In this document: positions 1-64,000 of the stretch, piece after piece
How positions within the stretch are numbered: the first letter of the stretch is position 1
Layout: every line of letters begins with the position of its first letter
NCBI GenBank assembly: GCA_028711115.1
Contig: JAQTSV010000001.1
Span: 838,032-902,031, forward strand
DNA from: Candidatus Omnitrophota bacterium
GTDB taxonomy: Bacteria > Omnitrophota > Gorgyraeia > Velamenicoccales > JABMQK01
DNA: 64,000 nt
Reading direction: 5' to 3'
The notes under the pieces: model-generated
Told to the model about the DNA's origin: nothing
The model's database searches: none
What the model saw: only the letters and a program-made list of their open reading frames with translations
Made by a program: the position numbers and the translations under genes

Positions 1-195
1 TCTGTTAAAAGATGTAATTATAAATATGCCCCATAACGTAAAAATAAAAGCATATTCTATAAAATACGGGAAGCTCTTTTCGATAAGCAGATTAGCTCTA
101 TATCTAATAATATAAGAAAGCAACAAGCAGATAGCAATTATCAGAATATCCACAAGAAGATAGAATGGGTAAATTTTCCGAGATGATTTAATCAT
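1..195 (-). CDS. 5' end of a membrane-protein gene running off the left edge. The N-terminus resembles those of WbaP-type phosphoglycosyl transferases or CapD/WbpM-type membrane dehydratases.
   Basis: Not in the ORF track. ATG at 195-193 overlaps the upstream stop (ATGATTAA), and the frame stays open to nt 1. My translation: MIKSSRKIYPFYLLVDILIIAICLLLSYIIRYRANLLIEKSFPYFIEYAFIFTLWGIFIITSFNR, which has two hydrophobic helices. Function is guessed from architecture only. Confidence 0.3.
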   Translation of the reverse strand, partial: MIKSSRKIYPFYLLVDILIIAICLLLSYIIRYRANLLIEKSFPYFIEYAFIFTLWGIFIITSFNR

Positions 196-1339
196 ACAAT
201 TTCCAATAGGTTAAAAAAGAGTTTAAGCTGCATAAAAAAAGGAAACTGGTATAAAAAATAACAAAACCGATAAATAAAGGTCTATATTTTCTAAAAGAAT
301 GAATGCCTTTTACAATAAAATAGAAAACAAAAGGAGCAAAAAACAGCGATGTCCTCGCGCCAGTAAAAGGATATTTTCTTAGCACGCCCAAGATAAATAA
401 CTCAGAGAATATGACCAGGCCCAGAGAATCCAAACCCCATAGTTTTAATTTATTTTCTCTGAGGGATTTAAGTCCATATACAAAAAGAGAGACTGCAAAG
501 AAAGGAATCAGCGGAGAAGCTGCCCTTCTGAAAAGAATGCTATTGCCGAACCACCAGACTACTAATTTTCTCAGCCCTTCTCCAAATGATTTCAAGAAAC
601 AATAAGGAGATTTTGTGCATAAGAAGTAGTCGTTCCAAAACGAAAAAGGAACTTTGGCGGATAAGGTGTACTTTATATCAAAATGATAAATGGAGAAAAT
701 AATCAAAAAAGCCAAGGAAACATAAATAATCAAAGGCGATAAAAGTTTGGGATTTCTTCTTATCATAAATAAAAAGTTGTAAATTGCTATCCAGAAGACA
801 AAAAAGCTGCTGTATGAGAATAACATGGCAAGCGGTAAAAGAACGGTTGCAATTATAAATTTTCTTGTCGGTGCTTTATAGATATATTCTTTTTGGTATA
901 TTAAATAGAGATAAAAAATCGCGATTGTAAATACATCCATAGAATAATGTTTAAATTCAGAAGCATAATAACTTAAATAATAACTGCTTACAAAAGAAAA
1001 TATCGCCAACAGAGAAATCCATTTGTCCGAGAATTCATTTCGGTAGATTCTTAGCCAAATGAGAAAACCAGAGATCATAACTACGAGCGGTAAAAATCTT
1101 AAAGAAAGGACATGGTAATTAAATCTTTGGGAGAGTTCTTTGATTAACATAAGATAAACCCTGGGAAAATATTGACAGTTATCAAGCGGCCCAAAAATCT
1201 GAATTGTTTTAATGTTCTTTATGCTTTCTAAAATAAGATTTTCGTCAAGCCACAGAGGCCTTAAGGAGAGATAATGCACAAGACATAGAAATATAAACCA
1301 TACCGCGCATCCCCAGATTAACAATTTATAAGTTTTCAC
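188..1339 (-). CDS. Polytopic membrane protein, GT-C-like (ArnT/PMT-type, polyprenyl-phosphate-sugar dependent) glycosyltransferase candidate
   Basis: 383 aa with about 10 hydrophobic segments. An acidic 'PLWLDE' motif follows TM1, where GT-C enzymes carry their catalytic D/E motif. The start codon is GTG. Confidence 0.45.
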   Translation of the reverse strand: MKTYKLLIWGCAVWFIFLCLVHYLSLRPLWLDENLILESIKNIKTIQIFGPLDNCQYFPRVYLMLIKELSQRFNYHVLSLRFLPLVVMISGFLIWLRIYRNEFSDKWISLLAIFSFVSSYYLSYYASEFKHYSMDVFTIAIFYLYLIYQKEYIYKAPTRKFIIATVLLPLAMLFSYSSFFVFWIAIYNFLFMIRRNPKLLSPLIIYVSLAFLIIFSIYHFDIKYTLSAKVPFSFWNDYFLCTKSPYCFLKSFGEGLRKLVVWWFGNSILFRRAASPLIPFFAVSLFVYGLKSLRENKLKLWGLDSLGLVIFSELFILGVLRKYPFTGARTSLFFAPFVFYFIVKGIHSFRKYRPLFIGFVIFYTSFLFLCSLNSFLTYWKLYD

Positions 1340-1345
1340 TCTTTA

Positions 1346-2422
1346 TTAAGGTAGAGAAGCCGATTTATTTGTAAATTTTCCCATAAAATAAACGATGGCA
1401 GAATTCCAGCACCAGCCAATTAGAAAAGCAAAAAGTGGCATTGCCCATACAAACTGTCTTGGTAAAAACCAATATTTATAAATAATACTGGAGAGCAAAA
1501 TTAACCCAATCGGCAACATAATCATTACGATAAAGAACATTATTTGTTTTAATCTTTCTTTATGCGGGATCAAAAAAGCAAAAATTAATCCAGCCAATAA
1601 GAAATACAGCTTCTTGAAACAAATAAGATTGCCGAATATGCCTTTGGCCATGGGGATGATTCCTCTATGTATGTATTCAAAGCTACCTTCGCTTGTCTGG
1701 GTAAAACTCTTTAAATATGATTTATCGCTGCCAAAGGCAAAATAGTACCATATCGGTAAAGCAATCAGCAGTGATACTCCATAGTATTTCAGATGTTTTG
1801 AGATAAAATATCTGATTGTGTTTTCTTTTCTCGAAAATAAAATATGGAACAAATAGGCAAAAAATATAATCAATGATCCATAGAGATGAAACAGAATAAC
1901 AGTAATGATGAATATTGAAATAAGTACTTTCATAATTCTCGAAGGAGATTCTTTTTCAAAAATATACTGCATTATAACAAATACTGCTATGCCTAAATTG
2001 GCTAAAACAGCATAAGGACGTATTTCAAATGCATGAGAAATCAGGTTATTATTCAGAGCGACAAGACTGAAAGCTATAATATATCCCCAGGTGGTTTTGA
2101 AATATTTGCCACATAGGATATAAAGAAGATAAAAGCCCAAAATGGTTATTATAATATGTGGAATTGCTAAGCCCCATTTGTTTTCTCCAAATAATTTATA
2201 AAAAGGGTAAACCAGCAGGACATCTCCTGGAAATTGCATAATTCTTCTTGCATCACTGATCGCATACCATAAAGATACTTTCATGGTGTTAATTTGGTAT
2301 GGTTCGTCCATAGATAATTCTTTATTGCTCCTATTTACAAACCTTAAATACATACCAAAAGAGACAATGAGTAGAACTATAACTAATCTCATAAAAGTAT
2401 GTTTTTTAGACATTAAAAACAC
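1346..2422 (-). CDS. Polytopic membrane protein, second GT-C-like glycosyltransferase candidate, tandem to 188-1339
   Basis: 358 aa and multi-TM, with 'ELSMDEPYQ' after TM1. The track start is GTG. An ATG at 2413 (MSKKHTF...) is an equally plausible start. Confidence 0.45.
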   Translation of the reverse strand: MFLMSKKHTFMRLVIVLLIVSFGMYLRFVNRSNKELSMDEPYQINTMKVSLWYAISDARRIMQFPGDVLLVYPFYKLFGENKWGLAIPHIIITILGFYLLYILCGKYFKTTWGYIIAFSLVALNNNLISHAFEIRPYAVLANLGIAVFVIMQYIFEKESPSRIMKVLISIFIITVILFHLYGSLIIFFAYLFHILFSRKENTIRYFISKHLKYYGVSLLIALPIWYYFAFGSDKSYLKSFTQTSEGSFEYIHRGIIPMAKGIFGNLICFKKLYFLLAGLIFAFLIPHKERLKQIMFFIVMIMLPIGLILLSSIIYKYWFLPRQFVWAMPLFAFLIGWCWNSAIVYFMGKFTNKSASLP

Positions 2423-2437
2423 CCACTCTGTTAAAAA

Positions 2438-3874
2438 CTAATAAGCCCCCCTGCCTATTAATACAACAGGTATGGTTTTGAACATAATGTATATGTCTAG
2501 CCAGAGAGACCAGTTATTAATATATTTTATGTCGTAATTTATTAGTTCTTGAAACGTAGTATCGCTTCTTCCTTCAATTTGCCACAGCCCGGTTATGCCG
2601 GGTTTTATTATTAATCTTTTCAATTGATTAAAATCATGATTTTCTACTTGCCCTAAAGGAAGCGGCCTGGGACCTACGATACTCATTTCTCCCTTTAAAA
2701 CATTCCATAGCTGTGGAAGTTCATCAAGACTATATTTTCTCAAGAACCTTCCTATCTTGCTAATTCTTGGATCGTCCTTTATTTTGAAAATAGGTCCGTC
2801 TTTTTCATTTTTATTTCTTAAAGTTTCCAACATGGAATCGGCATTAATATTCATCGTCCTGAATTTATATAAGTTGAATGGTTCTCCCTTTTTACCGTAA
2901 CGCCTGGAAACATAGAAAACTGAGCCCCCATCGCTTAGTTTTATAATAATACTTAAAATTATAAACAAGGGTGATAATAAAATTATGCCGAAGACAGATG
3001 CTATAATATCTATCGTTCTTTTTTCTAACAGATCAGCTCCGTGGAGTTCTTTTATAGAGTAACCGATAATCGGTATATTTCCTATTTTATCAACGCTGAG
3101 AGTTTCTACTGACAATTCTGACGGATCAGGGATTATTTTTATGCTTATATTTAACTCCTTGGCCAGGCCGAGCAGATACATCCTCATTTGTTTGTCTTCG
3201 GGAATTGTAATTAAAATTTCATCTATAAAATGCTGCCTGGCAATTCTTTCAAAGTCACTTATTCTGCCTAAAACTTTGTAACCGTAAAACAATTTGCCCT
3301 TTTCCTCGTTATCATCCAGGATCCCTTCTATTTTCCATCCTAAATGGGGATGGTTTTGTATTTCGGCAATTAATTCCTTCGTTACATTACCAGTGCCAAT
3401 GATTAAAATTTTAAAATTGTTATATCCCCTTAAAACAAAATGTCTTATGGTTATCCTTTTGACCGCTCTCCATAAACTAAGAAGAACGCATAGGGAAATA
3501 AAATTCAAAATAAATACTAAACGGGAAATATGGATAGCTTTTATGAAAAATACGACCAGCCCGGCAATTAAAGTGGAATATAGAACTGCCTTTATAACAA
3601 ACCACGTTTCTCTGGCCATGGAAAGCAATCTGTCTGTTTTATAAAGGCGCCTCTGGCTTAATGAAAGGATTGTTATTATTCCCCAAAATATATAGAGTTT
3701 AAAATATTGGTCCGGGGTAGGCAGGAATAATCTTGATGTATGCTCGCTTGTGTAAAGAATATTCCACCTGATTATATAAGGAAGGCAGAATGACAAAATG
3801 ATAAAGAATGCATCCGTGATGGTATACAGTGTATAAGCTGCTAGGTTTAGTTGTTTTTGTCTAAACATGGGCAT
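2438..3874 (-). CDS. Polyprenyl-phosphate sugar-phosphate transferase (WbaP/WcaJ-type bacterial sugar transferase), the initiating enzyme
   Basis: 478 aa with N-terminal TM helices and a central Rossmann-like region ('KILIIGTGN'). The C-terminal signature is 'DELPQLWNVLKGEMSIVGPRPLP ... GITGLWQ'. Confidence 0.85.
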   Translation of the reverse strand: MPMFRQKQLNLAAYTLYTITDAFFIILSFCLPYIIRWNILYTSEHTSRLFLPTPDQYFKLYIFWGIITILSLSQRRLYKTDRLLSMARETWFVIKAVLYSTLIAGLVVFFIKAIHISRLVFILNFISLCVLLSLWRAVKRITIRHFVLRGYNNFKILIIGTGNVTKELIAEIQNHPHLGWKIEGILDDNEEKGKLFYGYKVLGRISDFERIARQHFIDEILITIPEDKQMRMYLLGLAKELNISIKIIPDPSELSVETLSVDKIGNIPIIGYSIKELHGADLLEKRTIDIIASVFGIILLSPLFIILSIIIKLSDGGSVFYVSRRYGKKGEPFNLYKFRTMNINADSMLETLRNKNEKDGPIFKIKDDPRISKIGRFLRKYSLDELPQLWNVLKGEMSIVGPRPLPLGQVENHDFNQLKRLIIKPGITGLWQIEGRSDTTFQELINYDIKYINNWSLWLDIYIMFKTIPVVLIGRGAY

Positions 3875-5363
3875 TGTTTGTAATCTTTATGGCAATATGT
3901 TTAAATCTCTGGTTGTAGTACGGAGTGTTCAGGCTTTTATCCAGTTTCTTATTACTGTCGTTGATGAATTTATCCATCGACTCATTTTTTGCCCCGTCTT
4001 TCTTAAGATTAAATACTTTTTTAATAAGTTTTCCAAATTTATCTTTATGCCTTGGAAAGGCATAAAGATTGAGTATCCATCCGGCTATTTTATAGATAGT
4101 CTGAATTTCTCCTTTTTCGAAATGTTTAGATACTATCGGAGAGTCTGTCCTGTAATTCCTTAATTCTTTAAGCATATTATATTTAATTAATTTATTCCTT
4201 GAACAAAATTCATAAAGCTCAGTTTTTTCTATGGGATAATAAATAGAGAGCCAGAAATTATCCGGTTTTATTATACTGTTTAATTTAAATGTGCTATAGA
4301 GATTTTTTCTTGTTTCCGTAGGCAGGCCTATCATGTTAAAAGCCCATGTTTCCACTTTGTATTTATCACATATCCTAAAGGCATTGATTATGGTTTTATC
4401 CTTTATATTTCTGTTAAGGATTTGTTTCCTTATCCTGGGACTGCCGGATTCCACTCCGAATTTTACTATTCTCACACCCGCTTCTTTTAATTTCTTGCAC
4501 GTTTCTTCATCAAAAAGATCTACCCTGCATAGCACATTAAATTTAATTCCGTGTTTCTTAAATATATATTTTTTGTATTTATCGCAAAACTCGGAAAGGT
4601 ATTTTTTATTAAGATTGAAGGTATCATCATTAAAATTAAAGAAATCTATGCTGCCTTTATATTTGGCAATTATTTCTTTTAGGTTATCAATTACTATATC
4701 AATGGGCGCATGCCGTACATAATATTTATTTTTGTATATTTTGTGAATGTAGGCGCTTTGGCAATGTGAACAATTAAATGGGCATCCTCTAATTAGAGAA
4801 TAATCAAACCAGCCGTCTCTGCATTTTAATATTTTCTTCATTTCTTCAAAAACGCTGAAGTCGATAGGATATAAATTCTTTATATCCATCGGTGGCCTGA
4901 CTGGATTTTTTATCATTTTGCCGTTTTGCTTGAACCATATGTTCGGTATGTCGAAATAATTCTTGCCATTTTTATATTTATCTAGAAATTCTATAAACGC
5001 CTCCTCACCCTCACCCACGCAGACAAAATCGATAGATTTGTTTCTTAAGCATTTTTCTGGCATTACCGTAGGGCATGGCCCACCGTAAATTACAGGAATA
5101 TTGATTTTGCTCCTAAGGTAATCAGCTATTTTTATTACTACTTCGTATTGCGAATTAACGCTGGAAAATGCTATTATATCAGCAGAAAATTTGCATAAAT
5201 CCCTGTATATTCTTTTTGGGTCCAAAGGATATCCTAACTCATTGTTTATAATTATTAGCTTAACTTTATGACCGGCTTTATTTAACTGAGTTGCCAGAGA
5301 AGCAATGCCTACGGGTGCTACTGGCTGGCAATCTAAAATAGGATATATAAGTAATATTCTCAT
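3861..5363 (-). CDS. Cobalamin-binding-type (class B) radical SAM enzyme
   Basis: The N-terminus 'MRILLIYP...PVGIASLATQLNKAGHKVKLI' looks like a flavodoxin/B12 domain. It is followed by the CX3CX2C cluster 'RGCPFNCSHC'. Confidence 0.75.
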   Translation of the reverse strand: MRILLIYPILDCQPVAPVGIASLATQLNKAGHKVKLIIINNELGYPLDPKRIYRDLCKFSADIIAFSSVNSQYEVVIKIADYLRSKINIPVIYGGPCPTVMPEKCLRNKSIDFVCVGEGEEAFIEFLDKYKNGKNYFDIPNIWFKQNGKMIKNPVRPPMDIKNLYPIDFSVFEEMKKILKCRDGWFDYSLIRGCPFNCSHCQSAYIHKIYKNKYYVRHAPIDIVIDNLKEIIAKYKGSIDFFNFNDDTFNLNKKYLSEFCDKYKKYIFKKHGIKFNVLCRVDLFDEETCKKLKEAGVRIVKFGVESGSPRIRKQILNRNIKDKTIINAFRICDKYKVETWAFNMIGLPTETRKNLYSTFKLNSIIKPDNFWLSIYYPIEKTELYEFCSRNKLIKYNMLKELRNYRTDSPIVSKHFEKGEIQTIYKIAGWILNLYAFPRHKDKFGKLIKKVFNLKKDGAKNESMDKFINDSNKKLDKSLNTPYYNQRFKHIAIKITNNAHV

Positions 5364-6142
5364 CTTAACTCACGGCGCTTAAAAAATAAATGTGTTAGTC
5401 CTTGTTTTATCAATAAGATTATAAACATGGTATTATTAATTAAGTATCTTCTCCATAGCCTTTTGGGTTCCTGCAATAGTCTAAACAGCCATTCCAGTCC
5501 TGTATTTTGCATCCATACAGGAGCTTGTTTCTTATTCCCGGAGAAGAAATCAAAGGCAGCACCAACGCCTATTAATACGGGGCATCTGATGTGATCTCTA
5601 AACTCATACATCCATTTTTCCTGTTTGGGATAGCCTAAGCCAACCCAGATAATATCTGGTTTTAAACTGTTAATATTCTCGGTAATTGCTTGTTTTTCTG
5701 TTTTAGACAAGTCTCTAAACGGCGGAGAAAAATAACCAGTTATCTTTAGATTAGGATATTCTTTCTTAATTTTATTTATCATATTATTAAGGACTTTTTC
5801 GCTAGAACCGTAAAAATAATTTGCATAACCTTTTTTTTGGGAAAGCTCCAGAGTGTTTTTCATCAGATTAAGACCATACACCCTTTTTTTTAATTCAAGA
5901 CCTTTTAGCCTGCCCAACCAGACTAAAGGCATACCATCGCACACGGAAAGATCCGATTCATTTGCAATCTGTTTTAAATAAGGGTCTTTCTGTGCCTCTA
6001 CGACGCTATTTACATTAGTTACGCAGATATATTTTCCTGCTTGAGGATTAGGATGATTAATCCATTGTTCAATCTCTTTTATTACTTCAACGATTTCTAA
6101 CGCATCCAACTTTACATCCAAGACTTTGAAAGAATTAATCAA
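5360..6142 (-). CDS. WecG/TagA/CpsF-family (GT26) glycosyltransferase
   Basis: C-terminal family signature 'GVGAAFDFFSGNKKQAPVWMQNTGLEWLFRLLQEPKRLWRRYL'. Confidence 0.85.
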   Translation of the reverse strand: MINSFKVLDVKLDALEIVEVIKEIEQWINHPNPQAGKYICVTNVNSVVEAQKDPYLKQIANESDLSVCDGMPLVWLGRLKGLELKKRVYGLNLMKNTLELSQKKGYANYFYGSSEKVLNNMINKIKKEYPNLKITGYFSPPFRDLSKTEKQAITENINSLKPDIIWVGLGYPKQEKWMYEFRDHIRCPVLIGVGAAFDFFSGNKKQAPVWMQNTGLEWLFRLLQEPKRLWRRYLINNTMFIILLIKQGLTHLFFKRRELR

Positions 6143-6154
6143 TGCCGGCCCCTT

Positions 6155-7402
6155 TTAATTAGACAAGATTTGTTCATATTTTTGTTTGGCTGAACGGACA
6201 ATATTCTTCCAGTCATAATCTTGAGCAATCCTATTAGAAATTTGCCCTTTTTGTTTCAACTGTCCTGCTTCTACTAAACGAATAACCGCATCGCTGATTG
6301 ATTTTGGTTCATTGTTTTCTAAGGTGATGCCATTTTCATTATTTTTCACCAACCAAGGCTGGGCTGTGGTTATAATAGGCAAAAAACAAGCCATTGCTTC
6401 TAATGCGCTTATGCTCGATGCTAAAAAAGAAAGAGCAGATATATAAATATCTGAAATGCGATAAAATCCATACAGCTCTTCTTCCGGGATATTTTTAAAG
6501 TGAAAAACATCATTTTTGAGCCTGTTATCAGCAATTAATTTTAATATTTCTTTTTCCTGATATCCGCTGCCAATTATAATCAACTTAATATTAGGTAGTT
6601 TTCTTTTTATATCAATAAAGGCATGAATAACCTTATCCACTCCTTTATCTGCGGCTAATCGCGCAACTGTCAATAAAACCAAATCGTTTTCCATAATTCC
6701 AATGGCTTTTCTGGTAATTCTATTTTCACTTAATCTCGAGTTAATAAATGACATATCAATTCCAACAGGAGCTATATGGCATTTTTTGGGATTGATATTA
6801 TAAAGTTCAATAATTTCCCTACGGAATATTTCTTGTTCTGAAAATACTAAATCGGATTTAGTTAAACAATATTGTATAGGTTTGATTTTAAGAAAATATT
6901 GAAAAGGATATTTTAAAATCGTCATTTTACCAGCCTCAGGAGATATGGCTATTTTATTTCTTTTAATATTATCTATGTTATGCCCCCAAAATGAAGCTAA
7001 TTTCCAGATAGGGATAGAATTGCACATATAATTATCAGTAAAAATATGAGTAATTACTGGTTTTCGTTTTTTCCGTTTGAGATATTGATAACCGGTTATA
7101 TCAAAAGTATGCAATAAATCAAATTCTATATTTTTAAGATATTTGGCAAGATTTAAACTAAAAATATGAACACCTAACCAGCCGATAGGGTATTCTAAAT
7201 ACTGATATATCCTTGGAGCCAGTAATGTATATTTAATTCCTTCGTAAATTTCTGTTCTTGGTTTTCCTTTGTCTAAGGGAGCAACTATTTCTGTCTCTAC
7301 TCCTTCTTTAGCCAAAAATTTGGCGTAATTATACACATATTTTTGTATTCCGCCAAAGGGATGAAATGGGTGAACGCATTTTGCCGCCAAAATAATTTTC
7401 AT
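6155..7402 (-). CDS. GT-B glycosyltransferase (GT4-like)
   Basis: 415 aa. The N-terminus 'HPFGGIQKY' is typical of GT4. The C-terminal domain contains 'LLTVARLAADKGVD' and 'SISALEAMACFLPIITT'. Confidence 0.7.
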   Translation of the reverse strand: MKIILAAKCVHPFHPFGGIQKYVYNYAKFLAKEGVETEIVAPLDKGKPRTEIYEGIKYTLLAPRIYQYLEYPIGWLGVHIFSLNLAKYLKNIEFDLLHTFDITGYQYLKRKKRKPVITHIFTDNYMCNSIPIWKLASFWGHNIDNIKRNKIAISPEAGKMTILKYPFQYFLKIKPIQYCLTKSDLVFSEQEIFRREIIELYNINPKKCHIAPVGIDMSFINSRLSENRITRKAIGIMENDLVLLTVARLAADKGVDKVIHAFIDIKRKLPNIKLIIIGSGYQEKEILKLIADNRLKNDVFHFKNIPEEELYGFYRISDIYISALSFLASSISALEAMACFLPIITTAQPWLVKNNENGITLENNEPKSISDAVIRLVEAGQLKQKGQISNRIAQDYDWKNIVRSAKQKYEQILSN

Positions 7403-7404
7403 AA

Positions 7405-8544
7405 TTAACCTTTGGTTTTGTTAACTGCGTAATCGATTGCCTGCATGAAACAAAGATATGTTTGTTCAGGAGTGTATTCTTTTACTTTTTCTCTGCCTGC
7501 CTGAGCCATGGATCGCCATAATTTATCATCTGTTAATAGTTTTTCCATTGCCTTTCTTATTTCTTCGCTGTTTTTTTCAGGTATGATTATGCCGTTTATC
7601 CCGTCTTCTACCAATCCACCACCAGCAGCGCCAACGGCATTTGTAACAATAGCGGGGCACCCTTGGTTCATGGCTTCATTTACAACTAATCCCCATGGTT
7701 CTTTAAAATTATCAGTCGTAATAGATGGCAGTATAAAAATATCAGCTATAGCATAATAACGGAACAGTTCTTTATTATGCACGTATCCTAAGAAAATATA
7801 TTTTATCTTTGATGCCTTGCATTTTTCTTCCAAGGTATCTTTATATTCACCTTTGCCTATAAATAAAACGCTAATATTGGATAATTTTATTTTTGAAACA
7901 GCATCGACCAAATAATCCAATCCTTTACATTTATCTATTCTACCAACATATAATATTATTTTGTTGTTTTCTATGTTTAGTTTTCTTTTGAGATTATTTT
8001 TTTCTTCTACTGAGATGTATTTATCGAAACTAGAGTTATCCAGTGAATGCATAGCGCAGAATATCTTGTCTTCTTTTATACCAAGACTGACTAAATAGTT
8101 TTTAACATGTTTTCCGTATGTGATTATAGCATCAGAGTTTTTATAGATAAATTTAGTAAGCCAGTAAGTTAATTTATGCGTGAGTGTTTGAGGATGGTGC
8201 CATATTCCGGTCCAAAGTATTAAGGGTTTTCTCAGTATTCTGGATATGAAGAAAACACACAACAAAGCAAATCTATCGTCCATTGTTTTGATAAAAACGT
8301 CTGTTTTTTCAAAGAATAATACAAATAATCCCAAAGTTATTTTAATCTTCGGAAATAAAAAGAAGCCATTTAACTTTCGTGCCTTGAAATTGCCACTGCT
8401 AGATTCTTTATCTTTGCTTGACAGATAGTTTTCGTAACCGCCAGTAAATATAATTTCCGCGTCATATTTATCCGCTAATAATTCGAATAGCTTGATAACA
8501 TGGTGGTGGCAGATGTTTGTAATAAATTTTATTTTTAAACGCAT
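7405..8544 (-). CDS. GT-B glycosyltransferase (GT4-like)
   Basis: EX7E motif 'EPWGLVVNEAMNQGCPAIVT', plus 'ILYVGRIDKCKGLDYL'. Confidence 0.75.
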   Translation of the reverse strand: MRLKIKFITNICHHHVIKLFELLADKYDAEIIFTGGYENYLSSKDKESSSGNFKARKLNGFFLFPKIKITLGLFVLFFEKTDVFIKTMDDRFALLCVFFISRILRKPLILWTGIWHHPQTLTHKLTYWLTKFIYKNSDAIITYGKHVKNYLVSLGIKEDKIFCAMHSLDNSSFDKYISVEEKNNLKRKLNIENNKIILYVGRIDKCKGLDYLVDAVSKIKLSNISVLFIGKGEYKDTLEEKCKASKIKYIFLGYVHNKELFRYYAIADIFILPSITTDNFKEPWGLVVNEAMNQGCPAIVTNAVGAAGGGLVEDGINGIIIPEKNSEEIRKAMEKLLTDDKLWRSMAQAGREKVKEYTPEQTYLCFMQAIDYAVNKTKG

Positions 8545-8570
8545 TTTTATTTAAGCCAGCCTAACTCACC

Positions 8571-11048
8571 TTATCGTAATTGCTTAAGATAGTATTTATT
8601 GCCATAGATTAGACGCAATAACCCATTTTTTATTATTCTCAAGGTATTATTATATCTATTGTCGTTATTGGTATAAGTTATAGAGCAGCGGTTACAACCG
8701 CTTATGTTTTGCCTCTTGCCCCTGAGCATTAAATTAATAAATTGCTTTCTGGTCATTGAATGCCATATATTCTCTAAAGTATCTTTAGAGAAATCTGCAT
8801 ATTCGGTCAATCCTTTTAGGTCCATGCAACATTTTGATATCTTTCCGGAACTATTAAGGGTAACGTTATTAAAAACAAACGAACAAAATCCTTTAGCAGA
8901 GCTAAAAACTTTGTCTTCTGTTTTAAACGATTCATTCCAGTTTTGCGGCTTCCAAAAACTGACATAATCTGCCATTTGGAAAATTTCTTTCATATGTTCG
9001 CTTATTTCTTTGCCCGATGAATTTTTATCTCTGCCATTATTAATTTGCACAAAAACAGGATGGCCGAGTTCCTCATTCCTTTTTGTCAACAGGCGCATAT
9101 TGTTCATAATAGTTTGAAACTTTGCTGGTGGCCGCATCTCCTCAAATGATGTTTCATCATAGCCGTCAATACTGCATATGATTTGTTTTATGATTCCTGA
9201 TTTCAGCACCAAATCAATTTTATCCTCATCCATCAATACCATATTATCGTTTAAAATAATATGAGGGGAAAAATTAGGGTATTTATTCATATAATCCCTG
9301 GTGATTTCTATTACTTTCTTATACTCAGGGCATAAAAAGAATTCCCCGCCTATAGGCCACTCCATTACCTTTATGTTATATTTTTTATTCTCACAGATTT
9401 CCTTGATTAACTTTTCATAAATATTTATATCCAGGTATTTTGGCCTATTCAGTTGTTCTAAGAAGCAATATTTGCACTTTAGGTTGCAAACAGAACAAAA
9501 TTCAATAGAAAGTATTTTTATGTCTTTCAATGTATTAAAACCCTTTATTAACTTTAGATATCTGTAAAGCCACACAAAATAGGTAAAGAAACAAGAAGTA
9601 CTTTGATATAATACCTTAATTAAGGTGATGAATATGTTTATTAAAGAAGAAGGGAATTCTTTTAATCTCTCTTTCACTGCCTCTATCACAGGGCGATAAT
9701 AATAAAACGAATGATTAGGAGTAGAGAGAAATTGTTTGATATGATACATGATTACTTTTTTACTTGAATAGAATTCCTGCAAAAATTTCCTCTGGTATTT
9801 TTCTAGTTCTTTTTTCGTTAAGGCTTTTGTCTCTATGACGCTGTTTCCCCACCTTTTGAAATCTTTCCAATCTTTGCAGACTAGCCTTATACCGTTTCTG
9901 CCCGATAAGGCATCTTTATATAAATCTGTCCCCGGATATGGTGTAAGTATATTGACGCCTATTTTGAATAAGGGAAGTTTTTTTGCGAAATTAATTGAAT
10001 CTTGAATAGTCTGGGGTGTTTCACCGGGATTGCCTATAATAAAACTCCCTCTCGTTTCTATGCCGAGTTTATTCATAATCTTGTAGGCTTTTTCATAATG
10101 TTCTAGTTTTGTAATTTTATTCATACGGTTTAGAATTTCCTGGTTTCCGGATTCTATGCCAAGGGTAATCTTATCAAAGCCAGCTTTTTTCATTAATGTA
10201 AGCAGTTCTTTATCGAGGACATCTGCTCTGGTAAAACAGAAGAAACTCAATTTTAACCTTTTTCTCAGAACCTCATTACAAATAGTTACCACCCTTTCTC
10301 TCTTTAAAGTAAATGTGTCGTCAAAGAATATAATCATCCGTACCCCTAATTTCTTATACGAATGTTCTATTTCGGATACTACTTGGAAAGGATTTTTAAA
10401 TCTTACTTCTTCTCCAAATAGATGGAAACAAAACGAACATTTAAAAGGGCAACCCCGCGAAGTCTCAATTGCATCAGTCTTAACTAAACCGCTAATGGGA
10501 TCTGGATGCCTATAATTTTTGTAATCAATAAGGTGCTTGCTGGGTAACGGTAATAAATTAAGATTGCCTATTAATGGGAAATGCAAGATTTTTTCCTTGG
10601 GTTTATTCTTGCAGATATAAACGATGGCCTGTTCGCCTTCGCCAGTTACTATATAGTCAATAATACCCTTTGCTTCTGCCAGAGATTCTTCCGGTAGCGC
10701 AGATACATGGGCGCCGCCAAAGACAATAGTGATTTTAGAATTACGATTCTTGATAAATTCTGCAATCTCTAGTGCAATATGATATTCCGGAGTGGTTGAC
10801 GTTATGCCCACGAATGAAGGGTTGTGATGGAGTGCTTCTTCGGCAATTTCTTCGCTATTCAGCAAAAATGGTTCGCCGTCAATTATAGTAACATTAAATC
10901 CTTCTTTTTCCAGGCTGCCGGCTAAACTTAAAAGACCTAGCGGCGGTCTTATCTCTCGATTTTTAGGAATTTTTCTATATATGCCTTCATAGATATTGCT
11001 GTATGAAGGTCTGATTAATACGATTTTATTATCAACTAGAGTTTTCAT
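8571..11048 (-). CDS. Fusion protein: B12-type radical SAM domain, hydrophobic linker, then a second radical SAM domain with a SPASM/twitch-like Cys-rich C-terminus
   Basis: 825 aa in one uninterrupted frame. First cluster is 'SRGCPFKCSFC' after a 'PPLGLLSLAGSLEKEGFNVTIIDGE' B12-like domain. The linker is 'FITLIKVLYQSTSCFFTYFVWLY'. Second cluster is 'FCSVCNLKCKYCF', and the C-terminus has 'GKISKCCMDLKG' and 'ISGCNRCSI'. Confidence 0.7.
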   Translation of the reverse strand: MKTLVDNKIVLIRPSYSNIYEGIYRKIPKNREIRPPLGLLSLAGSLEKEGFNVTIIDGEPFLLNSEEIAEEALHHNPSFVGITSTTPEYHIALEIAEFIKNRNSKITIVFGGAHVSALPEESLAEAKGIIDYIVTGEGEQAIVYICKNKPKEKILHFPLIGNLNLLPLPSKHLIDYKNYRHPDPISGLVKTDAIETSRGCPFKCSFCFHLFGEEVRFKNPFQVVSEIEHSYKKLGVRMIIFFDDTFTLKRERVVTICNEVLRKRLKLSFFCFTRADVLDKELLTLMKKAGFDKITLGIESGNQEILNRMNKITKLEHYEKAYKIMNKLGIETRGSFIIGNPGETPQTIQDSINFAKKLPLFKIGVNILTPYPGTDLYKDALSGRNGIRLVCKDWKDFKRWGNSVIETKALTKKELEKYQRKFLQEFYSSKKVIMYHIKQFLSTPNHSFYYYRPVIEAVKERLKEFPSSLINIFITLIKVLYQSTSCFFTYFVWLYRYLKLIKGFNTLKDIKILSIEFCSVCNLKCKYCFLEQLNRPKYLDINIYEKLIKEICENKKYNIKVMEWPIGGEFFLCPEYKKVIEITRDYMNKYPNFSPHIILNDNMVLMDEDKIDLVLKSGIIKQIICSIDGYDETSFEEMRPPAKFQTIMNNMRLLTKRNEELGHPVFVQINNGRDKNSSGKEISEHMKEIFQMADYVSFWKPQNWNESFKTEDKVFSSAKGFCSFVFNNVTLNSSGKISKCCMDLKGLTEYADFSKDTLENIWHSMTRKQFINLMLRGKRQNISGCNRCSITYTNNDNRYNNTLRIIKNGLLRLIYGNKYYLKQLR

Positions 11049-11051
11049 AGT

Positions 11052-12347
11052 TTAATTAAGTATTAGTTCCTGAGGTATTGCTCTATCATTAATCAAAATT
11101 TGATAGAGTTTCTTCGCAATCAATAAATTTCCGTAATCATTATAATGTACGTAATCAGAGTACACCTCTTCTTTATCCGGAAAAATATTGGTGAAGTTAT
11201 AGTAATTGATGGAAGAATTTCTTAGATTCTCATCAACGCCTTTCCAAAAATAATCAGCGTGCCTTACGATATCAACACCCATTTTTTTAGAAAATTCTGA
11301 CTTTACTATGTTTAAAGCCTCTTTTTCCATAGGGGGAAGCTTTCTTGTGTCTGTCAATAAAGTTGGCTGAAGAATATAATAGTACTTCTTCCCCATTCCG
11401 CTAACGAGCGCATTTGCCTGTTTGATATAAGAGGTAGTATATAATATTTTTTCACGCATCTCGATTTCCAAATTTCTTTCGTTATGCGTTATATTCTTAG
11501 CTGGAGACTTATAAACCTTCATTATTTTTTTAACATTGTATATTATATTTTCTCTTGAATCAGAGCCAGCCCTGCCAGTTAAAAATGCCCAACCCTTTTC
11601 TAAAACAAATCTGGTATAGGTAAATTCCGTAAATTTTGTAAGATTATAGATAAGATTGCCTATAGACCATTTTATTGATTTAGTTAGTTTGAGCGTTTGG
11701 AAAAGCTGCCTGTCGTATTCGCTTATGAAATATGTGAATTTTCTGCCTCCGTAGTTACTGATTTCGTGTTCGAAGTCGTTTGTTCCGCCAATATCTATTA
11801 TGATATCCGGGTCATAAAAGAGTATCTCATTGGAAATTCTTAAAAGTTCCTTGGCGGAAAAGTAACCAGCTACCCCGGCATTAATCACTTCTATGTTTTT
11901 ATACCTGCTTTGCAATAATCTTTCAAGATGAGCAGATATAGTTTGATCATTGCAGGAAGCCCCCAGACCAGCAACAGTGGAGCCGCCAAGTATAAATATT
12001 GTAAATTTTTCGGGAGTTATAATTCTTGCCTTATCGCCATTATGGATAAAGCCATACCTATCTGTTGTTTGATTGCATTCATCAGAGATGTAAATTCTAT
12101 TTACATAACCAAAGACAGGGTAAATTTCCTGCCAATTATTTTCGTATTGCAGGATATTTACGCCAGTCACAAGAGGATGAAAGCGAAATAACGTAATTCT
12201 CTTCGGTGTACCAAGTAGACGATGTGACAATAAAATTACCACGCCCGAAGTAGATTCTATCATAATGAACATCACGGCTATCATAATTATAATTACGCTT
12301 TTACGGTGTTTATTCAAAAAAAGGCTTAAATTGTTAGATTTGCGCAT
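11052..12347 (-). CDS. Membrane-anchored SGNH/GDSL-family hydrolase or acyl-esterase, a candidate for glycan O-acyl handling
   Basis: N-terminal TM helix. SGNH blocks are 'ILGGSTVAG' (block I), 'IGGTNDFEH' (block III) and 'DYVHYNDYGN' (block V, DxxH). Confidence 0.6.
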   Translation of the reverse strand: MRKSNNLSLFLNKHRKSVIIIMIAVMFIMIESTSGVVILLSHRLLGTPKRITLFRFHPLVTGVNILQYENNWQEIYPVFGYVNRIYISDECNQTTDRYGFIHNGDKARIITPEKFTIFILGGSTVAGLGASCNDQTISAHLERLLQSRYKNIEVINAGVAGYFSAKELLRISNEILFYDPDIIIDIGGTNDFEHEISNYGGRKFTYFISEYDRQLFQTLKLTKSIKWSIGNLIYNLTKFTEFTYTRFVLEKGWAFLTGRAGSDSRENIIYNVKKIMKVYKSPAKNITHNERNLEIEMREKILYTTSYIKQANALVSGMGKKYYYILQPTLLTDTRKLPPMEKEALNIVKSEFSKKMGVDIVRHADYFWKGVDENLRNSSINYYNFTNIFPDKEEVYSDYVHYNDYGNLLIAKKLYQILINDRAIPQELILN

Positions 12348-12368
12348 ATTCTAACTCCGACTGTTCAG

Positions 12369-13169
12369 CTATTGAAATCTTTCGATTCTACTCTTATCGT
12401 CGCTACATCGAAAATACATATTCAATCTACCTGGTGATTCCAGGTATATACACTTTATATATTTGAAAAATGGCGAAAATAGTTCTTCAAAATCATTTTT
12501 TTTCGAAAAAACCATTTTGTGGTCCCAGCTTTTAATTGCCTCCTTTTCCATTTCTTCGTAACCAACCAAGACTCCATTGGTCGCAAGGCATTTTTTTATT
12601 TTCTCAAGCAGGATTTTAAGTTCCTCAGAAGAAAAATGAGCTAAAGACCCGTCTAGGCAAACTACATCATAATCACTACTCGGAAAGCTTTGTTTTATCG
12701 CATCAAGATTAAAATAGCGAATTTTAGGATGGCTATTATATTTTTTTGCGTGTTTTATAGCGGTCTGGTCAATGTCCAAGCAGTCAATCGTAGATGCAGC
12801 AGAGGCATAAAAATATTTTGCATAAAAACCATCTCCACAGCCAATGTCTAAAACTTTACTGTCAGGGCGCATCAATTCTTTTGAATATATACCCCGTTCA
12901 ACCCAATGAGAGTTGAGGCGTTCTGGCCAAGTAAATAAATCAATCCTGTGGTCTCCCCAATGAGGAGGATTTTTATGCCACTGCCTCCATTGTAAATGTG
13001 AATAATACATCGAGAGGTATTTTTGAAATAACTTAGCAATAGGCTCCCAGAAAAATGGCCTGCTAATATGGCCTAAGACATGTATTAATCTGCCAATCTT
13101 GACTTTTTCAGAAGGATCTATTTTTTCTTTTTGTATCAATTTCTGTAAATTAGAAAACGCCTTTAGCAT
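12369..13169 (-). CDS. Class I SAM-dependent methyltransferase
   Basis: Motif I 'VLDIGCGDGFYA', preceded by an N-terminal extension of about 100 aa. Confidence 0.7.
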   Translation of the reverse strand: MLKAFSNLQKLIQKEKIDPSEKVKIGRLIHVLGHISRPFFWEPIAKLFQKYLSMYYSHLQWRQWHKNPPHWGDHRIDLFTWPERLNSHWVERGIYSKELMRPDSKVLDIGCGDGFYAKYFYASAASTIDCLDIDQTAIKHAKKYNSHPKIRYFNLDAIKQSFPSSDYDVVCLDGSLAHFSSEELKILLEKIKKCLATNGVLVGYEEMEKEAIKSWDHKMVFSKKNDFEELFSPFFKYIKCIYLESPGRLNMYFRCSDDKSRIERFQ

Positions 13170-13207
13170 TTACCCTCCAATAATTTAGTTAAGATTATTG
13201 CTTCTTA

Positions 13208-14017
13208 TCAAACTTTCTTGTGAAAATAACTATGATACCAGCCTATATTTCCTTTTATCTCAGAAGTTTGTTCTAATTGTTTAAGCCATAGAGGTGTATC
13301 CATTGCATCTTTTTTATTTTCACAAACAAAAACATAACACCAATAGAGACTGGTTATTTTAAGGAATAATAACCTTGTAATAAATTGTACTGCCCTGATT
13401 ATAACCTGTATTAATCTAAGCAGGATAAGTGAAATAATTTTATTTTTTAATTTTGCTTCAATTAATTTACCGATATTATCTGTATTTAACACAGGACCCC
13501 ATACATAAAATTTATTAATCTTAAAGTAATTCTGCCTTAAAAATATCCTAAAGAATTTAGGTGTGATAAGCCCAGGATAAATCATAAGATGCCCTCCAAG
13601 ATAATTGGGGATACTCAAGATTAATTTACCTCCGGGTTTCAGGACTCTTTGTATTTCCGTTAAGGCATGATAAGGGTTTTGCAGGTGTTCAAATACCTCC
13701 AGGCAGACAACTTTATCAAACTGGTTATCCCGAAACTTAATTTTTTCATTTGAAATATCTGCCAGCTGACTGTCTTTTACATAAGAACTTATTTTATTTA
13801 ATGCAGATTCGGCAGCGTCAATAACAAATAGGCTAATTTTTTTATATCTATCTACATTACGTGCAAGCTCTCCCCATCCTACTCCTATTTCTAACACATT
13901 ATCGCCATCATTTAATTCATTAATTGCCATCATAAAGCGATCGGTTAAATGGCAATCCGGTTTTTTATAAATATTTTTCGACTGGTTTATAATATCCATA
14001 ATTTCCCCTTTGCTCAA
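13208..14017 (-). CDS. Class I SAM-dependent methyltransferase with a hydrophobic C-terminal tail
   Basis: Motif I 'VLEIGVGWGELA', plus 'VLKPGGKLILSIPN'. The C-terminus 'IISLILLRLIQVIIRAVQFITRLLFLKI' is hydrophobic. Confidence 0.7.
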   Translation of the reverse strand: MSKGEIMDIINQSKNIYKKPDCHLTDRFMMAINELNDGDNVLEIGVGWGELARNVDRYKKISLFVIDAAESALNKISSYVKDSQLADISNEKIKFRDNQFDKVVCLEVFEHLQNPYHALTEIQRVLKPGGKLILSIPNYLGGHLMIYPGLITPKFFRIFLRQNYFKINKFYVWGPVLNTDNIGKLIEAKLKNKIISLILLRLIQVIIRAVQFITRLLFLKITSLYWCYVFVCENKKDAMDTPLWLKQLEQTSEIKGNIGWYHSYFHKKV

Positions 14018-15318
14018 TAAGATATATTATGCCTGAGAGATTTGACTAAGTTTAAAGATTCCATTTGTAACCGAAAGATAGGCCTGGTCTTTTTGCTAAT
14101 TAGATTTGCGGCTACCACTACAAAGAATTGAGAAAAAACAGTAGTAGCTGCTGCTCCATTTATGCCCCATATAGGGATAAGAATAAAATTTAATAATATG
14201 TTTAATACTGCTCCGATAATCATATAAAACATTAAGTAAATTTGCAGATTCTCAGCAAGTATCCATTTACTTTCAGCTGCCCCTAGAAAAACAAAGACAG
14301 ACGCCCATACATGCAAAGATAGCACGCTGGCTGTAGGATAATACTGTTGACCGTAGACAATATTTACCAGTGGCCGGGATATGAGCGTTATAAAAATAGC
14401 CATGGCTATCCCAGTCCATAAAAGCATAGAGAATAATGCCCTGATTCTATTTTGATACAAGATGTTATCTTTCGTTTTTGTTTTAACAATAGCTGGAAAC
14501 AATGAGCCAGTTATAGCTAAGGGTACAAAATAGAATGATTCGCTAATTGGAACAGCCGCAGCATAATACCCTACCGAAGCCGAATCCAGCATTAACTTAA
14601 GCATAATCTGGTCGATGCGCATATAGATAGAAATCGCAATAATTGATAAAGCCAAAGGCCAACTGTTTGCTAATAAGTCCTTTGCGGTAGCTATATTGCA
14701 TCTCCAGGGGAAGATTTTCTTTTGTGTAATGTAAAAAATGGTTAGCCCTAATGCCAAGACTGCTGCTTCAGCCACTACTACAATAGCAAAATAAATCAAA
14801 GGCAGCTTGAGATGGATAAATAGTAGACACAAAATAGAAGTACAAACCAAAGATAAAATCTTTGCATACACAGAATATTTAGACATAACCTCTGCCTGGA
14901 AATAAGAATCTATATGGTTGAAAGACTGAAAAAATAAACGGAATGACATGATTAAAATAAGTATTCGGGAGAGATGATCTATGGCAAATACATAAGCACT
15001 GATGAAAATCAGCAATATCGCCGATATGCTGCCTAGAAGTTTTAAAAACAATGCTGTTCCTAATATTAGTTTTTCTTTTTGTTTGTTTGTTATCAGGTCT
15101 CTGACGATAATATCATTTAGGCCAAGATCCGATAGAATGCTAAATAGAAAAACGAAGCTGAAGGCATAACTAAAAATTCCGTATTGTTCAGGCCCTAGGT
15201 AACGAACAACAATAGCCCAGATAGTCAATGTTACAATTATTCTTGCGATTTTCTCTAAGAATAAGTATCCTGTATTAACAGTATATTTTTTAATTCCTTC
15301 AGTAAGTTTTATTGCCAT
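14014..15318 (-). CDS. wzx: Wzx-type oligosaccharide flippase (MOP/PST family)
   Basis: 434 aa with about 12 TM segments. The N-terminus ('...LFLEKIARIIVTLTIWAIVVRYLGPEQYGIFSYAFSF') is typical of polysaccharide-biosynthesis flippases. The glycan-locus context fits. Confidence 0.7.
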   Translation of the reverse strand: MAIKLTEGIKKYTVNTGYLFLEKIARIIVTLTIWAIVVRYLGPEQYGIFSYAFSFVFLFSILSDLGLNDIIVRDLITNKQKEKLILGTALFLKLLGSISAILLIFISAYVFAIDHLSRILILIMSFRLFFQSFNHIDSYFQAEVMSKYSVYAKILSLVCTSILCLLFIHLKLPLIYFAIVVVAEAAVLALGLTIFYITQKKIFPWRCNIATAKDLLANSWPLALSIIAISIYMRIDQIMLKLMLDSASVGYYAAAVPISESFYFVPLAITGSLFPAIVKTKTKDNILYQNRIRALFSMLLWTGIAMAIFITLISRPLVNIVYGQQYYPTASVLSLHVWASVFVFLGAAESKWILAENLQIYLMFYMIIGAVLNILLNFILIPIWGINGAAATTVFSQFFVVVAANLISKKTRPIFRLQMESLNLVKSLRHNISY

Positions 15319-15329
15319 TTTTGAAATGA

Positions 15330-16103
15330 TTAAATTTCCTGGGTTTTTTTCATAAATTTGGGTAAAACCCTGTCTTTTTTAATCAGGAAAATAATATAAT
15401 TTCCTAAACTGGGACAGAAGCAATTTGCCATCCCGTTGATTATTTTTAAAATTAAGAATTCAATCTGTGTCTTCGCCACTCTATGTAAAGAAAAAAATCT
15501 AGTTAGGCTGTATTTGTAGAATAATGCTTTATTTATCTTACCTACATCTCTTTTCGAAAATCGATAGACATAGTTGCCGTGTTCTGTTTCATATTCATGA
15601 GCCCATCCTAATTTCTCAAATAGTCTTGTAAGCCAGGAATCATTAGGTTCTATTACAATTAAACCTTCCTTAGCAACACGCAATAATTCATATAGCCCTT
15701 TGATTGGTTCTTTTAAATGATGTAGCGAAGCCGCAATTAAGACATAATCAAAAGCATTGTCTTTGAATGCAATCTTACAGTTATCTGCTAAAATAAAAAT
15801 CTCATTATAGAAGTTTGATTTCGTTTTTTCCATAGCCATCATATGAATATCAGTAAAATATATCTTTTTGGGTTGATAAAATTTCTTTAAATAATGGGCA
15901 TCTATACCGCAACCGCAACTGGCAATTAAAATAGTCTTATTATCTAGATTTATTTTGTTTCTATCTAATAAATTTTTCAGCCGGATAAAGGGAATTGCAC
16001 GGAAATAATCATGAAAATAATTGCTTTCGTAAACAAAGGGGTTTTCCAAGGTGTATTCCCCTTTTTTATCAGTTGATTTATTATTGGTAAAGCCTGTTTT
16101 CAT
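15330..16103 (-). CDS. Class I SAM-dependent methyltransferase
   Basis: Motif I variant 'ILIASCGCGIDA', then 'FDYVLIAASLHHL' and 'RVAKEGLIVIEP'. Confidence 0.6.
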   Translation of the reverse strand: MKTGFTNNKSTDKKGEYTLENPFVYESNYFHDYFRAIPFIRLKNLLDRNKINLDNKTILIASCGCGIDAHYLKKFYQPKKIYFTDIHMMAMEKTKSNFYNEIFILADNCKIAFKDNAFDYVLIAASLHHLKEPIKGLYELLRVAKEGLIVIEPNDSWLTRLFEKLGWAHEYETEHGNYVYRFSKRDVGKINKALFYKYSLTRFFSLHRVAKTQIEFLILKIINGMANCFCPSLGNYIIFLIKKDRVLPKFMKKTQEI

Positions 16104-17275
16104 TGATAATTTTTAATCGTTCCCGTATAAATATCTATTAATTTTTTGTAATTCTTTTCTAAGGTATATTTATTCTCAAATTCAAGTCTGGCATTCTTGC
16201 CCATCTTTTCTGTCTCTTGCCTATTTTTAAAAATAGATTCTACTTTCGCTACTAAATCATTAATATCTCCCGGTTCAAATAATAACCCTGTCTTTTTATC
16301 TTCTATAATCTCTGCCAGCGCTCCGTTCCTGCTGGCGATGATAGGTATGCCGCAGGCAAAAGATTCCACTATTATGCGCGGAAAGTTTTCATTACATCTG
16401 GAAGGTAGAATAACAACCATAGATTTTTTCATATAAGTAATAACTTCCTCTTGAGCCCTCTGACCTAAAAATTCAATGTTTAGAGAGAATTCATTCGCAT
16501 ATTTTTTAAATTCATCAGATTGATAACCTGTGCCAATAATCTTTAGGGGAAGATAATTAATTTGCTTCCATGCTTCAAGAAGGATATCCGTCCCTTTCTC
16601 CGGGCTGAATCTTCCTATATTAAGAGCAAAGTTTCCTCTGCTCCCACTAATACCTGGATCAAAACTTATAAAGTTGGGTTTAACCTTTATTTTCTCCGCA
16701 TCAAACCCGGCCTTTACAAACTGTTGTTTACTAAAACTGCTTAAAGCAATATAGGTGTCTATGAATTTTTTAAATGTATTATTCTTATAATGGAATTTCA
16801 ATATCGCTAACATTGCCATAGCCCACCATATGGATTTTCTGCCACATTTATATTTTATGCTCATCAATAACCCCTTATCCAAACATTCTCTGCAAACCTT
16901 ACCGTCTCTGTATAAAATTCCTAAAGGGCAAATAAAACGATAGTTATGCAAGGTCTGCACAATTGGAACTTTTTCAGCTCTGCAGGCATAATAAACAGAA
17001 GGCGACATAAGAAAAAAAGTGTTATGCACATGGACAATATCTGGTTTCTCTTTTTTTATAAGATAACGAACTTTTTTATAGGATTTTACAGACCATATGA
17101 TAGTAAACGGCAGTAATATCTTTTTAAAAATATTGTAGCTATTTAATTTTTCATTAGATAGTTCGAAAAGTATAACCCTATGCCCATTATTCTTAAGTAA
17201 ATCAACTTCCGAGGAGATTACCGCTTCTTCTCCTCCTTCAAATTGATAGCGATTATGAATAATTAATATTTTCAT
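16100..17275 (-). CDS. GT-B glycosyltransferase (GT4-like)
   Basis: 'MKILIIHNRYQFEGGEE' at the N-terminus and EX7E motif 'ENFPRIIVESFACGIPIIAS'. Confidence 0.75.
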   Translation of the reverse strand: MKILIIHNRYQFEGGEEAVISSEVDLLKNNGHRVILFELSNEKLNSYNIFKKILLPFTIIWSVKSYKKVRYLIKKEKPDIVHVHNTFFLMSPSVYYACRAEKVPIVQTLHNYRFICPLGILYRDGKVCRECLDKGLLMSIKYKCGRKSIWWAMAMLAILKFHYKNNTFKKFIDTYIALSSFSKQQFVKAGFDAEKIKVKPNFISFDPGISGSRGNFALNIGRFSPEKGTDILLEAWKQINYLPLKIIGTGYQSDEFKKYANEFSLNIEFLGQRAQEEVITYMKKSMVVILPSRCNENFPRIIVESFACGIPIIASRNGALAEIIEDKKTGLLFEPGDINDLVAKVESIFKNRQETEKMGKNARLEFENKYTLEKNYKKLIDIYTGTIKNYQ

Positions 17276-19104
17276 TTATTAATATCCGTTTTTATTCTAT
17301 TAGAATAAGCTAAAGTGATTCCAAAAAGGCTCCAGAAGAAAATAGCAGAGTACGGCATCTCAAATGTTACATAAACAAATGCCACTGTAAGCCAGTATAT
17401 AATGATGCTAACTAGCAATATGCCGATTAGTGATTTTGAGTTTACAAACCTTTTTATCATTTTAAACAAAGTAATAAAAAGATATATAATCAAGATGATT
17501 CCTATTATTCCGGACCGATAAATTAACTCAAGATATGAATTGTGGGCGGCAATCCATCCGTCCCTGGTCCACTCTCCATAGGCCATTCTTGAGATCTCAA
17601 TGCTTTCAGAACGCAGGGGCTTACCGAAGTTAAAGCCAAATATTGCTTTTTTACTTATTAATTCTTTTATCATATCTCTCCATGTTAGGAAACGATATGT
17701 AATTGTGCTTAAGCCTACTGTTAAATATTTTGTAGTATCGCCTTTCTTTATAGTTAAATCTGCCAAATAATTAATTATAGTTTTTCTGAAACGTGATTTT
17801 TTAGGTATTAAAATAATCACTTCTTTTTGTTGAGGCTCTTTTTTTTCTATAGCTCGTTCTATTGTTATGGCAGAAGATGAAATTATTTCTTGTGTTGTCT
17901 TTAGTCCAGGAGATGTTTCTGATATTGGTTTCTGGGATTCACTAGACGGTTCCGCTACTTTAGATGAGATCAATTCTTCTATGGATGATGGGATAATCTT
18001 TTGCCCAGGAGATGTTTTTGGTATTTGTTTTTGAGATTCATAGAGTTGAATAGCCCCTCCCTTAAATTCTATATTCTTTATTATTTCCCGTATTTCTTTG
18101 TACTCTTTTTGAGATAATGTTATTTTTATTTCTTCCAACTCAGCATGTTTTTCTGTAGCTATTTTTGCAAATTGGAAATTAAATTGAGGCAGAGTTTCTT
18201 TTGTCTCAGGACTATAGAGCTTGATAGGAATTTCTTCTTTGTGGTATTCTCCACCCCTATCCTTAATATTTCTCTCCCATTCATTAATGCTGCTAATTAT
18301 GGAGGTAGGGTAAATTAAAAATCGCATTCCCCCTCTATGGTACGATAATTTAATAATACTAAAAATAAAAATGATCATACATAAAACAAGGATACCTATT
18401 TTATGTATTCTTTTTATTTTTAAAATCATTATAATAGTCAGAAATAAAAAGGTAAATCCAGCAATGTTACCTATAATTTGAGTCCTAGGACAGTGTGAAA
18501 ATAATTTGATAAAAATAGGCATACAATCAGAGCGAGATAATACAATAAATAATAAGCCTAAAACTCTCAACAAATTATTGCGTACAATAAAAACATAAAG
18601 AAACATTAAAATCAAGTAGGTAAATTTATAATAAGTGCTTATTCCTATAAAATTCAAAATGAGAAATAAAGGAATTAATAATATATGGGGATTATTAAAT
18701 TTATTTTGATATGCTTCATATGCGATTAAAGCGAATAAAGGGTAATAGAACATGGCTGCATGCCGAAAGGCAAGTGCATTAAATTTTGGAACCCCCAGAT
18801 ATCCCCAGAATGCTTTTAATAAAACAAAGAATAAATAGAAAATTAGAATAATATGAAATCCGCTAAACTTCTTTTTTATTAAAATCCATTTATATATAGT
18901 GAGTAGAATACATACAAATAAAATAATTTCACCAATAAAAATAGGAAAGTTTAAAAAAGGTAATTTAATATGAATTTCGGCAAAAGCTTTGTAACCTATA
19001 GAATAAGCCAGAAAAGACATCCATAATATGGATAAAATAATAAAATCTACAGCATCTGTTTTTGATTCAATACCATATTTTTTAAAAAAATTCATATAAG
19101 CCAC
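17272..19104 (-). CDS. Wzy/O-antigen-ligase-family membrane protein with a large hydrophilic insert
   Basis: 610 aa and multi-TM. Wzy_C-type motif 'AAHNSYLELIYRSGIIG' lies near the C-terminus. A K/E/S-rich insert of about 190 aa sits between the TM blocks. Confidence 0.6.
   Translation of the reverse strand: MAYMNFFKKYGIESKTDAVDFIILSILWMSFLAYSIGYKAFAEIHIKLPFLNFPIFIGEIILFVCILLTIYKWILIKKKFSGFHIILIFYLFFVLLKAFWGYLGVPKFNALAFRHAAMFYYPLFALIAYEAYQNKFNNPHILLIPLFLILNFIGISTYYKFTYLILMFLYVFIVRNNLLRVLGLLFIVLSRSDCMPIFIKLFSHCPRTQIIGNIAGFTFLFLTIIMILKIKRIHKIGILVLCMIIFIFSIIKLSYHRGGMRFLIYPTSIISSINEWERNIKDRGGEYHKEEIPIKLYSPETKETLPQFNFQFAKIATEKHAELEEIKITLSQKEYKEIREIIKNIEFKGGAIQLYESQKQIPKTSPGQKIIPSSIEELISSKVAEPSSESQKPISETSPGLKTTQEIISSSAITIERAIEKKEPQQKEVIILIPKKSRFRKTIINYLADLTIKKGDTTKYLTVGLSTITYRFLTWRDMIKELISKKAIFGFNFGKPLRSESIEISRMAYGEWTRDGWIAAHNSYLELIYRSGIIGIILIIYLFITLFKMIKRFVNSKSLIGILLVSIIIYWLTVAFVYVTFEMPYSAIFFWSLFGITLAYSNRIKTDINK
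17906..18040 (-). repeat. In-frame 99-nt-period imperfect duplication inside the Wzy-like gene
   Basis: 36-nt cores at 17906-17941 and 18005-18040 match at 31/36 positions by hand alignment. They encode 'ESQKPISETSPGL' and 'ESQKQIPKTSPGQ'. Confidence 0.6.
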
Positions 19105-19116
19105 CTCAAGATTGGA

Positions 19117-20145
19117 TTAGTTTGTCAATATTGCCCTAGCCATTTTTTTATATAATTTATTATCTAGTAAAATATTTGGATTTACGACAATTCGCCTCAA
19201 TGATTCTGCCACGGAATAAAAAGTATTAGTTTTTATAAGCTGCAATAAATAAAATAATTCTATTTTTGTCTGTATTTCTTTAATGGTTTTTTTATCTTCC
19301 TGCCCGTTCATATATTTTTTAAAAAAGATATTAAATGCATTTAACACCTTTAATCCGTCTTTTTTGCATCTTTGTGGCTTATATTGCAACATACGCACTA
19401 ACGGTATAAGCTCTTCTTCTGATAAACAAGGCAAATAATATCGGATATTAGCAATTATAATTTTTTCACATTCTGTCTCTACATCATCTTTAAATTCTTT
19501 TGATTGTTGTTTAGCGGTTATGCGGTGTTTGACTAAAAACTGATCCAGATTGGCTAATTTATATTTTCTAACAACACGTACCCATAAGTCATAATCTTGG
19601 GTCCGGTAAGCTTCATTATAAAATCCGGTTTCCAATAAAACATTCCGTCGTATGAGTACCGTCGGATGAGATATGCAATAATATCCTAACTCACCGGGGC
19701 TTATTAAATAACATTTTATCTCCAAGGGATCGGTTGGTAATTTAAAAAATTTTATATGCTTGCCATTTTTGTCTATTTCTTCATGCCATGTTCCGACTAC
19801 AGCGACATCGCCTTTCTTTTCTAAATATTTATATTGTAATTCCAGCCTTTCAGGCAGAGAGATATCATCAGCATCCATACGCGCAATGAATTTTCCTCTC
19901 GAACGCATAATTCCTATTCTCAGGGCTTTTGTTTGGCCAAGATTTTGATCATTTTCGATGAGAATAATTCTTCGGTCATTATAAGAAGAAACAATTTCTT
20001 TTGTTCTGTCGGTACTGGCATTATCGACGATAATAAATTCAAAATCGGAAAAGGTTTGATTCAAAATACTGTCGATGGCTTCTTTGATAAATTTATCGCC
20101 ATTGAAAACAGTCATTACAACACTAATTGTAGAATTTATGTCCAT
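19117..20145 (-). CDS. GT2-family glycosyltransferase
   Basis: 'ISVVMTVFNGDKFIKEAIDSILNQTFSDFEFIIVDNASTDRT' and 'ARMDADDIS' (the DxD region). Confidence 0.8.
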   Translation of the reverse strand: MDINSTISVVMTVFNGDKFIKEAIDSILNQTFSDFEFIIVDNASTDRTKEIVSSYNDRRIILIENDQNLGQTKALRIGIMRSRGKFIARMDADDISLPERLELQYKYLEKKGDVAVVGTWHEEIDKNGKHIKFFKLPTDPLEIKCYLISPGELGYYCISHPTVLIRRNVLLETGFYNEAYRTQDYDLWVRVVRKYKLANLDQFLVKHRITAKQQSKEFKDDVETECEKIIIANIRYYLPCLSEEELIPLVRMLQYKPQRCKKDGLKVLNAFNIFFKKYMNGQEDKKTIKEIQTKIELFYLLQLIKTNTFYSVAESLRRIVVNPNILLDNKLYKKMARAILTN

Positions 20146-20154
20146 TTTAAAATA

Positions 20155-21540
20155 TTAACTCATCACTATCCAATGGTAAAATCTTTTCGTTAAAAACAAA
20201 AGATGCCTTAATGATTTTATGCTTAAAATATTCTTCCACAGGATTTTAGGCCTGGCATAAAATCTAAGAAAGGCAATTCGATGTAATCTCTTCAATTCTT
20301 TTCTGGATATTCCTATTGGCGTATAGGCAGAGTTCATAAAATAAAACCTGTCCCAATTGACTCTCTCAAGCTCGCCATTTTTTGCTAATTCGCTATAGCT
20401 TTCTGTTCCCGGGAAAGGTAAATAAGTAAAGAAATTTGCCCTGATTAAATCAAGCTCCAGCGAAAGATTAATGGTATCCATAATTTCTTCTTTTTTCTCT
20501 CCCGGGAATCCCAATATGAAAAACCCCGCTATATCTATACCGCAACTTTTAATTAAGGCTATTGATTTCCTTATCTTCTCGACTGTAAGATTTTTCTTCA
20601 TCAATTTAAGGATCCTATCTGAGCCGGATTCTATTCCCAGGGATATCAAATAAAGTCCGCTTTGCTTCATCAAGGCAAGCAATTCTTTATCCAACATATC
20701 CATCCTGACTCCATTTGGCGTAGACCAGCTAATATCTAGATTTTTGACAATTAGTTCTCTCAGGAAGGTTTTGGCATAAGCCACGTCTAAAGTGAAATTA
20801 TCATCTATAACATGAAATTCTCTTATGCCGTAATCTTTATAAAGCATGTCTATTTCGTTAATGACTTCTTTGATACCGCGTTTTCTTAATTTTACGCCGC
20901 TGACAAGTTTTCCCGCGCAAAAGGTACACTGATAAGGACATCCCCGGGTAATCATTATAGGCGCTATGGGGAACTTTTTATAAAAAGCACCGTGCTGAGA
21001 CTCCGGATATTGTTCAGGATGTATAAGATCCCAAGACAACATACCTAAGCTATCAAGATTATTCTCAAAATAGCAATCATTTGATTCTATGGTACCGTTT
21101 TTTCTCCATACAAAACCAGGGATATCAGAGAAGTTTATCTTTTCGCCATTTAAATAATCCACAAAAAGCGAGAAGCTCTTTTCAGCTTCACCCTTGAATG
21201 CAAAATCAAGCTTATTGCCGAAATATTCCATGGTTTGCTGCGGAACCGCTGAAGGATGCGGCCCGCCCATAACGGTAATAATCTTTTCATCGTAGTTTTT
21301 AACAATATTAAGAGCATCCTTAAGAAAACGCAGATCAAAAGTATAGCACTGGAAACCAACCAAGTCGGGCTTATAATTTTTTATTATCTCTCCAAGTTGT
21401 TCTATCTCTACTCTTTCTTTTATGCAGTCCAAGATTCTAACATCGCTTTTATTACGTATGGCTGTCGCCAAATAACCTAACCCAAGCGATGGCTGTATAT
21501 GATCCGTTAAATTATATGGTTTTACTAATAGTGTCTTCAT
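20155..21540 (-). CDS. Cobalamin-binding-type (class B) radical SAM enzyme
   Basis: N-terminus 'MKTLLVKP...PSLGLGYLATAI', followed by the cluster 'TRGCPYQCTFC'. Confidence 0.75.
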   Translation of the reverse strand: MKTLLVKPYNLTDHIQPSLGLGYLATAIRNKSDVRILDCIKERVEIEQLGEIIKNYKPDLVGFQCYTFDLRFLKDALNIVKNYDEKIITVMGGPHPSAVPQQTMEYFGNKLDFAFKGEAEKSFSLFVDYLNGEKINFSDIPGFVWRKNGTIESNDCYFENNLDSLGMLSWDLIHPEQYPESQHGAFYKKFPIAPIMITRGCPYQCTFCAGKLVSGVKLRKRGIKEVINEIDMLYKDYGIREFHVIDDNFTLDVAYAKTFLRELIVKNLDISWSTPNGVRMDMLDKELLALMKQSGLYLISLGIESGSDRILKLMKKNLTVEKIRKSIALIKSCGIDIAGFFILGFPGEKKEEIMDTINLSLELDLIRANFFTYLPFPGTESYSELAKNGELERVNWDRFYFMNSAYTPIGISRKELKRLHRIAFLRFYARPKILWKNILSIKSLRHLLFLTKRFYHWIVMS

Positions 21541-21545
21541 TGTAT

Positions 21546-22235
21546 TTAGTCAAAAAATCTATACCAAATAAGTGCTGCAATAGCACTAAAACCTTGACGC
21601 CAGGTTATCTTCTTGCCTTCTTTGTAAGTCCTGCCGTGATAAGAACTAGGAACCTCGTATACTCTATACTTATTGTTTTTGAATATCTTTGCTGTTATTT
21701 CGGGCTCTATAGAAAATCCATCAGATTTTAAATTCAAATTTTTGATAACATCTTTATGAAAGACTTTATAACCAGTTTCCATGTCTGAAACAGTGGTGTT
21801 ATATAGAATATTAGTCAGAAAAGTTAAGAATTTGTTGCCTACTTTATGCCAGAACATATATACTCTTTGTGTCTTGCCGCCCATCATCCTTGAACCGTAT
21901 ACTACATCAGCCAGTCCTTCCTGTATCGGCTTAATTAATTCACCGTATTCTTTGGGGTCATATTCTAAATCTGCATCCTGAATAATTATAATATCCCCTG
22001 TGGTGTGTTTAAAACCGGTGCGTATGGCCGCCCCTTTGCCTCTGTGTTCCTTTTGATAATAAACCGTGAAGCCATATTTTAAGCTTAATTCTTTGAGGAT
22101 TTCTTTTGTGCCATCGTTTGAACAATCATCAACAACAATTATCTCTTCGGCTAGACCGGTATTTTTGATTCTTTTGATAATCTCCTCAATGAATTTTATT
22201 TCGTTATAAACTGGGACAATAACAGATATTTTCAT
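21546..22235 (-). CDS. GT2 glycosyltransferase of the DPM1/ArnC type (polyprenyl-phosphate sugar synthase-like)
   Basis: 229 aa: 'ISVIVPVYNEIKFIEEII...VVDDCSNDGT...GKGAAIRTGF...IIIQDADLEYDP'. Confidence 0.7.
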   Translation of the reverse strand: MKISVIVPVYNEIKFIEEIIKRIKNTGLAEEIIVVDDCSNDGTKEILKELSLKYGFTVYYQKEHRGKGAAIRTGFKHTTGDIIIIQDADLEYDPKEYGELIKPIQEGLADVVYGSRMMGGKTQRVYMFWHKVGNKFLTFLTNILYNTTVSDMETGYKVFHKDVIKNLNLKSDGFSIEPEITAKIFKNNKYRVYEVPSSYHGRTYKEGKKITWRQGFSAIAALIWYRFFD

Positions 22236-22966
22236 TTTGTATTCCTTTCTATGGAACCAATGTCTTTGTGTGCAATCAGTAATAGCGATAAACCAAATGG
22301 AAAATGTAAAGAATTCTCAAGAAAGATAAAAATATCGACCAAATTTTCAAATATGCTCAATAAAGAATCAGACAATTCTCTTTTTTTAAGAATTTTTCCC
22401 TGTATAAACCACCCTAAAGTTCCAAAAAGATTAAAGTAAGCCACATTTTCTACTGAAAATCCGCCATCTCTCACCTTGGAAACAATTTCTTTTTTGCTAT
22501 AACGCCTGCAATGCCCAGCAGCTTCGTCCAGGGTAGAATATAGAAATTTTAATGCCGGGATTAAAATAATTAATTTGCCTCCGGGATTTAAAATATCGTA
22601 AAAATTTTTTATTACACAGGAGTCATTCTTTATGTGCTCCAGCGTATTTATGCATAAGATTGTATCGATGTTATCTTTTTGAAGAAGCGGTATCATTTGA
22701 GAATCAGAGATATCAAAATTAATTACTTTCAGATTAACAGATACTGCCAAATTCTTTTTTATATCATTAATAATTTGTTCATTGTTATCTATAGCAATCA
22801 CTAATTCTTTTTCTTTCAGATATTTTGTTATATTGCCGTTTCCGCATCCAGCGTCTAAAATTCTATTGCCTAGAAAAGGCTCGATTGTTTCAAAGAGCCA
22901 TTTGTTTAATTTATTCATTTTTGAAATCTTGGCCAGAGAATCCCTGACCATTAATGCACTTTGCAT
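22232..22966 (-). CDS. Class I SAM-dependent methyltransferase
   Basis: Motif I 'ILDAGCGNGNIT', plus 'ILNPGGKLIILIP'. Confidence 0.7.
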   Translation of the reverse strand: MQSALMVRDSLAKISKMNKLNKWLFETIEPFLGNRILDAGCGNGNITKYLKEKELVIAIDNNEQIINDIKKNLAVSVNLKVINFDISDSQMIPLLQKDNIDTILCINTLEHIKNDSCVIKNFYDILNPGGKLIILIPALKFLYSTLDEAAGHCRRYSKKEIVSKVRDGGFSVENVAYFNLFGTLGWFIQGKILKKRELSDSLLSIFENLVDIFIFLENSLHFPFGLSLLLIAHKDIGSIERNTK

Positions 22967-23862
22967 ATCGTATTCTCCATTAAAATATCTTCCTTTAGCA
23001 TACCTAAGGCTTCTTCAAGATTATGAAGCCTTGTTTTGAATTTGTTGCGGAATTTGTCTGTATTAAGACTTATTCTATGAGGGCGCAAGACTATATTTTT
23101 AGGAATGGATTCCTGCGGTAAAATTAAAGATGAATCCCATCCTAAGAATTTGAATGTTTTCTTTAGCCATTCGTATCGGTTAATAAAAGTAGCTCCGCAA
23201 ATATGGAATATACCCGATTCTTTAGACAGACATAATTCTATGAGTGCCTTAGCCAAATCTTTAACATAAGTAGGATTACTCCATCTAAAAGTCGGAATTA
23301 AAACCTTGTCGCCTTTTAACGTGGTAAAATAGGCGTTCATAACAGCGTTTGGTGCTTTTGTTTTTGGATCCCAGCCATAAACAGACATAGTCCTTGCTAT
23401 TAGGTAATCTTTTAAATTATCCTGAATCCATCTTTCAGCTTCGGCCTTGCATTTGCCGTAAATATTTAATGGATTTACTTTATCCTTCTCCTCGTATACT
23501 TCTTTTTTTCCGTCAAATACGCACTCAGAAGAAATAAATACAAACCTGGAATTATGTTTAAGGCACTCCCTGGCAATATTGACAGCTCCTTCAAAATGGA
23601 AAGTCCGCGCTGAACCAGGATTCTTTTCACAGAAATCCACCCCTCCGACGAGATTAACACAGTAAACCACATGAGTGGGAGATTCTGTATCGAATATCTC
23701 TTTTATACGTTCTTTATTAGCAATGTCTAACGGGGTCATCCCCCTGGACTTTTTAGAAAAATAAGTGCCCAGCCATTGATAATAACCGCCAAGTTCTTCG
23801 GCTACTGCCTTACCAATTAGTCCAGTGGCCCCTACGATTAGGATTTTTTTAGTGTAATCCAT
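22951..23862 (-). CDS. NAD(P)-dependent sugar-nucleotide 4-reductase/epimerase (RmlD-like extended SDR)
   Basis: 'ILIVGATGLIGKAV' and YxxxK 'YGKCKAEAE'. It lies downstream of the cytidylyltransferase and dehydratase. Confidence 0.6.
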   Translation of the reverse strand: MDYTKKILIVGATGLIGKAVAEELGGYYQWLGTYFSKKSRGMTPLDIANKERIKEIFDTESPTHVVYCVNLVGGVDFCEKNPGSARTFHFEGAVNIARECLKHNSRFVFISSECVFDGKKEVYEEKDKVNPLNIYGKCKAEAERWIQDNLKDYLIARTMSVYGWDPKTKAPNAVMNAYFTTLKGDKVLIPTFRWSNPTYVKDLAKALIELCLSKESGIFHICGATFINRYEWLKKTFKFLGWDSSLILPQESIPKNIVLRPHRISLNTDKFRNKFKTRLHNLEEALGMLKEDILMENTICKVH

Positions 23863-23864
23863 AC

Positions 23865-24833
23865 TTAAATATTCTTATCATACCAGGCGATTGTCTTTAT
23901 AAGCCCTTTTTCAAGCGAATAATCAGGCAACCAGCCTAAAATAGATTTGGCTTTTTTTGCCGAGAGATATTGATGTTTTATCTCATATTTTGCCTTATTC
24001 AAAATCTTCGGTGGATAAACTTTCATAAAGGATATGCGCTCTATCTTTTTAAATAACTTTAAAACTGTTATTGGTTTTTCATTGCTAAAGTTAAAAGCTT
24101 CACCATATAATTTCAAATTCCTCATTTTTTCGGCAAGTAGCAAATAGCCATTTACTACATCTTCTACATAAATGTAATCTCGTGTAAATTTTCCGTCACT
24201 TCTTATAACAAATCTCTTTTTTCTCAATATGCTTTTGATGGCATCCGGGACTATTCTGGAAAAATTAAGATCCCCCGGGCCATAAATATTGCCGCATCTT
24301 GTAATGCAAACCGGCAGCTTATAGGTATTGTAATATGTTGTTGCAATAAGATCAGTACAGCTTTTGGAGACATCATAAGGATATACGCCTCTCACAGGCA
24401 TATCCTCAGTATAAGGAAGATTTTTTTGAGGACCGTATGCTTTATCGCTAGAGGCTATAATGATACCATTTACAAAACTTTTACCCCGGCAGGCCTCCAG
24501 GATATTCCAGGTTCCTTCCACATTGGACCTAAAAGTTCTGAGCGGATTTTTATTCGCCCTGACCACGATTGCCTCGGCAGCAAGATGGAATATAAATTCT
24601 GGTTTATAATCATTAATAATCTTTTCTGTTTTTTTAAAATCAGCGATGTCTCCTTTTATGCAGATCAAGCGGTTTCTTAATTCTTTCAAAATTGATTTCG
24701 GCCTTTTATAAACGATATCTAATCCAATAACCTCGGCTTTTTTACTTACTAATATACTGGCTAGCCAGGAGCCCAGGAATCCCTCGTAACCGGTAATAAG
24801 CACCCGTTTATTATTCCAAAAATTATGTCCCAT
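23865..24833 (-). CDS. rfbG: CDP-glucose 4,6-dehydratase-like extended SDR
   Basis: The N-terminus 'FWNNKRVLITGYEGFLGSWLA' follows the FW.gk.V.vTG.tGF.GsWL pattern of RfbG. Also 'SSDKAYG' and 'YDVSKSCTD' (YxxxK). It sits next to rfbF. At 322 aa it is somewhat short for the family. Confidence 0.6.
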   Translation of the reverse strand: MGHNFWNNKRVLITGYEGFLGSWLASILVSKKAEVIGLDIVYKRPKSILKELRNRLICIKGDIADFKKTEKIINDYKPEFIFHLAAEAIVVRANKNPLRTFRSNVEGTWNILEACRGKSFVNGIIIASSDKAYGPQKNLPYTEDMPVRGVYPYDVSKSCTDLIATTYYNTYKLPVCITRCGNIYGPGDLNFSRIVPDAIKSILRKKRFVIRSDGKFTRDYIYVEDVVNGYLLLAEKMRNLKLYGEAFNFSNEKPITVLKLFKKIERISFMKVYPPKILNKAKYEIKHQYLSAKKAKSILGWLPDYSLEKGLIKTIAWYDKNI

Positions 24834-25610
24834 CTACCACACCTTCCAAGGCGCTTTCGATTCTGCCCATAAATTTGTTAACAGGTCTAATTCTCTCTGC
24901 GTATCCATGCACTGCCAGAAACCTTCATGGATATAAACAGAAAGCTGTCCTTTGGCAGCTATCTTTTCCAGGACATCCCGCTCCAAATCGCATCCTTCTT
25001 TATTGTTTAAATATTTGAATACCTTGCGATTAAAAACAAAAAATCCTCCGTTGATAAAACCTTGACTGGTTCGAGGTTTTTCGCTGAATTTTATAACTCT
25101 CTTACCTTTTATTATCAACTCTCCGAAACGTGACGAAGGATGGACTCCAGTTACTGTGCTTAACCTCTTTTGCGATTTGTGAAAACTGAACAGGTCTTTA
25201 ATATTTATATTGGCGACACCGTCTCCATATGTCATCATGAATAAATCGCCATCTATATATTTCTCTATTCTTTTTATCCGTGCACCAGTATTGGAATTTA
25301 AGCCGGTATCCACGAGGGCAATCTTCCAGTTTGTCTCCGGATGTTTACTATGAAATTTTATGCGATCTTTTTCGTCTAATCGAATAGTAAAATCGTTATT
25401 CATCGCTTCATAATTCAGGAAATATTCTTTAATCATTTCCCCTTTATACCCCAGACAAAGTACAAAATCGTTGAATCCGTAAGAGGAATAGATTTTCATT
25501 ATATGCCATAAAATAGGCTTACCGCCTATTTCCACCATCGGCTTTGGCTTAAATTCTGTTTCTTCTTTTAACCTAGTGCCACGGCCGCCACAAAGAATCA
25601 CAACTTTCAT
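24834..25610 (-). CDS. rfbF: Glucose-1-phosphate cytidylyltransferase
   Basis: 'MKVVILCGGRGTRLKEETEFKPKPMVEIGGKPILWHIMKIYSSYGFNDFVLCLGYKG' matches RfbF/DdhA closely along the N-terminus. Confidence 0.85.
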   Translation of the reverse strand: MKVVILCGGRGTRLKEETEFKPKPMVEIGGKPILWHIMKIYSSYGFNDFVLCLGYKGEMIKEYFLNYEAMNNDFTIRLDEKDRIKFHSKHPETNWKIALVDTGLNSNTGARIKRIEKYIDGDLFMMTYGDGVANINIKDLFSFHKSQKRLSTVTGVHPSSRFGELIIKGKRVIKFSEKPRTSQGFINGGFFVFNRKVFKYLNNKEGCDLERDVLEKIAAKGQLSVYIHEGFWQCMDTQRELDLLTNLWAESKAPWKVW

Positions 25611-25623
25611 ATTTCCTCCCGTT

Positions 25624-26823
25624 TTATATAGCAGTATTTCCTAAGATGTAAATATCGGGTTTTTCTCCAATAACTTTTCTATAATATAGCCTGTAGTACA
25701 GAATAATTCTTTTAATGTAATAATATAAATTTTTAAGAATTCCTCTCCATTTCTTTTGTTTAATTTGAATGCTTATAAAGGATATTGATAAGAACTTTTT
25801 TTCATAAACTGACGGCAATAAAATTGCGATTAATGCAATTATGTAATGATGTAGTCCTCTATATTTTTTATATTGATATCCGTAGTATTCTAAACTTTTG
25901 GATAGTAAAAAATCCAAAAGATACTCATCGATAATATTTAACTTTTTTCCCGGATTGCTGTTAATGACTGTTTTAGAAAAACCCTGTTCTTCAGGTTTTG
26001 GGCTGTTAGTTGATAACCTGTCTCCCCACCATCTCAAACCGGCCCATGTACTTTTTCTCAAGCAGGGGTCGTAAGATATCCCAAGCCATTTGCAAATTTG
26101 ATGCATTTTTTTCTCATCTTCCAAATCTTCTAGCCTTAACACCGCAGATTCATTGCCGTATTTTTTTAATTTTGATACTTCATTTACTATTCTTTCCAGG
26201 CTAACAAATACACGCCAAAGATTAAAATCTGTATTTGGTCTGTAGCGGAACCAGTGTTCAACACCTGAAACAAAAGTTGCTTTGAAATCGCGAATCATAG
26301 CTATAATTTTACTTTCAGGAAAATCTTTTAAATACTTATCCAAATCTTCAGAGTGGTGAATGTGATGAAAAAAAAGTTTCTTTTTTTCGATGTTTTGCCC
26401 CAGACAAATCGCATAAGCAATGTATACTGATTGGAGAAAATTCTTTGAACAGATATTTCTTTGTTTGGCTAAATTCACAAGGTGCTTTTTAAATTCAAGG
26501 AGGTCTATATTAACGGATTCGTTCTTTTTTTCTCCCAATCGATCTTTACCTTCAGCATAATCATACTTAGATTTTAACTTATATATAAAATTTCCGATGA
26601 ATTCATCGGCTAGATCTTCGACTTCTATATTGCCACTGTAATTTACGCAATAAGATTTTTCCCAGAAATTATAGAAAAACAAGCTGCCATTAAATACAAA
26701 AACCTCTGGATGAGAATCAAGTAAGCTTTGAAAGAAATCTGTGCCTACGCGGCCAGTTGTTATTAAGGCGCACCACGGTAAAGTTTCGATATGACTGATT
26801 ATCTTAGGATAGTTAATTTCCAT
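25624..26823 (-). CDS. Sulfotransferase-like protein with a hydrophobic C-terminal segment
   Basis: Candidate 5'-PSB loop 'LITTGRVGTDFFQSLLD' and 3'-PB-like 'IAMIRDFKATFVS'. C-terminal segment is 'YIIALIAILLPSV'. A PAPS-synthesis module lies in the same locus. Confidence 0.45.
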   Translation of the reverse strand: MEINYPKIISHIETLPWCALITTGRVGTDFFQSLLDSHPEVFVFNGSLFFYNFWEKSYCVNYSGNIEVEDLADEFIGNFIYKLKSKYDYAEGKDRLGEKKNESVNIDLLEFKKHLVNLAKQRNICSKNFLQSVYIAYAICLGQNIEKKKLFFHHIHHSEDLDKYLKDFPESKIIAMIRDFKATFVSGVEHWFRYRPNTDFNLWRVFVSLERIVNEVSKLKKYGNESAVLRLEDLEDEKKMHQICKWLGISYDPCLRKSTWAGLRWWGDRLSTNSPKPEEQGFSKTVINSNPGKKLNIIDEYLLDFLLSKSLEYYGYQYKKYRGLHHYIIALIAILLPSVYEKKFLSISFISIQIKQKKWRGILKNLYYYIKRIILYYRLYYRKVIGEKPDIYILGNTAI

Positions 26824-26838
26824 TTTTACTGAAATAAA

Positions 26839-28575
26839 TCAATTTTTATTACTTTCTAAAATATCTAAAACGATATTAAAATCAGGACGGGAAAAATATT
26901 CTTCGATGTTTGCATTTGGATAAACAGGGCTGTTCAGAGCCTTATCGAATTTATCTGAAAAATCGTCTTCATGAGCAATAAATAAATTATCTTTAATGAA
27001 GTGTTCAATGCCGTAAGATAATTCTTCAGGAATCAGGTATAAAGTTTTTATACCCAACAACACAGATTCGAAAGCGACAGAAGAACCAGATGTGATCAAT
27101 AAATTACAATCATTTAAGAGCTCAGCAAATTCATTTTTTACAACCGTGCAATTTTTGTAGCTATGGCAGTCTTTATATGGAAAATCAAATCTCTTAGAGT
27201 ATGGGTGTGGTTTAATCTTAATGGTATAAGCTGAAAGATCTTTTCTTGTTGCCAGCAAATTTAATAACTGCCTATATAAGGATATAGAAATACTTGTACT
27301 TATAGGAAAAGCAATGACTATATTTCTTTCTTCACTATTTACAACCATTTTTCTATCGCGATCAAAAAGATAGCTAAATCTGATCGCCCCCAATTCTTTA
27401 ATTAATATATTTCTATAATTTTCTTTTAAAAAAGACGACCATTTCTTTCCTGCTGTCAATATTACCCTTGGCGAGTAGCTATCTGTATTTTCATATTTAG
27501 ACACCCGATAATCTAACCAGTTATAAGGAATCGTTGAATGTTGGTAAGCTATTCTGTTGAATTTTGAAAGGGCTATATTAAACATTTTCTCCCAAGGCTG
27601 GTTTTCAAATGGATAAATGAAAGAAACGTTTTTATCTAAGCTACGGCTCAAATTCTTGTAAGCATAGAACGACAAAAGATAATTCAGGAAATATAAAGAG
27701 CAGTTTTCTTTAGAAACCTCATTTTCCGAAAGCTTAATCAGAATGTCTAAGTCTTTTATGTTCTCGAAGTTATCTTTAGATAGGGCATTTTTATTAATTG
27801 TGAATTTGATAAAAATAGATTTTAAAAAATCCTGTAAGGACAAATAAGACAGAGGGAATATGATATTTCTAAAATGTTTTTTTAGCTTGTCAATATATTT
27901 CAGAGGTAAAAATATAGGAACTATGCAGCCGACTTTATAGCCTTTATTCTCCAGAAAATCTTCCAAATCACCGAAATTTGAGTTGCAAAACCTAGGCAAT
28001 CTTGTAAATACCCTTTCGTTAATCCAGCTGTGAATAATTATGTCGAATTTATTTATTTCTTTATTCCTTAAAAATTTGCATACCGACCATAAGAAAAAAT
28101 ATCTAAGAATTTTTGTAATATTTATTATTTTGTTCATAAAAGTTTTCTTATAAAAAATATTTTTATTTGACAAATTAATCCGTCCCATAAAAATTTTCTT
28201 GGCATTATTCAGTAGTTCATAATCATCTGTAACAAATAAAATCTCCCTGTTTTCTGATATTAGCCTGTCTATTAATTTTAAATATACATATTGTTGAAAC
28301 ATTGTATTTTGGCTTACAGATTTAGAAGCCATTCTGCTGCAATACCAGATAATCTTGTCATCTTGGCATATGGAGAGCTTGCCAATAAAGTCTATAAAGT
28401 TGTCTCTTATTATATCCGTAATCTGTTCGATATCTTTTGCTACAAATATTCTGTTGTTTTCATCCAGAATGCCTTTTATATAATTAATTCCTTTATGGGT
28501 CCCGAGATATATCCAGGGCAAGCCTGAAAACTTCCCTAGATTAAAGCTGTCATTAAAATATGCAATGTTAATCAT
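26839..28575 (-). CDS. Large uncharacterised protein with a GT-B-like C-terminal half, a candidate CMP/CDP-donor transferase
   Basis: 578 aa. 'IKIKPHPYS' is followed about 40 aa later by 'LLITSGSSVAFESVLLGIKTLYL', an HP...SS arrangement recalling sialyltransferase/TagF-type GT-B enzymes. Confidence 0.3.
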   Translation of the reverse strand: MINIAYFNDSFNLGKFSGLPWIYLGTHKGINYIKGILDENNRIFVAKDIEQITDIIRDNFIDFIGKLSICQDDKIIWYCSRMASKSVSQNTMFQQYVYLKLIDRLISENREILFVTDDYELLNNAKKIFMGRINLSNKNIFYKKTFMNKIINITKILRYFFLWSVCKFLRNKEINKFDIIIHSWINERVFTRLPRFCNSNFGDLEDFLENKGYKVGCIVPIFLPLKYIDKLKKHFRNIIFPLSYLSLQDFLKSIFIKFTINKNALSKDNFENIKDLDILIKLSENEVSKENCSLYFLNYLLSFYAYKNLSRSLDKNVSFIYPFENQPWEKMFNIALSKFNRIAYQHSTIPYNWLDYRVSKYENTDSYSPRVILTAGKKWSSFLKENYRNILIKELGAIRFSYLFDRDRKMVVNSEERNIVIAFPISTSISISLYRQLLNLLATRKDLSAYTIKIKPHPYSKRFDFPYKDCHSYKNCTVVKNEFAELLNDCNLLITSGSSVAFESVLLGIKTLYLIPEELSYGIEHFIKDNLFIAHEDDFSDKFDKALNSPVYPNANIEEYFSRPDFNIVLDILESNKN

Positions 28576-29564
28576 GGTTTTCTGGCTAAAATCATCATAT
28601 GGGAACTGAATCCGTTTTTACTTATCCATTGCTGAAGCTCTTCCTTAGTTTTCTCGCTGCCTTCCTGCGCCAGGAAATGCCAAAACCTGTCTGATTTTGA
28701 AGAAATAACTTTATCCCTAATTTTCTCTTCTACTATATTCCAGTCTAATTTACCTGGGGTGGAAATATTTACTATTTCGAAACCTATTCTTTTAAGAAAT
28801 ATTTTTATAGACTCTGGGTTAAAAAACACCAAGTGTAAAGGAGGTATAAATGCAGAAGATTTATCCCAGAGCACGCGTATATCAAAACCTGTGCTGCTTA
28901 GTGTTGTAAAGAAAAGAAAGCTACCCTTTTTTACCCCTTTGAACAGCTGTTTAAAGAAAGTAAATGGGTTCCCTAGATGTTCAACGAGTTCAAAGCTGGT
29001 TGCGATAACGCCTCTGTTTCTTAACAGCTTGAAGTCAAATTCTTCCAAAAAGACATTATGGGTTTTAATGTGTTTTGATAAACATATTTCTGCCAGTTCT
29101 GTGGAGGGCTCTATTACTTGGCATTCTATATTAAATTTACTTAATTCCTGTGCCAGAAATCCAGCGCCTCCCCCTATATCCAACACGGTGTAATTTGAAA
29201 GCCCATATTTACGTATTAAATTGCTTATAACCTCGGCCCTTGGCCTAAAGATTTTTGTTTTTCTTATATTTGCTGTAGTTTTGTAGATTTTTTCAGATAA
29301 AAACTTAATCGCCAGGGAATTCCTGTAATATTCCTTAACCGCTGCATCTTCGGGAGCAGGATTTACAAATATTGTTCTGCATTTTAGACATTCGCAATAG
29401 ATAAATCCGAATTTCTTAAAAACCCGCTCATAATATGTTGAATTACAGGCAGGGCAGTCAATCTTTTTAAACTTAACCTGCCTGAATCTTACGGAGACCT
29501 CTTTTTCAAGCAAACCTAAAAACTCGCTGTAGAGTTTTTTGGGTCTGATATCTGTTTCCTTCAT
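28572..29564 (-). CDS. Class I SAM methyltransferase with an N-terminal 4-Cys zinc ribbon
   Basis: 'CPACNS...CECLKC' followed by motif I 'VLDIGGGAGFLA'. Confidence 0.7.
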   Translation of the reverse strand: MKETDIRPKKLYSEFLGLLEKEVSVRFRQVKFKKIDCPACNSTYYERVFKKFGFIYCECLKCRTIFVNPAPEDAAVKEYYRNSLAIKFLSEKIYKTTANIRKTKIFRPRAEVISNLIRKYGLSNYTVLDIGGGAGFLAQELSKFNIECQVIEPSTELAEICLSKHIKTHNVFLEEFDFKLLRNRGVIATSFELVEHLGNPFTFFKQLFKGVKKGSFLFFTTLSSTGFDIRVLWDKSSAFIPPLHLVFFNPESIKIFLKRIGFEIVNISTPGKLDWNIVEEKIRDKVISSKSDRFWHFLAQEGSEKTKEELQQWISKNGFSSHMMILARKP

Positions 29565-29565
29565 A

Positions 29566-30459
29566 TTAAACCTTATTGCCTTTTTTTATCTTTGTATCAA
29601 ACAAAGTGTTGAGTTGTTCTAAAAGACCTTGGCCCAAATCTACGTAACTGGAATCAATCAGGCGCTTAGCCAATTTGGGCCTAAAGTTATACGGCGTTAT
29701 TTCGTAATGTTCGTCGTAGTCTTGCTTTGTGTATTTCAACTCAATCTCGTTATTTAACATTTCTTTTATCATAATCAACAGGTCTTTTATCCGAATAGAC
29801 TGCTGGCCGGTTATCATCACATATTGATTTTTGAATTCTTCGCTTGATACTTTAACGCTTAGCCTTGCAGCATCGTGAACGTGTATATATTCCCTGATTT
29901 CATTGCCGTCGCCTATCCTGGTTATTTTCTTCTCGACAAGCGCCTGTTTTAATATTTTATTTATCCAATTAGAATCATCAGATCTAGGTCCGTACAGAGA
30001 GCCGTATCTTAAAATAGTAAAATCGATATTATATTGCTTATGGTAATTTTCGATTATGATTTCGCATGCCTGTTTGCTCGTTCGATAAAATGAACCCGCC
30101 TCGCTATATACATAAACACTGCTGGCGAATATGAAACGCTTCACATTGTTAATCCTGCAGGCTTCCAGTATGTTTGTGGTGCCGATTATATTGGTGCAAA
30201 TAGTCTGGTATGGATCATCTTTTGCCTGGTTTATATCTGCAATGCCGGCAAAATGGTACACGATATCAACTCCTTTAGTAATTTCTTCAACCGCTTTCTT
30301 GTCCAGAATATCACCCACAATCATTTCCTGTGAAGGTTTTATATAGGGCGATGTCCTTTTATCAAACACTAAAACTTTATGGTTGTTTTCGGTAAGATAA
30401 TCAGCAACATGACTTCCCAGAAAACCTGAACCGCCAAAGACTATTATTTTCATAATCAC
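29566..30459 (-). CDS. NAD-dependent epimerase/dehydratase-family SDR
   Basis: 'KIIVFGGSGFLGSHVADYL' and 'YRTSKQACE' (YxxxK). Confidence 0.7.
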   Translation of the reverse strand: MIMKIIVFGGSGFLGSHVADYLTENNHKVLVFDKRTSPYIKPSQEMIVGDILDKKAVEEITKGVDIVYHFAGIADINQAKDDPYQTICTNIIGTTNILEACRINNVKRFIFASSVYVYSEAGSFYRTSKQACEIIIENYHKQYNIDFTILRYGSLYGPRSDDSNWINKILKQALVEKKITRIGDGNEIREYIHVHDAARLSVKVSSEEFKNQYVMITGQQSIRIKDLLIMIKEMLNNEIELKYTKQDYDEHYEITPYNFRPKLAKRLIDSSYVDLGQGLLEQLNTLFDTKIKKGNKV

Positions 30460-30474
30460 ACTCCTTTTTTGTTA

Positions 30475-31143
30475 CTAGTTTTTAATTTTTCCTATAATTG
30501 TACAGGGTGAACTATCCCAGAATGTTATTCTCAATGGAAACACCCATACATCCGATAACTTATCATTTGCTTTTTTAAGGTCCATATCTTCCAATATTAA
30601 AATAGGATTATTTTTACCATTTGGATCAAGAAATACTTTATGCGTTTCTCTTCCGATTTTGCGGTTCTGGTAAGGTGATATGGATATAAAATCTATGCCG
30701 ATGACTTTTATATTAGGTCTATTTTCTCTGAGCCATAAAGCCGCTTCCGGAGCTATACCGGGATTATTAAGATTATACTTTTTCTGTCCTCTGAATTTCT
30801 GAAACCCACTTTTTATTAAAACGATATCTGCCTGGGCAGGAATTGATAAAAATACCTCTTTTTTAATAATTTCGTTTTCTTGCACTTTGAGATTAAGCAG
30901 AAACGGCCGTGTAAAAATCCAAAATTCAGCAGCATAATCAGAAATTGATTTAGCTTTATTGAAAAAGTGGTTGGGGCAATCTATATGAGTTCCTAAGTGA
31001 CTGTTTATTTCCGTGCTGACTATGTTGCAGGAATCGTGTCGGGAAATTGATTTTACAGATTTATATTTTAAAATACGGTTTTCTTTGCCGTATTCAGGCA
31101 TAGTATCTTTAATATCATGTGACAAGAAACAGTACTTAAACAT
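30475..31143 (-). CDS. Cyclase-family protein (kynurenine-formamidase-like metal-dependent amidohydrolase)
   Basis: Signature 'HLGTHIDCPNHF' (HxGTHxDxPxH). Confidence 0.6.
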   Translation of the reverse strand: MFKYCFLSHDIKDTMPEYGKENRILKYKSVKSISRHDSCNIVSTEINSHLGTHIDCPNHFFNKAKSISDYAAEFWIFTRPFLLNLKVQENEIIKKEVFLSIPAQADIVLIKSGFQKFRGQKKYNLNNPGIAPEAALWLRENRPNIKVIGIDFISISPYQNRKIGRETHKVFLDPNGKNNPILILEDMDLKKANDKLSDVWVFPLRITFWDSSPCTIIGKIKN

Positions 31144-32065
31144 TTTTTAGCCCCTTTACAAGATTCAGTACGGCTTCTTTCTCCATCATAATGCGCGCTT
31201 CTTTTGCATAACTGCCGATGTGGGGTGTTAAAATTACATTATCCAATTCTCTGAGCGGACCTAAGTAAGGCTCATATTCAAATACATCTATTGCCGCCCC
31301 TCCTAATTTACCGCTTTTAAGTGCTTTATAAAGAGCCTTTTCATCAATTATGCCGCCACGTGAGCAATTTATAATGAGGGCACCTTTTTTCATCTGTGAA
31401 AATTCTTTTTTACCAAATAATTTGCGAGTAGTTTTTGAATATGGCAGATGCAAACTTATAATGTCTGATTTTTTTAGAAGTTCATTAAATCCGATTTTGG
31501 TAAACGAGTCTAGCGATTTCTTTACAATATTAGGATCGGTAAAATAGACTTCCGCGCCCATTGTTTTAAGAAGACCGGCTACTTTCTTGCCGATTCTTCC
31601 AAAACCAACAATCCCTACTTTCTTGGAGAATAATAATTCACCCATCTTTTTCTTCCAGATACTGGCTCTTATTTCTCGGTCCGAGAGCGATATTTTACGA
31701 AGTAGGGCAAGTATTAGCCCCACAGTTAACTCCGCTACTGCGATGGTTGGGGCATCTGGGGTATTGAATACTTTTATGCCTAATTTTTTAGCCGAAGCCA
31801 TATCTACATTATCCAAACCAGTACCGCAGCGAGAAATAACTTTTAGTTCAGGCATATTTCTGAGCTCCTTTTCTGTTATATTCTCCGTCCCGGCAATCAG
31901 GCCTATCGCGTCTTTAGCGATATCAATAAGTTCACCTGCTGTCAACTTTCTGCCGTAAGTATTTAATACTGCCCTGCATCCGTTTTTCTTTAATAAATCC
32001 AAAGGGGAATTAGAATAAACTCCGAATTCTGTCGTTGTTATTGCTATTTTTTTTATATTTTTCAT
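31136..32065 (-). CDS. D-isomer-specific 2-hydroxyacid dehydrogenase (phosphoglycerate-dehydrogenase-like)
   Basis: 'VGIVGFGRIGKKVAGLL' NAD motif, then 'INCSRGGIIDEKAL' and 'AAIDVFEYEP...LTPHIGS'. Confidence 0.8.
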   Translation of the reverse strand: MKNIKKIAITTTEFGVYSNSPLDLLKKNGCRAVLNTYGRKLTAGELIDIAKDAIGLIAGTENITEKELRNMPELKVISRCGTGLDNVDMASAKKLGIKVFNTPDAPTIAVAELTVGLILALLRKISLSDREIRASIWKKKMGELLFSKKVGIVGFGRIGKKVAGLLKTMGAEVYFTDPNIVKKSLDSFTKIGFNELLKKSDIISLHLPYSKTTRKLFGKKEFSQMKKGALIINCSRGGIIDEKALYKALKSGKLGGAAIDVFEYEPYLGPLRELDNVILTPHIGSYAKEARIMMEKEAVLNLVKGLKNV

Positions 32066-32066
32066 A

Positions 32067-32831
32067 TTAGTATTTTTTTATTAATGGATCGTTTTGCATT
32101 AATTTTTCTACCTGGCGCAAATCTTGTGGTGTATCGACGCTGTAAGTATCAAATTCAGTCAAAACCATTTTTACTTTATAACCGTGCTCCAGAATCCTCA
32201 GCATGTCAACCGATTCCGCCATCTCTAAAGGCGTAGGTTTAAGCTTTTTAAACTTTATCAGGAAATTGCGCCTAAATGGGATTATACAGACTTGTTTATA
32301 TACGGGTACTTCTTTAACGTTTCTTTTCCGCGATGGTATTGGTTCCCGAGAGAAATATAAAGCAAAATTTGATGAATCAGTTACGACCTTGACTTCATTT
32401 ATGTCTTTTTGTTCTGCCTGGGATTTAAGCGTAGCCATCAGATTAACAACTTGGATACCTTTATCTTTTAACATTGGCTCTATTGATTCTTTTATCATTT
32501 CTGGATAAACCATCGGTTCATCACCTTGAATCAAAACAACGATATCTATCCTCTTTTTTATTTTCTTTTCTATTTTTATCATAGCTTCGGCAGTTCTATC
32601 TGAGGCACGTTTGTGCCTTTTACTAGTCATTACTACATTCATATTATTTCTTAAACAATAATCTTTTATTTCTTTATCGCAGGTGGCGATATAAACTTTT
32701 CTAAGGATATTGGCCATTTTGCTTCTACGATACACGTGGTATATCATGGGTTTGCCTAGTATTTTGACCAAAGGTTTTCCAGGAAAACGGCTTGAGCCCA
32801 TCCTTGCCGGAATTATTCCTATAATATTCAC
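32067..32831 (-). CDS. kdsB: KdsB-family cytidylyltransferase (CMP-2-keto-3-deoxy-sugar-acid synthetase-like)
   Basis: 'IIGIIPARMGSSRFPGKPLVKILGKPMIYHV...VMTSKRHKRASDRTAEA...IQGDEPM'. The family is clear. The substrate is uncertain because no kdsA is in the window. Confidence 0.65.
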   Translation of the reverse strand: MNIIGIIPARMGSSRFPGKPLVKILGKPMIYHVYRRSKMANILRKVYIATCDKEIKDYCLRNNMNVVMTSKRHKRASDRTAEAMIKIEKKIKKRIDIVVLIQGDEPMVYPEMIKESIEPMLKDKGIQVVNLMATLKSQAEQKDINEVKVVTDSSNFALYFSREPIPSRKRNVKEVPVYKQVCIIPFRRNFLIKFKKLKPTPLEMAESVDMLRILEHGYKVKMVLTEFDTYSVDTPQDLRQVEKLMQNDPLIKKY

Positions 32832-32832
32832 G

Positions 32833-33792
32833 CTACCCCTTTGTAAAAAATCCTCTTAGTAAATCTCCCTGTAATGATTCATCTAAAATTTCTTGGATAA
32901 TATCAACTAAGGCATTATTTGTTAATCTTTTTTCCATAAAAAGTCTGTCTATAGTAGCCACATCTAAACCATTGCTTATAAGTTTCTTGGGGATAAAACC
33001 GTTTTTCCCTAACATTTCCTTGAAAGACAATACAGAAAACAGCATGAGGTGCCTGTCGCCTTCTATAATTCTATCTACCTTTTTATCTGTGTTTTCTGCA
33101 TACCTTACCAGAAGCGAATCAGCAGAAGGAACTTCTATCACCAATAATCCCTTATCCGTCAGAAGTTTTTTGCACTTTTTTAATATTTTGGACGGATCAT
33201 ATAAATGTTCTAATACGCCCCACAGCATTATTACATCAAATTTACCAGCTTCATTAAAATCATAAACGCTCTTATTCACTACAGAGATACCAAAATGTTC
33301 TTTTGCATAGTCGGCTGCGAAAGGATTGAATTCTATTGCGGTTGTACCCCATCCTCTTTCTTTAAATATGCTCAGCACTTCCCCTAAGCCACATCCTATA
33401 TCCAAAACCTTTCCTGTCTTTTTCAGCGATAGATTAACTATCTGATTGTATTTATTCACTGCCAACACGTTTCTTCTGTATTCCAAAGCGGGAAGCAGCT
33501 TAATCTTATAATACTGCGTGTAATCGTCTTCAGAATATAAATCGTGTACTATCTTTTCTTTCAGGCGTGGATTTACATAGACCATACCGCAAATGCTGCA
33601 GCGTACATGCCTAAAGCCGTATCTATCGTAAAATACAGAAACAAAAGAATCTTTGTTGCAATGGTAGCATTTTATATTCTCGAAATATTTCTTTCTAAAT
33701 CCGCCGTTATCAGTAAAGAATACCCTGGTCTTTTCAGAGATATAATCAGACAATTTTGATAAATTTGGATTTACTTTATCGAATTCAATCAT
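32833..33792 (-). CDS. Class I SAM methyltransferase with an N-terminal 4-Cys zinc ribbon, paralogue of 28572-29564
   Basis: 'CYHCNK...CSICGM' followed by 'VLDIGCGLGEVL'. Confidence 0.7.
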   Translation of the reverse strand: MIEFDKVNPNLSKLSDYISEKTRVFFTDNGGFRKKYFENIKCYHCNKDSFVSVFYDRYGFRHVRCSICGMVYVNPRLKEKIVHDLYSEDDYTQYYKIKLLPALEYRRNVLAVNKYNQIVNLSLKKTGKVLDIGCGLGEVLSIFKERGWGTTAIEFNPFAADYAKEHFGISVVNKSVYDFNEAGKFDVIMLWGVLEHLYDPSKILKKCKKLLTDKGLLVIEVPSADSLLVRYAENTDKKVDRIIEGDRHLMLFSVLSFKEMLGKNGFIPKKLISNGLDVATIDRLFMEKRLTNNALVDIIQEILDESLQGDLLRGFFTKG

Positions 33793-34562
33793 AGGATTTC
33801 CTTTATTTTAACTAACTCTGTCCGGCACTTATTACCTAAAAGTATGGTATCTATGCTAAGCGCCAGGAAACTGAATCCTTGTTTTATTTTATTCTTTAAT
33901 TCTTCAGATTCCGGGTTAATTACATGGAAGCCGGCAGGTTTATTTAACTTTCTGCACACAGTCAGGTATTTTTTAATGCTGTTTTTTACTTCTTTTTTGT
34001 TAAAATTACCGGCACAGCCCAAAGAAGCAGACAAATCATAAGGCCCTATGATACTGGCATCTACGCCGTCGACGCTCAGTATTTCTTCTAAATTATTTAT
34101 CGCATCTATGTGCTCAATCTGAACCACAACAATACTGTCTTTATTTACCCACTTTTTATACTCTTCGAATTCAAAACCATATCCCTGTGCCCTTGCTAGA
34201 CCTACGCCACGTTTACCCAGCGGTGGATATTTAATATAAGCCACTGCCATTTGAGCATCTTCTTCCGAGTTTACATTCGGAACAATAACCCCTGCTGCCC
34301 CGGCATCCATAACCCTCTTTATCTGCACAGCATCATTGCTAGACACTCTTACTAACGGAACAACATTATAAGATTGTATTGTCTGAATGAGTAATTGCGC
34401 CTGATGCAATTCTATTGTGCTGTGTTCTAGGTCTATTGCCAACCATTCAAAACCGGCTTGGGCCATAATTTCAGCTACGGCAGGATGGGCAATCTGTATC
34501 CAGCTGCCAATGGTGGTTTTTCTGTTGTTGAGTTTGTTCTTTAACCCATTTTTAATTTTCAT
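33789..34562 (-). CDS. HpcH/HpaI-family class II (pyruvate-specific) aldolase
   Basis: 'GSWIQIAHPAVAEIMAQAGFEWLAIDLEHS', 'VRVSSNDAVQIKRVMDAGAAGVIVPNV', 'YPPLGKRG' and 'VQIEH'. Confidence 0.75.
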   Translation of the reverse strand: MKIKNGLKNKLNNRKTTIGSWIQIAHPAVAEIMAQAGFEWLAIDLEHSTIELHQAQLLIQTIQSYNVVPLVRVSSNDAVQIKRVMDAGAAGVIVPNVNSEEDAQMAVAYIKYPPLGKRGVGLARAQGYGFEFEEYKKWVNKDSIVVVQIEHIDAINNLEEILSVDGVDASIIGPYDLSASLGCAGNFNKKEVKNSIKKYLTVCRKLNKPAGFHVINPESEELKNKIKQGFSFLALSIDTILLGNKCRTELVKIKEIL

Positions 34563-36100
34563 ATCCTCTCCTTTTCTGCCCTAACAAAATATAATGATGA
34601 AAAAATACTAAAAAAATCATATTCTATTGTATTTATTTCTACAGCCTCAAATGATTTTTTCCATAAAGCATTAAGTTTTTCTTTATCAGCAACGTATATT
34701 GTCATTCCATGCAAGGCGGGATCAGGGCAGGCAGAAGTAATTGTATAGTAATTTTCTCCTGACGCCTCAGCCCATTGCAGATAACCATGCCTGGGAGTTA
34801 AATATCCAATGAATGTTTCACCGCTATTGCTTAAGACTCTCGCCGTTTCCTTGACCAATTGCTCTTGATCGGGTATATAGCTACCCATATCGCTGCTTAT
34901 AACAAAATCAAATGTTCTGTTTTCGTAAGGAAATTCGTAGTTTTTCATTTCATTAAACAATATGCTTTTTGTCTTCTTTATCTTTACCGTTTCTTGTTTT
35001 AATCTTTCCAACATTAACTCAGATGTAGAAAGACCGTAAGCAAGATAATTCATTTTCGATATCATTAATAAATTCGCAATATTTTCTGGCATTAATTCCA
35101 ATACTTTGCCATTTTTCTCTCTGGCTTCTTCTTCATTGCCTATATTTCTATAAAATTTATCCAGCTTTCCTCTGTTTCGAGTTGCTAAAAACCTGACAAA
35201 TGGTTCATAAGGATATCTTTGTTCTAAATTAGATTTATCTTTATATAATAACTTATACTTATGGTCCCATAGCTTAGTATTATTTTTTTCAATTTCTTCT
35301 ATTTTTATAATGTTTTTTTTATTGCTATCCATGGTGTTGTTAATTGTTGGTAAGCTTAAACAATTGCTAAAAACACTTTTAGAATTTTTCTTTTGCCCAA
35401 ATAAATAATAATATGACATAAAAAGAGGATAGGTGTCATATTCTTCCATACCGATAGCTACGTCAAAATATTTGCCATAGGTATCTTCTAATTGTCTTTT
35501 TGATTTGAACAAAAAAAGTTCCAGCCCTACCAATCTAGGATTTGGATGATTCTCTGCAAATTTTACAATTGAGCCAGGTTCTCCATGTATATAATTCATA
35601 TACCCATGGCGGGGAGAAAATAAAGAAAAAAAGATTTTACCTCCTGGTTTTAAAACTCTATGACATTCTTTGGAAAAAATTTCCTGATCGATATTGTAAT
35701 ATACGCATTCCAGGCCGGTTATGACATCAAAACTATTATCCTCGACTGGTAATTTATTGCCTTCAAATAATCCCACAGAAAGATTTTTTTCTAATTTGCT
35801 TGCTGTTATAGCTTTCTTCGCCCTCTCGATAGCTTCTCTTGAAACCTCCAGTCCCAATACTTTGAAACCATAACTCTGCATCATAGACATATTTGTAATA
35901 TTGCCGAAACCTAATTCCAATATTTTTCTCTTATGATTTTTGCCGTATTCTTTCGCTAAAATACTTATAAATCTTGTTAAATGCTGATTAGGATATTTTA
36001 TGCCTGGGATATTTGTATTTTTCTGGTAAGTTTTATAGTAATTATCCCAGCCGATTTTGTTATTATTTATTTTTTCTGTTATTGTTTGATTTGTATCCAT
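34559..36100 (-). CDS. Tandem double methyltransferase-fold protein
   Basis: 513 aa. The first half has 'ILELGFGNITN' and 'VLKPGGKIFFSLFSPRHGYMNY'. The second half repeats the fold ('VLSNSGETFIGYLTPRHGYLQW') but has no glycine-rich motif I ('VLELMPENIAN'). Confidence 0.6.
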   Translation of the reverse strand: MDTNQTITEKINNNKIGWDNYYKTYQKNTNIPGIKYPNQHLTRFISILAKEYGKNHKRKILELGFGNITNMSMMQSYGFKVLGLEVSREAIERAKKAITASKLEKNLSVGLFEGNKLPVEDNSFDVITGLECVYYNIDQEIFSKECHRVLKPGGKIFFSLFSPRHGYMNYIHGEPGSIVKFAENHPNPRLVGLELFLFKSKRQLEDTYGKYFDVAIGMEEYDTYPLFMSYYYLFGQKKNSKSVFSNCLSLPTINNTMDSNKKNIIKIEEIEKNNTKLWDHKYKLLYKDKSNLEQRYPYEPFVRFLATRNRGKLDKFYRNIGNEEEAREKNGKVLELMPENIANLLMISKMNYLAYGLSTSELMLERLKQETVKIKKTKSILFNEMKNYEFPYENRTFDFVISSDMGSYIPDQEQLVKETARVLSNSGETFIGYLTPRHGYLQWAEASGENYYTITSACPDPALHGMTIYVADKEKLNALWKKSFEAVEINTIEYDFFSIFSSLYFVRAEKERI

Positions 36101-36109
36101 TTAGTTTTG

Positions 36110-37141
36110 TTATAGATTAATGGAGTTTAATTTTATTGGTTCTCCAAGATTAATATCTCTTTTCGCTTCTTTACCCAATATCTTTTTTAAAAAATACGGA
36201 GAAAGACCAAAGGCCGGCCTTATTGACCTAACATTTGATTCTGTTAAAGTTTCGCCCTTTTTAATATCGTTAACAGCAAATAAAGAGCGCCTAAAAACTT
36301 TATTTCTTCTTTCGTTTGCTGTCAGGCCATAGTGAATTTTGCCCAACGCTTTTTCAGCAACCCGCACGTCCTCTACGAGTAATTTCAATTCTTTGGGTTC
36401 TATCGAGAAAAAACTATCGGGCGTCTTAATTTTTCTTGAAATAGTAAAGTGCTTTTCAATTAAATTTATTCCTAAAGATACAGAAGCCAGCGCTACGCCA
36501 ATCCCTAGGGTATGATCGGAAAGCCCGATTGGACAATTAAACATTTTCTTCATATGAGGAATAGTTTTTAAATTCATCTCACTGGGCTTGGCTGGATAAT
36601 CACTTACGCATTTTAATAACATTATATCCTTTGCCCCCGCATTCTTGGCTGTTTTGATCGCTTGTTTTATTTCTGCTACGCTAGCCATACCGGTTGAGAT
36701 TATAAGCGGTTTTTTTGTCTTGGCAGCATATTCAATTAAAGGTAAATCTACCAATTCAAATGAAGCAATCTTATGGCAAGGGACATTTAATTCTTCGAGA
36801 AAATCAACTGCTGTCTTATCAAAAGCTGTTGCAAAGAATACAATCCCTAAATTATCCGCTACTTTCTTTAGCTGCTTGAACCACTTCCATGGTGTATAAG
36901 CTTTTTTATATAATTGATACAGGGTTTGGCCACCCCATTCAGGATGCTTTATTCTGAAATATTTGCTGTTTACATTTATCGTCATGGTTTCCGGAGTATA
37001 TGCCTGAAATTTTACAGCATCAGCGCCACATTCTTTTGCTTTTTTGATTAAGGCGATGGCCCGCTTAAAACTTTGACTATGATTGGCAGAAATCTCGGCC
37101 ACCACGATGATCTTTTTATCGATACTTTTAAATAAATTCAT
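36110..37141 (-). CDS. pseI: NeuB-family nonulosonate synthase, assigned as pseudaminic acid synthase from context
   Basis: 'IIVVAEISANHSQSFKRAIALIKKAKECGADAVKFQAYTPETMT', 'GLSDHTLG' and a C-terminal SAF-like domain. It sits next to pseH and pseG. Confidence 0.75.
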   Translation of the reverse strand: MNLFKSIDKKIIVVAEISANHSQSFKRAIALIKKAKECGADAVKFQAYTPETMTINVNSKYFRIKHPEWGGQTLYQLYKKAYTPWKWFKQLKKVADNLGIVFFATAFDKTAVDFLEELNVPCHKIASFELVDLPLIEYAAKTKKPLIISTGMASVAEIKQAIKTAKNAGAKDIMLLKCVSDYPAKPSEMNLKTIPHMKKMFNCPIGLSDHTLGIGVALASVSLGINLIEKHFTISRKIKTPDSFFSIEPKELKLLVEDVRVAEKALGKIHYGLTANERRNKVFRRSLFAVNDIKKGETLTESNVRSIRPAFGLSPYFLKKILGKEAKRDINLGEPIKLNSINL

Positions 37142-37587
37142 TTTTTGTAAATTGTCCTGTCCTTAGTCTTTTTAAATAATTTATATCCTGCTTTAAAAAA
37201 AGCCTTTTGAGAAATAATATTATCGTTTTTTATTTTCGCTATTATCGGCTTGTTTGTTTCTTTTTTTCCATGCAATATTTTTTGGGTACCTAACTTTATT
37301 ATTCTTGTTCCTAGCCCTTTTCCTAAAAAAACAGGATTTAAATTAACGCTTACGCTGATATAATCACTGTTGCTATCGAACCTAATTAGTCCGATTTTAT
37401 CTTTACCTGAACAAGCTATGTATATATGTGTGCGAGGGCTGTTTATTCTTGAATAAAACCATTTTTTGTGCGTATCCCAGGAAATTATTTTCATATTGAA
37501 AAAATTCTTTCTTATCTGCGGGGCATTACGCCATAGCCACATATCTCTACAGTCTTCCTCTCTTGCTCTACGTAGCTTCAATTTCAT
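37138..37587 (-). CDS. pseH: GNAT N-acetyltransferase of the PseH type
   Basis: 149 aa: 'LRRAREEDCRDMWLWRNAPQIRKNFFNMKIISWDTHKKWF' and 'GKGLGTRII'. It overlaps pseI by 4 nt. Confidence 0.65.
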   Translation of the reverse strand: MKLKLRRAREEDCRDMWLWRNAPQIRKNFFNMKIISWDTHKKWFYSRINSPRTHIYIACSGKDKIGLIRFDSNSDYISVSVNLNPVFLGKGLGTRIIKLGTQKILHGKKETNKPIIAKIKNDNIISQKAFFKAGYKLFKKTKDRTIYKK

Positions 37588-37594
37588 TATTTTA

Positions 37595-38275
37595 TCACTT
37601 TAAAATCCTAATTGTTTCAAATGCCTCAGCGTAATTTAGCCCGACATGAACACCCCAGCGTTTTGCAATAATTTTAACTGCTTCTTCGGATCTGGGGTGC
37701 GGAAAAGTTCTCAATTCGGTTTTATAACATTTCATTGCTTCAATTTTCCTATCAATTGAATCGGCAATGTTTACAAATATATTTGGGCTGAACCTACAAG
37801 GATAATTCCACTCTGTGGAAGAAGGAGTTTCAAAAGAATATATTTCTTTTACGGTTTCGCCCTTTATAGGCCTACAGGCGGTCAAAGCAGCATTATAAGT
37901 TATCCTGTGATCAATATTTAAATCTCCTCTATGATGAGTATATAATATATCCGGTTTAATTTTTTTCTTTGTTTCTTCAATTAACTTGATTATTTCCAGT
38001 AATGCTATTGTGTCAAATTTATTGTCAGGTAAATCAAAAGCAAAAACTTTCTCTGCCCCTATAATTTTATTTGCTTTATATAATTGATTTCTTAATTCTT
38101 TGACTTCTTTATTCTTGTTTTCTTTGTCTTTCGTTTGGTATCTGGAAGTTATGCCTTCCCCCAAAATCAATACAAAAGCACTGCAACCGCCACGGACCAT
38201 TTTAGCTACTGTTCCTCCGCATCCTAAGATTTCATCATCTGGATGCGCCGCTACAACTAAAATCTTATTTTTCAT
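37595..38275 (-). CDS. PIG-L/LmbE-family N-deacetylase
   Basis: 'ILVVAAHPDDEILGCGGT' and 'HHRGDLNIDH'. Confidence 0.8.
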   Translation of the reverse strand: MKNKILVVAAHPDDEILGCGGTVAKMVRGGCSAFVLILGEGITSRYQTKDKENKNKEVKELRNQLYKANKIIGAEKVFAFDLPDNKFDTIALLEIIKLIEETKKKIKPDILYTHHRGDLNIDHRITYNAALTACRPIKGETVKEIYSFETPSSTEWNYPCRFSPNIFVNIADSIDRKIEAMKCYKTELRTFPHPRSEEAVKIIAKRWGVHVGLNYAEAFETIRILK

Positions 38276-38970
38276 TTTTTCACCCTTATCTCTGCCTTGG
38301 CTAAAATATTATTTTTTCCGAATTTAGCATTAAAAAACTCAATTTTTAGTTTTGATGTTTCTATGAAAGCCGGTGGATATCCTTCTGCATCAAGCATTCT
38401 TATATAATCATATACTTTTTTTTCGTTAGATAAATTTGCAATGTCACCTTGTTTTGGAGTACGTCTTTTAAACTTTATAACCTTTCCGTATTGAGGAGCA
38501 GGATCCGGCTCATTTTTTATAATATACGGGATCATATTTTTAAAGATTATGTGCGAAGCTCTTTTAAAAATCTGCTCAGCAGATCCATTTAATTCCAATT
38601 TTCTTTTTAAATATATCAGACCGGAATCTATTGTTTTTTCAACTCTTAAAGCTGTGATTTTTGTTTTGGATATTCCTCTGTCGATTAAATTTTGAAGTGG
38701 GCTGCCACCCCTGCCAAATGGTAAGTCCGTCATATGAAAAACAATACATTTATAATTACTATAAATTCTTTCCGGGATTATCCATGACCAATGAGGTAAA
38801 AAGATATACCGGGGATTAAATTTCTTTATTTTTTGATAAGTTAATCCGTTTTTATTGGTTATAAGTCTAATTTTTAAATCTGGATTTCTGGAAATAAATC
38901 TTTTTGCATTATCTATGTTCCAGGATTTAATTGTAGCAATGATATATTTCTTATTGGTGGAGATTGTCAT
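38272..38970 (-). CDS. Formyltransferase-family protein (Fmt/PurN-like N-terminal fold)
   Basis: 'VFHMTDLPFGRGGSPLQN' aligns to the H-x-S-L-L-P-x-x-R-G core. 'IDSGLIY' lies downstream. Confidence 0.55.
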   Translation of the reverse strand: MTISTNKKYIIATIKSWNIDNAKRFISRNPDLKIRLITNKNGLTYQKIKKFNPRYIFLPHWSWIIPERIYSNYKCIVFHMTDLPFGRGGSPLQNLIDRGISKTKITALRVEKTIDSGLIYLKRKLELNGSAEQIFKRASHIIFKNMIPYIIKNEPDPAPQYGKVIKFKRRTPKQGDIANLSNEKKVYDYIRMLDAEGYPPAFIETSKLKIEFFNAKFGKNNILAKAEIRVKK

Positions 38971-38971
38971 A

Positions 38972-39919
38972 TTATATTTTAATAAGTTTATTGATTATTC
39001 TTCCGACACCTTTTCCGTCTACAAGATTTCTGCCTATTCTGCTAAACCTGGCTCTTTTTTTATATGGCATAAATTTATTGATACTGTTTTCGATTCTGTT
39101 TAATAAACCTTTATTCTTATACCATCCGACATATTCGATAAATCCTCTTTTTTGCCATTCTTCTAAATTTAATCTTTGATTTTCAGCAAAACATATTCCG
39201 ATTGTAGGTATCCCTATCCTTGCTAGTTCATACGTAGTCTGCCCACCGCCTGAAATACAAATGTCAGCTTTTAGCATTAAGTTAAGTATTTCTTTAGCAT
39301 TAAATCTATTCTTATTCGGTTCAACTATATGAAAATTAAAATTGAATTTATTTTTCAGATAATTAATTATTTTGTGCATAAGATCTGAATGGTTGATTCC
39401 TCCGGACATAATCAAAATATCTTTCACGCGTTTCTTTATTATTTTATTTACCGATGTTTCCCGAAATTCCTTGCGTAGTATTATGTAATCTTTGCCTAAC
39501 AAATAATCCGAACTATCTCTCTGCGAATAATTAAGTTTATCGCCATATATAGAAGGATTAACTACTATCCCATGCGGATATTTTATTCTTCTATAATCAT
39601 CTATCATAACCAATGATTTTTCGTTGATAATTCCTGAGATCCTATTGTATAAATCTTTATTCGCTAAATAAGAGTCGATTATTACGATGTCTGCCTCAGT
39701 CAACATTTTAAATAACTTATTTTGTTCTTTTAACCAGTTAAATATCTTATAATTCTTGCCTTTCAATAAATCTACTATGTTTTTATCCCCTTTTATTATG
39801 AGTGTTGGTTCGATATTCCTTTCTTTGAATGCTTCATAAAGCGCAACACATCTTGTGATATGACCAAAACCGATATTTTTACCGCCTTCTGTTAAAACGC
39901 ATATTTTTATGGTATCCAT
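38972..39919 (-). CDS. pseG: UDP-2,4-diacetamido-2,4,6-trideoxy-beta-L-altropyranose hydrolase (PseG-type)
   Basis: 'GGKNIGFGHITRCVALYEAF' at the N-terminus and 'ADICISGGGQTTYELARIGIP' at the C-terminus (GT-B, MurG-like). Confidence 0.7.
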   Translation of the reverse strand: MDTIKICVLTEGGKNIGFGHITRCVALYEAFKERNIEPTLIIKGDKNIVDLLKGKNYKIFNWLKEQNKLFKMLTEADIVIIDSYLANKDLYNRISGIINEKSLVMIDDYRRIKYPHGIVVNPSIYGDKLNYSQRDSSDYLLGKDYIILRKEFRETSVNKIIKKRVKDILIMSGGINHSDLMHKIINYLKNKFNFNFHIVEPNKNRFNAKEILNLMLKADICISGGGQTTYELARIGIPTIGICFAENQRLNLEEWQKRGFIEYVGWYKNKGLLNRIENSINKFMPYKKRARFSRIGRNLVDGKGVGRIINKLIKI

Positions 39920-39933
39920 TCTTTAAATATCTT

Positions 39934-41232
39934 CTAATCGATGAAATTAATTAAACCCTTTTTTTCAAATTTTCTAAGGTAGTCGAGTAGTTTAAAATAA
40001 TCGATGTCGTGTTTTAAGGCAATATCTGAAATTGTCTGTTTTCCGTCAAAATATCTGATTACGCAATCCATCAGATAATTCCATTTTCTTTGTTCTTTCG
40101 ATATGGTTAATCTTATGCTCGGGTCTATGGTATGAATGTATAAATCGTATTTAGGATTACTTAACGCCATTAGCCCTTTAAAGTTTCTTGTCATCCTTGT
40201 ATCTGTCTCTAAAATATCTATTATACCTAAAACGGTGTTCACGGACTCTTTCAGCTTGTCTTCATTTATAATCTTTTCATTATCAAGGTTTGAATGATAT
40301 TGTGAATATGGTGCGCGAGATAATGAAATACAGGGAATTTCATAGCCTGGCGACTCCCAGACGGTTTCATCATTTCCTACGATCTTCCTGAATTTATCTG
40401 AATAATAATCCGGAAAGTTATGTTTAAAATATATGTGTGCAGCCTTATCGATTAGGCTATCGCCATTAAAAGATTGCTGCAAGGCAAATCTATTATTATT
40501 TCCCAGCATTTCAAGAAACATGCCATATTTAAACTTTTTTACCTCTCTATCCGGAGTATTTGCTAAATAGAAAATGGTGCCTAGATGTTCTGGTGCAATA
40601 ATTAATTTATAACTATATTTTCTTTTCTTTCTTTTCTTCAGCGTTTTCATAACTTCTATGGCCACAACTACTCCCGAGATATCGTCATTAGCCTGAGCAG
40701 CATGACAATCGTGGGCGTTTAAAAATATAATATCTTCTTTTTCTCCTTTAAGTAAATAATCCAGAACCTTCATAGTGCCTTTTTTATATTCTGTCTTGAG
40801 ATCTATATCGTATTCTCCGGATTTTAATTTTTTAAATAATGTATATGGGGCACTGAATCCCCAATCAGAACGCCAGGGTTTATAATAATAATCGCAGTGG
40901 TAGCCTATCGCATCAGGAAGGTCTTTTCTAAACGATATGTGTTGTTTTAGTTCGCTTAGCGATACCTTTCCTTTAAATGATTTCGCATATCCCATAACAC
41001 CAAGCGGGTGTTTTAGCCCATTATAAATAAGTTTGTTGTTTTTTCTTATTTCTGCTTTTTTTACCTCCCATGAGTAAGGCACTGTCCATCCATTATGCTC
41101 TGAAAGTGATGGATATTTATGCACAAAAAAAGGAAGTTCTTCCAAAAGTATTTGAACTGTCTTATCAGCATCGGCTGAAACTGGTGCAAGGCGTAACGGA
41201 TAAATTCTTTTTAATAACTCAAACATTTCCAT
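39934..41232 (-). CDS. DUF4910/DUF2172-type aminopeptidase-like protein with a C-terminal winged-helix-like tail
   Basis: 'NAHDCHAAQANDDISGVVV' and 'IIAPEHLGTIFYL' match my memory of this family's CHPsmAN..lSG and PeTIGs..yL blocks. Not verified by search. Confidence 0.5.
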   Translation of the reverse strand: MEMFELLKRIYPLRLAPVSADADKTVQILLEELPFFVHKYPSLSEHNGWTVPYSWEVKKAEIRKNNKLIYNGLKHPLGVMGYAKSFKGKVSLSELKQHISFRKDLPDAIGYHCDYYYKPWRSDWGFSAPYTLFKKLKSGEYDIDLKTEYKKGTMKVLDYLLKGEKEDIIFLNAHDCHAAQANDDISGVVVAIEVMKTLKKRKKRKYSYKLIIAPEHLGTIFYLANTPDREVKKFKYGMFLEMLGNNNRFALQQSFNGDSLIDKAAHIYFKHNFPDYYSDKFRKIVGNDETVWESPGYEIPCISLSRAPYSQYHSNLDNEKIINEDKLKESVNTVLGIIDILETDTRMTRNFKGLMALSNPKYDLYIHTIDPSIRLTISKEQRKWNYLMDCVIRYFDGKQTISDIALKHDIDYFKLLDYLRKFEKKGLINFID

Positions 41233-41247
41233 TTTTTGTTATTATAA

Positions 41248-41808
41248 TTATTTAAAAAAACCTTGGCGCTTTTTTTTATCATATCTTGCTCTTGTTAAGC
41301 CGAGGATTGCTACATCGCAATATTTACCATTCGAATACACATATTCTCTTATGATACCTTCGTTATCTAAACCCGCCTTTTCATTTGATTTGATCGAAGG
41401 TAAATTATCAACAACACCATGGTCAATAATCCGGTTAAGATTTAGTTTCTCAAATGCATATTCGATCATTAATCTCATTGCTTCAGTGCCGTAACCTTTA
41501 CCCCACGCTTCTTTGCACAGCATTCTTCCGAATCCTGTTCTTCTATGAATCCAATTAATAGGACCGATTTTTGCGTTACCTATATGTTTATCGGTCTTTT
41601 TTTCAATTACAGCAAAGAATACATAATTGGGATCTTTTGAGATATTTTTTACATATTCTTCCAAGTTTTCTCTGGTTTTAGGAAAAGGGTCATCCATAAA
41701 TTTAGTCACATCACAATCGTTGATCCATTGGATGTATTTTCCATTTAAATCGCTCATATCAAAAGGTCGTAAATAAATTTTCTTCCCCACTAAAAAAGGT
41801 CTATCCAT
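41248..41808 (-). CDS. GNAT N-acyltransferase (RimJ/RimL-like)
   Basis: 'IGNAKIGPINWIHRRTGFGRMLCKEAWGKGYGTEAMRLMIEYAF'. The track start (41871) is a GTG extension overlapping the upstream gene. I use ATG at 41808 (MDRPFLVGKKIYLRPF), 4 nt after the upstream stop. Confidence 0.7.
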   Translation of the reverse strand: MDRPFLVGKKIYLRPFDMSDLNGKYIQWINDCDVTKFMDDPFPKTRENLEEYVKNISKDPNYVFFAVIEKKTDKHIGNAKIGPINWIHRRTGFGRMLCKEAWGKGYGTEAMRLMIEYAFEKLNLNRIIDHGVVDNLPSIKSNEKAGLDNEGIIREYVYSNGKYCDVAILGLTRARYDKKKRQGFFK

Positions 41809-41812
41809 TTTT

Positions 41813-42361
41813 TTACTCCTTTGTCTTTGAAAATAAAGCCAGGCATATTTTATTGACATATACACCATCACAAAAATATTGATTTTTTAATATGGCTTCT
41901 TGCACAAAATTAGCCTTTTGAAAAGCCAATAAAGAACCTATGTTGTTTGCATAACAGCCAGCAGTTAATTTGCGTAGATTCAACTTATAAAATGCGTAAT
42001 TTGAAATCAATTTAATAGCTTCTGTTGCGTATCCTTTTCCCCAGCAGGCCTTTTCTCCTATAAAAAGGCTAATTTCTCCAACGCGGTGTATCCAGTTTAT
42101 AGGGCCTAATTTAATATTACCGATATGCTGCTTTTCATTTTTTAAACATATAGCCAGAAATATTTGCTCTGGATTATTATGAATTTTTTCTACGTATTGT
42201 TTAATATCTTCAATGGTATGAGGAAAATAGCGAGTCTCCATATACTTATTGATATCCTGGTCATTCATCCATCGACAATAATTTTCATTAATATCTTCGG
42301 GAACAATGTTTCTTAAGAATATTCTTTTGCCTTCGATGAAATATGTCTCTTTATTGCCCAT
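41813..42361 (-). CDS. GNAT N-acyltransferase (RimJ/RimL-like), tandem paralogue
   Basis: 'IGNIKLGPINWIHRVGEISLFIGEKACWGKGYATEAIKLISNYAF'. Confidence 0.75.
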   Translation of the reverse strand: MGNKETYFIEGKRIFLRNIVPEDINENYCRWMNDQDINKYMETRYFPHTIEDIKQYVEKIHNNPEQIFLAICLKNEKQHIGNIKLGPINWIHRVGEISLFIGEKACWGKGYATEAIKLISNYAFYKLNLRKLTAGCYANNIGSLLAFQKANFVQEAILKNQYFCDGVYVNKICLALFSKTKE

Positions 42362-43373
42362 TCTTTAATCCTTTTGAGCTATAGGTTGCTTTGAAAGTAA
42401 TAGCTTTTTCGAGATCTTGTGTTAATGAATAAAATCTATCACCCAATTTGATATTTTTCATTAAATCGTTATTATTTTCATCAATAACCTTCTCAACCCT
42501 TAGCGTCCCTTCTTTAGCTAAAACTCTAATAAACTTTTTGTCCTTATGGACGACTATGCCGGCAGAAAAAGGATGGATGTCTTTATCTCTCTTTTCCAAG
42601 AAAACCTTCTTCAAAAATACCCGCTTATTATTAATTCTTGTAGAAGCACCACGGTAAGGCTCATCGAATGCACAGATAAACTTTGTTATTTCCAGTGCAT
42701 TCCAATTCCAGTTGATCCAGCCATTGATTAAAGTATGTAAAAACGGATAGTAGGTACTTTCTTTTTCGTTAAGCATATTTTTCTTAAATTCCTTTCCATA
42801 TTTAACCTGGTTTAAAAATTCGACTATAAAATCTCTCTCAATAGGAACTGCTTGATTAAAGTAATCTATAGGAATGCAGCAATGTCTATCAAAAGTAAAT
42901 ATTTTTCTTTTGATAATTGGTCCCTTATGAAATTTATCTTCACCGCCTTCTATTATCTGCAAATTGCAACACCCTTTTTTATTATTAAATAATATTTGCC
43001 ATGAATAGTGGGCGCCTCCTCGATATCTAGGAAGATCAATCCCCATAAAATCAAGTAGGGGTTTATGAAATTTTCTGACAAATTTCTTTTCGAATACCCA
43101 AGAGGCCCCAAAAGCAATTCCCAGTGCAGACTTATCAATATATCCGTCAATTAACTTGGATTTATTAATATTATCTTCACTGAAAAATTTTATATTATTT
43201 TCGTCTAAAAACTCTCTAAGTAATTTGCCATTTCCGATATCCTCACTTAAATGACGTTTGCTACTGAATACAATTACCTCGTAGATATCAATCAATGAAA
43301 TTCTTTTGGCTACTTCTGCCAATAATATACTGCCTCCGAATAGGATAATTCTTTTTATTTTCCCAAATTTCAT
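42351..43373 (-). CDS. Formyltransferase-like protein with a divergent catalytic motif
   Basis: 340 aa. '...LDFMGIDLPRYRGGAHYSWQIL' keeps the LP.YRG core, but the usual Asn and His positions read D and M. 'EDKFHKGPII' follows. Confidence 0.45.
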   Translation of the reverse strand: MKFGKIKRIILFGGSILLAEVAKRISLIDIYEVIVFSSKRHLSEDIGNGKLLREFLDENNIKFFSEDNINKSKLIDGYIDKSALGIAFGASWVFEKKFVRKFHKPLLDFMGIDLPRYRGGAHYSWQILFNNKKGCCNLQIIEGGEDKFHKGPIIKRKIFTFDRHCCIPIDYFNQAVPIERDFIVEFLNQVKYGKEFKKNMLNEKESTYYPFLHTLINGWINWNWNALEITKFICAFDEPYRGASTRINNKRVFLKKVFLEKRDKDIHPFSAGIVVHKDKKFIRVLAKEGTLRVEKVIDENNNDLMKNIKLGDRFYSLTQDLEKAITFKATYSSKGLKNGQ

Positions 43374-43383
43374 AGCTAAGTTG

Positions 43384-44472
43384 CTATTCCTTTCTATTGG
43401 TTGGTATTACCGCATGTCTCTTTGTCAGTTTATTAAAATCTTCTTCAAGAATCCCCACGTCATTAATAAATTTATCCATTGCCTTTGGCCTTTTACCATC
43501 AAGTGTTTTAACTAAACGCAGCGCTTCTTTCCTGGTTATCAATCCATCGCGCACATCTTTGCTTGCTTGAAATGTTGTCCTTCCTAAATTGCGTTTAATA
43601 AATTTCTGCCAATCCCTCACTGACTCATACGGACAGTCTACCTTATCCCAGTCAACATAAGTTCCTTCAACTTTATTATGTTTCCATCCCAGTTCTTTGG
43701 TAATAATTTCCACATGTTTTCTTTGATCCCAGGGTTCGTAATTTCCTAGATAAATTGCTTTTAATTTAAAGTTCCCTTCGGGCCAAACCATAGGCAACAA
43801 GTCTGATATTGCATATTCCTTAGGTAAGGCCATTTCCGGTTTGATTCCTGCCTGAAAAACTTTTTGATAATGTTCCTCATCTTGTTCCTCAATGTCTTCA
43901 AGCTTATAAGCACCTTCCGTCTGGTATTCAGCTGTGGGTTCTCCCCATATCTGCAGAGGAATATCCCATTGTTTTGAAATGCGGGCAGGGAACGTACCTA
44001 CTCCGTTGTGACAATGCCAACAAAAATCACCCATTATCCCAGTTGTTTTTTTACAGAGTGCGTTCCGTAAACCGTTACCGATACTAAACCTTAAATGGTC
44101 ACAATCCAAGATCTTGGGAATTTCCATAAGATTCCATTCTGCTTCAGGAGATAAAGTGAAGCTGTGATCGAAAGTAACAACCAGAGGCTTCATTTTATAT
44201 TTCCTTACCATGGCCCAAAGAGTATAAACCGTATCCTTGCCTCCGCTATAACCTACAATGCAATTATATTTATTATTTCTTTTTTTAGCATACCTACGGA
44301 ATTTGTGCAAAATTTTATCCAGAATTTTCTGGCGTTCTTTCCAATTGATTTTATTCTTTTTCTTCATAAATTCACTGCACAGACTACAGACACCATCTTC
44401 ATCAAATGATATACCTGACCATGTTTCCGGCATAACACATTTTGTGCACCTTTTTAATGTATTCTTATTCAT
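43384..44472 (-). CDS. N-acetyl sugar amidotransferase (WbuX/PseA/WbpG family, PP-loop ATPase)
   Basis: N-terminal Zn ribbon 'CTKCVMP...GVCSLC', PP-loop 'VGYSGGKDTVY' and 'FCWHCH'. Confidence 0.75.
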   Translation of the reverse strand: MNKNTLKRCTKCVMPETWSGISFDEDGVCSLCSEFMKKKNKINWKERQKILDKILHKFRRYAKKRNNKYNCIVGYSGGKDTVYTLWAMVRKYKMKPLVVTFDHSFTLSPEAEWNLMEIPKILDCDHLRFSIGNGLRNALCKKTTGIMGDFCWHCHNGVGTFPARISKQWDIPLQIWGEPTAEYQTEGAYKLEDIEEQDEEHYQKVFQAGIKPEMALPKEYAISDLLPMVWPEGNFKLKAIYLGNYEPWDQRKHVEIITKELGWKHNKVEGTYVDWDKVDCPYESVRDWQKFIKRNLGRTTFQASKDVRDGLITRKEALRLVKTLDGKRPKAMDKFINDVGILEEDFNKLTKRHAVIPTNRKE

Positions 44473-44497
44473 TTTTACTTCTTGCTCCCATTTTTAA

Positions 44498-45808
44498 TTA
44501 CGCTATCCTTCTAAAACCTGAGTGACAAACAGGAATCTTTGAATATTTTTTGATTTTATTTTTTCTTATAACATTGGCAATAAAACCAAAGGCGTCATCA
44601 ACTGAGTTTAAATAATCTCTAACATTATTTATTTTATGTCCATAAGAAGCGTAAAATGACGTTGTAGCCAAAAATCCCTTTTCAAGCATTAATCTGGTAA
44701 ATAAAGTTTTTAAAATCAAGGGGTCTTTGTAGTTGAAAGTAAAATTAGTTAAAGGATAAATACCCGATATCGTTATGTTTAAATTATGTTTTTCTGCAAG
44801 TTTTTTCCAATTAATTTGTATTTCTTTGCCTATTCTGCTGAGATAATCCGGCACATCATTCTTTTTGAGTTTATTTATTGTAGCTAACGCTGCAGTGGGT
44901 CCGATTCTTTCTGTCCAGTATGTGCTGCTGATAAAAGTATCTTGTGCAGCTTGCATTATTTCTTTTCTTCCTATTATTGCAGCCATGGGATAGCCGTTAC
45001 TAATCGCCTTTGCAAATACGCACATATCCGGATAAACTTGGAATTTCAGATGTGCTCCGCCTATATGTAAACGCCAGCCAGATGTAATTTCGTCAAAAAT
45101 AAGAACAATATTCAATTTTTTGGTTACTTTTCTTATAGTTTCTAAAAAGCCTTTTTTAGGATAGTAACTTCTAATGGGCTCCATAACTACGGCTGCTATT
45201 TTATTTTTATTTGCTTTGATTAATTTCAGAAATCCTTCCGTGTCATTATAATTAAAAGGAATTGATGTATTGCGTAATTTTCTGGGCACACCTTTTGGTT
45301 GCAAGCCGGGCAGAAGGTGCCCGTCTAAAGATTTATCATTTGCTAAGTTTGAAGCTAAATACCAATCATGCCAACCATGATAGCCACAAAATAATATTAA
45401 ATCTTTATCAGTTTTGGCTCTGGCTATTCTTACGGCAATTGCCATGGCTTCACCTCCGCTGCGTGCATATCTCGCCATATCTGCCCACGGATGAATTTTA
45501 CATAATTCCTTGGCAAGTTCTACTTCTTCGGGGCAGTTTAAGGTAGCCATAGAGCCTTTATCTATAGCTTTTTTTATTTTATTATCAACGTCTTCATCGG
45601 CATAGCCCAATATGCAACTGCCAACACCCATGCTGCTCATATCGATATATTTGTTACCATCCAAATCCCATATCTCGCAACCTTTGGCTTTCTCATAATA
45701 AGCCGGCCATAAATTTGGTAGAAACATTTCTGGCCTCTTGGATAAAAGCTGGGTTCCGCCAGGTATTATCTTCTTAGCCTCTTTATAAAGATTTTGTGAT
45801 TTACCCAT
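44498..45808 (-). CDS. Class III PLP aminotransferase (glutamate-1-semialdehyde-aminomutase-like)
   Basis: 'RYARSGGEAMAIAVRIARAKT', 'FCGYHGWHDWY' and 'LIFDEITSGWR'. Confidence 0.75.
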   Translation of the reverse strand: MGKSQNLYKEAKKIIPGGTQLLSKRPEMFLPNLWPAYYEKAKGCEIWDLDGNKYIDMSSMGVGSCILGYADEDVDNKIKKAIDKGSMATLNCPEEVELAKELCKIHPWADMARYARSGGEAMAIAVRIARAKTDKDLILFCGYHGWHDWYLASNLANDKSLDGHLLPGLQPKGVPRKLRNTSIPFNYNDTEGFLKLIKANKNKIAAVVMEPIRSYYPKKGFLETIRKVTKKLNIVLIFDEITSGWRLHIGGAHLKFQVYPDMCVFAKAISNGYPMAAIIGRKEIMQAAQDTFISSTYWTERIGPTAALATINKLKKNDVPDYLSRIGKEIQINWKKLAEKHNLNITISGIYPLTNFTFNYKDPLILKTLFTRLMLEKGFLATTSFYASYGHKINNVRDYLNSVDDAFGFIANVIRKNKIKKYSKIPVCHSGFRRIA

Positions 45809-46588
45809 TTATTTATTCCTTTGTTTAGTACCTAGTATCTTATCCTCTTTTAAAGATTTCAAATAGCCTTCATTTCTTATAATGTTTTTATTCAATTCTT
45901 CTAATTCCGGATTAAGCTTTAAGAATTTCAGAATATCTCCCATATCAAAATTCGGGTTAATTGGATACAGCGATTCCAGTATGGTTTTTATCAATTTGAA
46001 ATCTGCTTCTGTATCTAAAGTCCATCTTTTTTTAGAAAGATTTTCTTTATTCTTAAAATTGATTAATTTAAATTTCTCTGGGTGCTTTTTTAAATATGGC
46101 GTGACGTGTTCTCTCTCTGATAAAAGACTTGAATTTTTCCAGGCATATTCCAAAGCATCAAAGCTAAACACTTCCACATCTTCTCCGTCGGGAAATGTTT
46201 CTTCTAAAGTATTGGAGCAATAATCTGCTTTGTTTTTAAAATAACAATGAACAACATCACTAATTATCCCTGGGTCTAGTAAAGGACAATCAGCTGTAAT
46301 TCTTGCTATATGCTGTATTTTAAATAATTTTGCTGCCTGATAATATCTGTCTAAAACATCGTCTTCAGATCCACGGTATAATTTTATATTTAGCCTACTG
46401 ACTAAATTAGCTATTGGTAAATCGCTTTCTTTTGTTGTAGTGGCCACGACTATATCTTCTATAGCTTTGGATTTCTTTACTCTTTCTACGGCATATTCCA
46501 ATATAGTTTTATCCATAACTTTTAATAACACCTTACCTGGTAGTCTGATAGCGCCAAATCTTGCTTGAATAATAGCGTGTGCTTTCAT
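45809..46588 (-). CDS. SpsF-type cytidylyltransferase (CMP-sugar-acid synthetase family)
   Basis: 'AIIQARFGAIRLPGKVLL', 'VVATT', 'RGSEDDVLDRY' and 'ARITADCPLLDP'. I chose the start at ATG 46588, which forms an ATGA overlap with the upstream stop. The track start is 46594. Confidence 0.7.
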   Translation of the reverse strand: MKAHAIIQARFGAIRLPGKVLLKVMDKTILEYAVERVKKSKAIEDIVVATTTKESDLPIANLVSRLNIKLYRGSEDDVLDRYYQAAKLFKIQHIARITADCPLLDPGIISDVVHCYFKNKADYCSNTLEETFPDGEDVEVFSFDALEYAWKNSSLLSEREHVTPYLKKHPEKFKLINFKNKENLSKKRWTLDTEADFKLIKTILESLYPINPNFDMGDILKFLKLNPELEELNKNIIRNEGYLKSLKEDKILGTKQRNK

Positions 46589-47484
46589 TTCCATTTATTA
46601 GGAATAATCACTTCTTCGTAGTCTAATTTTAGGGATTCCAATAAATCATAGATATTCTTTGTTTTATCTAGGTATTCAAAAGAATCTATGTTTTGTCTTA
46701 GTTGTTCTACAGAATCTACACCGATAATTACCTTATCTAAGAATGGATTTAATAAAACAAAACACAGACATAAAGCAAACAGAGGTATGTTATTATCTAT
46801 TGAAATACGACGTAATTTATTTATATTGTCTTTGGCTAATTGAAAATCCTTATTTATGATATCGGTTTCCAAGAAAAACAAACCCTGCAGGAAAACCGAT
46901 CTTGAATGGATTTCTGCTTTCATATTTTTTAGAACCGAGAAATATGTCTTAAACCTTTGATCAAAAATATTGTAGGGAATTTGGACAATGTCAAATTTAA
47001 TATTATTATTCAATAAATATTCCAATTCACTTACGTTATATAAAGATACGCCTATTTTTTCTACCAGGCCATCTTGTTTTAGAGATTCCAATATGCCCCA
47101 TATTTCTTTATTTTCTATTAAATTGTCAAATTTATGGATTAAATATCCGTATAGGGCTGGCTGTTTTAGATTATTGAGTGTTTTATGAAAATATTTTTCA
47201 ACATCTGAAATGCCTTTATCGCTTAGGTTAGGCAATTTAGAAATGATTTTAAAATAATTGCCGCTCTGGGCAATAAAATCGCCTATTAACTGCTCGCTGT
47301 TTCCATATGAGTAAGCTGTGTCTAAAGCATTTATTCCTTTTCCAAAAGCATATTCTAAAATATTGAAGATATCTTTTGGAGAAGGCTTTGGAGAACGATT
47401 TGCTATTCCGTATTTCATTCCAAATTGTGCTGTTCCTAAGACAATTCTTTTTATTGGCATAAAATTCTCTTTATATTTGAACAA
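46585..47484 (-). CDS. Aldo/keto reductase
   Basis: 'IVLGTAQFGMKYG', 'INALDTAYSYGNSE' and 'GVSLYN'. An ATG at 47460 (MPIKRIVLG) may be the real start. Confidence 0.7.
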   Translation of the reverse strand: MFKYKENFMPIKRIVLGTAQFGMKYGIANRSPKPSPKDIFNILEYAFGKGINALDTAYSYGNSEQLIGDFIAQSGNYFKIISKLPNLSDKGISDVEKYFHKTLNNLKQPALYGYLIHKFDNLIENKEIWGILESLKQDGLVEKIGVSLYNVSELEYLLNNNIKFDIVQIPYNIFDQRFKTYFSVLKNMKAEIHSRSVFLQGLFFLETDIINKDFQLAKDNINKLRRISIDNNIPLFALCLCFVLLNPFLDKVIIGVDSVEQLRQNIDSFEYLDKTKNIYDLLESLKLDYEEVIIPNKWK

Positions 47485-48590
47485 ATATACTCGACTTCTC
47501 TATTTGTTAAACCGGGAAACAAAGGTATGGTTATAGCTTTAGAATAGTATCTTTCTGCTTTCGGGTAATCACCTTTCTTATATCCAAGATTCTTCCTGTA
47601 ATATGGTTGTAAGTGAACCGGGATATAGTGCACCTGGATTCCTATATGATATTTTTTTAACTTATCAAATACAAATCTCCTCACAGAGGCATTTTTTAAT
47701 CTAATGCAATAAATATGCCAAGATGATTTTACGTAGTTTCTTTCTTTTGGCAAAATAATAGTACTGATTTGCGATAAATTACGGTCGTATAATTTTACAA
47801 TTTTCCTTTTTTTGTCTATAAATTTATCGATTTTACCTAGCTGGCTTATTCCTAAAGCACATTGAAAGTCGGTTATGCGATAATTGAAACCCAAATGCTG
47901 CATTTCATAATACCAACTACCAGTTTTCTTAATTTTTTTCCTGTCTTTAGCGATGCCGTGATTCCTGAGCAATAAAAGCCTTTTATATAAATCTTTTCTA
48001 TTCGTAAGAACGGCTCCTCCCTCGCCAGTTGTTATAGATTTTACGGGATGAAAACTAAATACAGCCATGTCAGAATATTTGCAGGAACCAATTTTTGAAT
48101 CTCTGTACTCTGCCCCTAATGCATGTGCGGCGTCTTCTATAACAATTAAATTGTGTTTCTTCGCAATACTCTGGATTCTTTTTAAATCGCAAGGATGACC
48201 AGCAAAGTGAACAGGAATTATTGCCTTAGAATTTTTAGTAATCTTATCAATTATTTCTTCTGGATCTATATTTTGCGTATCCTCTTGAATATCTGTAAAT
48301 ACAGGTTTTCCACCGCAATATAAAATACAATTCGCAGAAGCCACAAAAGTCATAGGCGAAGTAATAACTTCATCGCCTTTTTTTATTCCCGCAGCAAGGC
48401 AGGCAAGATGTAATCCGGCTGTTCCATTAGCTACTGCTACAGCGTATTTAGCTCCGGTGTATTTAGAAAGCGCGCATTCAAATTCATTAATTCTTGGCCC
48501 TTGGGTAATCCAATCGGAACGAAGCGTCTTAACAACCTGCCTGATATCGCTTTCATCAATACATTGGCGACTGTAGGGTATTAATTTCAT
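47451..48590 (-). CDS. pseC: UDP-4-amino-4,6-dideoxy-N-acetyl-beta-L-altrosamine transaminase (DegT/PseC type)
   Basis: 'IPYSRQCIDESDIRQVVKTLRSDWITQGPRINEFE' and the PLP-lysine region 'FSFHPVKSITTGEGG'. It follows pseB. Confidence 0.8.
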   Translation of the reverse strand: MKLIPYSRQCIDESDIRQVVKTLRSDWITQGPRINEFECALSKYTGAKYAVAVANGTAGLHLACLAAGIKKGDEVITSPMTFVASANCILYCGGKPVFTDIQEDTQNIDPEEIIDKITKNSKAIIPVHFAGHPCDLKRIQSIAKKHNLIVIEDAAHALGAEYRDSKIGSCKYSDMAVFSFHPVKSITTGEGGAVLTNRKDLYKRLLLLRNHGIAKDRKKIKKTGSWYYEMQHLGFNYRITDFQCALGISQLGKIDKFIDKKRKIVKLYDRNLSQISTIILPKERNYVKSSWHIYCIRLKNASVRRFVFDKLKKYHIGIQVHYIPVHLQPYYRKNLGYKKGDYPKAERYYSKAITIPLFPGLTNREVEYICSNIKRILCQ

Positions 48591-49564
48591 ATGCTCTCGA
48601 TCATCCTTTCAAGCTCTTTTTTTGTAAGCCACAGATTATTATTGTCGCTTGTATATTTAAAACCTTCTGCCAAATGTTTTCCCTTCTTAAAATTATCCAC
48701 TCTCCACCAAGGATGTTCCGGCTCTACAATAAAATAATCAGCGAATTTTAATGTATGCCTGGATTCATCTTTGGTTATCAAACATTCATGAATTTTCTCG
48801 CCCGGGCGGATTCCTATATATCTAACTTTACATTTAGGGGCGATTGTTTTTGCCAAATCTACAATCTTCATACTGGGAATCCTGGGAACGAAAATCTCTC
48901 CTCCATGCATCATTCCAATAGATTTTATTACAAATTCCACGCCCTGTTCTAAAGTCATCCAAAAACGTGTCATTTCTTTATCAGTGATGGTAATAGTCCC
49001 TATTTTTTTCTGTTCTTTTAATAAAGGCACAATACTTCCTCTGGACGCTACGACGTTACCGTATCTTGTACAAGAAAGTTGTGTTTGCCTTTGTTTTCCT
49101 ACATAAGAATTTGCGGCGACGAATAATTTTTCCATGCACATTTTAGTAGCGCCATACAGATTCACCGGGTTTACTGCCTTATCGCTGCTTATAGCCATCA
49201 CTTTTTCAATATTATGATCTATCGCCGCATCAATTACATTTTGCGCGCCCATAATATTAGTCTTTATAGCTTCGAAAGGATTATATTCACAAAGGGGGAC
49301 TTGTTTTAAGGCTGCAGCGTGGACAACTATATGTGCGCCGTCCATTGCACGTTTTAATCTGTCTTTATCGCGCACATCTCCGATGAAAAATCTCAAACCT
49401 TTAACATTATTAAATTTTTTCTCCATTTCCCACTGTTTTAATTCATCGCGGCTGAAAATTCTGATGACTTTCGGCTTATGTTTTTTAATCATAATTTCGG
49501 TAAATTTCTGGCCAAAGGAACCTGTACCGCCAGTCAATAAAATAATCTTCTTGGACCAATCCAT
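48587..49564 (-). CDS. pseB: UDP-N-acetylglucosamine 4,6-dehydratase (inverting), PseB/FlaA1 type
   Basis: 'KIILLTGGTGSFGQKF' and 'YGATKMCMEKLF' (YxxxK). The track start (49615) is a TTG extension. ATG at 49564 has 'AGAGAGGA' 6-7 nt upstream. Confidence 0.8.
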   Translation of the reverse strand: MDWSKKIILLTGGTGSFGQKFTEIMIKKHKPKVIRIFSRDELKQWEMEKKFNNVKGLRFFIGDVRDKDRLKRAMDGAHIVVHAAALKQVPLCEYNPFEAIKTNIMGAQNVIDAAIDHNIEKVMAISSDKAVNPVNLYGATKMCMEKLFVAANSYVGKQRQTQLSCTRYGNVVASRGSIVPLLKEQKKIGTITITDKEMTRFWMTLEQGVEFVIKSIGMMHGGEIFVPRIPSMKIVDLAKTIAPKCKVRYIGIRPGEKIHECLITKDESRHTLKFADYFIVEPEHPWWRVDNFKKGKHLAEGFKYTSDNNNLWLTKKELERMIESI

Positions 49565-49589
49565 TGTTATCCTCTCTTTCTGATTTAAT

Positions 49590-50234
49590 CTAAATACAGT
49601 TCTTAATATATTCAAATACTCCCCTCATATTCTTAAAGCTGCTCTTTTTTGGTATATTGGGTAAATTGGAATTGTCATCTTTTATCCTAGCGATAAATTT
49701 CACGCCTATTTCTTTTGCAGCATTAAAATCATTGACAGAATCACCGATAAAAACAACTTCGGAGGTATTATAATTATTTTTTCTTAGTATATTAGTTATC
49801 AAATCTGTTTTTTTATCCGGAGAACCGTATATTTCCGTAAAGTATTTTTCTAACTTTCTGCGTTTTATTATTTCTTTAATTTCTTTTTTCGGCGTCCCCG
49901 AAATTACAAACATTTCGTAACGACCGTAACATCTATCTAAAAGTTCTTGCGCACCTTCTACTAAAGGAGAGCGGACCACCTTATCTACTACTAATTCACT
50001 AAAACGCTTACCCAGTTGATTGAATTGAGCTTCACTTAATTTTTCTTTAATGATATTCTGGTAAATAAACCTAAATTTATCATAACGAGATATACCGCCA
50101 TTATTAATATGATATTCTATTATTGCCTTTAAGCATTGTGGATAATCTTTAAATAATGTTCTGAAAGCCCCTGTCTTTATTTCTACAGATTCAGCAATTA
50201 CTCCATCAAAATCAAAAATAATACTTTTAATCAT
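49590..50234 (-). CDS. HAD-superfamily phosphatase
   Basis: Motif I 'IIFDFDGVIAES' and motif IV 'FIGDSVNDFNAA'. Confidence 0.75.
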   Translation of the reverse strand: MIKSIIFDFDGVIAESVEIKTGAFRTLFKDYPQCLKAIIEYHINNGGISRYDKFRFIYQNIIKEKLSEAQFNQLGKRFSELVVDKVVRSPLVEGAQELLDRCYGRYEMFVISGTPKKEIKEIIKRRKLEKYFTEIYGSPDKKTDLITNILRKNNYNTSEVVFIGDSVNDFNAAKEIGVKFIARIKDDNSNLPNIPKKSSFKNMRGVFEYIKNCI

Positions 50235-50961
50235 TGGCTTTCATTCCTTTGTGGCCTAAATGATCTACAATAAAATTCAACCACTCGATGTCTTCTGGCG
50301 TATGTACATCTACAAAACAATTTCGATTATGATAATCCTGGATTATCCCTTTTATTCTTCTTCCTAAATAATTCCATGGTTTTATTCCTTTATCTCTATT
50401 TTGCCAAGAGCTATACCTGAAGCATTCTACTGTATGATCAATTTCGTAAGCTTCGCTGTCTTGACGAGAACCAGAGGCTTTAGATTGTATTTGGGGAAAA
50501 TAAGGGACGAGCTCATTGTTTCTTATCGTCATTAATGCCTCGGGTATATAACCAGTTCTTCTGATAGTGACAACTGAGTCATATTGCAAATTTTCTAAGA
50601 GAAAATTAATGCTTTTATCAAATATATCCGGGTCTCTGAACGGAACAACGCATTGAGGCATCGCTATAATCTCTAAATTGTCATATTTATTCTTGATATA
50701 ATTTATGGCGTGATCTACGGCTTCCATGAATTTTTCATTCTTGGCTAATTCATTGTCCCTGAATATTATTTCTGCGCCAGATTTGCTGCCGATTTCAGCG
50801 GTCTTTTTGCCGTTCGTACTTACGAAAATTTTATCTACAGTTTTGGATTTCTTTCCGTCTTCTATTGTCCATTCAAGCAAAGTTTTATCTTTGATCGTCC
50901 AGATATTTTTACCGGGTAAACCGATACTGCCTTCTTTTGCCATAATCAAGATGATATTCAT
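50227..50961 (-). CDS. Acylneuraminate-cytidylyltransferase-family enzyme (CMP-nonulosonate synthetase), a PseF candidate
   Basis: 'IILIMAKEGSIGLPGKNIW...KTLLEWTIEDGKKSKTVDKIFVSTN...IIFRDNELA'. Confidence 0.65.
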   Translation of the reverse strand: MNIILIMAKEGSIGLPGKNIWTIKDKTLLEWTIEDGKKSKTVDKIFVSTNGKKTAEIGSKSGAEIIFRDNELAKNEKFMEAVDHAINYIKNKYDNLEIIAMPQCVVPFRDPDIFDKSINFLLENLQYDSVVTIRRTGYIPEALMTIRNNELVPYFPQIQSKASGSRQDSEAYEIDHTVECFRYSSWQNRDKGIKPWNYLGRRIKGIIQDYHNRNCFVDVHTPEDIEWLNFIVDHLGHKGMKAND

Positions 50962-52931
50962 TTCTTCCCTTCAGTTGTAAGCGCCATATCAACAAAACTG
51001 AAAAAATTTGATTTATATTCCTTGGGATATCTGTAATCTACCAAATCCTCATTTTTTAACGGATTGTTTTCAAAAATATTAAAAATTCTACGTATTCCCT
51101 GGGCAAGCAACAGCGGATTTGTTAAATAGTACACAGGTTTTTTTGTCATTGTTTGTACATCTTTTGTTTCTTCAATATTAAAATGGTTATACCTTTGCCA
51201 CTTGTCAAATAAAACTACGGGTATTCCATTCTGAAGCGCCTCTTCTATGCAAGTCGAAGAATAACTGACTAGAAGATCAGCAATGGAAAGCATGTCTGAA
51301 AATGGCCCATTATTCAATATCCTCAACCTATTACAAATTGGTAAAGATTTGAGAAAATCCTCTTCGCTAAGGTCACAGGCAGGATGTGGACGTATAATTA
51401 AAAATACATCTTCTAAACTTTTAATGGCATTGACTAGATCAAAAATGGCTGAAATATATTCATCCAAAGTCTCTGTAATATGAAAGCGCATGCCTGTGCG
51501 TAATTTCTGTGTGGTAGCATGAACAATAATCTTCCCAAAGCCTTGTATTCCAAGAATCTCTTTCCTTAACGATTTTCTTATTTTGTCTTTTTTTTCTGAG
51601 TATAGTAATGGTCCACTAAAAATTCGGGGTCTCTTATCACCATAATAATCTAGGAATTTTCCAGCCCATGGCGTCTGAACGGCCACATATTTATAATCGT
51701 TCAGAATAACTCCTGTCCCCAGATGATAATTCTCTATTTTTTCGAATTCATTATTGGGCGGCACATGAGTCCCATGGCTTATGTTTAATGAATAGAAGCC
51801 AAATTGATGGCTAATTTCTCCCATTGCTTGATATATTCCCCTGCTGTACATGGCCATTAAAAGCCTGGGATGCAGTTGTTGCAAGATATTACGTAAAACA
51901 AGGGTTGTATGTTGCAATGAAATAACTTTTGGCTTTAAACCATTTTCTACTTTTTCTGCCAAATAATGGTGGAATGGAATTTTGTCATAAACCAGCAAGT
52001 CTCTTAATTCTGAATTTATTGCGTTTACAAAATTGTCGAATTCTTTCCTGAAATTATTTTGTTGACTAAGATCTCTTTTAAAAATATTCCTAATTAAATC
52101 TAGGTTGATAATTGCATCGAGTAGATTTTCTTTCTTGAGCCTTTTTAAGAAATTTGTCAGTAGTAAATATATTTTAAATATTTCTCTTCTTAGATTAGAC
52201 TCTTCCTCCCAGATCATAATACATCTAACATCGGGATGTTGTTTCTTGATATCCTTTAACAAATTACCCATATTATAAGATGCGGCAGGAACTATAATAG
52301 TTTTTGTGTCCATCTTTTTTCTCAAGGCAAAGAATTTGTACTCTACAAACGCTAAAAACATGGCAACTTGATAAGTAATTCTTGTTGCAATTATATTAAG
52401 AAAATTCGAATGTTTATTTTTTAAAGGTTGTTCATAGAAATTGATTCCGTTAATTTTACAAAAATCTTTTGCTAAAATACCTAAAAATCTTTCCTCGTTT
52501 TGTATAGGGGCTTTCTTAGAATACATATTCTTTTGTTTTTTAGGCAGACAACAATAAAACCCGGCAACAGGGTGTTTGTCTTTAATGCCCTTAAGGATCT
52601 CTATATTGCAAAGGAAATGATTAAGATACATCCGTAGATGGTGAACGCATAGTTCCCTGTATTCTTTTTCTAAATTAAAACCATCCTTTAAATGTAGCTT
52701 TTGCATAAGCCGTGCCGTAAGCTTATCGACAGTTAATATAATCCGATGCTGTGCATTATTGTCCAAATAATCAACTGTACCTTTTGAATCTATGCCTTTA
52801 TTTTTTAGAAAAACACGGATATGCGGATGCAGGCATACAGTTATAGTGTCTTTTGATAAAAATAGACCTTTTCCGTATTTATTCAATAAAATCTTGGCCT
52901 CATCCACAAATTCTAGCAATATTATTTTCAT
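50958..52931 (-). CDS. Large uncharacterised protein with a GT-B/TagF-like C-terminal domain
   Basis: 657 aa. 'LIIRPHPAC' is followed about 42 aa later by 'ADLLVSYSSTCIEEALQNGIPVVLFD'. Confidence 0.3.
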   Translation of the reverse strand: MKIILLEFVDEAKILLNKYGKGLFLSKDTITVCLHPHIRVFLKNKGIDSKGTVDYLDNNAQHRIILTVDKLTARLMQKLHLKDGFNLEKEYRELCVHHLRMYLNHFLCNIEILKGIKDKHPVAGFYCCLPKKQKNMYSKKAPIQNEERFLGILAKDFCKINGINFYEQPLKNKHSNFLNIIATRITYQVAMFLAFVEYKFFALRKKMDTKTIIVPAASYNMGNLLKDIKKQHPDVRCIMIWEEESNLRREIFKIYLLLTNFLKRLKKENLLDAIINLDLIRNIFKRDLSQQNNFRKEFDNFVNAINSELRDLLVYDKIPFHHYLAEKVENGLKPKVISLQHTTLVLRNILQQLHPRLLMAMYSRGIYQAMGEISHQFGFYSLNISHGTHVPPNNEFEKIENYHLGTGVILNDYKYVAVQTPWAGKFLDYYGDKRPRIFSGPLLYSEKKDKIRKSLRKEILGIQGFGKIIVHATTQKLRTGMRFHITETLDEYISAIFDLVNAIKSLEDVFLIIRPHPACDLSEEDFLKSLPICNRLRILNNGPFSDMLSIADLLVSYSSTCIEEALQNGIPVVLFDKWQRYNHFNIEETKDVQTMTKKPVYYLTNPLLLAQGIRRIFNIFENNPLKNEDLVDYRYPKEYKSNFFSFVDMALTTEGKK

Positions 52932-55075
52932 TTATTAGAATCAAATGATGTACAGATAAACTCTGGGGAATAAGCCCCAGAATTCTTAAAAGTATCTTTT
53001 TCTTTTTTTAAATCGACCACCTTGTCGCTTCCCCAGCACGTTCGATATCTATTAATTGCTATTTCCATAGCATCCTGGCCACCCATTCCCTTATCAAATG
53101 CATCCAACAGCCAATTTATAAAATTTCCTATTCTTACCGAAGCATTCCCATCCCTAAAAGCATCAATTTCTTTAAGAATAAAGGAAAAATCTCCTATATT
53201 AGTTTTGTTATGTCTATTGCGGCGAAATTCTCCGATAGCCTGAATCATTTGGCCTAAATCGTCAAAAACAACTCTTCCTATGCCTTTTTTATACAACGGA
53301 TGGTTAACAGAGGATAAAGGATCAAAGGTTATGCCGGGTACGCCAGAAATCAATGCCTCTGTTACGGGAGTACTGGAAACTCCGATACCTATGGCTAAAT
53401 CAGAGGCATAAGCAGCTTCGCAGGGAAAAATGTCACCTTCTAAAACAATACATCTACCGGTAGCAATTGCTTGGTTGAGCAAGCCAACCAACAATGGTAA
53501 TTTGTCTTCGATATTAATGAGTTTCTTGGGCTTAATGATGAGCCCCATAGTTTTATCATCCATAACTTCTTTCAGAAGAAATTTATACATTTTTTCTATT
53601 CCTTTTGTCCAGCCAGGTCTTAAATCAGAACAGTTTTGATCAAAGAAACTAACAATAAATTCAGCACCGCTATCTATAAGTTTGCTTCGATAACGTTTTG
53701 ATTTCTCCTTGCATCTTGTAAAAAAACTATCGTAGGGATAACCCGAATACACCAATCTATCGATAGGATAAAAAATATTATCAAAGAAATTGTCTTTAAA
53801 AAATTGGCCCCAAGAAAAATAAACATCATAAGGTTTTCCCGTATAAACTGTTACAAAATCAAAATTTGACCAATGGGTACCTATATCAATACCTTTTACA
53901 AGTTCGATAGCAATATTGGCCGAACTCATATCTTTCCCCGCCTCATATTGACCGAAATGAACTTTGATATTATAAGTGATAAAAAAAGACTCAAAGAAAT
54001 CAACCGTATTTAAAAGTATGGTTAAATTCTTCCAATACCAAAAATAGATTTTGTCATTCTTGAATAGACAATAAAAAAACAGCCGTAATGTTATGGCCAA
54101 TGTTTTTAAGGATTTTTTCAAATATATAGTGGACGGGAGTCTGTTTAATTCCATTGTTCCAAAAAGATATTTTTTGTTCCCGAGCTTCCACGGCAATAAA
54201 TTAACCCAGGTTATATTATTCTGTTCAATAAACTTTATAATTTCAGCGTTAGGAGAACGTACCGAGTATTTAAAATATAGGATAATTTTACTGGGATTAA
54301 TACCGGAATTAGGATACCAAAAATAATCAGTCTTCTTTTCTAAATTAGCCCCCTGTACGTATAGCACAGCAACTTTTGAATCTTTTGCTGAGTTTTTTGT
54401 AATAATGCTTTTACCAATCAATACCAAGAACAAATTGGCAATTATCTCAATAAAAATCTTAATTGGATAATAAAACATGCTGATGATTTCTTTAAAATTA
54501 AGATATGTATAAAGCCTGATATTGTTGTTTTCGTAATATGAGCGGATATGTGGTATCCAAAAATTATCAGTAACTATTATTAAGTTATACGAATAGGTTA
54601 AATTCTTATTGTTAAGGCAAAACGATTTTACATGGTTGCATAGCTTAACTATATTTTCAATCTCGCGTGAGATCTCTTGTTCAAAAAAGAAAGAAATCTT
54701 TTCTCTGCTGTATCTCGGATTTATATTCTTAAGCAAAGAGCTATATTTATTCGAGGAGCAGATTCTAATCTGTTTATAAATTAAAGAAACAATGTCGTCA
54801 TATGCTTTAATATCGATTTCTTTTTCTTCTTTTGCGGAAATTAAACCTTCTGCTGAAAAAATACATTTCAATTTAAATATGTTGTTATAATATTTTTCGA
54901 TAAATGTCTTTACAAACGGAGCGATTGTCATATATCTTAATTCTACAATTTCATATTTTAGATTTAATCTTCTTAATTTTGAAAATGAAAAAAGAGTTAA
55001 TCTGTCAAACCAGCAGATACATTGTTTTCTAGTTTTCTTATTTTTAAATTTTGTCAATTCTTCTGTACTAAACAT
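52928..55075 (-). CDS. Large uncharacterised protein with a weakly GT-B-like C-terminal region
   Basis: 715 aa. It has a central hydrophobic stretch and 'ASDLAIGIGVSSTPVTEALISGVPGITFD'. The HP motif is absent ('LIIKPKKL'). Confidence 0.25.
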   Translation of the reverse strand: MFSTEELTKFKNKKTRKQCICWFDRLTLFSFSKLRRLNLKYEIVELRYMTIAPFVKTFIEKYYNNIFKLKCIFSAEGLISAKEEKEIDIKAYDDIVSLIYKQIRICSSNKYSSLLKNINPRYSREKISFFFEQEISREIENIVKLCNHVKSFCLNNKNLTYSYNLIIVTDNFWIPHIRSYYENNNIRLYTYLNFKEIISMFYYPIKIFIEIIANLFLVLIGKSIITKNSAKDSKVAVLYVQGANLEKKTDYFWYPNSGINPSKIILYFKYSVRSPNAEIIKFIEQNNITWVNLLPWKLGNKKYLFGTMELNRLPSTIYLKKSLKTLAITLRLFFYCLFKNDKIYFWYWKNLTILLNTVDFFESFFITYNIKVHFGQYEAGKDMSSANIAIELVKGIDIGTHWSNFDFVTVYTGKPYDVYFSWGQFFKDNFFDNIFYPIDRLVYSGYPYDSFFTRCKEKSKRYRSKLIDSGAEFIVSFFDQNCSDLRPGWTKGIEKMYKFLLKEVMDDKTMGLIIKPKKLINIEDKLPLLVGLLNQAIATGRCIVLEGDIFPCEAAYASDLAIGIGVSSTPVTEALISGVPGITFDPLSSVNHPLYKKGIGRVVFDDLGQMIQAIGEFRRNRHNKTNIGDFSFILKEIDAFRDGNASVRIGNFINWLLDAFDKGMGGQDAMEIAINRYRTCWGSDKVVDLKKEKDTFKNSGAYSPEFICTSFDSNK

Positions 55076-55645
55076 TTATATTTCCTTCGTCTTTATAAAA
55101 CTAATAAGTTTTTTTATACAAGTTTTTAAATCATATTTTTCCGTATCTAATACCAAATCCGCATTTTTAGGCATCTGATAGGGTACATTTTTATCAATAC
55201 CGATAAAATTTTCTATCTTTCCGGATAAGGCTTTTTTATACAGCCCCTTGGGGTCTCTTTTAATAACAGTTCCAAGCGAAGCTTTACAATAAATCAAATA
55301 TAGCTGCTCTCCAATTGTGCTTTTTACCTGCTGCCTGGACTCCTCAAACGGAGAAATAACTGTTACAAAAATATAATCATATTTTTTCTTATTGATTTCT
55401 TGTTTACAAATCTCAGCTATTATCCTATTGTTTTTCTTAATGTGTTTTGGTGTAAATTTCAGGTGTCTATTCAGTTTTTGTCTTACAATATCGCCATCAT
55501 AAATTTTGATTTTTTTCTTTATTTTTGAAAGTGATTTCTTAGTTTCATTGGCAATGGTTGTTTTTCCAGAACCAGAAAGACCTGTAAACCAAAAAACTAG
55601 AGTTTTTTTATTCAACAAAGACCTTCCCTCCTTCTTTAATTTCAT
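55076..55645 (-). CDS. cysC: Adenylyl-sulfate (APS) kinase
   Basis: P-loop 'FWFTGLSGSGKTTIA' and 'DGDIVRQKL'. An 'AAGGAGG' followed 7 nt later by TTG at 55618 is an alternative start. Confidence 0.85.
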   Translation of the reverse strand: MKLKKEGRSLLNKKTLVFWFTGLSGSGKTTIANETKKSLSKIKKKIKIYDGDIVRQKLNRHLKFTPKHIKKNNRIIAEICKQEINKKKYDYIFVTVISPFEESRQQVKSTIGEQLYLIYCKASLGTVIKRDPKGLYKKALSGKIENFIGIDKNVPYQMPKNADLVLDTEKYDLKTCIKKLISFIKTKEI

Positions 55646-57788
55646 TTAGAACAAAGTCCGAAACTTCTTTTCTCATAAACCAGTCGGGAGGAGCTTTTTT
55701 AAAACCAAACATTTCTCTCGCATGTGTACCGCTTATCTCTGATATATTTTTATTATTATGTTTGCACTGCTCAACGTATTTACAGCATTTCTTGCAATAA
55801 TGCATTTCATTAAAAAATATCGGGACTATTCCAATATCTCCGAGATAATTGAAAAGCTTATGGGCATCGTCTTGTTTATAGTGGTTACCTACTCCCGTAT
55901 GATCTCTGCCAACAATAAAATGGCTGCATCCGAAATTCTTTCTGCACAAAGCCGTGAATACCGCTTCCCTTGGCCCGGAATATCTTGAATAATTCTGAAA
56001 AGCAGCCAAAAAAACCTTACCTTTAGGATAATACTTTTCTATCATTAGTTCATAGCTTCTCAGGATTACATCTGCCGTATAATCGCCTTTCTTTTTCGGG
56101 CCTATTACAGGATGGATAAAAAGACCGTCGCAGTGATATTTTTCAAAAGCAAGCATTTGAATATATTCATGAACACGATGAGCCACATTTCTTGTATGAA
56201 AACCAACCACCCTGTGCCATCCTTTATTTTCAAAAATTAATCTTGCTTGTCTCGGTGTTATTTCAAAATGTTTATATTTTGAAGGGAGGCGTTCGATTAA
56301 ATCTACTTTTCCGCTGAGAAAATATTCTCCTCTTCTTTTCAATTGCTGAACTCCGTAATGACTTTCATCATTGGTTCTAAAAGTTTCTCTTGCCATTTTA
56401 TCTAAATCGTAAGTATAAATTTCTTCTAAATTCAGTATAGAGAATGCTTTATTAGTGTTTCTCAAAACCAATGCAATTTTATTTCCGGGTTTAAATTTAC
56501 CAATATATTTTCTATCTACTTGTAAGAAAATTGGTAACGGCCAAACAACTCCGTTGGGGAGTTTGTAATTTTTGAGCACAGAATTAATTTCTTCCTTATT
56601 CATAAAACCCTGCAAAGGAGAAAAGGCGCCAATTGCAATCTGTTCAGCATCCAATAAAACAGTTTCATCTACGATTAATGTTTTATATTTATTTATTTCT
56701 TTGATATTTGGTTCCCTGACAACTCTGTTTACAAGAGTACCTCCATGCGGTTCTATTAATACGTATGAATCACTATCTTGTAAATTATCGAGAGAGTGAT
56801 TACGAGAAAAATCGAGGCATTGTTTAATCATCTTAGAAATCATCACTGTACAATTTATAGGATATGCTCCGATTGCGGTTTCAGCAGCAAGTACTAAGCC
56901 ATCTGCGCCATCGAGTAAAGTATTTATAACGTCATTTGCTTCTGCTCTCGTAGGTTTTTTGCTCCTAACCATTGACTCAAGTAAATTTGTAGCCACATAT
57001 ACAGGTATTTTCTTCTTATTTACCTTATTTATAATTAGTTTTTGAATGAGCGGTATTCTTTCTATAGGTTCTTCTCTGGAGAGATCTCCTCTGTCTATAA
57101 GTATAGAATCAGAAACGCTAATTATACCGTCGATATTCTTTACGCCTTCCCTATTTTCTATCTTGGAAATTATGTGAGCATTTTTTCCTAATTGACTACG
57201 GAAATATTCAACACTTTTTCTGTCAGAGGCAAATGACAAAGCAAAATATTGCAGACCGTGTTTTAGCCCGATCTTGATAGCTTCTTTATCTTTTTCAGAA
57301 ATCACTGGTAATTGTATATTTCTATCGACGGTTGCTGCTTTATTGCTTCCAATATAACCGTCAGCAACAACCCTTGCTGTTACGGAATCAAGATTCGTTT
57401 TAATAATTTGCAACAGCACAGATTCAAAGTCGATGCTAATCAAATCGCCAATCCTTAGTTCCCTGACAACAAAATTAGGGGTAAATGAAATCCTGCGAGA
57501 ATTACCGACTATATTTTTCTTTGTTATCTCAATCAAACTGTTTTCTTTTAAATAAACCTTATTATTTTCTACAAATCCGTTACGAATTTGGGCGCCTTCT
57601 GTATCAAGACACAATGGTTTATTCGTAAATCGCTTTATAGATAGTATTAAATTTTCCAAATCTTTTATTTCTGTATGAGAAAGGTTTAAACGAAAGATAT
57701 CCACCCCCAAAGAGTCCAATCTTAAAATAGTTCTTTCATCTATGGAAGAAGGACCAAGTGTACATAATATTTTTATCTTTTTTTTCAT
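55608..57788 (-). CDS. sat: Fusion protein: pyruvate-kinase-like catalytic barrel (about aa 1-335) joined to sulfate adenylyltransferase / ATP sulfurylase (about aa 340-726)
   Basis: PK half: 'KILCTLGPSS', 'FRLNLSHT', 'LDTEGAQIR', 'ISKIENREG', 'IDRGDLS', 'PTRAEANDV' and 'LAAETAIGAYP'. Sulfurylase half: 'EPHGGTLVNR', 'GAFSPLQGFM', 'GFHTRNVAHRVHEY', 'HPVIGPKKKGDY' and 'GPREAVFTALCRKNFGCSHFIVGRDHTGVG'. The frame is continuous. Confidence 0.8.
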   Translation of the reverse strand: MKKKIKILCTLGPSSIDERTILRLDSLGVDIFRLNLSHTEIKDLENLILSIKRFTNKPLCLDTEGAQIRNGFVENNKVYLKENSLIEITKKNIVGNSRRISFTPNFVVRELRIGDLISIDFESVLLQIIKTNLDSVTARVVADGYIGSNKAATVDRNIQLPVISEKDKEAIKIGLKHGLQYFALSFASDRKSVEYFRSQLGKNAHIISKIENREGVKNIDGIISVSDSILIDRGDLSREEPIERIPLIQKLIINKVNKKKIPVYVATNLLESMVRSKKPTRAEANDVINTLLDGADGLVLAAETAIGAYPINCTVMISKMIKQCLDFSRNHSLDNLQDSDSYVLIEPHGGTLVNRVVREPNIKEINKYKTLIVDETVLLDAEQIAIGAFSPLQGFMNKEEINSVLKNYKLPNGVVWPLPIFLQVDRKYIGKFKPGNKIALVLRNTNKAFSILNLEEIYTYDLDKMARETFRTNDESHYGVQQLKRRGEYFLSGKVDLIERLPSKYKHFEITPRQARLIFENKGWHRVVGFHTRNVAHRVHEYIQMLAFEKYHCDGLFIHPVIGPKKKGDYTADVILRSYELMIEKYYPKGKVFLAAFQNYSRYSGPREAVFTALCRKNFGCSHFIVGRDHTGVGNHYKQDDAHKLFNYLGDIGIVPIFFNEMHYCKKCCKYVEQCKHNNKNISEISGTHAREMFGFKKAPPDWFMRKEVSDFVLNEIKEGGKVFVE

Positions 57789-57809
57789 CTTTTAATTCTT
57801 AAATATTTA

Positions 57810-58778
57810 TTAAAACAATTTTCCTTTTTCATGAAGCGATGCTAAACGCATCATCAATTTAAACATTTTAGGAGAAGCCATTTTTTTAATGAACAGCATC
57901 TTTTTCTTTCTTTCTAATGGGTCTATTTTTCTATTACAATTTTCCCTGGCGAGAATCGTTGACATCGATTCAGAAGGAATTGTGTTTAAAAATAATCCCG
58001 CCTTCTTTACAACAGCCCATGAATCTTCTATTAAATCTTCATAAGTAACAAACAAAATATTTTTTTTATGTTTAAGCGGAAGAAGGCCGTAAGCATTTTG
58101 TGATATTTCAGTTATGATTTCTATGCTTTTAATTATGCGATCCATTCTTGATAATTTTATATATTCATCACTCCAGTTATATGCATACCAAGGAATAGTC
58201 TTGTTATTTATATTAACACAAGGGGATAAGTAAAGCGGATCGGAAATTTCCCTACCCCCAAAACCTCTAAGATACCAAGAATACATGATATCTATCGGGT
58301 GTCTTATAATATGAATCATTTTGAAATCAGGAAACGATTTAAAGAATATATTTATGCAAGGTAGGACTTCGTGCGTTACAAATACGGATATTCTTTTATC
58401 TTTATTTATTGCCTTAACGGTCTCTTTGCGATCTTTATCTTGGCTAAAAGTTTTTAATAAATACCTTCCGAGATCGGGGTATTTGAATATGGAGGAACCA
58501 TCGTTATAACGAAAGTTTAAATTCCTACCTATTCCTATATTATATACCCATTGGTCTACCATTATCTGCAACAGAGAAATTGCAGTATCTTCCCTAATAG
58601 CTCCTAATTTTTCTAAATAAGGGATTATTTCTATTAAATCAACAGCCTGAAAATGTTCTGTGCTCTTCAACCCGTCAATAATCCGTCCCAGGAAGAACTT
58701 TCCAGAACGAGTAATACCATCTAATATAACTAATTTCTTGACTAAAAGGTTTTTAGTGGCGACTTTAATTTCCTGCAT
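57810..58778 (-). CDS. Sulfotransferase-family protein
   Basis: 5'-PSB-like 'LDGITRSGKFFLGRI' and 3'-PB-like 'IHIIRHPIDIMYSW'. It lies directly upstream of sat and cysC. Confidence 0.55.
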   Translation of the reverse strand: MQEIKVATKNLLVKKLVILDGITRSGKFFLGRIIDGLKSTEHFQAVDLIEIIPYLEKLGAIREDTAISLLQIMVDQWVYNIGIGRNLNFRYNDGSSIFKYPDLGRYLLKTFSQDKDRKETVKAINKDKRISVFVTHEVLPCINIFFKSFPDFKMIHIIRHPIDIMYSWYLRGFGGREISDPLYLSPCVNINNKTIPWYAYNWSDEYIKLSRMDRIIKSIEIITEISQNAYGLLPLKHKKNILFVTYEDLIEDSWAVVKKAGLFLNTIPSESMSTILARENCNRKIDPLERKKKMLFIKKMASPKMFKLMMRLASLHEKGKLF

Positions 58779-58785
58779 ACGTACT

Positions 58786-58792
58786 CCTCCTT
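58786..58792 (-). promoter_or_regulatory. Shine-Dalgarno sequence AAGGAGG for the sulfotransferase gene
   Basis: The reverse complement of 58786-58792 is AAGGAGG, 7 nt upstream of the ATG at 58778. Confidence 0.6.
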
Positions 58793-58904
58793 AGAAGGTT
58801 TAAATAAATTTAATACGGCTCGAATTTGAGCTTCCAAATGCCGTCTACTTTCCCAAGAACATCCTTGTTGGCAAATTTATCGAGTACATCATCAAATTCT
58901 TTTC
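58792..58904 (-). pseudogene. Left copy of a 113-nt direct repeat: orphan 3' remnant (last 31 codons plus stop) of a WbuX-type amidotransferase gene, with its downstream spacer
   Basis: Hand alignment to 60352-60464 gives 109/113 identical, with mismatches at 58840, 58843, 58845 and 58853. It translates to 'KEFDDVLDKFANKDVLGKVDGIWKLKFEPY*', against 'KEFDDVLDKFANKDVLEKVNGIWKLKFEPY*' in the intact gene. There is no start codon. Confidence 0.85.
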
Positions 58905-58935
58905 GCTCTTTTCTCCTTTGATATCGATACCATAT

Positions 58936-59730
58936 TTACTTAAATGACTTAAAGAAATCGATATCCCAACTCGCCATATCTATGCTACATTTCTGCATTG
59001 TTGATCGTGCATCTGTAAGACCATCTTCAATAAAATTAAACAAATTAGCGGTAGATACAGCATCTGCTTTGCCTTGTAATATCCCGTCAGTAAAATGATT
59101 GAATTTCCCTATTCCGCCAGAGGCAATTAAAGGAACCATTGAGACCTCGGATATTTTTTTAATTATATCTAAGTCGAGGCCTTCTCCGGTACCATCGTTA
59201 TCCATAGAAGTTAAATAAATCTCTCCACAATTTAGTCTCTCGGCCTTTTTTACATGCTCTTCCACAGTTAAGCCTGTAGAATGACTGCCGTCGTGTATAA
59301 AAGTTTCCGTGTGTCTATCGTGTTTCTTATAATCAATGGAGGCCACTATGCACTGGCTGCCGAATGTCTTAATAAACGAAATTACAAGTTCAGGATTAGT
59401 TATAACTGGGGTATTGATGACTAATTTATCAGCTCCAGCGTCAAGTATCATATAGGCATCTTCTATTGAACGTATACCTCCTCCGGCAGCAATCGGCATA
59501 AAGCACCTTTTGCTTAACTCTATAAGGTTACGTGAAAATTCCTTAACGTCTTTTTTCTCTCTCTCCACATTAAAAACAATTAGCTCATCGATAGAAAAGG
59601 CTATGGCGTCAAAATTATAGCATTCCCTTATCCAATCAATATTCCCTACCGACTGCAGAGAGAAATTCCTACTTAGCATATAAACGCCATTTTGCATTAA
59701 CAATGTAAAGATTAATCGTTTCTTTAGCAT
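58936..59730 (-). CDS. hisF: HisF-like cyclase subunit (WbuZ-type glycosyl-amidation partner)
   Basis: 'PIAAGGGIRSIEDA', 'GADKLVINT' and 'PLIASGGIGKFNH'. It lies in a glycan locus beside hisH-like and WbuX-like genes, so it is probably not the histidine-pathway copy. Confidence 0.8.
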   Translation of the reverse strand: MLKKRLIFTLLMQNGVYMLSRNFSLQSVGNIDWIRECYNFDAIAFSIDELIVFNVEREKKDVKEFSRNLIELSKRCFMPIAAGGGIRSIEDAYMILDAGADKLVINTPVITNPELVISFIKTFGSQCIVASIDYKKHDRHTETFIHDGSHSTGLTVEEHVKKAERLNCGEIYLTSMDNDGTGEGLDLDIIKKISEVSMVPLIASGGIGKFNHFTDGILQGKADAVSTANLFNFIEDGLTDARSTMQKCSIDMASWDIDFFKSFK

Positions 59731-59734
59731 ATTC

Positions 59735-60352
59735 TTACAGTTGGCAAAAATTCCTTAATACTACGAGTCCGTTACTTAAACTCTTTTCTGGATGAAACTG
59801 CGTGCCAAAGATATTCTTGTATTGAACACTTGCAATAAACCTCTCTCCGTAATTAGCCCATGAAGAACTATATTTCTCCTGTTCAAGACAAACCATCCTG
59901 TAGCTGTGCACAAAATAAAAATCCGCGCTTTCTCCTAACCCCTTAAATAAATTAACCGGGGTGCCCTGAAAATAAACCCTGTTAAAACCGATATGTGGAA
60001 TCTTAATACCCAATACTTGTGCCGGAAATCGTTTTGCTGCAGCTGGAATCCAGCCAAAACCTTTGGTCAACCCGTCTTCCTCCCCTTCATCAGCAAAAAG
60101 TTGCATCCCAAGACAAATACCTAAAATATAGTTCTTTTTTATAAGCACAGCTTCATTTATTGCATCAAAAAGGCCTCTATTTTTTATGTTATCCATTGCC
60201 ATGCGAAATGAGCCCACTCCCGGAAGTATTAATTTTTCGCTCTCTAAAATCTCAGCGGCAGAATTCACGATTCGGCAATCAACTTTTATAAAATTAAGGG
60301 CATTATACACAGAACGAATATTGCCCATCCCGTAATTGATTATAGAGACCAT
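59735..60352 (-). CDS. hisH: HisH-like glutamine amidotransferase subunit (WbuY-type)
   Basis: 'MVSIINYGMGNIRSV', 'LPGVGSF', the nucleophile 'GICLGMQL' and 'QFHPEKS'. The track start (60397) is a TTG extension into the upstream gene. I use ATG at 60352. Confidence 0.8.
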   Translation of the reverse strand: MVSIINYGMGNIRSVYNALNFIKVDCRIVNSAAEILESEKLILPGVGSFRMAMDNIKNRGLFDAINEAVLIKKNYILGICLGMQLFADEGEEDGLTKGFGWIPAAAKRFPAQVLGIKIPHIGFNRVYFQGTPVNLFKGLGESADFYFVHSYRMVCLEQEKYSSSWANYGERFIASVQYKNIFGTQFHPEKSLSNGLVVLRNFCQL

Positions 60353-60464
60353 AGAAGGTTTAAATAAATTTAATACGGCTCGAATTTGAGCTTCCAAATA
60401 CCATTTACTTTCTCAAGAACATCCTTGTTGGCAAATTTATCGAGTACATCATCAAATTCTTTTC
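60352..60464 (-). repeat. Right copy of the 113-nt direct repeat: hisH start codon, 17-nt spacer and the 3' end of the intact amidotransferase gene
   Basis: See 58792-58904. The offset between copies is exactly 1560 nt. Confidence 0.85.
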
Positions 60465-61542
60465 TCGTTATCCGGAAATACTCCACAAATTTACCTATTA
60501 ATTGTTCCGGATATTCCCCATCATACCTTCTGACAAGAGCTAAGGCCTGCTTCCTGTCTAGGGCACCCCTACGCACATCAATGCAGGCATCGGAAGTAGC
60601 CCTACCGAAACCAAATTTCAAAAACATAAGATACACGTGTAAATCCTGCAAATCGTCATCTAACTGCGCGAAGTTTGTATAAGTGCCGATACTTCGTGTT
60701 GGCAGCGTCTGAAAACCGCAATGCTTCTTAGCAAACAGATAATGCTCATACGGATTCCAGTCTTCAAAATACGACCAATAAGCCATAAGCACGCCACTTT
60801 TATCCAATACCTCTTGGCTCGGGAACCTCCACCACTTGACATCATGATCAGAGATTCCCATTTTTCCCACAGCCCTGTCTGATTCACAACCGCTAAAATA
60901 ATAAGTCACCGTTTCCGCCCTGTCCATAAAGTATTTTTTATCAAAATTTCCAGAGCCACCGTATTCTGCCTCTCCCTGTTCGCCGTACATTAAAAAAGGA
61001 ATGTTGAGTTTTATGCTGAATTCAACGACAATCGTAGTAATTCCGGAAATAAAAGGCTCTTTCGGCTGGCCTTCTTCAATCAATCCTACCTTAGCCAACT
61101 TTCTGTATGATTCCGGGTCAGGGCTTACCATGATATGATCAAACCCCGCTTTGATGAAGTTCTCTAAGTTTCGTTTGCCTATTTCTGTGGGCATTTGCGA
61201 CGCAACGGTTATGCATAAAGGATGCATCCCCAATTCGTGTTTCATCTTCCAAGCGACGTAGCTGCTATCTTTGCCGCCGCTACCAGGAACAATAACATCA
61301 AAACTTCCGTCTTTTCTGCGGTATTTATCGCACAGCTTTTCCACTTCATTCCACCGCTTTTTCCAGTCAGTATTCTTTCTTTTGTATTCAGCGTGCAGGC
61401 AGGCATTACATACTCCTTCTGAATTAAATACAATTCGTGGACGAGCGGATGGCGCCAAACAACTTTTACAATAAAACATTTTTCTTTCTTCTTTTTTTAA
61501 AACGATATCTTTACCATCGCCCTGATTATTTAAAGTTTCCAT
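60370..61542 (-). CDS. N-acetyl sugar amidotransferase (WbuX/PseA family, PP-loop)
   Basis: 'CKSCLAP...GVCNAC' Zn ribbon and 'VPGSGGKDSSY'. It lies directly upstream of the hisH/hisF homologues. Confidence 0.8.
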   Translation of the reverse strand: METLNNQGDGKDIVLKKEERKMFYCKSCLAPSARPRIVFNSEGVCNACLHAEYKRKNTDWKKRWNEVEKLCDKYRRKDGSFDVIVPGSGGKDSSYVAWKMKHELGMHPLCITVASQMPTEIGKRNLENFIKAGFDHIMVSPDPESYRKLAKVGLIEEGQPKEPFISGITTIVVEFSIKLNIPFLMYGEQGEAEYGGSGNFDKKYFMDRAETVTYYFSGCESDRAVGKMGISDHDVKWWRFPSQEVLDKSGVLMAYWSYFEDWNPYEHYLFAKKHCGFQTLPTRSIGTYTNFAQLDDDLQDLHVYLMFLKFGFGRATSDACIDVRRGALDRKQALALVRRYDGEYPEQLIGKFVEYFRITRKEFDDVLDKFANKDVLEKVNGIWKLKFEPY

Positions 61543-61556
61543 AGATATGGCTCCTT

Positions 61557-62945
61557 TTACGTTTGTCTGAAGCCTCTAAAATCCCTGTTTTTATGTAAAT
61601 ATAAATCTTTTGTCTGGTTAAACATTGACTTTATCTTCTTTTGAAAATAATTTCTAAGCAATCTGGTATTTGCCTGCAATAAACATCTATGAAATTCGTC
61701 ATCGCTCATATTGGTAAAATTAACCGACAGCAAATCTGAATTCACGTGTTTATTTTCGTAAAAGTCCTCACAGTCTTTCAATAATCCTTTCTTAATTGCA
61801 TAGTAATATAATGGTGAACCGGGATACGGCGTAACAGGCCGAATTGTTCTGACCTGGGCTCCATCATCGTATTTCAGAAGAAACTCCACTCCTTTTTCTA
61901 AGGTTTCCCTGGTTTCACCGATATTGCCAAAGATAATATTGTAACCCGGGCTAATTCCTATTTTTAACGTTGCCTCAATTCCCGAGATTATCTGTTTTGT
62001 AGTCAGCGTTTTATTCATATTCTTAAGAATTTGGTCATCCATGGCTTCTATTCCATAATTTATGAATACACAGCCGGATTCTTTCATTAATCTTAAAACA
62101 TCTTCACGGGCATAGTTTAATCTGCCATTGCAAGACCACTTAATTTTTAAATTCGCTCTGATAAAATCTCTGCATAATTCTTCGGTTCTCGCTATGGAAG
62201 ACATCAAAAGTTCATCCCCAAAAGCAATATAAGTAATACCGTAATCTTTCTGTAACAATTTGATTTCTTCTATAATCGCTTCATTTTTTCTTGGGCGAAA
62301 ACCTTCATCCATTCGATAACAAAAATTACAATTAAAAGGGCATCCCCTGCCGGAAAGCAGCCGCATTACAAAATCTGTTGTTTCACAATGTGGCATCCGC
62401 AATAATCTGTAATATTCCATGGGGAAAAGTTCGTAAGCCGGTCGTGCGATGCTATCAACGTCTTCTATCAGAGGCTGGCGTTCGTTAATTACGACTTTAT
62501 TTCCGTCACGATAAGCAATCCCTTTGACTTTAGATAATGATTTGTGTTTGCTGAGTGAATCCATCAAATTCAGAATAGTTATTTCGCCTTCTCCGATAAC
62601 AACTGCATCGGCCCCGGTCTTTTTAATAAAATATTCTGGTTCGGGAGCAGGGCCATGGCCGCCTATCACATAAAAAGGTCTATTTTTTGAATTGTTAATT
62701 GCTGTAGATAGTGACAACAACTTTCTATATTGGAAATATCCCCCAATGATGCTAACTCCCACTACGTCAAATTTGTTCTTATTTAAATATTCGGTAAGAT
62801 GCTCATCAGGATAATGATTAAAATCCTGGCTATATATCTCTACCTCTATTCCTTCTTTGCGTAAAACTGAAGCAATGTAAGCCAACCCCATCGGAAAATC
62901 ATGGATATACGATTCGTTATCATAAACAACTAATAATACTCTCAT
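61557..62945 (-). CDS. Cobalamin-binding-type (class B) radical SAM enzyme
   Basis: 'MRVLLVVYD...FPMGLAYIASVLRKEGIEVEIY' and the cluster 'GRGCPFNCNFC'. Confidence 0.75.
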   Translation of the reverse strand: MRVLLVVYDNESYIHDFPMGLAYIASVLRKEGIEVEIYSQDFNHYPDEHLTEYLNKNKFDVVGVSIIGGYFQYRKLLSLSTAINNSKNRPFYVIGGHGPAPEPEYFIKKTGADAVVIGEGEITILNLMDSLSKHKSLSKVKGIAYRDGNKVVINERQPLIEDVDSIARPAYELFPMEYYRLLRMPHCETTDFVMRLLSGRGCPFNCNFCYRMDEGFRPRKNEAIIEEIKLLQKDYGITYIAFGDELLMSSIARTEELCRDFIRANLKIKWSCNGRLNYAREDVLRLMKESGCVFINYGIEAMDDQILKNMNKTLTTKQIISGIEATLKIGISPGYNIIFGNIGETRETLEKGVEFLLKYDDGAQVRTIRPVTPYPGSPLYYYAIKKGLLKDCEDFYENKHVNSDLLSVNFTNMSDDEFHRCLLQANTRLLRNYFQKKIKSMFNQTKDLYLHKNRDFRGFRQT

Positions 62946-62970
62946 ATTTTTCTCTCTATTGTTCCGGCTT

Positions 62971-64000
62971 TTATTCTACTTGGTAACGCAGCTTCCACTT
63001 TCCATCAATTTTTTCCCATAAATGAGGTGATTTGAACTTATCGCATAATTCGAAGAACCGTTCTTCTTCCATGCTGATATATCCCATAACTTCTTTAAAA
63101 TATTTCTTAGGAAATTCTCCGTCAAAACGATGTACCAATGAAACCCCCTCTTGTCTGGTTAAATGCTTATTCCTAATCTCTTGTGAAGCATCATAGGAAG
63201 CCCTGCCAAGACCGAATTTAATGTAAGTGGTATAGTAATGTAATCCGTCTATACGGTCATCTAAACTATTATATTTTGAATACGTCCCTTCTGAACGCTC
63301 AGGATTGGCTTGAAATCCGCTATGCTCAACAGAGTAATAATAGGCTTCCTGCGGAGTCCACTTCAAATAATATCCTAAATAATGTACCTCTATTTTTGAA
63401 CGTTCCAAATCTTCAACGCTTGCCGGTAAATAAGTAAGGATATCATTGAGGGTTAAATTATATTTGCCCATAAGCTCCTGGACACAAACACCGGAAAGAT
63501 ATGTTTTTGAAAAATTCTCCATAGTAAAGTATGATTTATTACGTAACGAAGTGACATTATCAGCAATAGGATTTCCGTATTCTGCTTCGTTCTCACCATA
63601 AAAAATTAACGGGATACCGTATTTCGATGCAATCTTTGGTGCTAAGTTTTTCTGACCCAATATAAACGGCTGAAATGGATGGAGCAAATTCTCAATCGCT
63701 AATCTTGTCAGCAGAGCGTGTACCTTTGCATTGTAATTAAATGAAATATTATCGAATCCGCCTTTGTAAATCCAATTGCGGAAGTTTTTCCAGCCGATAT
63801 CAGTATAAATCAGAGGCGGCCAAGTAACTGTTAAAGGATGCATATTGTATTTGTATTTCAGGACATGTGCGGCGTAAACACTATCTTTACCACCACTGCC
63901 AGGGACTATACAATCATAATGCCCGTCATTACGCCGATGTTTATCTAATAGCTGGAGCAATTCTTCTTCTCTTTTTTTCCAGTTTATCTCTTCTTTTTGT
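62971..64000 (-). CDS. N-acetyl sugar amidotransferase paralogue (WbuX/PseA family), with its 5' end beyond the right window edge
   Basis: 'VPGSGGKDSVY'. The track start at 63960 is a TTG. The frame stays open to nt 64000 ('QKEEINWKKREEELLQLLDKHRR' parallels 'TDWKKRWNEVEKLCDKYRR' of the paralogue), and the expected Zn-ribbon N-terminus is missing. Confidence 0.75.
   Translation of the reverse strand, partial: QKEEINWKKREEELLQLLDKHRRNDGHYDCIVPGSGGKDSVYAAHVLKYKYNMHPLTVTWPPLIYTDIGWKNFRNWIYKGGFDNISFNYNAKVHALLTRLAIENLLHPFQPFILGQKNLAPKIASKYGIPLIFYGENEAEYGNPIADNVTSLRNKSYFTMENFSKTYLSGVCVQELMGKYNLTLNDILTYLPASVEDLERSKIEVHYLGYYLKWTPQEAYYYSVEHSGFQANPERSEGTYSKYNSLDDRIDGLHYYTTYIKFGLGRASYDASQEIRNKHLTRQEGVSLVHRFDGEFPKKYFKEVMGYISMEEERFFELCDKFKSPHLWEKIDGKWKLRYQVE

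Follow-up and report, generated by a model that had tools for sequence, protein, structure and literature searches.

The locus described here, a 64-kb, single-strand surface-polysaccharide locus in the MAG of an uncultured Omnitrophota bacterium, has core genes for pseudaminic acid (Pse) that are split by a series of other enzymes. The window (the whole 64-kb stretch of DNA that was analysed) also holds Wzx, Wzy-like, initiating transferase and glycosyltransferase genes. Family assignment by NCBIfam equivalog cut-offs and Pfam profiles, with E-values from 1e-9 to 1e-156 for the assigned genes, far beyond chance, located the Pse core and every intervening family named in a preliminary description of this DNA, the 15 genes of positions 36110-49564 all lying on the minus strand (Table 1). 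That description counted nine genes between pseC and pseG; there are eight, the number that it actually listed, and all other ORFs of at least 40 aa in the interval overlap one of them. The reading that we favour, with a probability of roughly 0.6, is that of an extended nonulosonate operon of the pseudaminic-acid type, modular in build and set inside a Wzx/Wzy surface-polysaccharide locus, in which SpsF would activate the sugar and three recurrent cassettes would tailor it.

Table 1. Assigned genes of the Pse region and associated genes elsewhere in the window (scores in bits)
Gene or product	Positions	Strand	Supporting matches
WbuX paralog	60370-61542		
HisH	59735-60397	-	TIGR01855, 213
WbuZ/HisF-like	58936-59730	-	TIGR03572, 231
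BFO_1060-type transferase, weak candidate	50958-52931		
NeuA/PseF-like cytidylyltransferase	50227-50961	-	TIGR03584, 60.7 (cut-off 205.7); PF02348; PDB NeuA, 51
HAD phosphatase	49590-50234	-	PF13419
pseB, UDP-GlcNAc 4,6-dehydratase (inverting)	48587-49564	-	TIGR03589, 489 (cut-off 408)
pseC, UDP-4-amino-4,6-dideoxy-AltNAc aminotransferase	47451-48590	-	TIGR03588, 520 (cut-off 424)
Aldo/keto reductase (AKR)	46585-47484	-	PF00248 (Aldo_ket_red), 125
SpsF-type cytidylyltransferase (CTP_transf_3)	45809-46594	-	PF02348, 110; PDB 6OEW, 158
Class-III (glutamate-1-semialdehyde-aminomutase-like) PLP enzyme (AT3)	44498-45808	-	PF00202 (Aminotran_3), 157
WbuX/PseA-family N-acetyl sugar amidotransferase	43384-44472	-	TIGR03573, 269 (cut-off 203); PDB 8WEX, 88
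FmtL, Fmt-fold protein, 340 aa	42351-43373	-	PF02911 (Formyl_trans_C) only; TIGR00460, E = 2e-10
GNAT1, SpeG-like N-acyltransferase	41813-42361	-	PF13302 (Acetyltransf_3), 88
GNAT2, second N-acyltransferase	41248-41808	-	PF13302, 83; gene call in L001
DUF4910/DUF2172 M28-like metalloprotein, CA_C2195 family	39934-41232	-	PF16254, 191; PDB 3K9T, 155
pseG-like UDP-sugar hydrolase	38972-39919	-	TIGR03590, 136.6 (just below cut-off 153.6)
FmtS, 1ZGH-type Fmt-like protein, 232 aa	38272-38970	-	PF21553 (Formyl_trans_C_2), 72; PDB 1ZGH, 264
PIG-L/LmbE-family de-N-acetylase	37595-38275	-	PF02585, 88
pseH-like GNAT, 149 aa	37138-37587	-	TIGR03585, 42.9 (cut-off 93.1)
pseI, pseudaminic acid synthase	36110-37141	-	TIGR03586, 468 (cut-off 340)
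BFO_1060-type transferase, weak candidate	26839-28575		

Among the Pse steps, PseB, PseC and PseI exceed their equivalog cut-offs, and PseG, PseH and PseF stay under theirs. The profiles do not assign the core to the legionaminic or the neuraminic pathway, none of whose models reaches its cut-off (LegB 64 of 475; LegC family 281 of 420, on pseC; NeuB 313 of 400, on pseI). The PseG-like protein gives full-length matches to the PseG-PseH fusion proteins of two metagenome loci (L008, L160), whose C-terminal parts are homologs of the 149-aa GNAT; the latter, with MJ1062 as its top PDB match, is weakly PseH-like. PseB and PseC convert UDP-GlcNAc into a UDP-4-amino-6-deoxy sugar, the amine of which this GNAT may acylate; PseG would then remove UDP, and PseI condenses the resulting sugar with PEP. 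The pseB reading frame extends to a TTG at 49615, and the model start agrees with the ATG at 49564.

The split core is not peculiar to this genome. Gene order was compared across loci 9 kb or more in length, 63 of them anchored on DUF4910 and 34, from metagenomes, on SpsF. A common backbone, PseB-PseC-AKR-SpsF-AT3-PseG-(PseH)-PseI, emerged, with two inserted cassettes: WbuX-(HisH-HisF)-Fmt-like-GNAT-DUF4910, and a pair formed by an Fmt-like gene of the 1ZGH type and a PIG-L deacetylase. AT3 occurs in 31 of the 34 SpsF-anchored loci, PseI in 27, AKR and PseB in 24 each and PseC in 22, with the exact order PseB-PseC-AKR-SpsF-AT3 in 13. The exact order of these genes was found again in Nitrospirota MAGs (L003, L008, L012), and the cassette combination of the window is the fullest in the survey. 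The locus is thus of a recurrent type, and its layout is ordinary: dozens of other microbes also carry the “interrupting” cassettes alongside these core genes. Across many phyla, the intervening genes occur together with the Pse core and are collinear with it, and fusions of SpsF-AT3 (six loci), AKR-SpsF (L127 and P0203), GNAT-DUF4910 and PseG-PseH link them functionally, which, in line with the preliminary description, speaks against an unrelated pathway.

A more limited separation can be conceived, where AKR, SpsF and AT3 would form a pathway of their own, leading to some other building block activated with CMP or CDP and interleaved here by the mosaic assembly of polysaccharide loci. Two loci (L082, L087) carry this trio with GNATs, an AMP-ligase and radical SAM genes and lack PseB, PseC and PseI within 10 kb, and the window has two cytidylyltransferases besides SpsF. 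However, a PseG-PseH-like fusion adjoins the trio even in these two loci, most SpsF-anchored loci contain PseI, and in at least 13 loci the trio is fixed between PseC and PseG with no other cytidylyltransferase, all of which makes a separate pathway distinctly improbable.

The place of SpsF in the favoured operon is best understood from the activation step. No gene of the window reaches the PseF cut-off, the top score being that of the NeuA/PseF-like cytidylyltransferase. The SpsF-type protein conserves a KdsB-like GSTRLPGK loop, and most related Pse loci have no CTP_transf_3 gene besides it (a second NeuA/PseF-like gene was found in none of the 34 SpsF-anchored loci, and a KdsB-like gene in one), which argues that it probably supplies the missing PseF step. 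As a CMP-nonulosonate synthetase forming the CMP-sugar in place of PseF, it would belong to the core and not, as first proposed, to the remodelling set. A fusion of SpsF and AKR in a Vibrio Pse cluster has been proposed as a NeuA replacement (PMC7371886), and spsF of Bacillus subtilis is required for the transfer of legionaminic acid and dispensable for its synthesis (PMC7439481). The real activating enzyme could instead be the NeuA/PseF-like protein, encoded just upstream of pseB.

AKR and AT3 were likewise first listed among the N-acyl remodelling enzymes. Neither belongs to an acyl-handling family, both occur fused to SpsF, and AT3 retains the PLP lysine. The two more likely act on the sugar skeleton than on its N-acyl groups; as a tailoring cassette of their own, next to the two inserted ones, they may work with SpsF on the nonulosonate or the CMP-nonulosonate, through oxidation/reduction and transamination or through epimerisation. 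The AKR start is annotated at about 47460 in the source record. If AKR and AT3 re-set or add a stereocentre, the product might not be pseudaminic acid but a triamino derivative or a different stereoisomer among the 5,7-diamino nonulosonates, a possibility that we hold to be somewhat unlikely. Legionella pneumophila is a known source of legionaminic rather than pseudaminic acid, and the MS/MS of a Vibrio product differs from that of Pse5Ac7Ac, so the stereochemistry of the product is not certain. The Vibrio product, a di-N-acetyl nonulosonate, comes from an SpsF-AKR cluster of Vibrio sp. B9-25K2 (PMC7371886), the same gene set occurs in L. pneumophila Sg6/12 (PMC3694923), B. subtilis SpsF is part of a UDP-based legionaminic pathway (PMC7439481), aminoglycoside C-6′ aminotransferases and a 6′-epimerase are among the nearest solved non-GSAM relatives of AT3, and a natural 8-amino nonulosonate exists in Tenacibaculum maritimum (PMC3210612). 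The Pse-specific scores of PseB, PseC and PseI weigh against such a product, and the T. maritimum O-antigen paper contains no matching genes.

The first of the two inserted cassettes is built around DUF4910. FmtL is present in 40 of the 63 DUF4910-anchored loci, together with GNAT (31), WbuX (30), HisH (27) and PseI (22). The cassette WbuX, which shares only 26% identity with the paralog of 60370-61542 and is the best match for 39 of the 47 WbuX-family ORFs of related loci, belongs to a subfamily specific to this cassette. Enzymes of the WbuX family are the type known to form acetamidino groups, and this member may convert an N-acetyl into an acetamidino group with the HisH/HisF pair encoded upstream, which is the only glutaminase/cyclase pair of the window and probably common to all three WbuX paralogs. 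In relatives, such a pair stands between WbuX and FmtL/GNAT; here the cassette WbuX has none of its own. FmtL and its 40 homologs show a conserved D-F-M in place of N-x-H and have lost the Asp, and the lack of this Asn/His/Asp catalytic triad argues that FmtL is probably not a formyltransferase. GNAT1, a constant member of the cassette, matches, in the PDB, SpeG (about 59 bits) and C. jejuni PseH (4XPK, E = 1e-4), and GNAT2 has a 72% identical homolog in an Omnitrophota locus (L009). The GNAT2 reading frame reaches back to a GTG at 41871. The DUF4910 protein keeps His/Asp/His at the sites of the published Zn ligands H189/D195/H324 (PMC4000134); as a Zn-binding protein it may, with both GNATs and the non-canonical FmtL, de-acylate and re-acylate an amino group.

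The second inserted cassette pairs FmtS with PIG-L, which are adjacent here and in five other loci (L024, L084, L098, L099, L165); a GNAT-FmtS fusion was also found. Val replaces the catalytic Asn of FmtS within a motif, (V/I)FHxTDLPxGRG, that keeps the Asp across 117 homologs, and a weak Formyl_trans_N match is also present. PIG-L would remove an N-acetyl group and FmtS, as a candidate transferase of N-formyl or N-acyl groups, may add a formyl or another small acyl. The absence of the triad in FmtL and of the Asn in FmtS leaves their acyl-transfer activity uncertain. An experimental precedent for such a pair in a nonulosonate cluster exists in Candidatus Kuenenia, whose cluster holds a deacetylase and a formyltransferase and whose CMP-nonulosonates, with one free amine and one N-formyl group, were detected experimentally (bioRxiv 10.64898/2026.04.20.719630). 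N-acyl tailoring (acetamidino formation, de-N-acetylation, re-acylation or formylation) is plausible. The preliminary description went further: all the interposed genes would strip acetyl or install alternative N5/N7 substituents, and more than one Pse derivative might be made. The window does contain WbuX paralogs and GNATs (three of each), two Fmt-fold proteins and a single PIG-L and M28-like protein, Kuenenia sets a precedent for deacetylation and formylation at the CMP-sugar level, and the two BFO_1060-type candidates could each use a different donor. This full version is nevertheless unlikely: SpsF, AKR, AT3 and FmtL fit it poorly for the reasons above, PseB, PseC, PseG and PseI are present once each, and sequence does not set the number of products.

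The pse genes of C. jejuni are likewise scattered among other glycosylation genes. Compared with the CMP-Pse pathway of C. jejuni and H. pylori (PseB, C, H, G, I, F, and PseA with Cj1314c/Cj1315c), PseB, PseC and PseI are orthologous at the equivalog level, and PseG-like and PseH-like genes, a WbuX/PseA-family amidotransferase and a HisH/HisF pair are shared. The window differs in having SpsF instead of a PseF equivalog, in its AKR, class-III PLP enzyme, DUF4910, Fmt-fold and PIG-L proteins, and in its Wzx/Wzy context, as against flagellin glycosylation. Backbone and order are those of Vibrio sp. B9-25K2 (PMC7371886), the L. pneumophila Sg6/Sg12 O-antigen locus and many metagenome loci; the Legionella table places an amidotransferase (‘LPS biosynthesis protein’), HisH, HisF and an acetyltransferase between oxidoreductase and cytidylyltransferase (PMC3694923), whereas the window adds FmtL-GNAT-GNAT-DUF4910 and FmtS-PIG-L, and its cassette WbuX has no adjacent HisH/HisF. 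The B. subtilis sps pathway (SpsM, C, D, G, E, F; PMC7439481) shares the SpsF-type activating step, a UDP-sugar-based route and a PseG-like SpsG, but yields legionaminic acid and lacks AKR, class-III PLP enzyme, DUF4910 and WbuX. The Ca. Kuenenia stuttgartiensis cluster, similar by enzyme type, also has its deacetylase and formyltransferase between core nonulosonate genes, which are Leg-type there and Pse-type here. As in the WbuX/WbuY/WbuZ systems (AglXYZ, LpNASAT 8WEX), the window has TIGR03573 members (three), one HisH and WbuZ pair and the PP-loop SGGKD motif; its cassette copy, unlike the canonical one, is divergent and travels with DUF4910. The catalytic mechanism of the WbuX family is described as still poorly characterised (PMC10607449). 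The 2014 analysis of DUF4910 gene neighbourhoods (PDB 3K9T; PMC4000134) also placed the family among nonulosonate and sugar-modification genes, without resolving WbuX-HisH-HisF-Fmt-like-GNAT-DUF4910 as a tight unit; CA_C2195 itself lies in a flagellin glycosylation island of C. acetobutylicum, with Maf and an ATP-grasp ligase.

The separation of the pseudaminic acid (Pse) core genes seen in the window is a recurrent architecture, not one specific to it. Two sets of related loci were compared with the window, their open reading frames being labelled by tblastn and phmmer with the window proteins: one anchored on DUF4910, with 79 loci from a species-representative genome collection (63 of at least 9 kb were counted), and one anchored on SpsF, with 80 metagenome loci (34 of at least 9 kb counted). 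Three loci from Nitrospirota MAGs (L003, L008 and L012) follow the window order PseB, PseC, aldo/keto reductase (AKR), SpsF, class-III PLP enzyme (AT3), WbuX, Fmt-like/GNAT, DUF4910, PseG, PseH and PseI. The exact succession PseB-PseC-AKR-SpsF-AT3 occurs in 13 of the 34 SpsF-anchored loci, usually followed by PseG-(PseH)-PseI; counted singly, the class-III enzyme is present in 31, PseI in 27, AKR and PseB in 24 each and PseC in 22. The 340-aa Fmt-like gene (FmtL) was found in 40 of the 63 DUF4910-anchored loci, accompanied there by GNAT (31 loci), WbuX (30), HisH (27) and PseI (22). From this synteny, the window reads as a backbone and two inserts, each of them widespread, and it holds the most complete cassette set among the loci compared.

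All 59 open reading frames of at least 120 aa in the window form a single unbroken minus-strand train with a GC content of about 33%. The preliminary description had the Pse core split by nine N-acyl-remodelling genes. The families it listed besides the Pse core were all confirmed with Pfam and NCBIfam, but its own list counts eight genes, and eight lie between pseC and pseG; a ninth was not found in this interval, where all other open reading frames of at least 40 aa overlap one of the eight. Most adjacent genes touch or overlap each other, as would fit their co-transcription. Promoter-like and terminator-like sites between 35.5 and 51.5 kb were not commoner than in shuffled sequence, and a region split by internal promoters or terminators was rejected on these counts. 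Regarding RNA elements, there was no Rfam match anywhere in the window.

The core genes belong to the Pse pathway, as the preliminary description had proposed. The NCBIfam models for PseB (TIGR03589, inverting UDP-GlcNAc 4,6-dehydratase; 489 bits, cut-off 408), the PseC aminotransferase (TIGR03588; 520 bits, cut-off 424) and the PseI synthase (TIGR03586; 468 bits, cut-off 340) were all passed, while LegB (64 against 475), the LegC family (281 against 420) and NeuB (313 against 400) stayed below their cut-offs, and a legionaminic or neuraminic identity was therefore rejected. Three of the six defining enzymes thus reach equivalog level. PseG, a UDP-sugar hydrolase, is borderline (TIGR03590; 136.6 bits, slightly below 153.6), and its place beside PseH and PseI is kept in relatives. 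The cut-offs for PseH and PseF were not reached, and divergent or non-orthologous proteins plausibly take over both functions. Three window GNATs scored 42.9, 49.7 and 38.4 bits with the PseH model (TIGR03585; cut-off 93.1), the first value being that of the 149-aa GNAT adjoining pseI. Despite this low score, the protein is likely a functional equivalent of PseH, given the fusion of its homologs with PseG in two loci (L008 and L160). For PseF (TIGR03584; cut-off 205.7), the best window score was 60.7 bits, obtained by a NeuA-like gene, and the SpsF-type gene gave no match at E values up to 1e-5.

This NeuA-like gene, which lies together with a HAD phosphatase directly upstream of pseB, is a rival candidate for the CMP-activation step. 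We probably have to look to SpsF instead, which would make it a core function and not a remodelling one. The protein keeps the CTP_transf_3 fold and the KdsB-type CTP-binding loop GSTRLPGK. Mutants of B. subtilis spsF still make legionaminic acid and have lost its transfer (PMC7439481), and the authors working on Vibrio sp. B9-25K2 proposed an SpsF-AKR protein as the substitute for a missing NeuA (PMC7371886). Moreover, a second NeuA/PseF-like cytidylyltransferase was found in none of the 34 SpsF-anchored loci, one of which has a KdsB-like gene. These genetic data, the Vibrio proposal, the composition of the related loci and the conserved loop all argue for activation by SpsF.

The most likely site of action of AKR and AT3, and the least certain step of the pathway, would be the nonulosonate around its activation, where they are placed by their fusions to SpsF. 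The fusion of an N-terminal SpsF with a C-terminal class-III enzyme is an uninterrupted single open reading frame in six loci, and AKR-SpsF fusions occur in L127 and P0203, as reported in Vibrio sp. B9-25K2 (PMC7371886). The pair could either oxidise and transaminate the sugar or epimerise it. AT3 keeps the PLP lysine, and its nearest solved non-aminomutase relatives include aminoglycoside C-6′ aminotransferases and a 6′-epimerase; no solved structure matched AKR at E values up to 1e-10. The proposal of N-acyl remodelling stands for part of the gene set: synteny and fusions tie the genes to Pse, but SpsF is probably core, and an acyl function is improbable for AKR and AT3. An 8-amino nonulosonate occurs naturally in Tenacibaculum maritimum (PMC3210612). 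A genetic link between AKR/AT3 and this sugar was looked for and not found in the O-antigen genomics paper, which names no genes that match. A search of open-access papers for nonulosonate clusters containing an AKR or a class-III aminotransferase yielded only the Vibrio paper. Five loci (L084, L091, L112, L127 and L131) have PseI and the class-III enzyme with no PseC within reach, and in L145 PseC follows SpsF, where the class-III enzyme normally sits; both aminotransferases may sometimes be interchangeable.

N-acyl tailoring is likely the task of the WbuX, GNAT, DUF4910 and PIG-L/FmtS parts. The WbuX family converts N-acetyl into acetamidino groups, and three copies were detected in the window (TIGR03573; 269, 350 and 294 bits, cut-off 203). 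The copy in the DUF4910 cassette forms a distinct subfamily, with 26% identity to the canonical one, and it is the best match of 39 of the 47 WbuX-family reading frames in related loci. It also matches 8WEX, presented as the structure of an N-acetyl sugar amidotransferase of L. pneumophila (PMC10607449). The relatives have a HisH-HisF pair filling a 1.4-kb stretch between WbuX and Fmt-like/GNAT, whereas the window cassette lacks it. The sole HisH/WbuZ pair of the window (213 bits for HisH; 231 bits for WbuZ, under the equivalog cut-off of 300) lies 14 kb upstream of the cassette WbuX and does not adjoin it.

The DUF4910 protein (PF16254, 191 bits) carries an inserted DUF2172 domain (PF09940, 65 bits) and aligns with 3K9T at 155 bits, keeping His/Asp/His at the positions of the published Zn ligands; Pfam did not detect a C-terminal HTH_47 domain in it. 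Its neighbourhood is one of carbohydrate modification, as in the CA_C2195 family. The structure paper on 3K9T argued for a non-peptidase, sugar-modifying role by transacylation or deacylation, and it had already reported in 2014 that DUF4910 occurs in such loci (PMC4000134). As for FmtL, a strictly conserved D-F-M replaces the N-x-H of Fmt and the catalytic Asp is absent (40 homologs). FmtL as a canonical formyltransferase, with its triad of Asn-x-His plus Asp, was rejected on these residues, and a formyl role is doubtful for at least one of the Fmt-like proteins. Two tandem FmtL paralogs occur in L013 and L033, and the first L013 copy still has the canonical N-x-H.

The second Fmt-like protein, FmtS, is a close homolog of 1ZGH by profile alignment (264 bits) and also lacks the canonical triad: Val or Ile stands for Asn, and His and Asp are kept in 117 homologs and in 1ZGH. 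Together with a PIG-L deacetylase, its gene lies next to PseI or PseG in five loci (L024, L084, L098, L099 and L164) and in a flagellar glycosylation locus of Planctomycetota (L165). By analogy, the pair may parallel the deacetylase and formyltransferase of a Ca. Kuenenia cluster, for which measurements showed CMP-nonulosonates bearing a single free amine and a single N-formyl group (bioRxiv 10.64898/2026.04.20.719630). A protein search for this link returned homologs from Planctomycetota MAGs, none of them named Kuenenia. Three loci from Planctomycetota MAGs (L165-L167) carry a flagellin-linked cluster (7108-13798) of PseB-like, DegT, methyltransferase, FmtS, PIG-L, a 218-aa second Fmt-like protein, NeuB and CTP_transf_3. 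PseG and PseH were undetectable in it, and the Fmt/PIG-L set occupies exactly their usual position; the same triple appears in L084.

Nonulosonic acids influence the charge of the cell surface, recognition by phages and interaction with hosts. We consider it possible, with a probability of roughly 0.3, that the AKR-SpsF-AT3 trio and the WbuX-(HisH/HisF)-Fmt-like-GNAT-DUF4910 cassette constitute an undescribed branch of nonulosonic acid chemistry that horizontal transfer has carried into Nitrospirota, Omnitrophota, Planctomycetota, Elusimicrobiota, CPR bacteria and DPANN archaea. Such a branch could, for example, create an extra or epimerised amino-bearing carbon at the CMP-sugar stage, and amidine or N-acyl decorations would then be added by an M28-like enzyme that is not a peptidase and an Fmt-fold enzyme that does not transfer formyl. 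The hosts of the loci are Nitrospirota, Omnitrophota, Margulisiibacteriota, Elusimicrobiota, Planctomycetota, Thermodesulfobacteriota, Gammaproteobacteria, several CPR lineages and Micrarchaeota, and DUF4910 identities of 50-69% between these groups point to horizontal spread. Eight loci (L016, L025, L030, L032, L033, L036, L041 and L048) have the DUF4910 cassette, frequently accompanied by PseB, PseC and PseI, in reduced-genome MAGs of Micrarchaeota, Saccharibacteria, Paceibacterota, Komeilibacteria and Doudnabacteria.

The AKR-SpsF-AT3 backbone itself had been noticed before. It is present in Vibrio sp. B9-25K2, whose di-N-acetyl product gives an atypical spectrum with a fragmentation different from that of Pse5Ac7Ac (PMC7371886), which bears on whether such products have the L-glycero-L-manno configuration. 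It is also listed among the annotations of the L. pneumophila Sg6/Sg12 O-antigen locus (PMC3694923). The present comparison adds the resolution into cassettes, a WbuX subfamily specific to one of them, the departure of the two Fmt-fold proteins from the canonical active site and the set of fusions. Three accessory cassettes accompany Pse genes in many phyla, small-genome CPR and DPANN lineages among them. Precomputed domain strings add GNAT-DUF4910 and GNAT-FmtS fusions, which, with SpsF-AT3, AKR-SpsF and PseG-PseH, act as Rosetta stones that provide testable partners for the DUF4910 (3K9T) and 1ZGH “Fmt” families. Taken alone, the window mainly refines annotation. Uncultured Omnitrophota probably encode a heavily tailored Pse-type sugar within a very large polysaccharide locus.

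That locus is of the Wzx/Wzy type, with an initiating Bac_transf, a WecG/TagA-type transferase, GT2 and GT4 glycosyltransferases, a Wzx flippase and a Wzy-like protein, together with deoxysugar enzymes, about ten SAM methyltransferases and a KdsB-like cytidylyltransferase next to an HpcH aldolase. Its PAPS-forming set, which includes an unusual PK-sulfurylase fusion, and two sulfotransferases suggest that the glycan is sulfated. Two proteins of 657 and 578 aa, with weak matches to the BFO_1060, TIGR04396 and TIGR04326 “surface carbohydrate” transferase models, are candidate nonulosonate transferases on these matches; a 715-aa reading frame had no family match in Pfam or NCBIfam.

Features of the window, all on the minus strand
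Feature	Position (nt)	Remark
B12-binding radical SAM enzymes (four)	61557-62945, 20155-21540, 8571-11048, 3861-5363	one of 825 aa with SPASM
Second sulfotransferase-like gene	25624-26823	
657-aa and 578-aa proteins	within 50958-55075 and 26839-28575	candidate transferases
Methyltransferase to cyclase block	30475-36100	
Extended Pse region	36110-49615	
PIG-L deacetylase	37595-38275	
FmtS	38272-38970	232 aa
DUF4910 protein	39934-41232	
GNAT2	41248-41808	
GNAT1	41813-42361	
FmtL	42351-43373	340 aa
Cassette WbuX	43384-44472	
AT3	44498-45808	
SpsF	45809-46594	
AKR	46585-47484	
NeuA-like gene	50227-50961	
715-aa reading frame	52928-55075	
APS kinase	55076-55645	after the 726-aa fusion gene
PK-barrel, PUA_2 and ATP-sulfurylase fusion	55608-57788	726 aa
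Sulfotransferase	57810-58778	before the 726-aa fusion gene
HisH/WbuZ pair	58936-60397	
WbuX family, canonical copy	60370-61542	
WbuX family, further copy	62971-63960	without the N-terminal 46 model positions

The block next to the Pse region consists of a methyltransferase, an HpcH/HpaI aldolase, another methyltransferase, the KdsB-like cytidylyltransferase (305 bits, above a subfamily cut-off), a D-2-hydroxyacid dehydrogenase and a cyclase. It may make a CMP-activated 2-keto-3-deoxy acid by a second route that does not need PEP. An HpcH and KdsB-like pair also adjoins DUF4910 in another of the related loci (L007).

Follow-up and report, generated by a model that had tools for sequence, protein, structure and literature searches.

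At positions 50958-52931 and 52928-55075 of the window, by which we mean the whole 64,000-nucleotide stretch of DNA that was analysed, two large open reading frames encode consecutive proteins of 657 and 715 aa, here called P1 and P2. Both genes are on the reverse strand, within a cluster of surface-sugar genes in an uncultured Omnitrophota bacterium. Inspection of the sequence showed that P2 and P1 are joined by an ATGA overlap of 4 nt, and a second ATGA overlap was found at the junction of P1 and the cytidylyltransferase gene downstream of it. The original prediction had recognized the two large ORFs and their overlap correctly, and as both have many full-length homologs they are not chance features. 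It had further described the genes as extremely AT-rich and as orphans. The GC content of P1 (33.0%) and P2 (31.8%) was ordinary for the window (per-gene mean 34.1 +/- 2.8%), where they ranked 24th and 14th from the lowest among 58 genes. The orphan label turned out to be true only with regard to curated models and naming: NCBI lists both as 'hypothetical protein' and profile scans gave no match at the cut-off of a curated Pfam or NCBIfam family, but each has many homologs.

Gene neighbourhood

Directly upstream of P2 lies a sulfation cassette (55076-58778) encoding an APS kinase, a PK-barrel/PUA_2/ATP-sulfurylase fusion and a sulfotransferase. Downstream of P1 we found the gene of a short, PseF-like cytidylyltransferase (50227-50961; 244 aa; CTP_transf_3, E=1.4e-14), whose best NCBIfam match was PseF (60.7 bits, cut-off 205.7) and whose match to the Pfam profile was confined to its ~130 N-terminal positions. 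Next to it is a gene for a HAD-family phosphatase (49590-50234; 214 aa; HAD_2, E=5e-23). NCBIfam and Pfam matches further revealed a pseudaminic acid (Pse) pathway context at 36110-49615, with PseB (48587-49615; 489 bits) and PseI (36110-37141; 468 bits) above their cut-offs and a PseG-like protein (38972-39919) just under its own (136.6 vs 153.6 bits), together with a PseC-type aminotransferase (47451-48590), a second cytidylyltransferase (45809-46594; CTP_transf_3), a WbuX amidotransferase (43384-44472) and GNATs (41248-42361). Assembly machinery is encoded at 14014-19104 and comprises a Wzx flippase (14014-15318; Polysacc_synt, E=5.6e-30), a GT4 enzyme (16100-17275; Glycos_transf_1, E=7.9e-36) and a Wzy-like protein (17272-19104; weak Wzy_C match, E=6.7e-5), and several single-addition GT2 and GT4 enzymes are encoded in the same locus. 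The genes given above with coordinates are all on the reverse strand, as is that of a 578-aa protein (26839-28575) at the end of a KdsB-type/HpcH-aldolase module.

With another CTP_transf_3 gene at 32067-32831 the window encodes three cytidylyltransferases, of which the one overlapping P1 was the most PseF-like. The predicted number of three GT-B-like relatives (P1, P2 and the 578-aa protein) beside three genes of the CMP-transferase family was correct. It also held true that no other recognized nonulosonate (NulO) transferase (Maf, Capsule_synth, sialyltransferase) is encoded in those genes of the window that were scanned and gave matches, which are all except six at 188-7402 and one at 62971-63960.

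Conserved motifs in P1, P2 and a third relative

The motifs claimed for P1 were all present, with RPHP at residues 514-517, VSYSSTCIEEALQNGIPVV starting at residue 555 and a distance of 42 residues from His516 to Ser558. Among 29 cross-phylum homologs, R514 and P517 of the HP motif (R514-P515-H516-P517; codons 51381-51392) were conserved in 29/29 and H516 in 28/29. The SS-T loop with its helix-N-terminal Glu (S556-Y-S-S-T-C-I-E-E564; codons 51240-51266) was kept to a similar degree (S556, S559, T560 and E564 29/29; S558 27/29), so that the signature R-x-H-P ... S-x-S-S-T-x-x-x-E is retained across phyla. In the AF2 model the HP motif comes after a predicted strand (509-514) and a helix spans residues 559-567. 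Acidic residues are found at D10-E11-A12 after strand 1 (E11 28/29) and at D490-E491 (29/29), with no Gly following either pair.

As had been noted, P2 retains only the second half of this signature (GVSSTPVTEAL, 565-575). It has no matching HP motif and carries KPKK at residues 515-518 instead (codons 53522-53533), which two independent profile alignments placed against RPHP of P1 and KPHP of the 578-aa protein. Conservation within the P2 family was counted over 146 sequences. K515 was found in 126 and K517 in 124 of them, and in the degenerate SS-T loop (S567-S-T-P-V-T-E573; codons 53357-53377), which aligned to SYSSTCIEE of P1, position 569 was T or S in 142/146 and S568 was present in 57/146. 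Near-invariant residues of the family were D479, D642 and R648 (145/146 each) as well as D559, E573 and R541 (142/146 each). A comparison of the P1 and P2 family profiles with hhalign gave E=7.7e-4 over 264 colinear columns, pairing RPHP with KPKK and SYSSTCIEEA with GVSSTPVTEA. Judged by these alignments P2 is a distant paralog of P1 with a conserved lysine (KPK) in place of the HP histidine, and because the polar site is strongly conserved P2 is probably active. Internal duplication was not seen in P1 or P2. The 578-aa protein (KPHP at 455-458, SGSS at 496-499) represents a third member of this GT-B superfamily; it matched the broad P2 family in hhalign (probability 86%, E=4.9e-6) and showed sub-cut-off matches to TIGR04326 (52 bits) and BFO_1060 (28 bits).

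Distribution and relation to curated families

About 47 close homologs of P1 were found at 34-60% identity, and full-length relatives at 25-29% identity occurred in more than 12 phylum-level lineages. For the P2 family, a library of clusters made at 50% identity contained 2,093 representatives with E<=1e-3, of which 985 had E<=1e-30. P1 and P2 belong to separate, widespread and unstudied families of distantly related GT-B-fold proteins.

Below the curated cut-offs P1 matched BFO_1060_trans (NF046086; 29.5 bits, cut-off 200; residues 499-577, about 80 aligned) and TIGR04396 (28.3 bits, cut-off 125), both within the motif-bearing stretch at residues 488-580. The same was true for its family, with 38/41 members matching TIGR04396 (all sub-threshold, best E 3.2e-9) and 35/41 matching BFO_1060_trans over this stretch. 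The likeness of P1 to NulO-transferase families is limited to these about 90 C-terminal residues. LIC12162 (TIGR04331) was not matched by P1 itself and weakly by 7/41 relatives, and some relatives carried precomputed PF27859 matches that were 'weak' where a strength was given. P2 itself gave no match in the profile scans, BFO_1060 and TIGR04417 (PFTS motif protein) included. Weak matches to BFO_1060 were seen for 2/10 close and 7/52 distant P2 relatives and to TIGR04417 for 1/10 and 7/52 (best E 2.1e-11), and some members of the family matched BFO_1060, TIGR04396 and TIGR04417; one relative (P0055) had a precomputed 'weak' TIGR04417/PF27878 match.

The motif of P1 had been called TagF/sialyltransferase-like, and a search with Glyphos_transf and Capsule_synth models had been proposed as a check. 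The conservation of HP and SS-T across phyla is in line with this description, but Glyphos_transf (PF04464) matched neither P1 nor P2 at E<=10, and the same applied to Capsule_synth (PF05159) and Maf (MptE-like/DUF115, PF01973). One P1 relative (P0046) had a precomputed Glyphos_transf match. P1 also matched Epimerase_2 (PF02350) with 22.5 bits (cut-off 30.6), over profile positions 186-290 only, i.e. the nucleotide-binding half; P2 did not match this family in the Pfam scan. Sequence relatives in the PDB were not detectable for either protein, including the solved sialyltransferases.

Predicted structures

Structure prediction and Foldseek searches, also named beforehand as a check, yielded GT-B folds for P1 (pLDDT 92.5, pTM 0.91) and P2 (pLDDT 75.7, pTM 0.79). 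P1 had 183 PDB matches at E<=0.001, of which the best 50 listed were all GT-B-fold proteins, and P2 had 37, also GT-B proteins. According to the models both proteins consist of two Rossmann-like domains, the nucleotide-binding one being C-terminal. Both contain large helical insertions, with 657 and 715 aa compared to ~360-380 aa in the matched GT-B chains. UDP-GlcNAc 2-epimerases including NeuC were the top fold matches of both, among them 5xvs (E=2.5e-9 for P1 and 8.6e-6 for P2), and TM-scores were moderate (TMt about 0.6). P2 further matched NeuC/WecB, HepE, trehalose-6-P synthase, SPY/OGT, TarL (8va1, E=5.4e-4) and TagF (3l7l, E=1.6e-3). The GtfA/B complex (5e9t) was among the matches of P1, and sialyltransferase structures were absent from the best 50 of its 183 matches. 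Because the 2-epimerases share the GT-B fold yet are not transferases, the fold by itself is no proof of a transferase function.

Linkage across genomes

We surveyed 25 species genomes with a P1 homolog. In 17 of these genomes the next gene downstream of the P1 homolog was a CTP_transf_3 gene, and in 20 there was one within 6 kb. A P2-family gene lay within 6 kb in 19 (none in 6/25), and all but one genome (24/25) had a P2, CTP or NeuB gene in linkage. The linkage persisted at 28% identity in Brocadia. The order P2 then P1 was conserved, and in several lineages the two genes were directly adjacent or shared an ATGA overlap. The neighbouring cytidylyltransferase had matches of 67-78% identity in related loci, and in close relatives the HAD phosphatase travelled with the P1-cytidylyltransferase unit in the same order (L002, L003, L007, L011, L017 and L019).

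The genes next to P2 homologs varied and included sulfation, phosphonate or amidotransferase cassettes. A sulfation cassette in the same order as in the window was present at locus L007, and a sulfotransferase gene adjoined the P2 homolog at L008. At L005 and L006 the P2 homolog directly followed a cassette for PepM, phosphonopyruvate decarboxylase, a nucleotidyltransferase and an aminotransferase, and at L009 it followed a NulO cassette without sulfation or phosphonate genes. No P1 homolog was detected within the 8-kb flanks of the P2 homologs at L008 and L009.

Functional prediction

We consider it reasonably likely that P1 and P2 are distantly paralogous cytoplasmic GT-B transferases that act on the same Wzx/Wzy-assembled surface polysaccharide, P1 transferring a CMP-ulosonate (probably a Pse derivative) and P2 a second residue. 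The analysis itself demonstrates the ORFs, their motif conservation and remote family ties, the predicted fold and the gene linkage, whereas transferase activity, a CMP-sugar donor, Pse specificity, the acceptor and the roles of individual residues are inferred and might fit together as follows. P1 would most likely act like a bacterial sialyltransferase or NulO transferase, using its C-terminal Rossmann domain to bind the CMP of a CMP-ulosonic acid via R514-x-H516-P517, predicted to contact the phosphate, and via S556-x-S558-S559-T560 and E564, a predicted phosphate/ribose-binding element. The acceptor hydroxyl of the lipid-linked repeat unit would be activated by a residue of the N-terminal half, either E7/D10/E11 after strand 1 or H386/H389. 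The PseF-like cytidylyltransferase, which is translationally coupled to P1, would probably supply the donor, a pseudaminic acid derivative made by the neighbouring PseB/C/G/I genes. The residue added by P2 would be another one, perhaps a further CMP-activated sugar supplied by one of the other two cytidylyltransferases. In many related loci a HpcH-aldolase/KdsB-type module replaces the Pse genes after the P1-adjacent cytidylyltransferase, and the donor may therefore be a different ulosonic acid.

The earlier proposal of P1 and P2 as candidates for Pse/ulosonate transferases was strengthened by the GT-B folds, the signature of P1, the weak BFO_1060 and TIGR04396 matches and the PseF-like neighbour, while the 2-epimerases among the top fold matches spoke against it. 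We regard P1 as a strong candidate for a type of enzyme that is rarely identified, one that links sialic-acid-like sugars to the polysaccharide of the cell surface.

The closest experimental parallel comes from Tannerella forsythia, where the BFO_1060 homologs Tanf_01245 and TFUB4_00887 are required for the transfer of Pse and Leg derivatives; these HP-motif-bearing GT-B/TagB-like proteins have no TM segments, are encoded beside NulO biosynthesis genes, and their knock-outs lose the terminal NulO (PMC5420450). P1 shares with them the HP motif, which in the Tannerella enzymes lies in a conserved C-terminal CMP-binding region, and its residues 499-577 align to NF046086. In contrast, P1 and P2 greatly exceed the 365 positions of the BFO_1060 model in length and have large helical insertions, P2 is without the HP histidine, and the target of the Tannerella enzymes is a protein O-glycan, while the locus described here looks like a Wzx/Wzy polysaccharide type. 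With the GT80, GT52 and GT38 sialyltransferases and polysialyltransferases P1 has in common the fold class, an HP histidine followed 42 residues on by the SS loop, acidic residues that might serve as catalytic base and a putative CMP-sugar donor, although P1 has D10-E11-A in place of D/E-D/E-G. In Pasteurella PmST1 the corresponding distance from the HP histidine to the SS loop is about 42-44 residues.

HP-motif GT-B enzymes include polymerases, and polymerases of a new family had been offered as another explanation. One or both proteins would then be processive, TagF/TarL- or polysialyltransferase-like, and use a CMP- or CDP-donor to assemble either a homopolymer or a polymer with phosphodiester linkages. 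Their large size compared to the matched chains, TarL and TagF among the fold matches of P2, the Glyphos_transf match of P0046 and an ABC transporter encoded between the P2 and P1 homologs at L005 are in agreement with this. The teichoic acid CDP-glycerol/ribitol phosphotransferases TagF, TagB and TarL are similar to P1 and P2 in their GT-B-like fold, with catalytic histidines in each of the two halves as well as a motif of the basic-x-H-P type. However, as the window contains Wzx and Wzy genes besides several single-addition GT2 and GT4 enzymes, we favour repeat-unit transferases and regard polymerases as unlikely. A Wzx gene also separates the pair in Brocadia, a Wzy_C-like gene precedes the P1 homolog at L004, and P1 and P2 lacked a Glyphos_transf match even at E<=10. 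No genes for CDP-glycerol or CDP-ribitol synthesis were recognized among the window genes scanned.

Instead of an ulosonic acid, P2 might also transfer an anionic substituent other than a sugar, or a residue meant to receive one, e.g. in the manner of a TagF-like phosphotransferase that uses a phosphonate or polyol-phosphate linked to CMP/CDP. The phosphonate cassettes preceding its homologs at L005 and L006, the sulfation genes directly before P2 in the window and before its homologs at L007 and L008, the altered phosphate-contact motif KPK, which suggests another arrangement of the donor phosphate, and the TarL and TagF fold matches would fit such a role. We think it improbable as well: the sulfation cassettes have their own sulfotransferase, the homolog at L009 has a NulO cassette upstream of it, the adjacency could merely mirror module order, and no sequence-level tie to Glyphos_transf was found.

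Quite doubtful is an obligate P1-P2 complex in which P2 would be a GT-B partner without catalytic function, serving to present the acceptor or to stabilize P1, as GtfB does for GtfA. The conserved order with adjacency or ATGA overlap, the lost HP histidine of P2 and the GtfA/B match of P1 point in this direction, but near-invariant charged residues are atypical of a decayed site, P2 homologs occur without a detected P1 homolog in the flanks (L008 and L009), and a P2-family gene is absent from the 6 kb around P1 in six of the 25 loci.

The least probable option is that P1 and P2 are GT-B-fold nucleotide-sugar epimerases or hydrolases (NeuC/LegG/WecB- or PseG-like) in precursor synthesis, since their best structural matches, the strand-then-His nucleotide-binding arrangement shared with UDP-GlcNAc 2-epimerases/NeuC and the weak Epimerase_2 match of P1 are set against the confinement of that sub-threshold match to the C-terminal half, a genomic role that is filled or unneeded (the Pse pathway needs no 2-epimerase, and with PseG present no extra hydrolase is required), genuine Epimerase_2 genes alongside P2 homologs at L005 and L009, and sequence-level matches that point to transferase-type families.

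We tentatively suggest a further possibility, for which the odds are rather low. P2-P1 might represent a module of two enzymes whose conservation extends from Omnitrophota to Brocadia, Bacteroidota, Clostridia and Aminicenantes, and in which an HP-type P1 and a histidine-less 'KPK' P2 would work in tandem on CMP-ulosonic acids, by analogy to the initiator/extender pair KpsS/KpsC. KpsS and KpsC are related HP-motif GT-B-type enzymes that use CMP-ulosonates and act in turn, one initiating and the other extending, and KpsC has about 675 aa. P1 and P2 resemble this GT107 pair in being a conserved pair of related enzymes of a size similar to KpsC, but differ from it by having no Capsule_synth match, no internal duplication and a Wzx/Wzy-type instead of an ABC-transporter locus. 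The P2 family, with its more than 2,000 clusters, has no curated model and no characterized member. If such a module existed, P1 and P2 would stand for two new families of glycosyltransferases, and the GT-B site of the sialyltransferase type would occur in a new catalytic variant.

The C-terminal motif region of P1, P2 and the 578-aa protein is also common to TIGR04396, TIGR04331/PF27859 (LIC12162), TIGR04326 (LIC13510) and TIGR04417/PF27878, from which P1 and P2 differ as separate families with all matches well under the curated cut-offs. We found no demonstrated activity for TIGR04396, TIGR04331, TIGR04326 or TIGR04417 in the literature; NCBIfam names place these uncharacterized putative transferases in surface-carbohydrate or polysaccharide biosynthesis. 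Genes of the TIGR04396 type ('surface carbohydrate biosynthesis protein') and of the LIC12162 type adjoin neuABC in Herbaspirillum (PMC6679464).

Gene arrangement and locus content

The two minus-strand ORFs, here termed P1 (657 aa, window positions 50958-52931) and P2 (715 aa, 52928-55075), were present exactly as originally described. Their 4-nt overlap was likewise borne out, with an ATGA common to the P2 stop and the P1 start. An ATGA is also common to the P1 stop and the start of the downstream gene for a 244 aa CTP_transf_3 cytidylyltransferase (50227-50961, minus strand), and the stop codon of the upstream APS kinase gene directly abuts the P2 ATG. All 58 of the 58 long ORFs in the window lie on the minus strand. 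The original prediction had further called both genes extremely AT-rich. AT-richness was rejected as a distinguishing mark, since their GC contents (33.0% in P1, 31.8% in P2) lie within the spread of the window (per-gene mean 34.1 +/- 2.8%) and rank only 24th and 14th lowest among its 58 genes. An 84 aa plus-strand ORF (50726-50980), running antisense inside the cytidylyltransferase gene up to the P1 stop region, is most likely spurious.

The window is a single large surface-glycan locus. Scores exceeded the equivalog cut-offs for PseB (489 bits) and PseI (468 bits) and fell slightly short for PseG. Also encoded are a PseC-type aminotransferase, GNATs, formyltransferases, a PIG-L deacetylase, and two WbuX amidotransferases with a HisH/HisF-like pair. 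Of the three cytidylyltransferase genes, the P1-coupled one resembles PseF most closely (60.7 bits, below cut-off), and that at 32067-32831 encodes a genuine KdsB-type enzyme and adjoins an HpcH/HpaI aldolase gene. In the gap between PseI and the PIG-L gene, a 149 aa ORF (37138-37587, minus strand) appeared GNAT-like by eye and is a possible candidate for PseH.

Predicted fold and family relationships

AlphaFold2 models built with family alignments were very confident for P1 (pLDDT 92.5, pTM 0.91) and usable for P2 (pLDDT 75.7, pTM 0.79). Searching the PDB with these models in Foldseek gave GT-B-fold proteins in either case, in agreement with the fold proposed in the original prediction. The top matches of P1 were UDP-GlcNAc 2-epimerases including NeuC (5xvs, E=2.5e-9, TMt about 0.6), ahead of CalG1, PimB', BshA, MshA and GtfA. 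P2 matched NeuC/WecB, HepE, trehalose-6-phosphate synthase and SPY/OGT, with TarL and TagF ranked lower. As about 470 of the roughly 660-715 residues aligned, P1 and P2 appear to be GT-B cores with large helical insertions. A 19-residue Kyte-Doolittle scan found no segment above 1.5 in P1 and one hydrophobic helix in P2 (residues 207-225, score 2.23), which we did not call as a transmembrane segment because conserved charged or polar residues (K206, E210, N214) flank or interrupt it.

The motifs read from the sequence were found in P1 as RPHP at residues 514-517 and a SYSST-type stretch, VSYSSTCIEEALQNGIPVV, from residue 555, and in P2 as GVSSTPVTEAL at residues 565-575. Profile-profile comparison of the two families gave a weak, colinear match (E=7.7e-4, 264 columns, P1 333-635 to P2 348-632) that paired RPHP of P1 with KPKK of P2 and SYSSTCIEEA with GVSSTPVTEA. 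The third GT-B relative in the window, a 578 aa protein (26839-28575, minus strand), matched the broad P2 family with 86% probability (E=4.9e-6) and placed its KPHP opposite the KPK of P2. These two independent alignments agree that K517 of P2 replaces the histidine of the HP motif.

Across 29 full-length homologs of P1, drawn from various species and phyla, R514, P517, S556, S559, T560, E564, D490, E491, D576, Y581 and H583 were conserved in all 29, H516, E7, E11 and R580 in 28, S558 in 27 and H386 in 24. In 146 P2-family proteins G445 was invariant, D479, D642 and R648 were retained in 145, and D559, E573 and R541 in 142; K515 was found in 126 and K517 in 124. No histidine reached 90% conservation in this family, position 401 being His in 32 and Gln in 100 of the 146 proteins.

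P1 reached no curated family cut-off in Pfam or NCBIfam and gave sub-threshold local matches only, all over residues ~480-580: BFO_1060_trans (29.5 bits, cut-off 200 bits), TIGR04396 (28.3, cut-off 125) and Epimerase_2 (22.5, cut-off 30.6). Within its family, 38 of 41 members matched TIGR04396, 35 BFO_1060, 9 TIGR04326 and 7 LIC12162. P2 itself showed nothing beyond noise in the same databases (DUF5461, RNase RNM); some of its relatives matched BFO_1060, TIGR04396 and TIGR04417 ('PFTS motif protein'). The 578 aa protein matched TIGR04326 (52 bits) and BFO_1060 (28 bits) without reaching a cut-off. Searches of the PDB with each protein and three family profiles yielded no meaningful sequence relative, the sole matches being an engineered meganuclease (by chance) and a designed coiled coil.

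The BFO_1060 family includes Tanf_01245 and TFUB4_00887 of Tannerella forsythia, whose deletion leaves the O-glycan without its terminal Pse or Leg derivative (PMC5420450), and these proteins carry D/E-D/E-G and HP motifs (PMC5420450). In Herbaspirillum, genes for a 'surface carbohydrate biosynthesis protein' and a 'LIC12162 family' protein adjoin neuABC (PMC6679464). Apart from the Tannerella enzymes and a single mention in a comparative-genomics study, we found no characterised TIGR04396, LIC12162, LIC13510 or PFTS members in the literature.

Distribution and genomic linkage

P1 and P2 had been regarded as orphans, a status that we reject. Their sequences are the same as those of PHS93_04475 and PHS93_04480, annotated as 'hypothetical proteins' in a Candidatus Omnitrophica MAG. 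P1 had 47 homologs at 34-60% identity, and a pattern-seeded scan of species-representative genomes located 40 P1 loci. Its close relatives in that scan came from Omnitrophota-type MAGs, full-length relatives at 25-29% identity came from MAGs labelled Deltaproteobacteria, Brocadia, Flavobacteria, Clostridia, Ignavibacteriae, Alphaproteobacteria, Saganbacteria, Aminicenantes, Elusimicrobia, Margulisiibacteriota and WOR-1, and further MAGs gave partial matches. For P2, a word-indexed search recovered only 9 homologs; when 1.84 billion representatives were searched exhaustively with a profile, the number rose to 2,093 (E<=1e-3), 985 of them with E<=1e-30. Among the 150 matches listed, most were full-length (~680 aa).

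Linkage was counted in 25 species genomes, each carrying a full-length P1 homolog flanked by at least 5 kb of sequence in both directions. A CTP_transf_3 gene lay immediately downstream of P1 in 17 and within 6 kb in 20, a P2-family gene within 6 kb in 19 (in 15 of these it was upstream and shared the strand of P1), and at least one of P2, CTP or NeuB was present in 24. The related locus L007 repeats the gene order of the window at 50-79% protein identity (sulfotransferase, PK/ATP-sulfurylase, APS kinase, P2, P1, cytidylyltransferase, HAD, PseB, PseC, AKR, cytidylyltransferase). The pair is adjacent or nearly so in loci from Omnitrophota (L025), Clostridia (L033) and Aminicenantes (L034), and the order in Brocadia is P2-like, Wzx, methyltransferase, P1-like, short CTP_transf_3. 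P1/P2 pairing is frequent and not obligate, as 6 of the 25 P1 loci had no P2 within 6 kb and two loci (L008, L009) encoded P2 without a detected P1 in the 8-kb flanks. Both the window and L007 hold three GT-B superfamily proteins and three cytidylyltransferases; a strict 1:1 ratio fails in several distant loci, where the 6-kb flanks encode two GT-B proteins against a single cytidylyltransferase or none.

Putative functions of P1 and P2

The best explanation for P1 is a sialyltransferase-like GT-B glycosyltransferase using a CMP-activated ulosonic acid donor, a reading that extends beyond fold, motifs, remote homology and linkage. Its donor here would most likely be a Pse derivative from the adjacent pathway, activated by the coupled cytidylyltransferase. 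Another ulosonate could also serve, given the aldolase/KdsB-type module that follows the cytidylyltransferase in many relatives. P2 is probably a second, active transferase of this superfamily with a His-to-Lys change at the putative leaving-group contact.

A polymerase function appears unlikely, because the Wzx flippase, Wzy-like protein, two GT4s and two GT2s of the window point to repeat-unit assembly rather than to a dedicated cytoplasmic polymerase. We also see little chance that P2 transfers a phospho- or phosphono-substituent, a reading favoured by the phosphonate and sulfation cassettes next to some of its homologs. The genes upstream of P2 homologs vary, being a sulfation cassette in the window, L007 and L008, a phosphonate cassette in L005 and L006, and a NulO (Pse/Leg-type ulosonic acid)/amidotransferase cassette in L009 and L001. 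That the two proteins form a catalytic/non-catalytic complex is very improbable; judged by residue conservation, P2 looks strongly selected, with a different active-site composition, and not like a decayed copy. An epimerase or hydrolase function, to which the leading structural matches of both proteins would lend support, is the least probable of all. The GT-B fold by itself does not separate transferases from GT-B epimerases or hydrolases.

Transferases that attach pseudaminic, legionaminic and other bacterial sialic acid-like sugars to polysaccharides are poorly known, and knowledge of cognate NulO transferases has been described as scarce (PMC5420450). HP-motif GT-B transferases of the NulO type are already known as such. 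The two families described here lie outside every curated model, had no characterised member in the literature searched, and form a conserved cross-phylum pair, one with an altered predicted catalytic motif. P1 represents a concrete, widely distributed candidate with invariant motifs and a cytidylyltransferase physically tied to it in most genomes, and the P2 family is very large, without a curated model or assigned function. Both are useful, testable candidates for a recognised gap, if in principle no surprise. If transfer were confirmed, thousands of 'hypothetical' surface-glycan genes in uncultured phyla could be annotated, and the His-to-Lys swap of P2 might clarify what stabilises the nucleotide leaving group in GT-B enzymes.

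Accessory modules of the glycan loci

Upstream of P2 the window encodes a 726 aa fusion of pyruvate-kinase barrel, PUA_2 and ATP-sulfurylase domains (55608-57788, minus strand), followed by the APS kinase. The same fusion, an unusual pairing of PK barrel and sulfate-activation enzyme, is kept in L007 (711 aa, 5336-7471). Directly downstream of the 578 aa protein lies a second sulfotransferase-like gene with a weak match (Sulfotransfer_3, 28 bits; 25624-26823, minus strand), so the glycan may be sulfated at more than one position. The phosphonate cassette, a PEP mutase-nucleotidyltransferase domain fusion with a TPP-dependent decarboxylase, NTP-transferase and aminotransferase, occupies the position of the sulfation cassette immediately upstream of the P2 homolog (L005 5299-9994, L006 1138-3041).

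The WbuX-type N-acetyl-sugar amidotransferases (43384-44472 and 60370-61542, minus strand), both past the NCBIfam cut-off, and the HisF/HisH-like pair (58936-60397, minus strand) suggest acetamidino-modified sugars; in L001, L007 and L009 a HisF/HisH/WbuX trio likewise lies upstream of the P2 homolog. The locus also encodes three B12-binding radical-SAM enzymes (8571-11048, 20155-21540 and 61557-62945, minus strand), one of them an 825 aa protein that combines two radical-SAM stretches with a SPASM domain. They may act in sugar modification such as C-methylation, and similar genes recur in L001, L002 and L004.

The module at 29566-34562 (minus strand) comprises the HpcH/HpaI aldolase, a methyltransferase, the KdsB-type cytidylyltransferase (past the NCBIfam cut-off), a 2-hydroxyacid dehydrogenase, a 'cyclase' and an epimerase. 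It resembles a pathway that makes a CMP-activated 3-deoxy-ulosonic acid via a class II pyruvate aldolase, not a NeuB/KdsA-type synthase, and was also found in L001-L005, L010, L011, L017 and L019. Where the window has the 578 aa protein, the module can end in a protein of 666-667 aa without Pfam match (L001 20812-21974, L002 20128-22013, L003 15394-17279, L004 20845-21962). With tblastn at E<=1e-5, the visible, partial sequence of this protein matched none of P1, P2 and the 578 aa protein, so it may represent another unrecognised family. In Candidatus Brocadia (L021 8701-10437, plus strand), the short cytidylyltransferase 3' of the P1 homolog is directly followed by a 578 aa fusion of an HMGL-like (pyruvate carboxyltransferase/aldolase-type) domain with MptE-like/DUF115, a domain of Maf flagellin NulO transferases, and then by a PfkB kinase.

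Follow-up and report, generated by a model that had tools for sequence, protein, structure and literature searches.

Sulfate activation is a textbook uphill reaction that needs a pull; pyrophosphatase, APS kinase, the CysN GTPase and a handful of fusions in eukaryotes are the known ways to provide it. Bifunctional PAPS synthases (human PAPSS1/2; Aquifex aeolicus Sat/APS kinase, 2gks) covalently join sulfate-activation enzymes that supply sulfotransferases. To our knowledge, no PAPS synthase bears a pyruvate-kinase module. The CysD/CysN enzyme of E. coli and many other bacteria, including the rhizobial NodP/NodQ, spends a second high-energy compound and is often joined to APS kinase. It consists of a PAPS-reductase-like CysD and an EF-Tu-like GTPase, and its GTP hydrolysis is mechanistically coupled to APS formation.

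Fusions of ATP sulfurylase with inorganic pyrophosphatase or with APS reductase occur in stramenopiles, haptophytes and a dinoflagellate, where the fused helper removes a product and thereby shifts the unfavourable equilibrium (Patron et al. 2008, PMC2275785). Pyruvate kinase (PK) is not mentioned once in that survey of sulfurylase fusions (PMC2275785). In an engineered in vitro PAPS cascade, PK was required against a dead-end complex of enzyme, ADP and APS (PMC9885120). Such cascades combine sulfurylase, APS kinase and PK with PEP as a man-made mix of separate commercial enzymes; the same set of activities is proposed here for a natural polypeptide and its operon.

The window, the 64,000-nucleotide stretch of Candidatus Omnitrophota DNA that we analysed, contains a gene that fuses a PK-like barrel to an ATP sulfurylase. 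Its parts and relevant neighbours are as follows.

25624–26823, minus strand: second sulfotransferase-like gene (hmmsearch with the c15 cluster profile, E 1.2e-83).
55076–55645, minus strand: cysC, APS kinase (APS_kinase E 6.8e-42; TIGR00455 158.6 against a cut-off of 138.7).
55627–55633, minus strand: AAGGAGG Shine-Dalgarno sequence for cysC, read directly inside the 3′-terminal codons of the fusion.
55608–57788, minus strand: fusion gene, 726 codons plus a TAA stop at 55608–55610; product MDD5005743.1.
55647–56270, minus strand: ATP-sulfurylase catalytic domain, residues 507–714 (PF01747 E 2.9e-74).
56289–56756, minus strand: PUA_2, the N-terminal domain of Sat-type ATP sulfurylase, residues 345–500 (PF14306 E 1.1e-41).
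56757–56852, minus strand: inter-domain linker, residues 313–344, comprising the end of the last PK helix and a short helix.
56853–57782, minus strand: PK barrel (A domain with inserted B lid), residues 3–312 (PF00224 E 9.8e-71).
57294–57581, minus strand: B (lid) subdomain, approximately residues 70–165, from alignment to PykF 74–172.
57810–58778, minus strand: sulfotransferase, Sulfotransfer_1 (Pfam E 4.1e-15; cluster c47 profile E 3.3e-101).

The fusion gene is a single unbroken reading frame of 726 aa from ATG to TAA, as the first-pass annotation had it, and all the motifs quoted there (LDTEGAQIR, ISKIENREG, RGDLS, TRAE, AAETA, HTRNVAHRVH and GRDHTG) are found in the translation. The strand, left unstated in that annotation, is the minus strand; in plus-strand translation the same interval has stops throughout. 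At NCBI the protein is labelled only [quoted passage not shown], and some of its JGI relatives are labelled "pyruvate kinase".

Pfam profiles, used to fix the domain borders, bear out the proposed anatomy: a complete PK A/B core without its C-terminal domain, a full ATP sulfurylase and a nearby cysC. The match to PF00224 spans profile positions 2–326 of 328. PK_C (PF02887), which holds the effector site and the tetramer interface, finds no match in the fusion, where residue 312 is the last of the PK part and 345 the first of PUA_2; the linker occupies its place. The stretch between query residues 310 and 347 measures 36 aa in 85 of 120 aligned homologues, which cover many phyla. Among these homologues, mean pairwise identity is 0.60–0.63 in the PK A domain and 0.65 in the sulfurylase domain; the two halves are under similar constraint. 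The B subdomain, an all-β segment in the structure model, is the least conserved catalytic part (0.42); it contains K150, a ligand of the nucleotide phosphates, and R69 directly precedes the subdomain, at the A/B hinge.

The sulfurylase half is of the Sat type. It exceeds the curated cut-offs of NF003166 (422.5 against 387) and TIGR00339 (358.1 against 322.95), is homologous to 2gks (E 5e-64) and superposes on 8a8d and 1v47 with a Foldseek TM of 0.93; the PUA_2 region was aligned to PDB 8a8d. Its fold is unrelated to CysD/CysN. Among the NCBIfam profiles only Sat-type models hit the fusion, and the CysN/CysC model NF004035 matches just the APS-kinase part of the neighbouring gene. The motifs FHTRNVAHRVHE, HPxxGxxKxGD, GPREAVFTAL and GRDHTG are present, and H537 and H540 (HxxH), R533-N534, H559-P560, K565, D569 and GRDHTG are invariant. 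Residues C665, C668, C675 and H677 align with the Cys-x2-Cys...Cys-x-His of the Thermus (1v47) and M. thermolithotrophicus (8a8d) enzymes. Two positions depart from the usual motifs: His531 stands in place of the Gln of QTRN, and Thr612 in place of the His of PREAxxH, both without variation among the homologues.

The PK-like half has the same A/B fold as canonical PKs (E. coli PykF, 1pky/4yng; PKM1/2), with ~33% identity (E ~1e-58) and a Foldseek rmsd of 2.2–3.5 Å over ~342 columns between the fusion model and PK structures. All catalytic and ligand residues are there: R33, N35, S37, H38, D62, T63, R69, K150, K209, E211, G234, D235, T267 and E303 align, in this order, with R32, N34, S36, H37, D66, T67, R73, K156, K220, E222, G245, D246, T278 and E314 of PykF. 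By established PK enzymology, K209 is the catalytic Lys, E211 and D235 hold Mg2+, R33 binds phosphate, N35, S37, D62 and T63 form the K+ site, T267 is the proton donor, and R69 and K150 contact the nucleotide phosphates. The ligands of PEP, Mg2+, K+ and the nucleotide phosphates, as well as the catalytic Lys and Arg, are invariant or nearly so across the 120 homologues. Apart from the two replaced positions of the sulfurylase, both halves of the fusion carry intact catalytic motifs, and both are putative enzymes.

Unlike canonical PKs, the domain lacks the allosteric and tetramerisation C-domain, bears a signature of its own and is found in a genomic setting of sulfation, not glycolysis. Its score with TIGR01064, the full-length PK equivalog, is 273.5 bits against a cut-off of 306.4, as expected with the C-domain missing; the remaining PK models also stay under their cut-offs. 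The signature consists of E64, A66, Q67, D232, S237, N268, A301-A302 and I306. In 135 of the 150 best representatives, PykF Ala243, Gly248, Gln279 and Ser312-Gly313 are replaced by D232, S237, N268 and A301-A302, whereas the 10 canonical PKs among the same 150 keep A, G, Q and S-G/A. In PKM2 numbering, the changes are Ala293 to Asp232 (invariant), Gly298 to Ser237, Gln329 to Asn268, Ser362-Gly363 to Ala301-Ala302, Lys367 to Ile306, Lys115 to Glu64 and Glu118 to Gln67. A docking study puts several of these positions in the PEP/ADP pocket of PKM2 (PMC11207066), so the substrate preference of the PK-like domain could have shifted. Glu versus Lys at a single position divides K+-dependent from K+-independent enzymes (PMC8835810); the PK-like domain has Gln there and matches neither class. 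Altogether, the domain is a distinct subfamily, devoid of the C-domain and marked by second-shell changes. PEP and ADP can only be putative substrates of this domain, since it is not an ordinary PK and fixed substitutions line its active site.

Within the window, the gene order around the fusion is that of a PAPS-supply unit. The longest cysC ORF begins with the ATG at 55645; a likelier start, judged from the Shine-Dalgarno sequence 8–11 nt before it, is TTG at 55618 or 55615. Whichever start is used, cysC reaches into the 3′ end of the fusion gene, an overlap that implies translational coupling. No APS_kinase domain is matched by Pfam in the fusion polypeptide itself; cysC is a separate gene. 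On the other side, the Sulfotransfer_1 gene ends 21 nt upstream of the fusion and is orthologous to the gene in the same position at three other fusion loci (L004, L063 and L070); its product is a probable PAPS consumer. The second sulfotransferase-like gene shares a co-directional gene array with the fusion, and c15 sulfotransferases flank fusions elsewhere.

The fusion is by no means confined to this genome. The full-length PK-Sat architecture is found in all of the best 120 homologue clusters and in at least 80 species-representative genomes, with DPANN archaea and cultured Mesorhizobium, Sinorhizobium, Ensifer and Methyloversatilis among the hosts; in these four genera it is sometimes plasmid-borne. 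We found no characterisation of it in the literature, the PDB or NCBIfam, in line with the earlier remark that no characterised example was known. Of the earlier concern that the architecture might prove common and already characterised, the first part holds, and the second found no support in these sources.

In a Rosetta-stone pattern, the PK-like module with the D232 signature occurs in several combinations. Of the best 150 representatives, taken at 50% identity, 60 include a complete sulfurylase half (PK-Sat). Triple fusions of PK, Sat and APS kinase are seen in P0117, P0208, P0219 and P0230; as in PAPS synthases, P0117, P0208 and P0219 have the APS kinase on the same chain, whereas in the window it is separate and overlapping. 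PK joined to APS kinase, with no sulfurylase within 3–6 kb, is seen in P0159 and, on two independent contigs, in P0218. A stand-alone PK-like gene of ~335 aa lies 3 nt upstream of cysC in L082 and L083, two genes downstream of cysC in L089 and L090, and two genes upstream of a Sat-CysC gene in L087. The unfused Sat-CysC beside the stand-alone gene lacks the changes of QTRN to HTRN and of PREAxxH to PREAVFT. All these forms lie within glycan or sulfotransferase clusters.

Among 78 fusion loci, 32 have APS kinase as a direct neighbour and 35 have a sulfotransferase at most two genes away; where at least 5 kb is available on both sides, 37 of 47 loci have an APS kinase neighbour, a sulfotransferase or both. 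At roughly half of the fusion loci cysC is missing from the surrounding 8 kb, a figure that is partly an ORF-picking artefact in high-GC rhizobial loci. The remaining recurrent neighbours are glycan-synthesis genes; among the annotated recurrent neighbour families of the 78 loci there is no PAPS/APS reductase or sulfite reductase. The module is genomically linked to PAPS-pathway enzymes and sulfotransferases, and its several architectures point to a third component dedicated to making PAPS.

We now propose, at somewhat better than even confidence, that the fusion is a two-enzyme polypeptide of a PAPS-supply module for glycan sulfation, in which PEP recycles ADP to ATP. The C-terminal Sat-type sulfurylase would convert ATP and sulfate to APS and PPi. 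The translationally coupled CysC would then phosphorylate APS to PAPS and release ADP, which the N-terminal PK-like domain, devoid of its allosteric C-domain, would rephosphorylate with PEP where it arises. These three steps would sum to ATP + PEP + sulfate → PAPS + PPi + pyruvate. The gain would be kinetic as well as thermodynamic, with ATP kept saturating for the sulfurylase and CysC steps and the dead-end CysC–ADP–APS complex averted. The PAPS would feed the adjacent sulfotransferase or sulfotransferases acting on a sugar polymer that the surrounding 64-kb cluster would produce. We infer that PEP and ADP are the substrates, that ADP removal and ATP regeneration are the purpose and that a glycan is what becomes sulfated.

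The pairing with APS kinase is what ADP recycling predicts, because APS kinase is the ADP-producing step. The first-pass annotation had suggested a PEP-dependent regenerator of ATP from ADP as a different coupling strategy; this idea gains from the modules fused to APS kinase, or placed beside cysC, with no sulfurylase nearby. A PK acts on neither APS nor PPi and so cannot pull that step directly, nor can it replace a pyrophosphatase, as neither sulfurylase product is removed. The helpers of the eukaryotic fusions remove the sulfurylase's own PPi or APS; the PK-like domain would remove ADP from the next step. Likewise, in CysD/CysN the GTP is spent on APS formation itself, whereas here the energy of PEP would enter through the conversion of ADP to ATP. 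Any pull on the sulfurylase would thus be exerted via the ADP-producing CysC step, and possibly also by relief of ADP binding: in the yeast sulfurylase, ADP occupies its site almost exactly like APS (PMC3734648). Points against the ADP-recycling mechanism are the fixed pocket substitutions, the fusion loci that have no cysC close by, and the drain on PEP that an unregulated PK would cause unless gated.

It is possible, though unlikely, that the PK-like domain is catalytic but no longer a PEP:ADP phosphotransferase, and works with another donor or acceptor of the sulfate-activation pathway. The chemistry could involve an AMP-, PAP- or APS-related nucleotide, ATP-dependent phosphorylation of an α-hydroxy acid, or sulfuryl transfer. 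Rabbit PK has glycolate, fluoride and hydroxylamine kinase side activities, and Peliska and O'Leary reportedly saw it, in 1989, pass the sulfuryl group of synthetic sulfoenolpyruvate on to ADP. The strict conservation of D232, S237, N268, A301-A302, I306, E64 and Q67, in no canonical PK of the same search, is consistent with such a change, as are the fused-form-specific HTRN and PREAVFT of the sulfurylase half. In the model D232 directly follows barrel strand 228–231, three residues ahead of the Mg2+ ligand D235; it is just after a barrel strand that the active-site residues of TIM barrels sit. However, the PEP ligands R33, K209, the G234 and D235 backbone and T267 are retained, together with the Mg2+/K+ ligands and the nucleotide-phosphate ligands R69, K150, N35 and H38. 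No neighbouring gene hints at another substrate, and the simplest PK chemistry already accounts for the pairing with APS kinase. That the D232-signature family supplies prokaryotic PAPS synthesis with a third catalytic component, so far overlooked, whose PK active site has a new specificity or chemistry, we regard as distinctly unlikely; it might then use a nucleotide of the sulfate pathway (APS and ADP are isosteric), a second metal held by Asp232, or a non-phosphate group from an enol donor.

The domain might instead be a non-catalytic regulator or scaffold that senses PEP or ADP or oligomerises the sulfurylase. Fungal ATP sulfurylase offers a precedent, with a C-terminal domain that resembles APS kinase but is regulatory and not catalytic (Patron et al. 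2008, PMC2275785), and both the loss of the PK C-domain and the constant linker length, suggesting a fixed inter-domain geometry, would fit. We hold this very unlikely: the catalysis-specific K209, T267 and E303 and the Mg2+ ligands E211 and D235 are invariant in 120 sequences, and regulation of the sulfurylase is hard to reconcile with a module that is also free-standing or fused to APS kinase without sulfurylase.

A housekeeping role, as a glycolytic PK joined to an assimilatory ATP sulfurylase with no special link to sulfation, is what the database names would suggest, but we find it highly improbable. Sulfotransferases, APS kinase and glycan-synthesis genes surround the fusion here and at most of the 78 other loci; the annotated recurrent families include no enzymes of sulfate reduction, and the domain lacks the allosteric C-domain that a PK in control of flux should have. 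Moreover, Mesorhizobium, Sinorhizobium, Ensifer and Methyloversatilis, which carry the fusion, generally possess canonical pyk and cysDN genes.

That two separate genes were united by faulty assembly or sequencing, through a chimera or an overlooked frameshift, is effectively refuted, even though the window derives from a metagenome-assembled genome and the related contig L084 has both halves in different frames: the identical protein occurs as MDD5005743.1, MDD5352409.1 and MDD5550007.1 on three contigs (the longest of 1.57 Mb), the continuous architecture recurs in the homologue clusters and genomes above, isolates included, and the linker-spanning stretch keeps its length. The window sequence has no stop or frameshift around 56770–56800, where a split into two genes had been envisaged at the PK-PUA_2 junction; this interval falls in the linker, with its frame intact. 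L084 is a damaged copy of the fusion and no ancestral split, since its first ORF extends into the PUA_2 motif PHGGELV and its adjacent cysC is likewise riddled with stops.

A natural PEP-driven ATP regenerator tied to sulfate activation would be a further coupling strategy, in a fusion common across many bacterial phyla and DPANN archaea, culturable rhizobia and a methylotroph included. For metagenome annotators, the fusion would serve as a marker of sulfation, as opposed to assimilation, clusters; for biotechnology, it would offer a ready-made self-regenerating PAPS synthase, notably in the PK-Sat-CysC triple fusions. Were the chemistry of the PK-like domain new, sulfate activation in these organisms would follow a non-textbook route. 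If ADP recycling is true, it would explain how APS kinase escapes the ADP–APS dead end during bulk production of PAPS for sulfated surface glycans.

A single ATG-to-TAA frame of 726 codons runs on the reverse complement of positions 55608-57788 (minus strand); the plus-strand translation is riddled with stops. The product (MDD5005743.1) carries three Pfam domains.

Domains of the fusion protein
Residues 3-312: pyruvate-kinase (PK) barrel (E 9.8e-71, profile positions 2-326 of 328)
Residues 345-500: PUA_2
Residues 507-714: ATP-sulfurylase

No PK_C domain was found in it by the Pfam scan. The protein scores above the curated cut-offs of the NCBIfam sulfate-adenylyltransferase models and below those of all NCBIfam pyruvate-kinase equivalogs, as expected for a fusion without the C-domain. 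The two halves are joined by a linker of 32 residues (nt 56757-56852). The first-pass annotation had described one uninterrupted frame and flagged the junction as the place where it might break: the junction falls in this linker, which is free of stops. The observation is confirmed, and every motif quoted there is found in the translation. The AlphaFold model, which we read through its secondary structure and pLDDT, is confident (pLDDT 89.9, pTM 0.70), with the weakest confidence in the linker.

In the best-supported reading, which we consider somewhat probable, the PK-like domain regenerates ATP from ADP with PEP during PAPS synthesis. The sulfurylase (Sat) would produce APS, the APS kinase CysC would turn it into PAPS and ADP, and the PK-like domain would use PEP to turn ADP back into ATP, yielding pyruvate; the overall reaction would be ATP + PEP + sulfate -> PAPS + PPi + pyruvate. 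A PEP-dependent regenerator had already been put forward in the first-pass annotation as a way of coupling the sulfurylase step; in our scheme there would be no direct pull on the sulfurylase equilibrium, and the pull would run via CysC and the removal of ADP. We regard that earlier interpretation as supported in part. The anatomy, conservation and genomic linkage of the fusion are established. PEP and ADP would be the substrates of its PK half, ADP removal its selective advantage and a sulfated glycan the end product.

Aligned to E. coli pyruvate kinase (PykF), the PK half has all ligand and catalytic residues, with little or no variation among 120 fusion proteins; the catalytic Lys, Arg and metal ligands of the PK core, presumed complete at first reading, are thus kept. 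By their roles in PK enzymology, R33 and K209 serve the PEP phosphate, E211 and D235 the Mg2+, N35, S37, D62 and T63 the K+, T267 and E303 the protonation of the enolate, and R69, K150, N35 and H38 the nucleotide phosphates. The mean pairwise identity is 0.60-0.63 for the PK A domain and 0.65 for the sulfurylase catalytic domain. This equally strong conservation argues for a working active site, not a relic. A non-catalytic PK-like domain, regulatory or scaffolding, has a precedent in the APS-kinase-like domain of fungal sulfurylase (PMC2275785); given such conservation, we regard it as quite unlikely here.

An exhaustive HMMER search with the PK half against 1.84 billion representatives, followed by column-by-column comparison, revealed a fixed signature common to 135 of the top 150 representatives; canonical PKs lower in the same list are without it.

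Signature of the PK half (PykF residue to fusion residue)
Lys68 to Glu64
Pro70 to Ala66
Glu71 to Gln67
Ala243 to Asp232 (invariant)
Gly248 to Ser237
Gln279 to Asn268
Ser312-Gly313 to Ala301-Ala302
Lys317 to Ile306

Several of these positions have equivalents among the PKM2 residues Ala293, Gly298, Gln329, Ser362 and Lys367, which line the PEP/ADP pocket in docking (PMC11207066). In the AlphaFold model, Asp232 directly follows barrel strand 228-231, three residues ahead of the Mg2+ ligand Asp235. In addition, the fusion has Gln at the position described, in a passage of PMC8835810, as splitting K+-dependent (Glu) from K+-independent (Lys) enzymes. With the direct ligands conserved and these substitutions fixed, the second shell is therefore remodelled. 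Such a pocket may have altered specificity or chemistry, which we consider unlikely, though the least so of the alternatives. Because the window protein has a genuine PK barrel and lacks three canonical pyruvate kinase features (the C-domain, an equivalog-level score and the pocket lining), its PK half probably works as a PK core does, but should not be classed with the ordinary pyruvate kinases.

The other half is a Sat-type sulfurylase with two motif variants. Among solved structures it comes closest to 8a8d, from Methanothermococcus thermolithotrophicus (42% identity, TM 0.93); PDB sequence and Foldseek structure comparisons returned no entry spanning both halves. The HxxH, HPxxGxxKxGD and GRDHxG motifs are invariant in homologues, as are C665, C668, C675 and H677, which align with the Cys-x2-Cys...Cys-x-His of the Thermus and M. 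thermolithotrophicus enzymes. Changes specific to the fused proteins are QTRN to HTRN (the invariant His531, window 56194-56196) and PREAxxH to PREAVFT (Thr612, window 55951-55953). Because the unfused Sat-CysC of locus L087 (3994-5565), encoded beside a stand-alone PK-like gene, has the canonical residues at both sites, comparison of these sequences suggests that the PK and sulfurylase halves are co-adapted.

The PK-like module occurs in other arrangements as well. One-chain PK-Sat-APS kinase proteins exist (P0117, P0208, P0219, P0230), and the module is directly fused to APS kinase in P0159 and P0218 (L091-L093), the latter on two independent contigs. These PK-APS kinase fusions lie inside glycan clusters, L091 having a sulfotransferase as well, and no sulfurylase was found within 3-6 kb of them; they strengthen the idea of a PEP-dependent regenerator. 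A free-standing PK-like gene (about 335 aa) ends 3 nt before cysC in L082 and L083, lies two genes downstream of cysC in L089 and L090, and two genes upstream of the Sat-CysC gene in L087. Loci L085 and L088 hold too little sequence to inform. A phosphodiesterase-PK-Sat protein (P0255, L086) is followed by a PHP phosphoesterase gene. The most constant partner of the module is the ADP-producing APS kinase. Since the module is fused to or located beside APS kinase or Sat in such varied arrangements, it is, by Rosetta-stone logic, a predicted dedicated component of PAPS synthesis. Modules with the Asp232 signature are also joined to an N-terminal type I phosphodiesterase/nucleotide pyrophosphatase domain (P0255, P0257; L086) and, in P0126, to a CBS domain; the PHP-family phosphoesterase of L086 is possibly a pAp phosphatase.

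In the window, cysC lies downstream and overlaps the end of the fusion. After an AAGGAGG at 55627-55633, within the last codons of the fusion, come two TTG codons, at 55618 and 55615, all ahead of the fusion's TAA (55608-55610); this indicates translational coupling of cysC to the fusion. A Sulfotransfer_1 gene lies upstream, its end 21 nt from the fusion ATG. For other genomes, the ORFs of 80 loci were clustered and recurrent neighbours annotated, with counts made over 78 loci. APS kinase is the immediate neighbour of the fusion in 32 of the 78, and a recognisable sulfotransferase lies at most two genes away in 35; either or both occur in 37 of the 47 loci flanked by 5 kb or more on each side. 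These counts are lower bounds, a spurious antisense ORF (c60) having masked cysC in some high-GC rhizobial loci. Other recurrent neighbours belong to glycan synthesis (epimerases/dehydratases, DegT aminotransferases, NeuB, ABC exporters, Wzy-like proteins and glycosyltransferases), along with TauE-type permeases. No sulfate-reduction enzymes are present among the annotated recurrent neighbour families, and a housekeeping PK and Sat serving assimilation is, in our view, very improbable.

Two local arrangements were also seen. In L028, L036, L062 and L064, a large protein encoded one to three genes upstream of the fusion combines a PPDK N-terminal ATP-grasp with a PEP-utilizers mobile His domain, is without a PEP/pyruvate barrel of its own, and recurs with GATase and NTP_transf_3 genes; this invites the question of whether it could pair functionally with the PK-like barrel. 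A block shared by Mesorhizobium and Sinorhizobium (L045, L054, L056, L061, L069, L073, L077; one on a plasmid) runs: Wzy_C-like, two genes without Pfam match, fusion, cysC, Na+/H+-exchanger-family transporter, PqqD-plus-STAND ATPase, NTP_transf_5. The sulfated product at these rhizobial loci may not be an ordinary polysaccharide.

The fusion is widespread. The same protein, letter-identical, appears under three NCBI accessions and on three Candidatus Omnitrophota contigs, the longest of 1.57 Mb. The same three Pfam domains recur in each of the 120 best homologue clusters (52-68% identity, about 725 aa), and 85 of 120 have 36 residues in the segment that contains the linker, between positions 310 and 347. 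With one genome per GTDB species, pattern-plus-tblastn matching gave 480 relatives; the best 80, which we inspected, all contain the complete fusion (query residues about 1-726, 44-63% identity). They are spread over Omnitrophota, Nitrospinota, Planctomycetota, Elusimicrobia, Chloroflexi, Actinobacteria, Verrucomicrobia, many Alphaproteobacteria, DPANN archaea and MAGs labelled Methanosarcinales. Isolates carrying the fusion include Methyloversatilis universalis FAM5, several Mesorhizobium species (one copy on a 410-kb plasmid) and Sinorhizobium saheli; megaplasmids of Ensifer adhaerens and Sinorhizobium chiapasense bear it too. Such recurrence across accessions, clusters and genomes, with a largely constant linker length, excludes for practical purposes an assembly or sequencing error joining two genes. 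Separately, L084 (5468-8208) was considered as a natural PK/Sat split and rejected: this metagenome contig holds a broken fusion alongside a degraded cysC, both interrupted by stops, and reflects either pseudogenes or poor assembly.

The window's 58 ORFs of 150 aa or more are all on the minus strand, the plus strand having none, with very short spacing or overlaps wherever coordinates are listed. The GC content is 0.31-0.38, with no composition break around the fusion; no tRNA genes or Rfam matches were found in window 1-64000. The entire window looks like one co-directional glycan-biosynthesis array, with a PseB-like Polysacc_synt_2, DegT, two CTP_transf_3 cytidylyltransferases, a HisH/HisF-like pair, a B12-radical SAM enzyme, a HAD hydrolase and an aldo-keto reductase. 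Further genes are as follows.

25624-26823, minus: second sulfotransferase-like gene, 30 kb from the fusion
43384-44472, 60370-61542 and 62971-63960, all minus: three paralogues with a PP-loop motif (SGGKDS/T) and N-terminal Cys pairs
52928-55075, minus: large ORF, 715 aa
50958-52931, minus: large ORF, 657 aa

The first matches (E 1.2e-83) the profile of c15, a sulfotransferase cluster found beside fusions in other genomes. One PP-loop paralogue adjoins the HisH/HisF-like pair; 60370-61542, the one of the three scanned, has no Pfam match. They look like putative sugar amidotransferase-type enzymes. The two large ORFs lie directly 3' of cysC in the same tight run; the 715-aa product has no Pfam match, the 657-aa product only weak Epimerase_2/DUF6716 matches, and both are possible new transferases, glycosyl or other, for the sulfated product.

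ATP sulfurylase is known to be helped by, or fused to, APS kinase (in both orders), inorganic pyrophosphatase, APS reductase and the CysN GTPase. Pyruvate kinase is nowhere mentioned in the review of eukaryotic sulfurylase fusions by Patron et al. 2008 (PMC2275785). Full-text literature searches gave no description of the fusion, matching pyruvate kinase only as a coupled-assay reagent, and Nitrospinota and ANME sulfur-metabolism papers leave it unmentioned. The PDB holds no structure of it and NCBIfam no dedicated family model; databases name it 'sulfate adenylyltransferase' or 'pyruvate kinase'. The initial remark that no characterised example is known thus stands for literature, PDB and NCBIfam; the architecture itself proved common. 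PAPSS1 made practically no PAPS in an engineered cascade without a PK/PEP regeneration module (PMC9885120), and the natural set appears to contain the same three enzymes. Altogether, the PK-Sat architecture, common yet uncharacterised, would surprise a specialist in sulfate activation or pyruvate kinase, and would represent a new coupling module for sulfate activation, made of known enzyme folds.
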